Made by a program: the position numbers and the translations under genes. Below are positions 1-64,000 of a stretch of 64,000 bases of DNA, piece by piece; the first letter of the stretch is position 1, and every line of letters begins with the position of its first letter. The DNA lies in contig OZ004613.1 of the NCBI GenBank assembly GCA_963924565.1, forward strand, positions 21,700,001 to 21,764,000, given 5' to 3'. The notes under the pieces are model-generated. The model saw nothing but the letters and a program-made list of their open reading frames with translations, did not search any database and was not told where the DNA came from. Origin of the DNA: Ascidiella aspersa (lineage: Eukaryota).

Positions 1-1335
1 GTCTTTCTCCAGCACGTTATTTGGACCTGGGTGGTCGTAAACGGAAATCTCGTCATCAGTCGATATAAGAAAAAATGAGTCGGAATCCGCCTTCTCCGAG
101 TCAGACTCCTTCGTTCAAAATTTAATCATTAAAAAGTCATCACCAAGTACAATTGTATGGATAAATTAAAACACAGGCAAAAAACCTAGAAAAACCTGTT
201 ATCTGTTTCACTTGCGCGCTGCAGTGCACAAATCTCGTTGCATAACAGATTAAAATCCTAGCAGCGGTTTCAGAGGAAAGCAGAACTTAGTTAATATAAA
301 AATGGGAGACTGGTGGAATTGTACATATATAGGTCTGGCTGTTTGTTTGAACTTTCTACAGGTATAAAAACACCCAATTTATTTTTTTTTAACGTATATG
401 TTTTTAATGTTTTATTCCTTAATTTAGACCATAACTTGCTTTACCGTTAAGAAACTAAGTTAAATTCAGGTATGATTTCCATTTCTGAAATATTCAGCTT
501 TGAGGTTGGTAACGCTGCGTTTGCTCGTAAATCATAACTTAAGTGTCTATGTTCTGTAACTTAATATCGTATTTTGGCACCAATAACTGTAGTATCGCCC
601 CATTATCTACCTGAAAATAACGTACAGAATATAACACACATATGGCCGAACCATGAGCATTTTTTTAATAAGCTTGACTGAGTGTGAGTTAGACCAGCGC
701 TGTTTAACCTGTCCTTTTTTAACCGGCCCATAGGGTGCATCAAAATATGTATGGGGTGCACCAGTACGAAAAGGTGTACACGGTTACATCACAAACTTTT
801 AAAGAACCATTAATATTTCACATTCATGATATTAAAAAAATGTAGGTTGCAACTGATGTATAAAATAGCTGTTTTATGGCATGCAATAGTACTCGCAGAA
901 CAGCCGTCAGTCATAATCGAACTCTCACCGACAGTGTGTAAAACGTCTGCAGCTACGCACGGTTTAATTGACACGGTGATAATGATATTATTCAAAATTA
1001 TTTTTACCTCAGTTTACCTTTTAAGTAAACAGGGTGCTTTAGTTCGTCACAACAACTTTAAGGGTTCACCAAACCAAAAAAGGTTGAAGAGCATTGACTC
1101 AAAGAACAAACACAGACTTAGTTCACCTCACTTTCTCTTCCTTCTTCCTCCTCAACCGGCTGCGTCCCGTATCCGACAATTGCGAACTTCTCAGATCTTC
1201 TCCTCCGCTTCTGGAACATGCGAGATCCTCTTGTGCGCGAGTTGCGATCTCTCAGCAGCCTCGAGATGCTCTTACAGACCTTCTTCGCTTCCTGTTTCCC
1301 GGTCGTTGAGGTTCTTTCTTCCGGAAGACTCGTGG
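1..1335 (-). CDS. Possible partial multi-exon gene of unknown function (exons 1335-1127 and 108-<1), acidic/basic low-complexity
   Basis: Exon 1335-1127 (tttaatgcag| ... |gtgaac) ends in phase 0 at PVEEEEGRESE. Frame 108-1 is open in phase 0 (ESDSEKADSDSFFLISTDDEISVYDHPGPNNVLEKD). The second acceptor is weak and no domain was recognised. Confidence 0.35.
695..1096. mobile_element. Degenerate hAT-type MITE
   Basis: Imperfect TIRs cagcgctgtttaacct / aggttgaagagcattg. No clear TSD. Confidence 0.5.
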
Positions 1336-3764
1336 CTGCATTAAATAGCAATAACGTGAATATGAATTGACTCGAACGTTCTGGCGATGCCAAACAAATC
1401 TACAATGCCCAAACAGTCTACGTTATAAAAACATTTCGAATACCGGTTTACTGCATCGTTTAACTGTAGCTATTTAGTCTCGTAAATAGAAAACACGAGC
1501 ATTCTATATTGTCTATTTATTTAACGCTTAAATTTACCCAGCAAAACTACCTTTGGTTTCCCAAGTGCACAAAAATACATCTGCATTACAATTAATTTTT
1601 ATCCGTTATGTCTATACGGAAAGTACGAGGCAAATCAACGTTTATGTCGTCCCACTGGGCCACCTTTCAGTTTCTAATGCCGCTAGCGCTGGTCTAGCTC
1701 ATGCGGAAAACTCTAATTAACGAATACGATATGTATAGCTACGTCTGGTTTTAATTTCCACTTCTAATATCTTTTCAATGATAAAACAACGCGTAAAGCA
1801 ATACCTACCGTCAGAGCAACATCAATCTATTATCGAGCCTTGTGCAACACACATTTGGCGTTTGGAAAGCGACGCCTCTCGCATTAATTAGGTTCCTGAC
1901 ACGCCTTTTTCGCGGCCGCAAGCCGTTTGCACCCTCTCTATACCAAGCAGCTGTATAAGCCTATCGTCACCCACACTCCCCCGACAATGCAAAACCCATT
2001 ATGTTTTTGCGTTGCCGTCTTTGGTAATTCGAAAACGCTGTCTCATTGGCGATATGCTGTATTTCTCCAGAACCAAATTAGTTCGTTTGCAATCAAAACT
2101 TGGCCCGATTTATGAACACACGAAAGACACTTACGTCGTACGATTTCATGTTGATTCGTGTTCACTGTTTGGTCTGCGCCGTTTGGTGTGCAGTGCCTTG
2201 ACGATTTGAAAACAATAATAATAAGTTTTTTTAAATAACTGCAGGCAACCGACCAAGACGTCTTGCCATTTGATTTTAAAATATTAGGCTTTAAATAATT
2301 ATTTTAAAATGCTTTTAACATGACAACTTTACGTGTAAACCATACGAAAACTTTTTCTCGAAAACACTTACATATACTCGTCATAGAAAGAGTTGTTCAG
2401 ACCGTCGTCTTGTGATGGATGTTTTGTCGAATCACTACACTCGCTGTCTTGCGAAAGCATCATTAAAACTTACAATTCCAGGTAAAAAATTGACTTGTTT
2501 TGATGCTCAGTAAACGCTTTTATTCCAGACGCGATTGGCAGCAGCGTGCAGTTTATCATATTATTAGCGGTGACGTGGGACACAGACAGTCCAACGTTAT
2601 CAGCTGTGAACTGCTTCGCATTTCGACCCTTAGTCGCCAGGTCGCCTCTCCAACGTCTTGGAATCCGTCGTTTTCACGCTGTTTCGTGTCACTCTTAACG
2701 TGGCGTCTCCAGGCTCGGGCACCGGACTGCGTGAAGAACACAGTCGGTATCTCGTCTAGTGCTTTGTGATGATTTGAACGCGGAACGCTGGCCAAGGCCT
2801 GCTGTACGTCTCGTAGCTTATGCGACACTTTACGTGTAGCATGACTCACTCTACAAATGCACGTCACTGCGTACTTTTGCATCAATGATCCAATACGCGG
2901 TCAAATTACCCCGAACACTTCACGTTCCAAAAGTTGTGTTGTCAACTTAACGCTTTTAACGCATGGTTGTCACTTTGTTAGGTGATTTCTTAGTAGGTTA
3001 GTATTTTACCGTTTAATACCGAAATCCACAAAGCTTGTTTGGGTATAGGTTACATTCATTATGCCAATATGTAAGACGTATTATTGAAAATGTACCAGGT
3101 CAAATTTTATGCCCTCGCGACGCTTATCCTATATCACCTAAAATTAACTTTATCCTGCTTAACACTTAACGTTTAATAAATTAGTTTTTGAAATATAACA
3201 TTGCCTTCCATCGACTTTGAAAACAATACTTTCACGTGATAGGAAACAATAATTTGACGATTTTGTATCCTTTGTTTACAATTATATTCAGTGCCAGTAA
3301 TTAATATCATTAGGCCTACCAATAATCACATCTAATTTATTAGAGGAAAAACTTTAAAAGATAACGATTTGGCAGGCCATCAGCAGCAATCGACAACTTT
3401 CCGCCGACGAATGCTATATTTAACGTTGACCGGCTCCACACGACAAGACAACAGCTGCTTGTAATTGATGCAGCAGGGTTCGGCCTACTGGGAAGACGGC
3501 CGATTGCTTGCTTATTGTATTTTGAAATTTGACTGCTTCTTTAAAGAGCACCTAAGTTTAAAATTGACTTTAATTATAAGTTCTAGTTATTTCAGCTCAA
3601 CGACCCATTTTCCTTCAGCTGTGCTTCGCAATAATTTGCTGTTTGACTGCAACAACGTAGGCCTACGTGGGAACGTAGCAAATCGTGTTTTTTTTTTTTA
3701 TAATTCGTGCATATAACATATAAGAAACCCAAACACACGAACTTTTGTTTTTGTTATGCACTAA

Positions 3765-4951
3765 AGTGGTTCTCAAAAAACTGGGGTCCGCGAGACAATT
3801 TTCTGGGACCGCGAAGCACCTAACAAAAAATCAACACGACGCTCTTGAAGAAGATTTTTTTCTGTGCATTAAAATTTTCAGGTAACTTACTTTTCCAAAC
3901 AAGCTGATTAATTGTTCATTATTGTATGCTTCGAGTTAAATTGTGCATTGTGACGTCATAATGTTGCATTGTGCTAATGAGAATTACGTTTTTACAGCTG
4001 CTGCGTTGCCACTGTGAGCTGTACGGTAACGGTTTTAAAACTGTACATGATTGCTTTACTTAAATAAAGTGATTCGTTAGAACGGTCATGTTCAAATGGC
4101 GGATCGCGATCCGGTTCCGGATCTTTTCAGCGTTTTGTGCGGATCTTCTAATGTAGTCTTATCAAAACAAACTTTCTACAGTGTTTTCATGTGAATACCA
4201 ATTGTCAGTGTTAATGAATTTTGTAAAAAATCAACTATAGAAAGAAACTCTGAAATGCTAATCTTTGTAAGCTTTGAGGATCAGCGACAGAAAATCCAAA
4301 TTCGATGCTATTGTAAGACCTAAAGTCTAAAACAGGGATTGGCAACCTACGACCCGCGGGCCGGATGCGCCCCGCCAATTGAATTCATTCGACCCGCCGC
4401 CACTTGACAAACAAGATACGAGTCCATTTCAAATACTTTTTGACTATTTTAACTTCGTAAGTGCGAAAAAATTTCCAGCTTCGCGCGAATCATCTCTCTA
4501 CGTCCGGCTTGTTTACGTTTTGATGCAGTCTTTTGAACTAGATCAGCGCTTCGTTACCGTTAATGGAAAACTTATTCAAAAATATTGGACATATATATTT
4601 TTTAGCATTTTGTATTTCTGGCAATATTAAAGTTATCGCTTTTACATAAATAAGCACCATAAAAATTAAAGCGTTTCCAACATGTTTACTATTCCTATTT
4701 GGTGGATCATCATGTTGTCAGGTTTGGCTGTGTTGGATCATGACAGAAATCATTTGAACACCCCTGCGTTAAGGGCCCCTGCGTTATAGCCGAGCTGCAA
4801 AGAAGCAAGTGCACCCGTCCCATTTTGAAACCATCAAAAGCAACGTGTTATTTTGTGTTTATATGTTTATTTTTTCAAGGGACCGTGAGAAATTTAAAAA
4901 AAATTGGGGGGACCGTTGCGTAATTTTTTTAAAGAAGTTTGAGAACCACTG
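3765..4951. mobile_element. hAT MITE with nested MITE(s) (inner about 4083-4766, further left TIR at 4333)
   Basis: Outer TIRs (c)agtggttctcaaa / tttgagaaccactg with cactaaag on both sides (3759-3766, 4952-4959). Inner ends catgttcaaa / tttgaacacccctg. cagggattggcaacc at 4333. Confidence 0.7.
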
Positions 4952-5728
4952 CACTAAAGGTTTCTGAAAGTTTTTTTTAAACTTTTTACTGCAATAACTT
5001 CATAGTAGTCAAAAAATCGTGCAACTCTATTTCGAAGTGTTTATTTACAAACTGTGGTATAATTCCAATAATACGTTGTTGTAGGTATACCTAAATATTT
5101 TTTGGAAAATATTTTTAGGTTATTAAGCTATACTTGCTCGACTGCCGATTAAATATATATTTTGGATTGGTATTTATGAAAGGAGCTTCCGAAATCGGAA
5201 GAATACGGCGCCTGAACCGAATTAATGTGCCTCTAAAGCTAACTTAGGAGACAGTGTACAGACATAGCGCGACACCCCGCGTTTACTGTTTTAAACGTTG
5301 TATTTATTTTCCTGCTTTTCAGAGTCCATCTCAATTTGTTTACTAGCTTGAATTTGTATAGCAGTTTCATTTTCAAAAACAGTGCAACTAATAGGGCAAT
5401 TTTGACCTATGAAAGTTTGAATTCCGTTCCACTTACCTATAAACTGCCCTTAAAATTACCCCTAATTGAAGTAAGCTATTCTCGATCATTCTATCAAGTT
5501 TCACAATCCCAAGATAAACTCAACGGCAAAAGAAAAACTGGTCTGCGAAAAGTTATACATGTTCTTTAGAAGATATAATCGATCTATGTTATGCATAAAG
5601 GTAAATGAAAGCCAAGTATGGCACCATTTTCTTGGTTGTATCACTCACTAAAATCTGACAAGCCTATTATTAGGAAAGTCACCTCTTAAAAAATGTAATC
5701 TGGAAAAAGCCGCCAAAGTATTTTACAA

Positions 5729-5734
5729 TTTATT
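5729..5734 (-). promoter_or_regulatory. Candidate polyadenylation signal of the LDLa-GPCR gene
   Basis: AATAAA on the minus strand about 670 nt after the stop codon. Confidence 0.3.
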
Positions 5735-6404
5735 ACACATAAAGTTTAAGAGACAGGTATTACCTGTTCATTAAGCATGAGGTGTACAAAGTCTTTGGCA
5801 ATATGTGCAACAGGAATGGTAGGTGCAACACACAGTGTAAAAAAGCAAAAAGCAGATGAGGCACCAAGTCAACGGAATAATAGAGCAAAAATTACGATCG
5901 CTTTAGGCAACATTAAGTAGATATATTACCAAGGTATTGAGTTTGCTGCAATGAAGAAAGTGAAACAAGTGCATAAGGTAAACATATTTTTTGGCAAATT
6001 GATGCTTTGTTAACCTAGCACATGTGATGTAACCCGCAACTATATCGTCTGTCGCCATTTGATAGTTTTGTAAAGAAACGATTTACAACATTTGTACAAA
6101 TCTAAAACATTACCAAGCGATTGAAAATCGTTTATAATGGTAGCTGGTTACAGATATAATCAAATTAGCTTTATGACAAAGTTATTTCAAATACTGAAAT
6201 TGTTTTTCACTGGTTTCTGATAAAACAGGTTATTTCAATATTTTAGAGGTAAATCTTTAAATAAGTCAACTTCATAAATCCTTAAATGGAAACGAAAAAC
6301 GTGAAACCTTTCAAAATACAATCTCTTACTTGGTGATCACTTAATGTTGTGTGGAAAAAGGACTCGATGAAAAAATGTGCAACCAATAACAGAAAAAGTC
6401 TACA

Positions 6405-9400
6405 TTAATTGTTTTGCGGTTGAGATCCGGTTTTTAAGACCGGTTTGAGCGGCAGTTGGGGTGTACCGAGCGGGGTCAAGCTGGTATTTATATCTTCCCG
6501 GGTCGACGAACTGCCATTCGAGGTGGGATGCTCATACTTGGACTTGGAGACGGCGGCGCTCACTTTGCGCCGCGACTTACAGTACTTTGAAGCCTTGTCG
6601 GAGAACTTGTCCAGCAGTCCCGAGTAGAGCAAGGGATTTAACGCGCTGTTGATGGGAAGGAGAATGATGCCAGCCACCGCGTAGGCGACACTGTTTATTT
6701 GGGCGCCGGCAAAATAAGCGTAGGACATGCTACAGAGCGGAATCCAGCAAAGAAAGTCGGTGAGCAACAAACGCGTTACGCGCTTCTGAAGCTTGCATTT
6801 GTTGTAGTTGAGCTTGGAGCCCTTCGGCGAGTTTCTACGCAGCGCCTTGTCACGTTGTGACGATGTCATCTTCCAAATCAAGCTGTACAGGAGAACCATG
6901 AGCAGGAAAGAAGCGAAGTTAAACGTAACAATCGCGATGGTGAGGGCCCAGCCCGGTTCGCCGTTGCGCACGAAGAAGCTTGGCAGACAGACGCCGTTGC
7001 GCGAATAAAAGCCGATCCAGCCCTTTGGAAAGAGTGAGATCGCATCGCTGGAAAGTGTCACGTTGGACGTCGCCACCAATCCGGTGGAAGCAAGGTAGCT
7101 TTTAATTCGGTTGAGCTTCGCGGTGAATTCGCTGTATACTCCGACGGTGGCCAGGTCGGATTTAAAGAACGGGTTTGGGACCCAGGCATGCGACGATAGG
7201 CTATCAAAGAACCACGGCAGCGCGGCGAGCAAGGCGGCAATCAGCCAAGAGAGCACAACCAGCGTTGTCACCACACGGCCTGAGTTCTTTGAGTAGTTGG
7301 CCTCGAAGGGTTGCCAGATGGTATAGAATCGAAATAGTCCCATGACGAGAAGAATCATTACAGAGGCCTCGCTTGAAAGCATTACAAGAGATCCCATCAC
7401 CTTGCAAGTGACACCGGAGCGCCAGGCTTTGTCAGCCAGGCAGTAGTTTCCCGAATGGACGCTGCTGGCCACACACAAGATCATGAGGTAAACGCCCATG
7501 AGTCCGTCGGCCACGCTCAGGTTAACAATCATGAAGGCGTGAACCTTGGCGATCTCGTTCGTGATCTTCTTGCGACGCTTGCGCCTGAAGGTTTCGGCCA
7601 GCACAAATAGGTTGGCCAGGAGCGAGACGGGGCCAATGACCCAAAGAATTGCTTTCAGGGCCACGTTTTTGATCATTTCATCCCTGGAGCTGAACTGATT
7701 GTTGTTGTCGAACACCGTCGGGCACTCGTCGCTTCCGTCAAGGCAATCCGACCTTCCGTTGCGCTCCAGGTTCTTCGGAACGAAAAGCCTGTTGACCTTG
7801 GACGTGACGTTCCGGTCGCGCGTCTCGCAGTAAAAGCGCTCGTCCGTGCAATTGCGCGCCTGCGCCTCGTCGGACTCGTCGTCGCAGTTAATCACGCCGT
7901 CGCACACCTGCAAGAACATATATAAACTTAGTGATTCAAAATCGGGTCGTGGTTTCATTTGGTTTGGTCGCCGACCAAAGTAGTTTTGGATGGTTAGATT
8001 TATTTGGTTCTCAGCAAGGTTTTTCTAAAATTTACAAAATTGCGGAAGCAATACGAAGACATGACCGATTAAAATTGACTTTATTAGTTCTACTGTCTTA
8101 TTTCTTCTGTGTTTACGTTGAGCTTGCAAAAAGTTCAGTGAATAGAAGTGGGTCGCCAAAGCTTCGGTGTTATACTTAAAGCTTTCGGTGTTATGCTACT
8201 GCACTAATTAATGATAAACCGAAAAGCGATGGAAACCACGGTGTAACGTTCTTAATGTTTCGTTTTTTTAGGCCGGTATATGTTGACGTATAAATAACGT
8301 GGCATATAGTTTTTAAGTTAGTCATAGTTGTTGTCAGGGCTGAGGAGTGGATTTAAAACAACCTCCCGAGTCGGATCTTAAAGCATAATTAGTCTAGTCC
8401 GACTTCCGAGTCCAACTCCAGCCAAACGAACCGACTCCGTCGAGTCCCAAGTCCAACTACGATTTCCCAGCCTTGTATTCTACCAAATCGTGGGTGGAAC
8501 ATATTCCAACCGATGCTATACGCCTTTGCGATTTAAAATGTGCGGCCTTTTCAGTTCTAATTGCTTATACTTCTACGCACGTCGAACTTGGGACCCGAGT
8601 ATTCTTCCACAGCCTTACTAAGTTCCCGAGTTCCGAATCGGACTTCGACACAGACTCCGCAGCCCTGCTCAAAGCGATTTGCTTTACGACATTATATATT
8701 AATTGATTTCTTTCAAAACTTTGCCCTTTCGGTTGACAAGTTTTGTATAGAACACTTTTTTTCAATTCCAACATTTAAAATTGCTGGCGTGCAACAAAAA
8801 TATACAAATATTTCCCCTTAATTTCTGTCACTGCTGCATATCCGCTAAGTCATTTGGTTTGAGACTGTGGCTGGTCACGACTTATTATCCCCAAAACAAA
8901 TCCGCTGCATTCCAGTAAATGTTGACAAAACAACAGCTGATATCACCAATACTCAGAAATAAAACGGATAAATGACACACATTTTCAGAAATGCTTGTCT
9001 GGTCGTCTGGTTGCCAGGGGTTTACGTCAAGTCGAACACGTACACTTTCGCTAAGATGTACGAGTATTAAAAACGCTGTCAATGGTCATGAAATTGAAAG
9101 AGGTATGCGGGCCTACTGCAGATTTTTTAAAGTAAACAGGCGAATTATAATCAATAACAAAAAAAATCACAATTTTTATGCAAGCCTAAATATTTCAGAG
9201 GCAATAAAACTTAGGCCTATCTATTGGATATGCATTAGTTTTAACCCAAGTCAACATGGTAAAACTTTATTATTTCGGTTTTGGGTAAAGACTGTCACCC
9301 GGTTCTCTTTGTTTTAGACGCTTGTAGCGATCAAGTTAGGATATTTTAGGGCTTTGTAGCATCTGTGTTAGAACATGTGTTAAAAATTGTACGCTCAAGC

Positions 9401-12400
9401 GAACTGTCTTACAACTGGATACAGATGAACAGCGAACGTTGAAAACAAGTAGTAACACAGTCCACTTGAAGCGTACAATTCTTAAAACATGTTCTTACGT
9501 AAACGCTACAAAGCTTCGAAATATTCCAACTTGAGCGCTGCAAGCGTTAAAACAAATAGAATCGGGTTAGAATATAGTGCTTATTTAATAATTGCGAAAA
9601 GCGTGTTTAAAAACATTTGGAATTGTGGCCTGAAAAACCCTATTATCGGATGAACAAGGTATGTCTTGGAAATTCATTGGTTGTCCCCGATTCAAATCAA
9701 ATGTAACAGCGGCTGCCGAGCGTAATTTCCAGTTAGCCCATTTTTTAGCTTGTAATGTGGTTTGCGAAACGCTATTCTAAGAAAACTCTGCGAAATTACT
9801 TTAACAGTAACGTTATACGAAAAAACTTTTCTTCTATCAAACCGCGTGGAAATACTGGCGTGAAAACTCAAGTACAGCACGCAATTATTTTTTTTTCGGG
9901 TCGCATCATAATGGATGCGTTTGGAGAACGAACCTGAGTGACGTCGATGCTAATGGCCGGGCCGTTCTTGCAGTAGAATCGCATCGGACAGCCAAGTTCT
10001 TCCTGTGCAATTCGGTATCCGCAGATTTGGTCGCTGTGCCACAGGCCGTCGCACACGTACGGGTAGCCGTCCAGGCAGGTCAGGGCGGGCAGACAAAAGG
10101 GCGCCAGGTCCGGGCCGCAACCAGAAGCGCACTCATCGGCCCGATCGTCGCAGGTCGGCCGCCCGTCGCACCTCACTGCGGCCACGCGTCCGCTGAACGA
10201 GTAACATTGTATCTTGTTGTTGTTTTTGTTGCTGTTGCTGTTGTTTCTTTTGCCGCCTCCTGTGTTAACTAAAAGGTAAAAAATACGGATATATTAAGTT
10301 AATAATAATACTCTGTTGAGGGCGTCAGCCCAGAGTGTTTCACACTAACACACTTCCCTCTCTTGACAATTGCGCCCAAACCTGGTTGGAAATATGAGTT
10401 TTCATATCAAGCGTGTCACTCTGTTTAAAATGTGTCGTTAATGCGAACCTGTTTAATTGTTCTTCTCATGCAGTTACACAAAGCGATTATTATTGTACAG
10501 ATAATAGCCCGGTTGCAACGTTGTCTCAATTAAAGCAATGTTGTCCCAAATTAAAACACTGTTTTAGAAACAAATGCTTCCTATCATGCCATTTAAGGTT
10601 GTATGACGGTTCTGTATCTACCAAAGCAATGAGATTAAAGGACATAAAGCATAAAGCATCATATTAGTGTACTACGCGGGATACCGCGACTATTTGAAAC
10701 AGGCTGTCTACACATTCGGGGACTTTTACAACAATTAAAACACGACATACAAGCTCAATACTGCAATTGTAAAAGACCACTTAAAAACACATACAAACAG
10801 ATGTAACTGTAACGTGATAATCTGTTTTCCCGTTTATTTTGCGTTGACAGCAACGTGTTATCCTATTTGCTTCCGATAAGTGTACACTTTTCTAATAACG
10901 AAAACTCCGTAACCTCCAGTGTTGTAAACAAGTAATTTCGAAATGATTTGAGTCCCAGTCAAGTCATTCGTAAGATAACTCAAGTCCAAGTCAAGTGTTT
11001 TTGAATAAATAACATGTCAGTTGCCAGTCCAAGTCATCGGTTGCCCAAGCCAAGTCCCAATCAAATCATAATTAGAGCAAGTCAACTTCGAGTCAAACCT
11101 TGTCACAAAAATAAAACTTTTTATTGTGAAAACTGGCAAACTCCTTCAATTAGGAGCAATAAAGTAAAAAAAATAACATAAACGCAACATATAGCAAGCA
11201 AATTGTTTTATGTGCAAATATTAGGATAAATAACGCAATTTTATAATAACTGATTAATGAAAACAATTTATTTTAACCCAAGTCATTTGTCCTTGCGCAA
11301 AAGACTTAAGTCAAGTCATTTTGCCCTAAAGACTTAAGCCAAGTCAAGTAATTTAAAAACACTGACTTAAGGACACTTGAGTCAAGTCGTTGACTTAAGT
11401 CAATACAACACTGGTAACCTCTCAACCTGCTAACAAACCTGCAGTCGACGACTGGTTGCTGTTGCTGGGCGACTGACTGAGCAGCTTGTAGATGTGAGCC
11501 TGGGTGGTGCCCGAGAAACAGTAGTCCTCGTCCTTTCCGTTCTCGCAATCGTACGAGCCGTCGCAAATCTGCGCTGATGTCACGCATTCGTTGTAGCTGG
11601 TGTTCGGGCAGCTGAAGTTGATACCCGTGAGCCACGACTCCCGTCGCTCGCCTGTTTATGTACATAGAGATTTGTAAACGCGGCCGTAACCGTTTCTCTA
11701 ATTGTCAGAGTCAGCAAAGCGTTGTCACAGTGTCCTGAGCCGCTCTCCTGGCATAAAGTCACGAAAACGCCACACAAAACAGGCACAGAAGACAGTCGGC
11801 TGCCATTGCGCTTAACGAATTAGGTAAATTACAAACTAGCTGTTCAGGTTAAAGCATGGCTCTCAAAAGAAATGGTATCTTGCGAATGAATATAATGTCA
11901 AAACAGTTAAATAACAATATCTAGGGGTCACGTTTTATTTTGTATCATGTCGCCTAAACTGTAATTTAGTTTTTTGTAATTCTTAATCAATGTAAGGAAA
12001 CCCTAAAAGTCATTTTTGACACTTTTTTTGCAGTTTTTAAACTATATAACTTGTTCTAACAATAAAGCGACAAAAAAGGCGAAAGCTGCAAGAAAGGACA
12101 GTATGGCCTACAACGAAATATAAAAAATGTTCTGTATGGCTAAATAAACCAATCTGCAATAAAAAAGCAAGAAAGTACCTAAAACAATAATTAATATTAG
12201 CAGCGAAGTTCTGATTTACTTCATTTGTGCTGTTTTACATTTATACCAATAAATGTAAAAAAATCTGTTCCCAACACCTATATGGTTGTGAACTATTGGT
12301 CACAGCTTTTACCACTCTGTAATTTTAGCTTGACGCGTCATATGCCAGGTGAGTGTCTCCCATTATTGGTGACGACCTAACGCTCACACAGGTGCGGTTC

Positions 12401-15400
12401 CAAGGTTTTACGCCATTTTGAACACACGAACTATGGGTGAGCTTCATGTCACAATTTTAACAAATAAAAGCAACGGCCTACCGTAAAGTGTCATGCCTTG
12501 TGTCGCGTCCTAAAAACGCCCGGTATAACGACCGTCGACCACTCATGTCATATTCATGATTATTTTAAACGAAGGGTTGTGTGCAAAATAAACGGCTCTG
12601 TATATTGCGTGTAACGTTTAAAGTTTAAATTTACCACCAAACCTTTAATAAAACAGAAGCTTCACCAGTGGAATTATTAAGTTGGTTGACCTATAATACG
12701 ATAGAGGGCCTAAAGTAAAATAACACACTTAAATATATGATAGACCGTTCGACAATTTTATATTTGCTTTGTAATCCATACTGACCAGCTATGATGAATC
12801 CATTTGCGTCGGTAAAACCATTGAAGTAATCGCACTGCGGAGTCTCGCCAGTAAACAGCAGACAAAATTCAGCGGGTACTTTCGATTTTTCGCACAAACA
12901 TTCGTCGGAGAAGTCACCGCAATCCAAAATTCCGTCGCAAACTTGAAAAGTCGAAATGATCTGCAAACAGGTTATGGTTATGGTTTATTGTTTTTCGATT
13001 TTGTATTCGGTAGGATTTACAAAATTAAATTAGGGAAACATTTTGATATAGAAAAATATCCGATTTTTCTTAAATTAGGATTTGTAGCAACTGAATTTAT
13101 TATACTCGAGTGCATCGTATATACATGTTCCAAGTATATTTTTCCAAAGTATTGTCGACCTACCAATAGAAAATCAAATTTATGAAAATATTAATCTGGT
13201 AAATATTGTACCCACAAATCCACCTGATTTATAAGTATCAAAAAAGCAATAGTAAAAGACATAATACGTGATACCTGCCCATCCTATAGTACACAACAAA
13301 CGTGCGGAATTACAAAAAAAACTAAAAATATCGCCTATAATACTTACTCCGTAACTATTTTTTTAATAAGCAAAGCGCATTGATGTAACAAAGCACCACT
13401 TAATTTATCACAAAGAACTAAATACAAGTTATAACGCAACAGCAACAATGCGGTAGCCTTAGAAGACTAATAATAGTGTGCGCAATATTAATATTTCATT
13501 GGGATGAATTGATACAAAGTCAAAATGCCAATGATCCCGTTCGAAATTACGCAATGACTACATGACGGAGGTTTTGTGGCCAAAAAATAGGTGTCACACA
13601 GACGCTGGCCCAAGTTCACAGACCGTGGCCCACGGGCCGCGTTTGTCTTAGTCCTGGGGTTCTTAACCAGGGGTACGTGTACCCCTTGGTGGTACGAAGC
13701 ACCAAAGCCGGGGGTACGACATACAGTGTGAAATTATATGCGCTCTTTAAGCATACTTGTGAAGAATGTGTTATTTACGAAAAGTAACAACGCATATAGT
13801 ATCAGTAAATTGACTGATTGTTTGTGTGTCGTAAATATTGTTGAACTGATTGTATTTAAATAGTTAAACCCCTAATGATTTTCATGCCATCAAAGCTATA
13901 GAAGAAAAACTTACAGGGATTACTCTTTTCACACAAACAGTCCAGTGACTTAATTCAGTAATCCGTCGTATACCTTCGACTTGTCCAAGCACTGGAAGCA
14001 GCTCCCGGTGAGTCGGCCGGCCGCGTCGAAGCACAAATCGGCGCCGTCGGCGCACTGGGCCACCCCGTCCCGTAGGTTGGTCTGCGGCAGTATGCACGGC
14101 ACGCCGTTGGCCGACTTGAGGGCACATTTTAATCCGGGGCCGGAAAAGCTTTCGTCCGACTGGTCGGGACAGTTGAAGTAGCCGTCGCACATCTCGCTCA
14201 ACTTAACACACGTCGTTCCGTCGGCGCAGCGCACAGCTTCAGAGCTGTTGCAGTACGTGGTGCCGCCGCCAGATACGGTAGGGCTGTAGGAGACGCAAAA
14301 TATGTTAGCTAAACTCCAACAAAGGCCACCGCAGTTTTGAGGATGTGAATAATAGGTATACCAGCAACACTTTTACCCAAAATATTTCTGCTAAAAATTA
14401 TACAAAATTGTAAAGACAAACAATAAAAATGACAATATCTTGTTTTAATCAATAGAGTTTTTCGAATTCAATTGGCAGAAAATGAAATATAATTTGGCTA
14501 CGTACCACCTGGCGTTGCTCTATAAATATTTTCACGTACACATGAATTTTAAGGTGAAAGAGTAAACGATATTGAGCGAAAACTTGACAAAATGCCTTAA
14601 CACCTGCATAGCTTTTGTGTAACACAAAGACTAAATTCGGCTTGTGTGCTCTTTCTGCATATGCTCACATGTTTTGCTCAAGCATGGAACAATCTTTAGA
14701 AGGACAGCGTTTTGGAGTATTTATTTATGACAAATCGATTTGAACCTGCTCATTGCTAAAAATAATGCGTTGCCTATAACCCGCCCTACAGTAAATCTTT
14801 GACGTCGAATGCAACTCAAAGACAATGTCTTTACAAGCAAAGCGTTTGGAATTTTTATTTCCCAATCAACACAATATTTTATTAAACAGTGAAGGCCAAT
14901 TAACATTTGACTAAAATATTATGTTAATATCCGGGAAAAAAGCAATACCTACTTCATAATGTCGGGGTTTAAGCAATTCCATTCGTCCGCTCCGTCTTTG
15001 CAGTCAGTTATATTATCGCACACGAAAGATTGGGGTACGAACTGCCCACCACCACAGGCGAATTGACTAAAAACAGTTTTATGTATAATATTAGATGGCC
15101 TTACAGCATCTGCTGTAATGCATTAAAGAGATTGCGAGATTACAAGCTGATTTTTACAAAAAGGTATTCATTAGTGTTGTAATGGCTTTACGTCAATGAC
15201 TTGACTTGAATGCATTTTAGTCGCTGTTTACAAATTACGTGAATTGACTGTCGTTTCGGTAAAATGACTTCATTTGACTTAGGTCTTTTGGACAAATGAC
15301 TCGACTTGGACTTATGTTAGTGAGTCCAATAACTTGGGTTGCAATTTAGTGTTTCATTTACCATTTTTTTTTATAAAATTAAGCGGTTTATCTTTATTTT

Positions 15401-16787
15401 TGCACGTAAAACGATTAATTTACTACATAATGTTTTTGGTATTTTTAGTTGAGTTATTGCTCATAATAATCGGGCAAGTTTACCAATTTAAATAGTTTAT
15501 TGTTATATTTTTTTAAGTGATTTGACTTGGGGATGACTTTCTTTAATATTGACTTGACTTGTTATTGTGTGACTTGAATTACACTCAGAAATGACTTGTT
15601 TACAACACTTGTATTAATACTTGTAATTTAATCCATGTGTGTTTGAGAAATCGCATACAAATTTATACAATAAACTCTTGAAGTTTTTTAAATACCTAAA
15701 ACTATATGCTACAAGAGAAGGCTAATCATATTGAAAGATATCAAATTATTCGAAAAACAAGAAACAAGTATCAAAATATCATTGGCCTTTCAACTTGGTA
15801 TTGGGTAGCAGTAAACTTACGTTGCAGCGGCGCATGACGTTTCGTCCGAAGCGTCAGAGCAGTCGTTATATCCGTCGCACACTAGAGCGTACGAAATTGT
15901 AGTTCCGTTACTGCAGGTGTAAACGTCTGAAAAAACATATATTTACACTCACTCGGCTTCGGTTGTGAAATATGGCGCAAAACGCCACTATTAACAGTAA
16001 GCGAACAGAACCCTTGAAGTGTAAGCGCCGCATTAAACGACGCTTCGTAAGTAGACAGTTGTTTATTTTGAATGGGACGGTTAAGCACTTTATTTCCCAC
16101 CAAAGAATCGCAGCGTCTTGTACAAACGCTTTGTAACGAAAGTGATACGTAATATTCAAACCTGTGTTTTTTGCAGAACATTTGTTTAGCCAGTTTACCT
16201 TACGTTGTAGTTTAGTTTCTTTTAACTATTGTTTAAATTTTGACTTGAATGGAATAGAGATTTATTTTTTCTCTCATGCAAATCTTTTCACCCAAATATT
16301 TAAATTTCAACACCCCCCCTAAATTCCAAATGCGCTTTGTTGTTATAGTATTGCATTCTTTTGCAAAACATTAATTCTCCAACGATTCGGTGTAATTAAA
16401 ATCTAGTTTTGTTTTAGTTTGTTTTTTCGATCGTGAGGTTTCAGGAGAACCCAAATATATACTAATGTTTGTGTTGATTGTATAAGAAACAAGTTTGAAT
16501 CGCATATAGTTACCCTGAGGCACCAGTAGAAGAGCCAATTATCTAGTGTAAATACAGCTATAACTGGTATATACTCAATCTCTTTATACAAAACCTCCCT
16601 AAGCTTGCTATATAAAACTTTCAAATCTTTGTGAACAGAGAGAAGAAATCGAAACAAAAATAACACGATTTACAAATATACCATACTTGTGTAAAAATAT
16701 TCTACCGCTTTTCTTACCTGTGCCCTGCGATGCAACTACTGCCAGAAAGCACACAAGTAACCATGTCGTCCATTGGCTCAAAAACAT
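6405..16787 (-). CDS. LDL-receptor class A repeat-containing rhodopsin-class GPCR (GRL101/RXFP-related 7TM, no LRRs), about 941 aa; exons 16787-16718, 15926-15821, 15066-14953, 14283-13974, 12960-12786, 11651-11439, 10268-9934, 7907-6405
   Basis: All 7 introns are GT-AG and phase-compatible (1,2,2,0,1,1,0). Exon 1 is a signal peptide, MFLSQWTTWLLVCFLAVVASQGT. About 10 LDLa modules (e.g. CDGYNDCSDASDE, CDNITDCKDGADE, CDGILDCGDFSDE). 7TM motifs NLSVADGLMG, TDFLCWIP and PINSALNPLLY. Extra exons in intron 1 cannot be excluded. Confidence 0.9.
8335..8667. mobile_element. MITE with CAGGGCTG termini and GAGTC/GACTC subterminal repeats (intron 7 of the GPCR)
   Basis: Ends cagggctgaggagt / gactccgcagccctg; many cgagtc/cgact motifs inside. 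Confidence 0.55.
9298..9566. mobile_element. Palindromic MITE with long (>60 bp) imperfect TIRs
   Basis: cccggttctctttgttttagacgcttgtagcg... pairs with ...cgctgcaagcgttaaaacaaatagaatcggg. Confidence 0.7.
10917..11413. mobile_element. hAT MITE with CAAGT subterminal repeats
   Basis: TIR cagtgttgta / tacaacactg with perfect 8-bp TSD gtaacctc; arrays of caagt(c). Confidence 0.9.
15172..15610. mobile_element. Diverged copy of the CAAGT-repeat MITE in opposite orientation
   Basis: tagtgttgta ... tttacaacact with gacttg arrays; ends match the reverse complement of 10917-11413. Confidence 0.75.
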
Positions 16788-17939
16788 TGCAATTCGTAAA
16801 TAAGTCCGTTTTTTGCGTTTAGTTTGACAACAACGAAAATTATATCTGGTGTACAGTTACCTGACGACAAAAAACCTTAAGTTCCAAATTCTAAAGGTAC
16901 AGTTTCAGCAGCGTATTACCAGACAAAAGTTCAGCTATGCAGGTCAGTCGCGCCTATGGGCATACATTTGTTCGTCTCCCATTCTGGTCATGGTGATAAG
17001 CTAGCACGAAAGACCCAATTAAGCCAATTAAGTTTCTTTCCTTACGAACAAGGCTAAGCCCAACCTTTTCGTTTTCTGACCTATAGCTAGCTTAAAGCAT
17101 GTTATTTATTTTAGTCATCTTTAAGCATATCATTTTTTTCACTTCAGTTGAACATTGTTTAAAACTCTATATACCTAATATAACAGCAAACAAGTGTAAA
17201 AACCTTAATGAAATTGCAAAAAAAACGAAACTTTATATAATTTGCCGAATTACCCTGGCTCAAATCACGAAACACTCCAACAGTCAGCCTGTGCTTTGCG
17301 CACAATTTAAAACTGAGTTTCGAGAAAATTGAATCTCTCTTGGAAATTGAAATCATCAGTCGTCTACGAAAAAAGCCGCTTACTGTTCTGGAACGTTTTT
17401 TCTCCTTTAAGCGCATGACAAAAATCACTCACACGCTTGACGCGTTAAATTCTATCCATTGTTGAATGGGTTAGAGAAAACTGACGTATGTCGCCACCCT
17501 ATAATAGGTGTTTACGGCGAACTATAATCTTGTTTTGCTCATTAAATTCGTATATTTACAAAGCGGCTATCATAACACAAAAAATATAAAAGAAAAGTCA
17601 AAATGCTGCCAATGCCGGCTTTAGTGTCGTTCTTTATAACAGAGTAATATTTAGATTTTCTTTATTTACAAAATATTGCCGCTGCTTATTTTTCTTTGGT
17701 CATAGCTCAGCTAGAGATTACGTTCGGCATTCCATGGAAGATAAACTGTTAAGGTATATTTTAAACTGTTTACTGTGCTTTGTTTACTCGTAGTCAAAAT
17801 GTTTTTGCATTTCGAATTTTGTTTATTTTCTGCAAAATAATTGCTATAAATCCGTAAGCAAACCATTAACGCGTGACGAATCACCTTTAAACTGTTAGAA
17901 AAGCTTGTCCAATGTCTACAAGTTATATGTTGCCTAAGC

Positions 17940-18406
17940 CAGTGGTTCTCAACCGCCGGTCCGCCTCAAATTTGCTGCCGGTCCGCCAAATATATTACAA
18001 TTTTATATCTCAATTACAAAATGTCAAATTTAGAACTTCGCCAGTTACGTAATTCGCAACACTCTGTTACGTAACATAGAGTTGGTCTACTTTTGACTTT
18101 ATCGTACGTCACAATGCTGCAAGTTTTGTGCCTAATTGTTTAAAAGAAGTACAAACTCGTTCAAGTCTTAAACTTTAAGACCAGTTTTATGCGGAAAACT
18201 TTAATAGAACCACGTACAACACATATAATATCAAAAAGACAGTAGCAAATTGCTCATTCGATTAAAGTTTCCATTTATGCTTTTAAGTTTCATACTTTTG
18301 TCGTAATTACATTTTGGGTAGATTTTGATTTTTAAAGGTCCACCGGTCCGCGAAATTTGTTTTGAAATTTTACCGGTCCGTAAGCTAAAAAGGTTTAAAA
18401 CCACTG
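17940..18406. mobile_element. hAT (Charlie-like) MITE
   Basis: TIR cagtggttctcaacc / ggtttaaaaccactg; TSD gcctaagc/gtctaagc. Confidence 0.85.
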
Positions 18407-19517
18407 GTCTAAGCCCTAAGCACACCACACTGACCTACTTCTTTGCTGATGTCACTTCCGCTCTTAGTTAGAACTGTCCTGTGTTTTCAGCATAGTGCTT
18501 GCACGCCAAACTTCGCAAATAAACCTATGCTTCGCTAAGTGACTGTTTTTTGGATGCTCGCACACGTGATGACGGTGAAAGGTTACATAAGGTCATTGTG
18601 GTTTATCGTATTGTTTACCTTAAAGACACTATTTTAACTTCACAAAATTAAATACTTTACATACGATCAATGTTGATTACCAGCAACCGAAAAGCCAGAC
18701 GACACTAACTAATTACTTGGACGATTTTCTTTTAAACCTATATAATTATAAATTTTTTTTAAATATTTTTTTGGCGAAATTGTGACAATTTAGGTATACA
18801 TTGATTTATACAACGCTTTGTTGTATAAATTGCATTAGTGTGCCTTGGAGTTATCAGTCAGTTGTTCGGAGATTTTTTTGTTGTTTTGACTCTCGGCGAA
18901 ACGCAAATTTACTTTTTTTAGGATATGCAAACCTCTTAAAAATGGCCCTATTAGCAAAAAAAAAACAAAAAAACAACGCCAATTCAACAATATCCTTTTT
19001 TAGGAAAAACAAGATGCTGGTTATTTAAGAAAACTGTTTGGTAACAGTTTAATTGAAATGGTAGACATTTAAAACAATTTAAACTGAACAAAAAGTACAA
19101 AAAAATCAGTCTATTTTTTTGTTAACTAATCATTTATATTTCCCTATTTAAAAATATTTAATCCGTACAGTAATCTGGCCGCGAATGCCAGTTCTTGGTG
19201 CAAAAAAAAAAAAAATTGTTAATCTGTAATAACCTAAAGCTATTTAACAACCAAGCTAAAACATATGCGCCAACGCAACCTTTATAATGGCACTAAACTG
19301 CATTTTGTAAACGACTTTGCAAATATTGGCCAAACTTTCACTTTTTTGTGAAGTAAAAAATACTCTCCCTATTGCTTACCAATTGACAAACCCTCGCCTG
19401 ACTAAAGGCCGTAACCATCAATCTCAAGATTTTGACAGCTTTGCTTTGTCTGCGCACGACCCTTTGGCAAATTTCTACGAAGCCATAGTTGCATGGAAAG
19501 AGAGATAATACAAGACC

Positions 19518-19647
19518 GTCACCCGATCCGTTAGAAATTAGTGCATTTCTAAGCAAAAAGGTCTACGACAATTAGGGCATCCAATGGCAGAAAAGTCTAG
19601 ACTTTTAGAGCTTGAGGTCGTGGCAATGCACTAACGGATCGGGTAAC
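19518..19647. repeat. Short inverted repeat / mini-MITE (also at about 50912-51044)
   Basis: gtcacccgatccgttag...ttagtgcatt pairs with aatgcactaacggatcgggtaac. Confidence 0.6.
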
Positions 19648-21351
19648 TCGGGTCAGACCGTGATATTACAGATAATACACGACCGTCTGGGCACGACCGT
19701 TTGACGAATTTCTACCAAGCCTGTTGCATTGAACGAGAGGTGATATCTTCGTTTGTAAACGATTCACCACAGGCGAAATCTACTCCTTTGACAAAGCAAT
19801 TTTCATCTTTAAAAAAGTTGGATATAACGTACAAGGACTAAAACATTGGGTCGTCGTTAGTAGGCAACTGTGTAAAATTTCCTTGTAACAAACTCGAAAA
19901 TTAGGCTAGCACATATAACTCGTTTATTTTAGTCGGTTTCTCTTTCAAGTGACTCGACAGACGATGATATTGGTTATATATTATTATCAGAATGGAAGAT
20001 TTTTATAGAAAAAAACAAAAATTTTAATTACCAGCAACGAAAACCACACCGTCAATAACTAACTACTTGGACGATTATCCGTTAAACCTAAAATGCTGGA
20101 AATTAAAAAACTAAATTTTGACATTTTACGTGTACAATGATTTAACCGGGGTGGTCCAAACCCAGGCCCGACATCATTATTCATGGCCCGCGAAGCACTG
20201 TTGAATTATTGTAATGCGTATAGTTGAGGATCAGCAATCATACTGCAATTGTTTGGTTATGATTATATTTTTTTTTCGGTTACACTATTAAATAAACCAG
20301 ATTACTATCGCTTATCAAGTTCGAATTCAGGGGGTGACAAAGAACGCCTTATTTTTGTGATGTATTAGACCGGTTTGAAAGTCGCACTACGTCCTATATG
20401 GGACTTTTTAAAATGGTTGTTTTGCGAACTTATAAGTTATATTTGCTTTCCGTCTTTAATATGAGCATAACATAAAAATACAGCCCAATATAAATTACTA
20501 TTTCCGCCCCTTCAAAGTAAATGAACGATAAAATATGCCGCGCTTCTGGAAAGTATTGTTTTACAGCAGTGGTTCTCAACCGGGGTGCCCTGGCACTCTA
20601 TAGGGTGCCATTTTTGACGCTCAAGGGTGCCAAAAGATATTTCAAATTCTTTAGGATTTAAATTTTTGCTCTAATAATAAGCTACTTTTGACTACCGGGG
20701 AACGCATTTTTGGTTTTCGAGGATATGCAAATCTCTTAAAAATGCCTCTATTAACAAAATACAAAAACAACAGCCATTCAAATATGTTCATTTTCAAGAA
20801 AAACAAGATGCTGATTATTTAAGAAAATCGTTGGGAACCAGTAACAGTTTAATTGAAATACAAGGTAAACATTTAAAACAAGTTGAACTAAACGAGAAAT
20901 ACAAAAAGTTTATTATATAGTCTTTTGTGAAATATTTGTTTATATTTCCTTAGATCATTAGATCAACCAAAACAAAAAATCAATCCGTACAGTAATCTGG
21001 CCGCGATCGTCAGTTCTTACAAAAAAAGAAAAAAAAATGGTTAACCTGGGATGAACTATGAATTAGTTACCAAACTCCTGATATAGAGGTAACATTTTAT
21101 AACAATGACGAAAAACTAATTTACTGTTGTTGTTTATCCAACTAACAACCGAATTATCTGATCAGCACATTAGTTTTATTCTTTTTTTTATGTCAAAATT
21201 TTTGTAGAGCATTACAGTTTACTGCAGTTCAAGGCTAAAAAAAACACTATATTGAAAAACAAATTTAGGAACACTAAACACGGATCTGTTGATTATCTTC
21301 AGTAGAAAGAGAGTGGCCCAAATAATAGATAAAAGATTCATTCTTTTATTA

Positions 21352-21389
21352 GCAAACGTTTCGGCAATTTCTTTTGCCATCATCAGTGC
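21352..21389 (-). ncRNA. Second identical hammerhead in the inverted pLTR
   Basis: Exact reverse complement of 22340-22377. Confidence 0.8.
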
Positions 21390-21412
21390 AGTAAGTGAGA
21401 CTAAGATAAAAA

Positions 21413-22086
21413 AAGTGCAACTTGTGCGTACACTTATATCACGCGCGTACAAGATTGCCAGCTCGTATGCCAAGATGCACAACGAGTTCCGGAATATCAC
21501 TAATATCCTACTGAAGAATGGCTACCCCATCAATTCAATTGATGCCAACATCAAGTCCTTCCTCCATCGTTTACACTGTGACACGACGGTGAAAGAACCT
21601 ATGGAGAATGCTTTGCGATATATTGCCATAAAACTTGTTTATCTAGGCAATATCAACCACCGCATCAAGAAGGATTTGTCGCGGTTCGTTCTCCGGACCA
21701 CGGAGGGAAAAGTACGTCTCCGGGTAATCGACCTACCGCAAAAGTTGTCAGGACAGTTCTGCAGCATAAAAGACCGACAAAAGCCGTTAAATCAATGCAG
21801 TGTCGTATATCGCCTGAATTGTTCATGCGGCCATTCTTATATCGGCCAGACACGACGTAACCTTCGAACCCGTATGCATGAACACCAGCGTTCGGCGTCC
21901 TCCGAAGTTTGTAAACATTTGCACAGCAATCCTAACCACCGAGTGGACTTCACTTCCCCAGAGATTTTGGGCTCGGCACGAGACCGCTACCGCCTCCTTC
22001 TGCTGGAGTCGCTGCTTATACAGCAGCACAAGCCCGCTCTCAATGTTGACACGGTCTCAGTCCCCCTGTATTTGTTTAATACTTAA
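21413..22086 (+). CDS. C-terminal part of a Penelope-like polyprotein: RT C-terminal/linker region plus GIY-YIG endonuclease (RT core missing)
   Basis: LISRAYKI..., NGYP, VVYRLNCSCGHSYIGQTRRNLRTRMHEH, HLHSNPNH and LESLLIQQHKPALN. The first about 41 codons of the called ORF come from the inverted pLTR. Confidence 0.88.
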
Positions 22087-22339
22087 ATGGTATATTCGCG
22101 CAATTCCATCGTCGTGTTCATATTTTATTTTTAATTTATTACTAATTCCCTCTTACGTGTATCTGTTGCTTCCCATTGACCTCATTGTCTTATCTTTGCC
22201 CTACTTTCGCCTTACTGATGTAATATTTCGTTGCAGTTCTTATCTCCGTTACTTTGCAACTTCCTTTTCTGTTTATATAACGTTCTAAAACGTCCGAGCG
22301 TATATATAGTGACTCGTTTTTATCTTAGTCTCACTTACT

Positions 22340-22377
22340 GCACTGATGATGGCAAAAGAAATTGCCGAAACGTTTGC
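22340..22377 (+). ncRNA. Minimal type I hammerhead ribozyme in the Penelope pLTR
   Basis: gca-CTGATGA-t-ggcaa-aagaaa-ttgcc-GAAAC-GTT-tgc: both core boxes, 5-bp stem II, palindromic loop-less stem III (aaacgttt), short stem I. Confidence 0.8.
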
Positions 22378-22710
22378 TAATAAAAGAATGAATCTTTTAT
22401 CTATTATTTGGGCCACTCTCTTTCTACTGAAGAAAAACAAATTGTTGTTCTAAATATTGATGGTCCTTTCGTTATCTACAATTTCCACGGTAACATAAAA
22501 AAAATAAGCTGACACCATTTTGCATGTTGTTCGAAGGAGGAGAAAGTTTATTTGTCGAGTTTTGATTTCGTGTCAGCGACGGGCGAAATAAATGTATTGA
22601 TTACCATTTAGTATGTCCATTTAAAAACTGGCAAAAAAATCTCGCTGATATTTTAAAGGATGACTATTTTATTTTATCATGAAAGTTTGCAATTCAGTTT
22701 ATTGTTGGCA

Positions 22711-23067
22711 GATTTATGGCTCATTAAGTTTCGTAAAAGCCACAAATAAAATTATATTGCTATTGCCTCGGCATAAAGACATTCATACATATGTTTCCAG
22801 TGGATGTGTGAGATGGTTCATTCTGTCCGGTATTCGATCGCTGATTGGCGGATCTACTTCGATAGGTCAATCTACACACGCGCAAGACGGAGTTACGTCA
22901 CAACTCACGTTCACATATGCTTTCCCGATGCTTCACGCTCGGTCGCGCGCCAAACCCCCCACCCCGAAATGTTCTCTTGTAGACTCGACGGATAGAGCGA
23001 GCGTTATGGATAGAAATAGCGTACGGCCCCTTCCTTAAAAGTGTCTCGAGACGCCTTCAAACACATC
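22711..23067. repeat. GC-richer interspersed block of about 360-420 bp, copy 1 of 4 (others about 33883-34305, 41972-42395, 52970-53390)
   Basis: Direct sequence similarity. The reading frames are not conserved between copies. Confidence 0.85.
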
Positions 23068-23835
23068 CATTTACCCATCATTTTAACTTATTGAGGTCGC
23101 ATTCCGACTCATAGTTTTAGTCAAGTTTCGGTTATATTCCGACGTTGACATTAAATAATTAAATTACACAAGCAAGTGTTCATTTCCGCATTCAAGACAG
23201 TGTCAAAATTTGAAACAATTGGCTTGAAAAACGGAGATTCTACAGTTTCGAAAACCGCCGGTAAAACCCTTGGGACAGTCCTGTTTTATTACAGCTAACA
23301 CGAAACCCATGACTTACATGATCGATAGTTCTAATATGGATCATCTGGAAAAGACAAATGGTTCGTGACAGTGGAGGTTAGTTTCAGCTCACGAAACCTA
23401 ATTTTCGTGGCGGAGCGAAAAACCCAAAAAACTCGGATGACGATGGTTGAGCGGAACTGTCGGAAGAAACACTGCTTAATGTCTTGACTTATTGATCCTT
23501 TGGCAGCGAAATCCGAACAGAAAACCGCCGGATCAATTTTACCGCTAAAACCCAATAACTTGTGGATAACAAGGGTTTAAGTTGTTGAAAGAAGGTAAAT
23601 TTTAATATTTTTGATAAATTAATCTATCCGTTTATTAAATGAATCTATCCAATTAAACCAAGTAGGCCTAAAGAACCTTTTAAAGGTCAAACTTTTATAT
23701 AATTTGTCGGATTACGAAACTGCTTTAGAAAATACTTCTATAACAGGAGAAAATTATATATACACAAAACCCTGCCTAAACTTCTAAACTAGAAATATCT
23801 AGCATTTAAGCAATTGAACTTCTCTCAGTCTAAAC

Positions 23836-23959
23836 CAGGGGTTCATAAACAGTCTATTTGTATTACGATGTCATTTTTTAATTTCTTGCTTACCGTGGTC
23901 CACGCGAAGCAAAAAAACAATTTAGGAGTCCGCGGTGAAAAAAAGTTTAAGAACCCCTG
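23836..23959. mobile_element. hAT MITE, internally deleted (fuller copy at 56706-57009)
   Basis: TIR caggggttc / gaacccctg; TSD gtctaaac. Confidence 0.85.
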
Positions 23960-24160
23960 GTCTAAACCGAATGTAAGAGCACGTCAGAGCCCTAAGAAAA
24001 AACCGAAAAGTTACCATTTTGGCAGGCATTTTTAACTGATGGCGTGACAAAGAAATTGTCGTGTTCTGTTATAACATACAACATGAACTGTTATCACACC
24101 AAGAGTAACGCGCGTTCGTATTTTTGAACTTTCTGGCGATCACGGTTTTTACCTTACCAC

Positions 24161-24182
24161 GCACACACACACGCGCGCGCGC
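24161..24182. repeat. (CA)n(CG)n alternating purine-pyrimidine tract
   Basis: gcacacacacacgcgcgcgcgc. Confidence 0.9.
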
Positions 24183-25574
24183 GGAAAGAGACATATGCAC
24201 AAGCAGCACGCACATACGCACACACTCATACACATTTGTTAGTAAGCCTGTTAAAATAAAAGTGGGTTAGAACCGAGTTTCTTCAGAGGCATTTTTTCGG
24301 ATAACATTATAAACTATAATAGTTACAGTGATGGATACCAACCGATGCCGAGGGGATATTTTCAAAGATAAATATAAAATTTTAAAAACTTTGAAAAAGT
24401 ATCGCATAAGGTTATGAATAATAATATGTTTTTTGCCAAATTTAAGCCTTACTCCCTGACAAATTTATATCTAGCCAGGCATCGTTGGAAAGTTTAATTC
24501 CTGCGCTTCAAAAAAAATCTAGTTTCAACCTGGGATAAAATTATTAATTTAATTTTTATGGCGAATATTACTATTGCATATTAATATGTTTTTAAATAAT
24601 AATTTTGTTTTCAAAAATTTGAAAAATATAGTCCAGTCTTTAGACGGTGTTAAATATTTTTCGGAAAAATTTATACGTAAATAAGTTTATTTTGGCGTTA
24701 AAATAATCTGGCAGAATTTTTTTTGCTGACCAGCTTTTTGTCCTAGTGCCTACAGTGCTTCAATTTTACCACATCATTCAGTCGGGGAAATTCCCTCACA
24801 GGAAAATATTAACGTCACACGACTGCAAGGATTTGAAGGTACAATTTCGCTAGAGCGATCTCACGATATCTTTAAGGGATCCTTCGACATCGCGTTTCAG
24901 GTAGACCCCTATCTCTAAATTCCTTTACCTAAGGCGTTCTCTCGTGGTGTATTGAGCTTTATTTGGAACGCAAATTAGCTTTTTAAGTCGAAAGACTTTA
25001 TTAAGTTAAGCATACCAAAAATATCCTTGCATCACTGATTAAATGTTTATGAGAACCACTGATCCATCCCCTTCAGTATAATTTTCGTCATTAACAGCGT
25101 TAACTTATGTAAAAAAAAAAGACAAAATGTAAGGGGTATGTAATGTAAAAAGAAAAACCTGTTTTCGGAATAAACACGGTTTAAGTATTAAGTAGACCTA
25201 CACTTTAGCGTTATGATTACTAATTCAAGGTTGTCAACAACTCGTGGCATACATGTAAGCAAATTCGACTGGTGCATGACCAGTCCAACTGTAACCTCAA
25301 TTATTCTATGTAAGTATAAATAGTTGTTTCATAGCGACGTCCCTCATTGTATTATTAAGTTACCAAGTTAATGCTTTTTAACTTATTGCTGTTAATTATA
25401 TCATAACGTTTTGTTTGTTTTATGCAAATCTATTTAACTAAAGGCGCTATATAAATAATTGCACGTTCGGCCTTCCTTATTTGCCAATTTAAACTAAATT
25501 TACGCAATTTTTGGATTTCACCTACCTATTTTTGCACGAGTTTGACCGAGAACAACGCTAAATCACAAAATTAA

Positions 25575-25576
<2 letters not shown>

Positions 25577-25605
<29 letters not shown>
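25577..25605. repeat. (AT)n microsatellite, longer than in the paralogue near 58427
   Basis: Direct observation. Confidence 0.9.
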
Positions 25606-25607
<2 letters not shown>

Positions 25608-26154
25608 ATTTATTTTGTTAATAACGCTCTAATGCTTTCATCAACTCAATTTATCGCCTTGAACGTATTTAGTCTTTTTTCTTATATTCAGTATACTCGT
25701 TAATACAAGAGTAATTTTGAGTGTAATTTTTAAGGCCTTACCAAATGTGGATGACGTGTAAAACACCTTGTGTGTTTTCTCGTCGGTTTTTTGGGGGGAT
25801 TTTCTGGCACTTTTCCCGTGATGTATTAAGTATCAACCAAAAAATTATGTTGCACTTAGTTTGAGGTTTACACACCAAACGTACATACAAATGCTATATT
25901 TTGTAACGAAAATATCACAATAAGAGTAACGCAATAGTGTGCGGTGTGAACTTTAAATAAAATCGAATGACAAATGCTTGTTTTTCGTCGTCTCCCTAAT
26001 TCTCTAATAAAGAACCTATACCGACATAAATATATATATAAAATTTATTAAAAAAGTCATGAAATACAAAATAATAAACATTTAAGCGTCTTTTCGGCGC
26101 CGGCCGAATGGTTGTGATCCTTGCGATCACATTGTCTTTAGAGAAATATATCAC

Positions 26155-29100
26155 TCAAAACATGAGTGGATCGACTTGCATTTGACTAGGGATATTGCAA
26201 GTGTGCAGCCAAGCTTCCACCTCCTGTTCTTCTGCGTCAGTCATATTGTATAGTTGCGGGGTTCGATCGCACAAATGGCGGATATCTTCGTTTGTAATCA
26301 GTGGCAGGTCGTCGGTAAATCCGTCAACGAAATCCAGCAGTTGTTGTTCCAGATCAAAAAAGCTGGCATCGTCTGGCTGTAAATCAAGTAAGAGTTTAAC
26401 ACAATACAAAATATTGAATAAGAACTAATCAATGAACATGTTTTACGTTTATTTTTCCTAACCGCCGTGCACCACCGGAAACGCATGGGACGAGGTTGAA
26501 AGGTTCCGCCAGTTCCTTTATTTCATCCAGGAAATCCACCTCTTCAAAAATTATTCTTCTCATCCTAGTTGGCTTTCTCATCTTGCCGACGACCGAGGAT
26601 GAGGTGCAGCGATGCTCTGGATCATCTTGAATCCTGAACAACTTCTCCCTTGTCAAGGCTCTCTGCATGTTTGCCATCCAATCTTTCTCTTTTTTCTCAT
26701 CGATTTTTGGTGCATCATGAAAAGTTGGAGACTCGGAAATCGGAGACGACTTATTCTTGGGCACCATTTTAATCGCATCACTCAAGTCTTTCCGTGTAAT
26801 CTGATGATTGGATCCACAACGCTTGGACACCGGTCGTTCTAACTTGCTTGGCTGTCGCAGCTTTGACTGGTTCTTTACCACAATTTGAGCCTTGTGATAA
26901 ATCGGCGCAAGGAGTTTCGAGGAAGAATCAACTTTGTGTGGTGCCTTAAGTTTTGTAGGTGGACAAAGTTTAGAAGGAAAACCTTCCGGTGCTTTTCGAG
27001 AGGTGGGTGCAGCTGTCAACTGAGAAGTGCTTACTTTTATCGCTGTCTTGATTGTGCTTGGTGTGCGCAATTTGGAGTGACATCCAGCAGCAGTAGGTTT
27101 TTTTGTCTTAGGTGTCTCCCCAAGATTTGACGGAATGGAAGACATATATTTTGTTGATTTTTTGGATCTTGCCTTCATCGCCAGCCGCTGTGCGTCTTCT
27201 TTCTCCTGCTCTGCCAACTCCTCTTGGTAGTAACGCTCCCAGTCTTCTTCTGTGGGGGCCTGGCGAACGTGTTTTTTCTTTGGTAGTTGATTAATGGCTT
27301 TCATAATGTCTTCAACTACAAGAAGTGTATCTTTGCTCGTTGTATCTCTGAGATTACAGAAGGAATTTATGTCCTGTCTTTTGCAATATGCCTTCTGTGC
27401 CATTCGCTGTGCGTCTTCTTTTGCCTGTTCCGCCAACTCCTCTTGGTAATACCTCTCCCAATCTTCTTCGGTGGGAGTTGTTCCAACGCTTTCTTCATTG
27501 GGCAATTTGTTAATTGTCTTTATGATATCGTTATTGCTGAATTTTGGAATTTTTACAAAAGGGTGCTTCCTTTTGGACCATTTCTGAAGCCAATATTCAT
27601 GTTCAGGATCAAGGAATCCTCCCAGTTCATCTGATCCTGGATAGCTTGTGACGACAACATGGGACTTACTAAGTACTGGGCGCAGTATTTTTGCCACTAC
27701 GGAAGATTTGTCAGTTTTATTTACTTTCTTCGAAGTACCAGCCCTCGCAGGAAGAGTAGTAGTTTGTGTTCCTTTGTTGAACTTTGATCTGGGTTTTAGC
27801 GCCGGCAACATTCGAACAGTTCCAAAAATAGTTTGGGTGAATGTGGTTGTGCTTTGTCGTTTTTGTAGGGTTCCATTGTCCGATGGTAGTACATTATCCG
27901 GTTGAGTTTGAGTTGTTTGTGTGCTTACAGGCGAACTAACGACTGGTACAGTCTGGGTGGAAAGAGTGATACCAACAGTATTGGAAGTCTGAGTAGACAT
28001 TGACGCTGAGAGCATGGGACGTTGGAAGGTCTGAGTTGAAGTCGACACAGCAAGTGAACTTTTCGAGTCATGTCCAATAGTTTGAGTGAAAACAGGGGCG
28101 GTTGTCGAAATAGAGGTCTGTGTGGATGCGGGTTTGTCAACAGATTGGGAAGTCTGGGTTGGAACTGACTTGAGGATCGGATTAACCGTTTGGATACGGG
28201 CGGGCATGAAGCATTTTTTGATGGTCTGTGTTGGAATTGGCGTTGTGACAAACTGAAAGGTTTGGCTTCCGACGGATAGGGATTGTGCTCTTACTGAGTT
28301 AATCGTCTGGGTTGAGCAGGTTTGAGTAATTGGGCGTTTTACAGAGGATTTGGCCGGTTGAATCGTGCAATAAATGAAGACCTGCTGCGGTGATTTAGAC
28401 ACGGCCTGGATAGTTGGGCTGCTCTGTGCTGAACATAGGGGGAGAATCGGCGAACCTACAGGCGATGGGGTTAAGACATCCTGTACCCTAATCTTCTTTA
28501 CTTTAGTCAGAAGAGCTTTAGCCTTGGTCAAGACATTCCTTTCCAAGTGCGCAAGGAATATTTCAAACATGTCGGAGGTGATGATGAAATGTACGCGTGG
28601 TCCATTGGTCGGAAACCCTGTTTGAAGGAACACAACCATATCATCAGGTAACAGGAACGGTTCGAATGGTAATTTGAGATAAGGTTTCGCAATGGACTTC
28701 ACGGCGACATTTGGTAGACCTATAAATACACAACGATGGGTTAAAAAGGTGTACAACTTAGCCCAAGGCAGCAATCAATATAAAATCCCACAGCAATTAC
28801 CTCGTAATCCTATATTTTCGAATTTCTTTCTTGCCGGAATGCAAATTGTCAGCAAATTATCGTTGTTTGGGTTGCTTGAAATCTTTGTGAAAAAATATTG
28901 CATGCACAAATTAACAAACTTAGAAATAGACACTTACAGGTAACAAAAATATGGTATTTATACATTGAAAGCTTAGTCATTACAATGGCTTACGCAGAAA
29001 CGAAAAAAGGGCATTACTAAGGGTTATAGTTCTTTTAAAATTAAAATGAATGTTTGCTTGGTTTATAAATGTAGCATTTTCCGAATAAAGCATGTTAATT

Positions 29101-31082
29101 CGCAGAAAATTCTGTCATTAAAAACAGGACTTTTACAATATGTAGAGGTATTTGAGACAGAAGGGCGACGTTACATTTTTCCACCACTTTTTACAAGCCG
29201 ACGTTATGATTTTGCTTGTAGTTTGTGTTTGTATTGTCATACCTTATATGAAATGAGGCTCATAGGTTAAAACAGTCGTATATCCTATAGTACAGTGGTC
29301 GGCAAATTTATTTGTCGCGGCCCAAAATACTCTTTTTAAAGCTATTGAAGGCCCGCTACGTAAAACAAGTACAAAACAGGGCGAATCCAGGATATTTGTT
29401 TTGAGTTAGAGGCACTAGAATGACGTCACAAAATTTTGCCATGAAATAATTGTTCTTAGAAATACCTGTTGTATTGAACGAACTCGTTCGCAAATAAGAA
29501 GCTAAAATCCAGGTGGCGAAACGTTTACCTTAGACCAGCGGTTCTCAGCCAGTGGGCCATAAGAACATTTGAGGTGGGCAACAGACCGATTTAGAAAAGT
29601 TAGATTTAGTTTCTTTGGTGTCACTATATTTAATTTTACAGGAATAATGGGTTGGGGAGGACTTAAAAAGTAATGCAAAATTATTGTCCAGCCGCAAGTA
29701 TCTCACTAATGCAGGGTTGAATTAATAATCTGTTTTGAAATATGTTCTGCTGTGTTTTGTTCTAAACCTATTTTACAGTTTTTTCTGTCAAAAATATGTA
29801 TTGGGCATATTTGCAACGTAAATGAGCCACGAAAGAAAAAAGGTTGAGAACCGCTGCCTTAGACGTATTAATGCATAAAAGATTAAAACCATAGCATTTC
29901 CACAGCGGAATGGCGGCAGCCGCAGTCACGTAAAAGTTCGAACGAAACACATAAAATGATTACATCATGTAAATCTTGTAGTGAAAGCTGGATAAATGTT
30001 ACTCACGATACTATAGCAATATTACAATGGTAAATAAAAAAATACATTAACTAGATAAATGTTGGTAGAAATTGTATTTTGTAGGGAGTCTAAGTCCACA
30101 CAGCGTTATGGTTGTGGACACCAAGAAAGGGTGAAATATTACATGGCGCCTTGATGCCGAAAACGATGTCAAATACTATAAAACGATAATATACGCACGA
30201 ATCGCAAAGAAAATTTGCGATTACATATAGTTCAAGTTGAAAAATATATTTGACAGGCCCTCACAGTGCCTTATTTACCACGCAGGCCTGAACCACGGTG
30301 AGACAATATAATAATTCTTGGCAACACGTAGCCAAATACAATACAATATATGCACAGCATTCACGCGGCTCACAACTACATGATAAAACAATAAAACATA
30401 GCTCGCGGCCTGCGGCCCACATTTGGGCCGTGGCCCACTGTTTGCCGACCACTGTCCTAGTATAGATAACGTTTATTTTCAGTAGGCTATTTAGCAAACA
30501 TCGCATTCAAAATTTCAGCCGCATCCTACAACTTCAGAATTTTGTTTTTACTTTTTTTCAAGAAAACTTAAATTAATGCAGCTATTCCGATCAAACAACT
30601 GAAATACTGGTGTAACCTATGCTTTACCTTCAAGCCTTTTTCAAGTGCAGCGTTCCTCGACCGCACAATTCTTCGTAAAAAGGATACAAACCTAAACAAC
30701 GTTGCAAAAAAACAACGTTGTAAGATAGCTGTTAAAACTCAAGTGTGGATTATGTTAAATTACATGACTATCGAAACGAAAACACTTCAATAAATATAAA
30801 GTTTGTTAATTGGAAACATATTTACCTTTCCACGAGAACACATCCACCCTCGAAAAGTGCGATAAACATTATCACACTGACCAACAACATAGCGATGTTA
30901 AAAGCCGGGTTGGTCTTTAGTTTCTCCAATGAGTCAGGGACCATTGAATAGAAGCATTTCTGCAAAGCCTGGAAATCATTCGCAGGCTGCTCTGGTTCGA
31001 ACGTAATGCCGAACAACCCATTGAAGGGCGCAAACAGTTTCGAGTCGATTCGAATAAAAATCATAGCTTTCGCTTCTGCCAT
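26155..31082 (-). CDS. Orphan protein of about 965 aa with TQT (LC8-type) repeats, copy A; exons 31082-30826, 30691-30628, 28882-28801, 28719-26447, 26376-26155
   Basis: Four GT-AG introns with compatible phases (2,0,1,0) give 2898 nt. All splice sites and frames are preserved in copy B. AATAAA at 26049-26044. The last intron donor (GTAAAA) is the least certain. Confidence 0.75.
29293..30454. mobile_element. hAT MITE with nested MITE (29536-29856) in intron 2 of the TQT gene
   Basis: Outer TIR cagtggtcggcaaa / tttgccgaccactg, TSD tcctagta (exact in copy B). Inner TIR cagcggttctca / tgagaaccgctg, TSD ccttagac. Confidence 0.88.
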
Positions 31083-32141
31083 AAATTTCTGTCGTTCCCG
31101 ACAAAAGACATTGAACGAATATGACAAAAAATGCAAACAAAAACTTTGCCCTGGCCAAAATCCATTATTTCAATTCGCTTGTGACGTCACAGAATCTTTG
31201 AAAAACTACAGAATTTAACAAACTTTTCGGAAATTACAGTCAAATCTTTTACAAATACTGCATTAAAACAACCATTAAATTAAGAAAATAACACACCTAT
31301 AGTTTATTTTATTAGTATTACTTGTGCATAGCAAGATTAAAAGCATACAGGCACACGGAAAAAGCCGAGCGTCGTATCAAAAATCAAAATATTGGCACTT
31401 TGTTTGTAAAATTGGCATACGCGGGTACTATATTTTGTTTAGTTTTTTGTTGTTCTGTAGTTAATACCGACTGGTTAACACTATATAAAGTACACCTATA
31501 TATGCCATATGCAGCCAACCAAAGCTTTAAAACTGGTCCGCTAAACTTGTTACATTTTTTAATTCATAATGGTAGGTAGGACAGCAGCAATTATTTGCTA
31601 TAAACATTTACTTGACTAATGCCTTATGTAAGAGGCAGAAATACAGTTTAGACCAGTGGTTCAAAGTTGGCAATATCTCCCTTTTTTGCATTTACTATTT
31701 TTGCATTTACTATTTTTGCATTGAAGAAATACAACGCGTGTGCCAACATCACAAAATTCTGAGTTACATTCCTAAAAAAAAAACATTGTTAGTCAAAGTC
31801 TGGAAACAAGTACCAGGGAAATTTGGAGCAAAGTACCAGGGAAATTTGCATCAACCCTAATTGTTCTTTGTGCTTTGTAAAGCCCAATTAAGTCAAGTAT
31901 TAAATGTGTGAAAACAACTATCAATTAGTGAACAGTTTTTTTTTAATAACGGCATCACAAAACTACTTAATTTCCTGTTTCAACAATAGGGATAGTTTTA
32001 AAAGAGGTAAATACCTCAATCCAATTTACAATTGCCATTATAGGTTTTTTAAGCGTATGATCCGAAATATTTCCAAACACGTTTGCATAATTATACAGTT
32101 TACATCATAACATATTTCTATTTCAGCTTAGTGAGTTGACT

Positions 32142-32579
32142 CAGGGTTGCCAGTTAGGAATTTTAAAGCCAAATTTGAAAATTTAGGCATTTTTGAACCC
32201 CTTTTGGATTTTATGTTTTGAAAAAAAAAATCGAAAAAAAAAAAAAAAAAAATCGAAATCAACTCTTTGTTTTATTGGGGGTTTATAGACTTTTTTCGGT
32301 TTTATTCAAAAATTTCGTAAGTGCTGTATTAAACTAACAGAAAAACAGAAACCTGACAAAAAAATCTCACTAAGCGAAAAATTGCCAAGAAAAATTAAAA
32401 AAAAAAGCTTAAGAAAAATTGCCATAAAAAGAGAAATTCAATGCACCAGCATGACCATTTATTGCATTTTTTACAAGCAGAGGCTTGTTAGAGTTTTTAT
32501 TAGATTTGGCTTTTTTTGTCTCTTTTTGAGGCAAGTTTTTTTTTGTTTTTGTTTTTGTTTTGGCTATCTGGCAACCCTG
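32142..32579. mobile_element. hAT MITE (CAGGGTTGCCA termini)
   Basis: TIR cagggttgccag / ctggcaaccctg; TSD agttgact. Only the right part recurs, at about 40423-40753. Confidence 0.9.
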
Positions 32580-32993
32580 AGTTGACTATGTCCAATCCGC
32601 ATTTCTTTAGAGCTATCTTTTGTGGTTTGTGTGAGTACAACAGTGAGGATAATGGTAGGGTAACAACACGTCCCCTTTTAAGAAAGTAAGGCAAATCAAT
32701 GGTCTTCCAAGGACACTGCAGAATGCCCATGTGCTCAATTTGCATATTTTGCGTTATTAGCTTCTGGCATAGAGAATATACGAATATAAAGAAGAAGTGA
32801 TAAAATATTAGGCGTAAAACTACTTTGCATTCTATTTTTGTTGATTTTTTGTACAATACATTCCTTAAATTTATAGAGCTTCGCGTTACACCTGATCAAC
32901 AATAAATAAAGGGAATACCACTGAAAAAGACTATGGTAGCAATAGCAAATGATATAACCTTCTAAATATATATATATATAGCTTATACAAACT

Positions 32994-33188
32994 TTTGATA
33001 ATATCCACTTTTGTGAAGTGCATTTGGTAAAGTTGTTTGATATTTTTATCATCACGCGGAATTACGATAACTTTTGCTAAATTTTATGCACATTCTTCGT
33101 TCTATGACATTTTTTTATTCGACACAGCAAACATAGTATGTGTTGGTGGCCTATTCTGGCAAAAAGGGATGCAGCAAATACTTGGCAT
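32994..33188 (-). pseudogene. Decayed THAP zinc-finger ORF (DNA transposase-type N-terminus)
   Basis: MPSICCIPFCQN...FAVSNKKMS*NEECA*NLAKVIVIPRDDKNIKQLYQMHFTKVDIIK: C-x4-C start, IPR.D and HF..DII motifs, two in-frame stops. Confidence 0.65.
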
Positions 33189-34365
33189 TGTTCTGCGCAA
33201 AAACGTTACGCTTACATTTATTGTTAGTAAACCAAGTGGCTGTACTGAACCTGTACCACTGCAAAACATACAAAAAAATTAAATCAAATCCAAACTAATG
33301 TAATGTTTTTTTAATAAACTTACTAGAAGTTGTCTTGATGTTTTTTATCTTTTTTCACTACCTGAACTGTTGTCACAGCAATGAAATAAAACAAAGTCTA
33401 AAGGTCATAACCAATGTGCGATCGAGTTCACTGGTCAATAGTAGGTGTCTGAATCAGACCGTGACGGTGCACACGTAAATTTGATCACGTGACGTGAGTT
33501 TCAATTCATTTGTTTTGATGTCGTTGACCTGATCATCACTACTGTATTTGTTTTGTCACGTGACAAAAAGTGTTTAAGCCCAGAGAAAGTTGTCTACCGT
33601 CAATTCCTAACCTACTATTTTTTCGATAAATTCACCTTCTAAGGTGAAATCAAGTTGCGATATTATCACGCGTCGGGTATTGGTTACGACACGGTATTAT
33701 CGGACAAAACTTTAAAACGCATTTAGAACAACAAATAAACCAATATTTTGAAAAATCACAAAGAGAAACATTGGTTAACAATTACAATTACCAGAGAAGC
33801 TGTTTTGAGTAATATATGAGTTGAATATTTGTAAGTGTTCAGCAACCTTACCACGTCATTTGGCATAGGTGGGAATTATGGGGATTTATGGCTCATTGAA
33901 TTTCGTACAAGCCACAAATAAAATTATATTGCTATTGCCTCGACATAAAGACATTCATACAGATGTTCCCAATGGATGTGTGAGATGGTTCATTCTGTCC
34001 GGTATTCGATCGCTGATTGGCGGATCTACTTCGATAGGTGAATCTACACACGCGCAAGACGGACTTACGTCACAACGCACGTCCACATATGCTTTCCCGA
34101 TGCTTCGCGCTCGGTCGAGAGCCAACCCCCCACCCCGAAATGTTCTCTTGTAGACGCGATGGATAGAGCGAGCGTTATGGATAGGAATAGCGTACGGCCC
34201 CTTCCTTAAAAGTGTCTCGAGACGCCTTCAAACACATCCGAATGGGCACTGCACGTGGCAGTATGCCATTGTTTTATTTCGATAACCGTTTCGTTATTTT
34301 CTATTTCTGAAAGAGTAGACTATTACTTATTAAGGTTAAAAATATTATACATTATCCATTGCCCC

Positions 34366-35422
34366 CAGTGGCGTATCCAGGGGGCGGGAGTTCTTACCCC
34401 TTTTTTGTAAGTAATATTATCGTTGTTTTTTCGTTTTTGTCATGGTTTAACAAACTGTTCGAAGCGGCGTGCTTTTTAAGTAATTGGGTCACGCGTCTTA
34501 ATCTAATGCGAAACCAAAATTGAGCGCAAAACGCCGTTTTTCGTCTTTTGTTTGGTCGACCGTAAACGCAGGATAGTTTTTCTCTTTCGTTATTTGTTTA
34601 GGTTGACTGATTAGCAAGTGTGTATATTCGACAATTGACAACGCTAAGTCAAACTTTCTTTCTTTTTTCCTCGCTAAAAAACGTCGAGTTATACGCAGTG
34701 TATGTTCCTCGCTGTTCGGTCTTTGCGCTAATATTCGATGTTGGTGTAACATCGACATTTGTTTAACTGACGCAGATTCTTAAAAGGAGGTATTATGGTG
34801 ACTGTCGTGCGCGTTTTAAAGTCTCCATTTCTAAATAATGATGGTTAACGCAAAATTATGCTCTTAAGCACACTCTAAGACCACGTGCTAAGTGTTCAAT
34901 GCAATGGACACAACTTATTTCCCCTCAACCGCAGCTTGTAATTTAGCTGACCTTGGCACACAGCTCGGCGCAGATGTTGCGCTAATCGTGGCATAATAAC
35001 ACCCGGAATAAACGATCTTCGTTTAGTATTGCAGGCGGTAAAATACGTGCTTGTAATTTAGCGCTCGTTTCGTTTATGGAACTTGAAAACTGCGCTGCTG
35101 ATAGTCGAATTATGTGTGATTGATTCTACCACAATTAATCAGATTGCACAGCGTGGTTTCGCAGCTGGCGCCTGACAGGATTGTCGACGACGCAGGTGGT
35201 CACTTTTGGACGTATTTGGCTATTTCTGATTAGTTTTTTTATCACGTCTTGTAATCACCATTCTATGACGTCATACTGTCACTGTTTTATGACGTCATTA
35301 TTTATTAACGTCAGACGAAAAAATAGGGGAATTCCCCAAGTTGAAAATTCAGGACCCCCCTTTTTGATTTTCTGTTTACTCCCCTGATTTACCCCCTGGA
35401 AAATTTTCTGCGGGCGCCCCTG
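34366..35422. mobile_element. Possible non-autonomous hAT-like element (right part recurs at about 43186-43510 and 50545-50909)
   Basis: Ends cagtggcgtatccag / ctgcgggcgcccctg. No TSD seen. Confidence 0.4.
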
Positions 35423-36226
35423 CATGTGGTGGCCTATTTTATCTTAGTCGGTTTCTCTTCCTACTGACTCGACAGACGATGTTGTTAATTATCAGAATGG
35501 AAGGTTTTTCGTGGGAAAAAACAAAAGCAAAAACACCTCGATCGGAACAAAATATCTTACTGATTTGACCTTATAAAATAGTACGGATGTTTTAAAAATA
35601 CCTAAAGCTGTCCTATTTGATGTTTTATTTAATACAACTGAGCTGCATACAAATTTGTAATTGAGAACCGTATTTGGGAAATAAACAACTTAAATGTGCT
35701 TTCAATCAGTGGTTTCTAACCTTGGGATTCCAAGGGGGTCGCAAGGGTTGTCTGGGGGTAGATATATAGGGGAAACTAACACCAAAAAGCTATAATGTAC
35801 CTTTGTGTTTGTTTCCGAAGCTTAGCTACGGTCAATTTTTTTTTTCGGAGAATTATAAACGATGGCAATTTAACAACCGTCGCAGACACGTTTTGCGACA
35901 TTAAAATAGTTGTTTTACATTTAAATTCTCTGTCCAACTTATGTAGGCATTTTTTGCGGTCCTCGTGCGCCGTCATAGAGGAAATTTGGCCAATCTTTTC
36001 ATTGTGCCATGCAATGCGCCAGCCTTTCTTAAATGTATAATTGCAGTGACCTGATTCTAAGTAAATTATCATTTTTCATTTACGTCTTTCTGGTCGGTAC
36101 CAGTCCACTAAGTACCCGAAGCGTCTTTTACAAACTCCTTTAAAACGTTATAGTACCTTTGGGTTTTTGGAAAGGATGTTTAGATTATTATATTTCAGAT
36201 TTTGCGCTTTTCACCCGGCAACAAGT

Positions 36227-36373
36227 CAGGGTTGCCACACAGTTTTATGTGGAAAAATTAAGACTTTTATGACATTCAAAGACAAAAAATTATAGCCTTT
36301 TAAATACCTACAATATAAACACTTTTCAATAAACAAATTATTTCAAAGATTCAAATAATTTGTGGCAACCCTG
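36227..36373. mobile_element. Small CAGGGTTGCCA MITE
   Basis: TIR cagggttgccaca / tgtggcaaccctg. Confidence 0.7.
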
Positions 36374-36588
36374 CAAAAACATCGTCAATTTTAAGAAAAG
36401 GGACATTTGTTTGCTATGTTTGTTTTTTGTGTTTATTTCACAAGTGTTTGGATGATGTTATATTTACAGGTAATTCCATATACAAGACAGAATCAGAAAT
36501 GAAGCATAATGCGCAATTGGCATCATTTTACAATAAAAGTTAATGGGTTATATGGCTGGGATGTCTGCTGTTTTCCCTTGTAGGTTGT

Positions 36589-39500
36589 TTACCAGTTTCC
36601 AAACTCTTCGTTCCAGTAGGAACTGTTTCCACTTTCTCTGTAGAAAAACACAGTAAAAGCAAGTTATGAATACCACATAGAACTAGAAATATCGGCAAAC
36701 AAAGTATACCATTACATATTTTGTCGCAGGGAAATTAGGGGAAAACATCCACGGATAAAGGTTTGTCATTACTTTATTTTGGCAAGCAATATTTTTATTG
36801 AAGAGTATTTTGGCAAAGCCGAGTTTCAAACGCACACAAACTGCACACATTAGGTTACAGTTTCTCTAATCAAAAGACTGCAAGGTTTACTCCATAGTTG
36901 CGACAAATCCGCTCGGTCACCGTTGAATGCAAGCACGAGGTTTTACGCTGCGCAATGATAGAGGCAACCATCCGTAAACACGGAATGACATTACACATTA
37001 AAATGTTTTACCGACCTAAATATATTGGCGCTTAGAAAACGGGAGGTTACGGCACATTCTGAAAGTTAAACAAATGATAAACATTCTCCAGGCTGTGGAA
37101 TCAATAAAGGGAGTCAGCAGGTGGCCGATTTGATATTGACGTTATCTTATCAGCGGTTTTAATATCAGTTTCAAGTCCTGGTACAAATATAATTATTCCA
37201 CTAAGTTTGTGACAAGAGCATGTACTCTATCTATATAAGAGTGGTCTATTTACAACATAATTAAACTCAGCAACAACTCGACAAACCCATGTGTTTTAAA
37301 ATAATTTATACGACTTTTTCAATATCTATGGTACTACGAAAGAGACTAAACAATTACGAGAGGAATTCGCGTGGTAATTTACTGATTAAACGTATCACCC
37401 AATTTACCTAGGGTTAAAAATAAATATTTTTTTACCGACACAATATTTTTAGAGATAACGTCACAAAGTTGCGTCATAACGGGGCATTTTAAACAAGTAA
37501 CCATGTGAAGCCTAAGGTTGTTGTTCGATGTAGTGCACAAATATACATTTGAAGTATTAGTTTAATTGAAAAAGAACACGGCCTAGTAAAAAATAACATA
37601 CTTTTACCGGTGAGATGTACCTGCAAAAATGTTTATCCTGAAAAGTTTTACCCCGAACCAAAATTTTTGTCATTTAGGCCTAGAAAGTGCGTCAGGAATG
37701 ATACTTTTAAGATGGTAAGTTATTGCAAATGTCAAGGGTTAGAATATCACAGACTGGTTTTTGCGAATTGTTAAATTTAGGTCAAATACCTATACGAACG
37801 AGAAAACAACCAAACAAATATTCGACAGACATTACACGATTGGTTACCAGTCGTTTTCAGTCTTTTTGGTCTCGTTCGGTAATTCATGCAACACTCGTTT
37901 GCTACCAGACTGGATCAATTGCATTAATTCATTACTACCTACCGCTGATCGCAGGCCCGACGACGATCGTGGGGGTGTCCCCGGAATGCGTCAATCATTT
38001 CCCGGGGTCTCCCCTGTTCCACGGCCCTGCTCGTTGCCTGGCGGACCTCGTTCCTGCTGGGGAAACTCATACTGTCCTTCGGGCCGACTCGAGCTTGGAT
38101 AAGACTGACGCCTTTCCCGACTTGGTGCGCGGATTGAACGATTCCTTGGTGAAAACGTCGGGGTTCAGTTAATGCTGGTAGTGATTTGCAATGATATATG
38201 CCCAACGCCAGTCAATCTAACGGTTTGTTTGTAACAAACACAGATTTTTTTTCAGTTTGGCAATTATGTATTGCAAACTTCAAAAAGAATTGGATCAATG
38301 TGTTATGTTGAACATCATTTCAGACTGTCGTTACTTTTTGACGATGCTTTGCGGGGTTCAGTTACTGCTGGTATATAGTGATTTGCAATAGCTTATCCAT
38401 GAAGCCAGTCAATCTAACTGTGTATTTTTTTTTTAGTAATTCGTTTGCAACAACTACAGAAAACCGTTTCGAACTTTTTTCAGTTTGGTAAGTCGATATT
38501 GCAAGCTTTTAAATGAATTAGATCAATATATCATGACATGTTAGACATTATTTCAGATTGTTTCCGGTTATGTTATTCTCAATATCCTATTGTAACTCAC
38601 TCAAGGACAAAAACTACAGAATATTGACGCATCGAAAATTTACTTTAAAAAATTGTTCTTCCTGTAAGGAACTTCCCCGTAAGGTTTCATTTTGTCAACG
38701 GTACAAGAAGCTAAATTTCATAGCTAAAAAATAAAGTAGTTTTCATTCAATTGTTTAAATTTTGATTGTTTGTTTGAGGAGAAGTCGATATGTCATTTTA
38801 TAGCGCTATCCTAGCCAATTTTTAAACGGGGTGGGCAGAGCTCTTACACAATATTTACTTATGTATAGCAATTTGAATGGTTTCACTCTTTGCTTAGTGT
38901 TGATGTGTAGTTAAGTATATAAAAAAGTTGTTTAACGATTTTTCGATTTGCAAGTTTTACGCTACTATTTTTTATTAGTTATTTTGTGTAGGGGCCGTTT
39001 GAATTTTATTTGCTACTTTTTGCAACTGATTTAGGCTAAGTTTAGGAAAAACAAGCTGCTACATTTGATGGAGATGCAATATAGGGACTTACACAGTGGG
39101 TAGGCACCAGACTACGTATTTAAAGTATTAACGACTTTTGATATCAAATTGCCAACTTAAATAAACCATAAAAGTTATCGCACATCCCCACGTGATAACA
39201 GACTCGCGCCGGAGCTGCAGACATTTAAGCGAATCTGTACTGTTTTTACAGTATACCAGATCAGAACAACTGTTCTATAGTGGTGTTCATTCGGTAATGG
39301 ATATTATGGTTTAGTTTGAATAAGGGTTATTATATATAAAAAGGTCGTTTTAGAGCTAAAGACTCTGAAAATGTTACCAATCACTTCTTAAGGAGTTAGT
39401 CGCTTACAGAATTTCCCGTGGAAGCATTTGGCCCTTAGGCCAGAGTTTCCCAAACTTTTTTGGACCACGGACAACTATTTGTGAATCTGTTTTTTCGCGG

Positions 39501-40073
39501 ACTGCAATACAAAGTAAAAACAATTACAATCGAATTTTATTTATTTACAAAAGCTGACAACATCAAACTTTTGCGTAGGCGCTAGGCGCAACAAGTAAAA
39601 TTTACGATAGTGGATAGCAAAAGCTTTCGATATCATTAAGTTGTGAATAACTGTAGCATATATCTTTAAAAGGTTACGTACTGTACAACGTATATGTGTG
39701 ACTTTTTAATTTTTTGTCATATTGCAACAAACCACCTGTGTAGTCGTCGCGGACCACAGTTTGGGAAACCCTGCCTTAGGCTACTTACCTTTAATGGCTT
39801 TTCGCTAAAGTCCCTGTAGCGCCGATCAAAGTTCTTGTCCATGCTGCGTTCCAACTCATTCCAGTTTGGCGCTTCGCCTCGAAACTTCACCAATCCATTG
39901 CCTGGCTGGGCAGGTGTTGGCTTGGGCTCAATGGTAAAGCCCTGCTTGCGCCCTACTTTAAACTGGTGGGAAGTGTCGGGATGCCAGTCGTTCACCACCA
40001 GGTCGTGTATCTTGCTCTCCAGCTGGTTGCCGTCCAAGTTTCCCACGTCGTGCGATTTAACCCTTCTCGACAT
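36589..40073 (-). pseudogene. Frameshifted copy of the small orphan gene (exons 40073-39789, 38144-37943, 36637-36589)
   Basis: A 10-nt deletion (ggttggtcct, flanked by gtcct microhomology) relative to the copy at 45697-45706 gives TGA at 38069-38067. Confidence 0.55.
39441..39773. mobile_element. hAT MITE in intron 1 of the small orphan gene (internally deleted relative to 47084-47532)
   Basis: TIR cagagtttcccaaac / gtttgggaaaccctg; TSD ccttaggc. Confidence 0.9.
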
Positions 40074-41163
40074 GATGTGTTGCTTGTCTGTAAAGCTCTC
40101 GACAGTTTTAGGTTCGCAAACGCGATGAGATTTAATATAAAGGGGGGGCTGTAAATATCAACACAGGTGGTGAGGCATATCCTCAAAATAAATTTGATCA
40201 GCTCCTGTTTTTTTTATTTTATTCGGCACAGAAGTATAGGAGGAAATACCTGGCATTTGGCTGCTTATGCAAGCGGCGATCAGGCAAACAGACTAATACC
40301 GTTATTTTTGCTGTTATAATTACTCAGCGTTATTGTAAGAGGGATTTCGGAAAACCAAGCGCTATATTTCGAGCCCCAAAACATTAATTTCACAAATATC
40401 TAAATTAATTATTTTTTGTTGTAAAAAAATTCGAAATGAACTTTGGCTTTGTTTTTTGGGGGGTTTATAGACTTTTATGGGTTTTATTCAAAATTTTCGT
40501 AAGTGTTATATTAATCTAACAGAAAAACGGAAACCTGACAAAAAAATCTCAAAAAGCGAAAAATTGCCAAGAAAAATTAAAAAAAAAGCTTGAGAAAAAT
40601 TGCCACAAAAAGAGAAATTCAATGTACCAGCATGACCATTTATTGCATTTTTAACAAGCAGAGGCTTGTTAGAGTTTTTATTAGATTTGGCTTTTTTTCT
40701 CTCTTTTTGAGGCAAGTTTTTTTTGTTTTTGTTTTGACTATCTGGCAACCCTGAGTTGAATATGTCCAATCCGCATTTCTTTAGAGCTATCTTTTGTGGT
40801 TTGTGTGAGTACGACGGTGAGGATAATGGTAGGGTAACAACACGTACCCTTTTGAGAAAGTAAGGCAAATCAGTGGTCTATCAAGGACACTGCAGGATGC
40901 CCATGTGCTCAATTTGCATATTTTGCGTTATTAGCTTCTGGCATAGTGAATATACGAATTTAAAGAAGAAGTGATAAAATATTAGGCGTAAAACTACTTT
41001 GCATTATATTTTTGTTCATTTTTTATACAATACATTCCTTGAATTTATAGACCTTCGCGTTACACCTGATCAACGACAAATAAAGAAAATGCCACTGAAA
41101 AAGACTATGGTAACAATAGCAAATGATATAACCTTCTAAATATATATATAGCTTATACAAACT

Positions 41164-41358
41164 TTTGATAATATCCTCTTTTGTGGAGTGCTTTTGGTAA
41201 GGTTGTTTGATATTTTTATCATCACGCAGACTTACGATAAATTTTGCTAAATTTTATGCACATTCTTCGTTCCATGACATATTTTTATTCGGTACAGCAA
41301 ACATGGTATGTGTTGGTGGCCTATTCTGGCTGAAAGGGATGCAGCAAATGCTTGGCAT
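41164..41358 (-). pseudogene. Decayed THAP zinc-finger ORF, second copy
   Basis: MPSICCIPFSQNRPPTHTMFAVPNKNMSWNEECA*NLAKFIVSLRDDKNIKQPYQKHSTKEDIIK. Confidence 0.6.
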
Positions 41359-44160
41359 TGTTCTGCGCAAAAACATTAGGTTTACAGCTATTGTTGGTAA
41401 ACCAAGTGGCTGTACTGAAGCTGTACCACTGCAAAACATGCAAAAAAATTAAATAAAATCCAAACTAATGTAATATTTTTTTAATAAACTTACTAGCAGT
41501 TGTCTTGATGTTTTATATCTTTTTTCACTACCTGAACTGTGGTCACAGCAATGAAATAAAAAAAGTCTGAAGGTCATTAACAATGTGCGATCGGGTTCAC
41601 TGGTCAATAGTAGGTGTCTGAACCAGACCGTGACGGTGCACACGAAAATTTGATCACGTGACGCGAGTTTCAATTCATTTGTTTTTATGTCGTTGACCTG
41701 ATCATCACTACTGTATTTGTTTTGTCACGTGACAAGAAGTGTTTAAGCCCAGAAAAAGTTGTCTACCGTCAATTGCTAACCTACTATTTTTTCGATAAAT
41801 TCACCTATGGTGAAAATCAAGTTGCGATATTATCACGCGTCGGGTATTGGTTCCGATACGGTATTAAGAGTAATATATTAGTTGAATATTTGTTTTGAGT
41901 AATATATGAGTTGAATATTTGTAAGTTTTCAGCAACCTTACCACGTCGTTGGTATAGGTGGAAATTATGGGGATTTATGGCTCATTGAATTTCGTACAAG
42001 CCACAAATAATATTATATTGCGATTACCTCGGGATAAAGACATTCATACAGATGTTTCTAGTGGATGTATGAGATGGTTCATTCTGTCCGGTATTCCATC
42101 GCTGATTGGCGGATCTACTTCGATAGATGACTCTACACACGCGCTAGACGGAGTTACGTCATACAACGCACGTCCACAAATGCTTTCCCGATGCTTCGCG
42201 CTCGGTCGAGAGAGAACCCCCCACCCCGAAATGTTCTCTTGTAGACGCGATGGATAGAGCGAGCGTTATGGATAGGAATAGCGTACGGGCCCTTCCTTAA
42301 AAGTGTCTCGAGACGCCTTCAAACACATCCGAATGGGCACTGCACGTGGCAGTATGCCCTTGTTTTATTTCGATAACCGTTTCGTTATTTTCTATCTCTG
42401 CAAGAGTTGGCTATTACTTATGAAGGTTAAAAATATTATACATTATCCATTGCCCCCAGTGGCATATCCAGGGAGCGGGAGTTCTTACCCCTTTTTTGTA
42501 AGTGATATTATCGTTGTTTTTTCGTTTTTGTCATGGTTTAACAAACTGTTCGAAGCGGCGTGCTTTTTAAGTTATTGGGTCACGCGTCTTAATCTAATGC
42601 GAAACCAAAATCGAGCGCAAAACGCCATTTTTCGTCTTTTGTTTGGTCGACCGTAAACGCAGGATAGTTTTTCTCTTTCGTTGTTTGTTTAGGTTGACTG
42701 ATTAGCAAGTGTGTATATTCGACAATTGACAACGCTAAGTCAAACCTTCTTTCTTTTTTCCTCGCTAAAAAACGTCGAGTTATACGCAGTGTATGCTCCT
42801 CGCTGTTCGGTCTCTGCGCTAATATTCGATGTTGGTGTAACATCGACATTTGTTTAACTGAAGCAGATTCATAAAAGGAGGTATTATGGTGACTGTCGTG
42901 CGCGTTTTAAAGTCTCCATTTTTAAATAATGATGGTTAACGCAAAATTATGCTCTTTAAGCACACTCTAAGACCGCGTGCTAAGTGTTCAATGGACACAA
43001 CTTATTTCCCCTCAACCGCAGCTTGTAATTTAGCTGACCTTGGCACACAGCTCGGCGCAGATATTGCGCTAATCGTGGCATAATAACACCCGGAATAAAC
43101 GATCTTCGTTTAGTATTGCAGGTGGTAAAATACGTGCTTGTAATTTAGCGCTCGTTTCGTTTATGGAACTTAAAAAAAGCGCTGCTGATAGTCGAATTAT
43201 GTGTGATTCTACCACAATTAATCAGATTGCACAGCGTGGCTTCGCAGCTGGCGCCTGACAAGATTGTCGACGACGCAGGTGGTCGCTTTTGCTGGACGTA
43301 TTTGGCTGTTTCTGATTAGTTTTTTTTATCACGTCTTGTCATCACCATTCTATGACGTCATACTGTCACTGTTTTATGACGTCATTATTCATTAACGTCA
43401 GATGAAAAAATAGGGGAATTCCCCAAGTTGAAAATTCAGGACCCCCCTTTTTGATCTTCTGTTTACTCCCCTGATTGACCCCCCTGGAAAACTTTCTGCG
43501 GGCGCCCCTGCATGTGGTTGGCCTATTTTATCTTAGTCGGTTTCTCTTCCTACTGACTCGAAAGACGATGTTGATAATTATCAGAATGGAAGGTTTTTCG
43601 TGGAAAAACAAAAGCAAAAACACCTCGATCGGAACAAAATATCTTACTGCTTTGACCTTATAAAATAGTACTGATGTTTTAAAAATTCCTAAAGCTGTCC
43701 TATTTGTTGTTTTATTTAATACAACTGAGCTGCATACAATTTTGTAATTGAGAACCGTATTTGGGAAATAAACAACTTAAATGTGCTTTCAATCAGTGGT
43801 TTCTAACCTTGGGATTCCAAGGGGGTCGCAAGGGTTGTCTGGGAGTAGATATAGGGGAAACTAACACCAAAAAGCTATAATGTACCTTTGTGTTTGTTTC
43901 CGAAGCTTAGCTACGGTCAATTTTTTTTTCGGAGAATTACCCTGCAAAAACATCGTCAATTTTAAGAAAAGGGACATTTGTTTGCTATGTTTGTTTTTTT
44001 GTGTTTATTTCACAAATGTTTGGATGATGTTATATTTACAGGTAATTCCATATACAAGACAGAATCAGAAATGAAGCATAATGCTCAATTGGCATAATTT
44101 TACAATAAAAGTTAATGGGTTATATGGCTGGGAAGTCTGCTGTTTCCCCTTGTAGGTGGT

Positions 44161-47100
44161 TTACCAGTTTCCAAACTCTTCGTTCCAGTAGGAACTGTTT
44201 CCACTTTCTCTGTAGAAAAACACAGTAAAGCAGGTTATGAATACCTCTTAGAACTAGAAATATCGGCAAACAAAGTATACCATTGCACATTTTGTCGCAG
44301 GGAAATTATGGGAAAACATCCACGGATAAAGGTTTGTCATTACTTTGCTTTCGCGAGCAATATTTTTATTGAAGAGTATTTTGGAAAACCGGAGTTTCAA
44401 ACGCACACAAACTGCACACATTAGGTTACAGTTTCTCTAATCAAAATACTGCAAGTTTTACTCCATAGTTGCGTCAAATCCGCTCGGTCACCGTTGAATG
44501 CAATTATAAGCACGAGGTTTTACGCTGCGCAATGATAGAGGCAACCATCCGTAAACACGGAATGACATTACACATTAAAATGTTTTATCGACCTAAATAT
44601 ACTGTTGAACCGCGCACAAATTACCATGCGGCGCATAGAAAACGGGAGGTTACGGCACATTCTGAAAGTTAAACAAATGATAAACATTCTCCAGGCTGTG
44701 GAATCAATAAAGGGAGTCAGCAGGTGGCCGATTTGATATTGATGTTGTCTTATCAGCGGTTTTAATATCAGTTTCAAGTCCTGGTACAAATAAAGTTATG
44801 CCACTAAGTTTGTGACAAGAGCATGCACTCTCTCTATATAACAGTGGTCTATTTACAACATAATTAAACTCAGCAACAACTCGACAAACCCGTGTGTTTT
44901 AAAATAATTTAAAACCCGTGTGTTTTAAAATACTTTTCAATATCTATGGTACTACGAAAGAGACTAAACAATTACGAGAGGAATTCGCGTGGTAATTTAC
45001 TGATTAAACGATCACTCAATTTAACTAGGGTTGAACATAAATATTTTTTACCGACACGATATTTTTTTAGAAATGAGGTCACAAGGTTGCCTCATAACGG
45101 GGCGTTTTAAACAAGTAACCATGTAAAGCCTAAGGTTGTTGTTCGATGTAGTGCACAAATATACATTTGAAGTATTAGTTTAAATGAAAAAGAACACGGC
45201 CTAGTAAAAAATAACATACTTTTACCGGTGAGGTGTACCTGCAAAAATGTATATCCTGACAAGTTTTACCCCCAACCAAAATTTTAATCATTTAGGCCCA
45301 GAAAGTGCGTCAGGAATGATACTTTTAAGATGGTAAGTTATTGCAAATGTCAAGGGTTAGAATATCACAGACTAGTTTTTGCGAATTGTTAAATTTAGGT
45401 CAAATACCTATACGAACGAGAAAACAACCAAACAAATATTCGACAGACATTACACGATTGGTTACCAGTCGTTTTCAGTCTTTTTGGTCTCGTTCGGTAA
45501 TTCATGCAACACTCGTTTGCTACCAGACTGGATCAATTGCATTAATTCATTACTACCTACCGCTGATCGCAGGCCCGGCGCCGATCGTGGGGGTGTCCCC
45601 GGAATGCGTCAATCATTTCCCGGGGTCTCCCCTGTTCCACGGCCCTGTTCGTGGCCTGGCGGACCTCGTTCCTGCTGGGGAAGCTCATACTGTCCTGGTT
45701 GGTCCTTCGGGCCGACTCGAACTTGGATAAGACTGACGCCTTTCCCGACTTGGTGCGCGGATTGAACGATTCCTTGGTGAAAACGTTGGGGTTCAGTTAC
45801 TGCTGGTATATAGTGATTTGCAATGATATATGCCCAACGCCAGTCCATCTAACGGTTTGTTTGTAACAAACACAGATTTTTTTTCAGTTTGGCAATTATG
45901 TATTGCAAACTTCAAAAAGAATTGGATCAATGTGTTATGTTGAACATCATTTCAGACTGTCGTTACTTTTTGACGATGCTTTGCGGGGTTCAGTTACTGC
46001 TGGTATATAGTGATTTGCAATAGCTCATCCATGAAGCCAGTCAATCTAACTGTGTATTTTTTTTAGTTATTCGTTTGCAACAACTACAGAAAACCGTTTC
46101 GAACATTTTTCAGTTTGGTAAGTCCATATTGCAAGCTTTTAAATGAATTAGATCAATATATCATGACATGTTAAACATTATTTCAGATTGTTTTCGGTTA
46201 TGTTATTCTCAATATCCTATTGTAACTCACTCAAGGACAAAAACTACAGAATATTGACGCATCGAAAATTTACTTTAAAAAATTGTTCTACCTGTAAGAA
46301 ACTTCCCCGTAAGGTTTCATTTTGTCAACGGTACAAGAAGCTAAATTTCATAGCTAAAAAATAAAGTAGTTTTCATTCAATTGTTTAAATTTTGATTGTT
46401 TGTTTGAGGAGAAGTCGATATGTCATTTTATAGCGCTCTCCTAGCCAATTTTTAAACGGGGTGGGCAGAGCTCTTACACAATATTTACTTTATGTATAGC
46501 AATTTGAATGGTTTCACTCTTCGCTTAGTGTTGATGTGTAGTTAAGTATATGGAAAAGTTGTTTAACGATTTTTCGATTTGCAAGTTTTACGCTATTATT
46601 GTTTATTAGTTATTTTGTGTAGGGGCCGTTTGAATTTTATTTGCTACTTTTTACAACTGATTTAGGCTAAGTTTAGTCAAAACAAGCTGCTACATTTGAT
46701 GGAGATGTAACATAGGGACTTACACAGGGGGTAGGCAACAGACTACGTATTTAAAGTATTAACGACTTTTGATATCAAATTGCCAACTTAAATAAACCAT
46801 AAAAGTTATCGCACATCCCCAAGTGATAACAGACTCGCGCCGGAGCTGCAGACATTTAAGCGAATCTGTACTGTTTTTACAGTATGCCAGACAGTATGCC
46901 AGAGAACAACTGTTCTATAGTGGTGTTCCATTCGGTAATTGATATTATGGTTTAGTTTGAATAAGGGTTATTATATATATAAAAAGGTCGTTTTAGGCCT
47001 AAAGACTCTGAAAATGTTACCAATCACTTCTTAAGGAGTTAGTCGCTCACAGAATTTCCCGTGGAAGCATTTGGCCCTTAGGCCAGGGTTTCCCAAACTT

Positions 47101-47832
47101 TTTTGGACCACGGACCACTATTTGTGAATTTGTTTTTTCGCGGACTGCAATACAAAGTAAAAACAATTACAATCGAATTTTATTTATTTACAAAAGCTGA
47201 CAACATCAAACTTTTGCGTAGGCGCTAACTTTTGGTAGGCAAACAGTTGAAATGATCTCAACAAAACCGCAAATTCCGAATTGCGATAAAATATATTATG
47301 ACGCCATAGACGAGGAATACGAGAATTTTTCGTAAACAACTTTTTGACAACAAAGGCGCTAAAATTTACGATAGTGGATAGCAAAAGCTTTCGATATCAT
47401 TAAGTGTAACTGTAGCATATATATTTAAAAGGTTACGTACTGTACAACGTATATGTGTGACTTTTTATTTTTTTGTCATATTGCCACAAACCACCTGTGC
47501 AGTCGTCGCGGACCACAGTTTGGGAAACCCTGCCTTAGGCTACTTACCTTTAATGGCTTTTCGCTAAAGTCCCTGTAGCGCCGATCAAAGTTCTTGTCCA
47601 TGCTGCGTTCCAACTCATTCCAGTTTGGCGCTTCGCCTCGAAACTTCACCAATCCATTGCCTGGCTGGGCAGGTGTTGGGTTGGGCTCAATGGTAAAGCC
47701 CTGCTTGCGCCCTACTTTAAACTTGTGGGAAGTGTCGGGATGCCAGTCGTTCACCACCAGGTCGTGTATCTTGCTCTCCAGCTGGTTGCCGTCCAAGTTT
47801 CCCACGTCGTGCGATTTAACCCTTCTCGACAT
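44161..47832 (-). CDS. Small basic orphan protein of about 181 aa (exons 47832-47548, 45772-45561, tentative 44209-44161)
   Basis: GC-rich exons; donors GTAAGT and GTAGGT; phases 0 and 2 compatible. MSRRVKSHDVG...EKPLK|ESFNPRTKSG...RACDQR|ESGNSSYWNEEFGNW*. The C-terminal exon structure is ambiguous (alternative small exon near 44661-44625). Confidence 0.55.
47084..47532. mobile_element. hAT MITE
   Basis: TIR cagggtt(t)tcccaaac / gtttgggaaaccctg; TSD ccttaggc. Confidence 0.9.
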
Positions 47833-49271
47833 AATGTGCTGCTTGTCTGTAAAGCTCTCGACAGTTTTAGGTTCGCAAACGCGATGATATTTAATATAAA
47901 GGGGGGGGGGGGGGGGGGCTGTAAATATCAACACAGGTGGTGGGCATATCCTCAAAATAAATTTGATCTGCTCCTGTTTTTTTTATTTTATTCGGCACAG
48001 AAGTATAGGAGGAAATACCTGGCATTTGGCTGCTTATGCAAGCGGCGATCAGGCAAACAGACTAAACCGTTATTTTTGCTGTTATAATTACTCAGCGTTA
48101 TTATAAGAGGGATTTCGGAAAACCAAGCGCTATATTTCGAGCCCCAAAACATTAATTTAACAAATATCCAAATTAATTATTTTTCGTTGTTTTCAATGAT
48201 CATAATTTTCCCCTATTTCAAAACCCTTGTTTTAAAAAAAGTTGCTTCTGATTGTATCATAAGCAGTCTGCCGAGCTTCCAACTTGACTTTGTGTAAAAA
48301 TTTCCGAATATAATATCCTGTTACCATGCCCACTTCGTTGAACAGCAGTTGTTACTAAAAAGAGGCTTAGAAAGTTGCTTCAATTTGGAATATTGCAATA
48401 AATCTGTCATTGGATGCGTCGTCAGCGTTTGTTCGGCCGAACACTATACTGTACACATTATGCGCACTATAGTGCTGTAGATATTATGCGCTTTGTTTTG
48501 AAAAACAATAATTATTTAGCAAGAAAGGTCATTGTCTCCTAACAATGGGTTGTAGCTGCTGTGGTGGAGATAGAAAATGTTTGTGTCCAGATTTAGAGCA
48601 CGTGGTGGGCCACGAATTGCTATAAAATAGACGTTTGGGCCACAGACCAAAAAAGCTTGGGAGCCCCTGGCCTAATCATTATCAAGTGGTAATCAAATGT
48701 AATGGGACGAACGATTAACGTTTCATGCCAAGAAAGAGTTTTGTTATTATAGATTCGAAACCAACTTTTCAAGAATACCTTGGCATTTTTTATACCGGTA
48801 TTTTTGTTTTTCAAGTTGACATTGCACCAGCATACGCCACAAACTGTCTTCTGACTGGTATAAGAAGAACAATATCTACTCTTGTTATTGAAACACTCTT
48901 AGCTTGACTTGACTTGCGTTTCCACTTCTAGTGGTGACTGAAGGGTGTAGGCTTTGATAGTCAAACCCGCGCACACTATCTTTTCAATCTGTTATATTCC
49001 AATGTTTAAATATTCCAAAATGATGTATATTCCAATGTTTTTCGCTAGTTAACGTCATGCAAAATCCTGCGCCATACTGACAAATTGACACACGAGCGCG
49101 GTTGAAAACAAATACTAAACAAGGCAGCTTGCTTTAACTTTAACCAACTGCAAAAGGAACTTCCATCTTTATTTAGGCTACGCCAGAATCAATTTGCGAA
49201 AGAATGGCGCAACTTCTCTCACTGGCTGTATGGGAAAAAAGACCGAGCACTATATATATTGTACTGCAGAT

Positions 49272-50032
49272 TAGGGTTCCTCTCCGGGAATGTTACCCGC
49301 AAATTAACAATCCCGAATCCCGGGAATTTTTTTTTAAATCCCGGGTATTCGGCAACATAGCAAAACTTTAAAAAAATTTTCGTTTTTGACAAATATAACG
49401 AAAAAAATAGGGCGTTCCTTCACTTCTGCACGTAGAAAGTTATGCAAAAAAACGGTCTACAAATACCGCATACCATAGCGCACATTATTTACGTTGGGGT
49501 GCGCGTTAGCGTTTAAATGAGGGTGGTCAGGTGATATTATTAGTAATAAATATAATAACACTTGACCCACTCTCACCCAAACGCTAATCCAAATAATGTG
49601 CGTTATGGTATGCGGTAATTTTTTTTAGTTTTTTGCATAAATTTATAGGCCTACGTGCAGAAGTGCAGGAGCGCGAAAAATAGTACAAACCATGTTATCG
49701 TCATTGCTTTATTTGCTCTTACCAGCGGAAAAAACCTAATTAAATTTATTCTAGCAATAAAATGCGCCTTGCATGCGCTTTTTTTTAAATTGAAACAAAT
49801 AAGGGTCCTGACTTTAATACGAAAAGGTCTTGTAAGATTGCAGAAGCTATGCTACAAAACGTAAATGAACTTAATGAAATGTTTGGAGCTAATATAAAAT
49901 AATTTAAAACGTGTCATAATGACGTAATTTTAGGTATAATTTTTTCGTCGGGAACCCCGGGATTCCCGGGAAGTTTCATTTTTTAATCCCGTTTCCCGGG
50001 AGTGAAAAAATCCGGGAAAAAGAGGAACCCTA
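49272..50032. mobile_element. hAT MITE with TAGGG termini and CCCGGGA subterminal repeats, containing a nested palindromic MITE (49411-49675)
   Basis: TIR tagggttcctct / agaggaacccta, TSD ctgcagat. The inner element has imperfect TIRs of about 85 bp, flanked by aaaaatag. Confidence 0.88.
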
Positions 50033-52181
50033 CTGCAGATTGCTTTAAATACCCTGGCTCAAATCACCGAACACTCCAACAGTTAGCCTGTGCTTCGCGT
50101 ACAATTTAAAACTGCGTTTCGAGAAAATTGAATCTCTCTTGAAAATTGAAATCATCAGTCGTCTACGAAAAAAGCCGCTTACTGTTCTGGAACGTTTTTT
50201 CTCGTTTGAGCGCATGACAAAAATCACTCACACGCTTGCCGCGTTTCAAAATTCTATCCATTGTTGAATGGGTTAACTGACGTATGTCGCCACCCTATAA
50301 ATAATAGGTGTTTACGGCGAACTATAATCCTGTTTTGCTCTGTTTAAATTCGTATATTTACAAAGCGGCTGTCATAACACAAAAAATATAAAAGAAAAGT
50401 TAAAATGCTGCCAATACCGGCTTTAATGCCGTTCTTTATAACGGATTAATATTTAGATTTTCTTTATTTACAAAATATTGCCGCTGCTTATTTTTCTTTG
50501 GTTATAGCTCAGCTAGAGATTACGGTTATGGCTCAGCTAGAGATGATAGTCGAATTATGTGTGATTCTACCACAATTAGTCACACATATTTCACGGTCTT
50601 CGTTTGTTTTTTCGCCCCAAGTTAACGATTGCACACAGTGATTTCGCAGCTGGTGCCTGACAGCATTGTCGACGACGCACGCGGTCGCTTTTGCTGGACG
50701 TATTTGGCTATTTCTAATTAGTTTTTTATCACGTCTTGCAATCACCATTCTATGAAGTCAAACTGTCACTGTTTTATGACGTCATCATTCAATAACGTCA
50801 GACGAAAAATGGGGGAATTCCCTAAGTTAAAAATTCAGGACCCCCTTTTCGATTTTCTGGTTATGCTCCCGATTGCCCCCCCTTGGAAAATTTTCTGCGG
50901 GCGCCCCTGCCGTCACCCGATCCGTTAGAAATTAGTGCATTTCTAAGCAAAAAGGTCTACGACAATTAGGGCATCCAATGGCAGAAAAGTCTAGACTTTT
51001 AGAGCTTGAGGTCGTGGCAATGCACTAATAACGGATCGGGTAACTCGGGTCAGACCGTGATATTACAGATAATACACGACCGTCTAGGCACGACCGTTTG
51101 ACGAATTTCTACCAAGCCTGTTGCATTGAACGAGAGGTGATATCTTCGTTTGTGAACGACTCACCACAGGCGAAATCTACTCCTTTGACAAAGCAATTTT
51201 CATCTTTAAAAAAGTTGGATATAACGTACAAGGACTAAAACATTGGGTCGTCGTTAGTAGGCAACTGTGTAAAATTTCCTTGTAACAAACTCGAAAATTA
51301 GGCTAGCACATATAACTCTTTTATTTTAGTCGGTTTCTCTTTCAACTGACTCGACAGACGATGATATTAATTAGCCTATATATTATTATCAGAATGGAAG
51401 ATTTTTCATTGAAAAAAACAAAAATGTTGATCACCAGCAACGAAAACCACACCGTCAATAACTAACTACTTGGACGATTATCCGTTAAACCTAAAATGCT
51501 GGAAATTAAAAAACAATATTTTGACATTTTACGTGTACACTGATTTAAACAACGCTTTGTTGTAAGAGTTGTGAGTCATTTGTAAAGATTTTTTTGTTGT
51601 TTTGACTACCGGGGAACGCATTTTTGGTTTTCCAAGAAATGCAAATCTCTTAAAAATGCCTCTATTAACAAAATACAAAAACAACAGCCATTCAAATATG
51701 TTCTTTTTTAAGAAAAACAAGATACTGATTATTTAAGAAAATCGTTGGGTACCGGTAACAGTTTAATTGAAATACAAGGTAAACATTTAAAACAAGTTGA
51801 AAAAACGAAAAATACAAAAAGTTTATTATATATTCTTTTGCGAAATATTCGTTTATATTTCCTTAGATCATTAGATCAACCAAAACAAAAAACCAATCCG
51901 TACAGTAATCTGGCCGCGATCGTCAGTTCTTACGGAAAAAAAAAAAAAAATGGTTAACCTGGGATGAACTATGAATTAGTTACCAAACCCCTGATATAGA
52001 GGTAACATTTTATAACAATGGCGAAAAACTAATTTACTGTTGTTGTTTATCCAACTAACAACCGAACTATCTGATCAGTACATTAGTTTTATTCTTTTTT
52101 TATGCCAACATTTTTGAGAGCATTGCAGTTTACTGCAGTTGAAGGCTAAAAAAGCACTAGACTGAAATTGTTGTTCTAAAT

Positions 52182-52706
52182 CAACGGTGTTCAACCTGCG
52201 GCCGTACGGCCACATGCGGCCGTCGATGAATAGTTATGCGGCCGTTAACACATATTTTAATAGGCATGTGTTGGCGGCCGTGTCCGTGCTGGCATGCGTT
52301 AATGGTTGATATGCTAAATGTAAGTTAATTTTTTTACGATTGATGCAAAAATAAATTAGTGAGGCGCGACTTATAAGCAATTTTTAGGGGAAAACTTGGT
52401 ACCACCCTGGAACTGCATGCGCGCCGTTTTAATGATCAGCTGCTCAGCTGCGTCACACGTCACATGATAAACTCAATAAACGCATTTTTCGCGCTTTGCG
52501 CGATTATACTAGCCTATGTTTCAGTTCCATATTTTTGCAAGAAAACATTAGAGAACAACAAGTAATTGTTTAAGAATAGTTGGTCTATGACATCACGTTA
52601 TGACTTAACTTTCTGACGTCATCTCTAAAACAAATTTACTGGCGGCCGTGAGATCAAAAAAGACGGTCAATGCGGTCGTCAACAGCTAAAAGGTTGGGCA
52701 CCCCTG
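52182..52706. mobile_element. hAT MITE specific to copy B
   Basis: TIR caacggtgttcaacct / aggttgggcacccctg; TSD ttctaaat; empty site at about 22448-22455. Confidence 0.9.

Positions 52707-64000: not shown

Follow-up and report, generated by a model that had tools for sequence, protein, structure and literature searches.

A gene on the minus strand of the Ascidiella aspersa genome (positions 26155..31082 of the analysed window, a stretch of 64,000 nucleotides of contig OZ004613.1) is predicted to encode the long form of a previously undescribed, fast-turnover protein family. We give a probability of about 0.55 to the reading that this form is a single-pass membrane protein whose array of TQT motifs binds a row of LC8 dimers and so becomes a stiff stalk. 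A predicted helix at residues 61-84 would anchor the protein with the array side facing the cytosol, the row of LC8 dimers would zip two chains together, and the resulting stalk would keep the C-terminal domains at a distance from the membrane. The constant ends, that is, the anchor and a C-terminal domain binding some partner, would do the basic job of the family, and the ladder of motifs would set reach and dimer state.

The five-exon model of about 965 residues proposed in an earlier note on this DNA is borne out by its GT-AG joins, by splice sites across paralogues and by RNA depth: the minus-strand exons form one open frame of exactly 965 residues. Exon 1 (coding part, 30826..31082), which is common to all family forms, carries the N-terminal region and the hydrophobic helix and has an RNA depth of 36.7 (bin 30748-31031). 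Exon 2 (30628..30691, 64 nt; depth 27 at position 30661) encodes a basic stretch after the helix, and exon 3 (28801..28882, 82 nt) shows a depth of 33-41 inside and 0 at the neighbouring intron positions 28950, 29002 and 29033. Exon 4 (26447..28719, 2273 nt) encodes the long-form insert, the TQT array and the conserved core, its remaining parts being a second helical repeat, a basic Ser/Pro region and a basic helix. Exon 5 (26155..26376) encodes an acidic C-terminal domain that even the smallest member has and in which about 60 residues are conserved. Together, the two small exons have depths of 27-41 against 0-6 at adjacent intron positions, which is a depth signal and not a count of junction reads; their splice sites are retained in most of the 22 long copies, and exon 2 is 64 nt long in all 22 as well as in one short member (L058). 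A candidate polyadenylation signal about 105 nt past the stop (26044..26049, minus strand) is kept in nine of ten aligned copies. Stranded RNA covers the exons, and the transcription is attributable to the long-form subfamily. Because the reads carry the letter of the paralogues, not that of the window copy, at the diagnostic sites checked, the window copy may be silent. The window gene is a real gene.

This gene is one among dozens of paralogues spread over nine contigs. It had been described as an orphan, which holds in that no outside homologue was found but not in the sense of a solitary gene, as it represents the long form within a large, many-copy family. A second intact copy, 96% alike and with 12 TQT motifs, lies in the same window (58983..63924, minus strand). 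In total, 22 long copies were modelled, 11 of them intact, and dN/dS among the six intact long copies compared is 0.34-0.48; the long copies are under purifying selection. Relatives of about 160 and 390 residues have the same two ends, a hydrophobic helix at the N-terminus and an acidic domain at the C-terminus, without the array, so LC8 binding would be an add-on and not the core job of the family. The length series of about 160, about 390 and 965 residues keeps constant ends and, being unrooted, does not give a direction to array gain versus loss. The family is a large birth-and-death family in which the long form carries the array.

Eight near-identical long copies sit in one cluster, and the eight youngest copies multiplied together with 7SK RNA genes that lie head to head with them. 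The 7SK gene of the window (33974..34274, plus strand; Rfam RF00100, 49.7 bits with a cut-off of 35), which stands head to head with the gene, is part of the recently amplified unit. Such multiplication of 7SK genes is unusual against the single locus reported for the tunicate Didemnum (PMC5006418). An assembly artefact is unlikely, since the copies differ by 2-6% and their flanks differ, and a transposon or retrocopy origin was rejected because introns are kept and common sharp ends are lacking: the stretch of homology between two copies differs from pair to pair, running out between about 230 and 1090 nt upstream and between 120 and 3090 nt downstream. No recurrent transposase was found beside the copies, the long ORFs of 42 loci yielding, by eye, sporadic transposase-like or RT-like frames. 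SQV/VQV arrays at three loci (L083, L084, L095) fall outside the gene model, in short frames bounded by stops, and are probably a DNA repeat.

Outside the array, the regions described earlier from sequence and composition (twin EEDW-type helical repeats, a basic Ser/Pro region and an acidic tail) are all present. A segment of about 80 residues (136-215; 28478..28717, minus strand, as for the following regions) is confined to long forms, with 38 matches in the genome and none in short loci. No source for it was found elsewhere; the single outside match, obtained by phmmer with residues 136-241 (P0003, E 7e-6), is spurious, being a bacterial DUF11 repeat protein reached by summing six weak stretches. 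The conserved core with the first helical repeat (residues 481-580; 27383..27682) is common to short members. The helical repeat, whose second unit here covers residues 600-655 (27158..27325), is single in those members. The basic Ser/Pro-rich region (residues 656-805; 26708..27157) is the least constrained part, with dN/dS of 0.40-1.18 across pairs; it has 28 K/R and 8 D/E in its 150 residues, compared with 2 K/R and 17 D/E in the 73 of the acidic tail. A proposed role as a microtubule scaffold found no support: the basic region has a single SxIP-like motif, at residue 661, and three of six diverged copies retain it. Family and structure searches with the C-terminal domain of about 60 residues gave no match and lent no support to a likeness to cyclic-nucleotide-binding helices that we had considered. 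Structure models of the core and of exon 1 were poor (pLDDT 59 and 53).

The TQT array occupies residues 261-460 (27743..28342, minus strand) and comprises 15 anchors, or at most 13 non-overlapping sites, of a likely LC8 ladder. The earlier motif count was confirmed, with 13 TQT (residues 266-452), one SQT (286) and one IQT (310); when the array region was shuffled 10,000 times, TQT appeared 0.97 times on average and never more than 6 times. The motifs had been said to lie mostly 12 residues apart, which is true of half of the spacings (7/14 for the 15 anchors; 4/12 for TQT alone) and untrue of the rest, which measure 14-25 residues or reflect overlapping motifs. An 8-residue motif followed by a linker of 4 residues accounts for a 12-residue spacing, and five such spacings in succession (286-346) are retained in diverged copies. 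No tandem DNA repeat was found under the array and the codons of its motifs are varied, so the motif is kept at the protein level. Proline occurs at positions -4 to -1 in 7/15 motifs. Proline at -4 to 0 of an LC8 motif is reported to be inhibitory (PMC3078936), and by eye none of the 62 rows of measured binders in DataSheet1 of PMC12057147, the part of that source used here, has proline at -5 to -1. The eight proline-free motifs look, by eye, like measured LC8 binders, and at least these probably bind LC8, genes for which were found in this genome. In the same data sheet, peptides of the mucins MUC3A and MUC4 bind LC8 in vitro, so that motif fit alone does not prove cellular use.

In a comparison of six diverged intact copies, which counts related copies as independent and defines anchors on the window copy, the anchor Gln (position 0) and the following Thr (+1) are variable at 3/30 positions, as opposed to 27/49 for other Gln and Thr of low-complexity regions (Fisher p 4.5e-5); for Gln taken separately the figures are 1/15 and 9/17. 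Position -1 is variable at 5/15, and its replacements (S, A, V, G or N) are close to the T/S/V/I range of the measured binders listed in DataSheet1 of PMC12057147. Two broken, distant paralogues agree: in L082, identity is 22/28 at Gln0 and Thr+1 versus 47/144 elsewhere, with the spacing of 11-12 kept, and in L079 it is 19/26 versus 71/156. An N-versus-S test comparing triads with linkers gave no significant difference (p 0.80), and the array region shows dN/dS values of 0.35-0.94 between pairs. Judged from these alignments, selective conservation of Gln and the following Thr is the pattern of an LC8 ligand, and the multivalent LC8 hub envisaged in the earlier note is best described as a likely, predicted LC8 client, given anchor-specific conservation that extends to L082 and L079.

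By analogy with KANK1, we consider it slightly better than an even chance that 4-residue linkers would let the weak, proline-bearing sites fill cooperatively; with all 13 sites occupied, the rod would then be no longer than about 45 nm, a length scaled from the roughly 53 nm given for 15 KANK1 dimers in the available part of 10.1101/2025.07.16.665182. The uneven motif quality (7/15 with proline), the half of the spacings that are not 12 and the high gene dosage implied by the cluster of eight near-identical long copies would also fit a looser association, in which a partly filled mixture would serve to dimerise or cluster the protein, or to sequester LC8, and no rigid rod would form. ASCIZ behaves in this manner, its mismatched linkers and affinities leading to low-occupancy mixtures (PMC5963919 and 10.1101/2025.07.16.665182, as far as available). 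We regard loose binding as unlikely here, since the run of five 12-residue spacings kept in diverged copies would be needless for a sponge, and since weak but even sites with short linkers make KANK1 cooperative (available part of 10.1101/2025.07.16.665182).

Upstream of the gene lies a conserved promoter cassette (31162..31192, minus strand), consisting of what we take to be a SOX-like box, in which one base is changed in the window copy, and a CRE-like site located about 107 nt ahead of the start codon. The CRE-like site is present in 30/32 members against a background of 9.8%, and the cassette occurs 149 times in the genome versus 11 for the reversed control. Among 20 other cassette sites, two are family members by profile and several more have a family-like leader by eye; none is accompanied by a recognisable testis gene, and germline expression was no longer read from the cassette. 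The intronless LC8 gene lacks a cassette site. It is a doubtful proposition that this is a germline-expressed, self-amplifying conflict family that makes one membrane anchor and one C-terminal effector in three lengths and has captured 7SK, its LC8-stiffened long form now expanding and acting as a gamete organelle tether or an LC8-titrating distorter.

The hydrophobic run noted earlier is present, with a best 19-residue Kyte-Doolittle mean of 2.51, and so is the basic stretch after it. For the predicted transmembrane helix (residues 61-84; 30831..30902, minus strand) the hydropathy is 2.5, the 19-residue mean is 2.0-2.6 in 15/15 exon-1 sequences, and a low-confidence structure model of exon 1 puts a helix at residues 59-83. 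Acidic residues outnumber basic ones before the helix in 14/15 exon-1 sequences; after it, the window protein has 7 K/R versus 2 D/E and the smallest member a strongly basic stretch. Hydropathy, charge and the positive-inside rule suggest that the helix probably crosses a membrane and leaves the long C-terminal part on the cytosolic side, which makes the membrane tethering raised as a possibility in the earlier note likely; for the compartment of the array (cytosol or nucleus), charge asymmetry across the helix flanks is the sole indicator. Alternatively, the hydrophobic helix might be folded away inside a small soluble domain at the N-terminus of a soluble or nuclear LC8 client. This would fit the presence of about 58 conserved residues ahead of the helix and of a conserved basic helix around residue 850, which may act as a nuclear signal; the hydropathy of all 15 sequences and the asymmetry of flanking charge make this alternative improbable.

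With the opposite topology, the array would be a mucin-like O-glycosylated stalk in the lumen or at the cell surface, and its TQT motifs would be incidental. Its composition (34% Ser/Thr, 8% Pro, from which disorder is also predicted), the five N-glycosylation sequons of the whole protein and the existence of mucin TQT peptides (DataSheet1 of PMC12057147, in part) are compatible with such a stalk. We consider it very unlikely, as Gln, which carries no O-glycan, is the best-kept residue, basic residues follow the helix and a DNA tandem repeat is absent. Highly improbable, finally, are SQ/TQ sites for ATM/ATR-type kinases read in phosphorylated form by FHA domains, as in MDC1: T or S precedes Q in 14/15 anchors and I, F or V stands at +2 in 8/15, but within the triad it is the would-be phosphosite (-1) that is conserved least, changing to I, V, A and G, +1, free in that pattern, is almost fixed, and +2 varies.

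No homologue outside this genome was found in a protein-database search that covered exon 4 and the core alignment, at longer and near lengths, or in metagenome and viral contigs; the ESM Atlas gave no usable match, and Pfam, PDB-sequence and fold searches gave nothing significant. In agreement with the lineage specificity suggested earlier, the family is likely lineage-restricted and is known so far only from this genome. The absence of C2H2 fingers stands, with no Pfam match on exons 1, 4 and 5 and inspection of exons 2-3 by eye. Orthologues of known LC8 clients would carry folded domains, namely ankyrin repeats in KANK, DUF1669 in FAM83D/Chica and a propeller in Nup159, and no significant Pfam, PDB-sequence or fold match to these was obtained. 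Literature listings and the beginnings of abstracts contained no description of the family, nor the combination of LC8, transmembrane, ascidian and dynein light chain.

Characterised proteins with more than 10 LC8 sites are few (ASCIZ with 11, KANK1 with about 15), and neither is an integral membrane protein according to the available parts of the sources. Here, one genome offers a natural series of members that carry the ladder or lack it on constant ends, together with decaying copies, in which ladder gain and loss, the cooperativity of proline-bearing sites and the setting of tether reach by LC8 can be studied. In evolutionary mode alone, the sequences being unrelated, the family resembles lineage-restricted copied genes such as the primate core-duplicon families NPIP and GOLGA, which are likewise copied with introns and promoter to many sites, have ragged ends and intact and broken copies, and vary in length through internal repeats. 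Nup159, a nucleoporin with a propeller and FG repeats, differs in having no membrane helix, and a sequence relation to it was not found. Its Dyn2-binding domain has five tandem QT sites with linkers of 4-5 residues and stacked LC8 dimers, and half of the spacings in our array match these short linkers (available parts of PMC5963919 and 10.1101/2025.07.16.665182). Human ASCIZ/ATMIN has, in the available part of PMC5963919, 11 TQT sites with uneven linkers and partial occupancy; many TQT sites in a disordered region, the disorder being predicted here, are common to both proteins, but ASCIZ is a zinc-finger transcription factor and the present protein has no zinc finger. In linker L2 of KANK1, about 15 individually weak LC8 sites are separated by 3-4 residues (10.1101/2025.07.16.665182, available part), so that a long disordered linker of weak sites connects an end close to the membrane with a distal binding domain, as proposed here, and its paralogue KANK2 lacks the LC8 region, as do the short members of our family. 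Whereas KANK1, as far as that source goes, is attached to the cortex through protein partners and has ankyrin repeats and non-canonical anchors, the Ascidiella protein has no known domain and would combine canonical TQT anchors with a predicted transmembrane helix of its own.

The TQT gene on the minus strand of the window is assembled from five exons (exon 1, 30826–31082; exon 2, 30628–30691; exon 3, 28801–28882; exon 4, 26447–28719; exon 5, 26155–26376) into a frame of 965 residues, with no internal stops and exclusively GT-AG introns, in agreement with the five-exon protein of about 965 residues proposed in the earlier note. The 13 TQT reported there are likewise all present, within residues 266–452, together with one SQT (286) and one IQT (310) as variants; 10,000 shuffled versions of the 199-residue array region contained 0.97 TQT on average and no more than 6. 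The description of these anchors as mostly 12 residues apart holds for 7 of the 14 spacings, five of them consecutive (286–346), but not for the other half. Because two anchor pairs overlap, no more than 13 sites could be occupied. No tandem repeat was detected by Tandem Repeats Finder in the DNA under the array, and the triad codons differ from one another.

The gene is not the single orphan it was taken for: a second copy lies 32.8 kb off inside the window, and further matches occur elsewhere in the genome (308.6 Mb, 75 contigs). The counts, which are matches and not copy numbers, are 55 for array-region DNA (on contigs 2–9), 73 for the exon 1 protein, 83 for the core and 43 for the C-terminal domain, and we estimate a family of about 50 or more loci. 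Among 22 long copies modelled from the best-matching places, 11 have an intact frame (about 962–968 residues, 10–13 TQT) and 11 carry stops, frameshifts or a missing exon. Whole-gene dN/dS in six intact long copies picked for divergence is 0.34–0.48, with its minimum in the helical repeats and its maximum in the Ser/Pro region. Family copies retain introns and promoter, and the ends of their shared flanks vary pair by pair, so they arose by duplication at the DNA level and neither as retrocopies nor as a transposon with fixed ends. A small membrane-protein gene adjoins two short members on different contigs (L056:8997–9575 and L058:1611–2219, in fetched genome stretches), which therefore were duplicated with it as a block. 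Homologues outside this genome were not found within the limits of the search tools, and the family may stand as lineage-specific, as had been suggested.

About 6% of RNA run X4 was read, and 1245 reads were placed at ≥90% likeness. First mates on the plus strand cover exon 4 at a depth of 13–41, versus 0–1.2 in the opposite direction, which indicates minus-strand RNA if the library is typically stranded; first-mate depth is 36.7 in exon 1 and 0–0.4 in the flanks. The two small exons have depths of 27–41 and nearby intron positions 0–6; of 73 joints, none of the 15 listed came from the RNA run. At 13 exonic sites picked among 40 listed differences the RNA agrees with the majority of close paralogues, and at 9 of these the window copy's letter occurs in no read, so expression is shown for the subfamily rather than for the window copy.

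A CRE-like site lies 74–134 nt upstream of the start in 30 of 32 family members (background 9.8%), usually followed by a SOX-like box; in the window this cassette spans 31162–31192. The pair occurs at 149 places in the genome, compared with 11 for the control. In mouse, CREM and SOX30 drive spermatid genes, and by analogy the cassette hints at germline expression of the family, a reading for which 20 other cassette sites gave no support. Among the 149 places is a tandem array of about 25 cassette copies with family-like leader sequence on contig 3 (12.24–12.38 Mb); no family exon was detected in the one stretch of it examined.

By Rfam, the window contains 7SK RNA genes at three places (33974–34274, 42150–42365 and 53061–53359), and there is also a partial copy (22802–23068). 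Most of the 36 genomic 7SK matches fall on contig 7 at 21.50–21.81 Mb, where about 25 copies, 92–99% alike, lie interspersed among the eight youngest genes of the long form; others are on contig 7 (20.57 Mb), contig 4 (16.38 Mb) and contig 9 (16.75 Mb). For the tunicate Didemnum one 7SK locus is reported (PMC5006418). All eight long copies of the contig 7 cluster have a 7SK copy about 2–4 kb upstream, head to head, as does only the contig 9 copy among the older dispersed ones. Elsewhere in the window, an LDLa-repeat G-protein-coupled receptor gene (6405–14372, minus strand) matches a cluster of mostly chordate proteins, in keeping with a host that is probably a sea squirt. A 276-codon frame (21256–22086), with no significant Pfam match, resembles the C-terminus of a Penelope-type retroelement and has a GIY-YIG-like motif. 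Two frames of about 150 codons (37711–38172 and 39717–40157, the second without a Pfam match; copies at 45329 and 47476) belong to the duplicated block and recur four times at 21.74–21.81 Mb of contig 7. Transposase frames, which we take to be hAT-like, occur near two short members (L065:7102–8910, 603 codons, and L064:2548–4021).

Distant members lack the array; their similarity covers exon 1, a core with a single helical repeat, the basic helix and the C-terminal domain. The only short member modelled in full (L058) has five exons with a 64-nt exon 2 and unchanged intron phases, is 364–387 residues long according to which exon 3 acceptor is used, and carries one TQV-type motif. The smallest (L108:2780–3427; contig 2, about 14.009 Mb), of some 160 residues, apparently consists, as read by eye, of exon 1, exon 2 and the C-terminal exon, giving only a predicted membrane helix, a basic stretch and the C-terminal domain. 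Specific to the long form, between these constant ends, are some 80 unique residues, the TQT array, the second of the helical repeats and the basic Ser/Pro region; a divergent contig 2 member has only the last two TQT motifs. Long members separate from short and smallest ones with bootstrap 100 in a tree of exon 1 and the C-terminal domain, and the two clades receive 78 and 95 in another, neither tree having a safe root. Judging by the smallest member, anchor and C-terminal domain may form the basic unit, with the middle acting as a variable spacer between them.

All 15 exon-1 sequences have a best 19-residue hydropathy of 2.0–2.6, and in every one except the window copy (14/15) the segment before the helix holds more acidic than basic residues. 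Behind the helix the window protein has 7 K/R and 2 D/E, and L108 a strongly basic run. Under the positive-inside rule for membrane-protein topology, this charge pattern predicts a cytosolic location for the long part and an external one for the short N-terminus. Structure models of core and exon 1 were poor.

Anchor conservation was compared in six diverged copies, in tests that treat copies as independent and ignore shared ancestry. The central Gln and the following Thr vary at 3 of 30 positions, versus 27 of 49 for other Gln/Thr of low-complexity regions (p 4.5e-5), and position −1 at 5 of 15; variable columns number 8 of 45 in triads and 63 of 161 in linkers (p 0.008), and the ratio of amino-acid to silent change does not differ significantly between the two (p 0.80). 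In two distant broken paralogues anchor identity is 22/28 and 19/26, compared with 33% and 46% elsewhere, and one of them keeps an 11–12 register with different linkers. A fixed Gln and +1 with a flexible −1 fits the 62 measured LC8 motifs tabulated in PMC12057147 (DataSheet1). The genome encodes a canonical, intron-bearing LC8 (in stretch L051) and an intronless paralogue (L050:1495–1767, 90 residues, possibly a retrocopy).

The main difficulty for LC8 binding is proline at −4 to −1 in 7 of the 15 array motifs; by eye, none of the 62 rows of that data sheet has proline at −5 to −1. Proline is reported to disrupt LC8 binding, an effect that multimerisation may offset (PMC3078936). The anchors of the seven proline-bearing motifs are kept as well as the others, so these motifs either work as weak, cooperative sites in the manner of KANK1 or serve another reader.

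We favour, with a probability of about 0.55, a model in which the membrane helix would fix the protein in place and LC8 dimers would bind along two parallel chains, extending the linker to at most about 45 nm with 13 sites filled, scaled from the roughly 53 nm for 15 LC8 dimers given in the KANK1 preprint (10.1101/2025.07.16.665182). This would display the helical core and C-terminal domain in dimeric form, at a defined distance. Loose, ASCIZ-like binding of LC8 by the array (compare PMC5963919) is possible but distinctly less probable, and a soluble protein is unlikely. A mucin-like protein, more doubtful still, does not fit the fixed Gln and +1 with flexible −1, nor do kinase sites, the least plausible reading of the array. 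The microtubule scaffold of the earlier note finds no support beyond the basic Ser/Pro composition; only 3 of 6 copies retain the single SxIP-like motif of that region.

The TQT genes constitute a real family, undescribed in the literature searched, and the favoured LC8-extended membrane linker would be a variation on a known mechanism. The protein is not a member of the ASCIZ, KANK1 or Nup159 families. Its working mode would be most like that of KANK1 and Nup159, both rod-forming, whose linkers, according to the KANK1 preprint, measure 3–5 residues: the 12-residue period of the array corresponds to an 8-residue motif plus a linker within this range.
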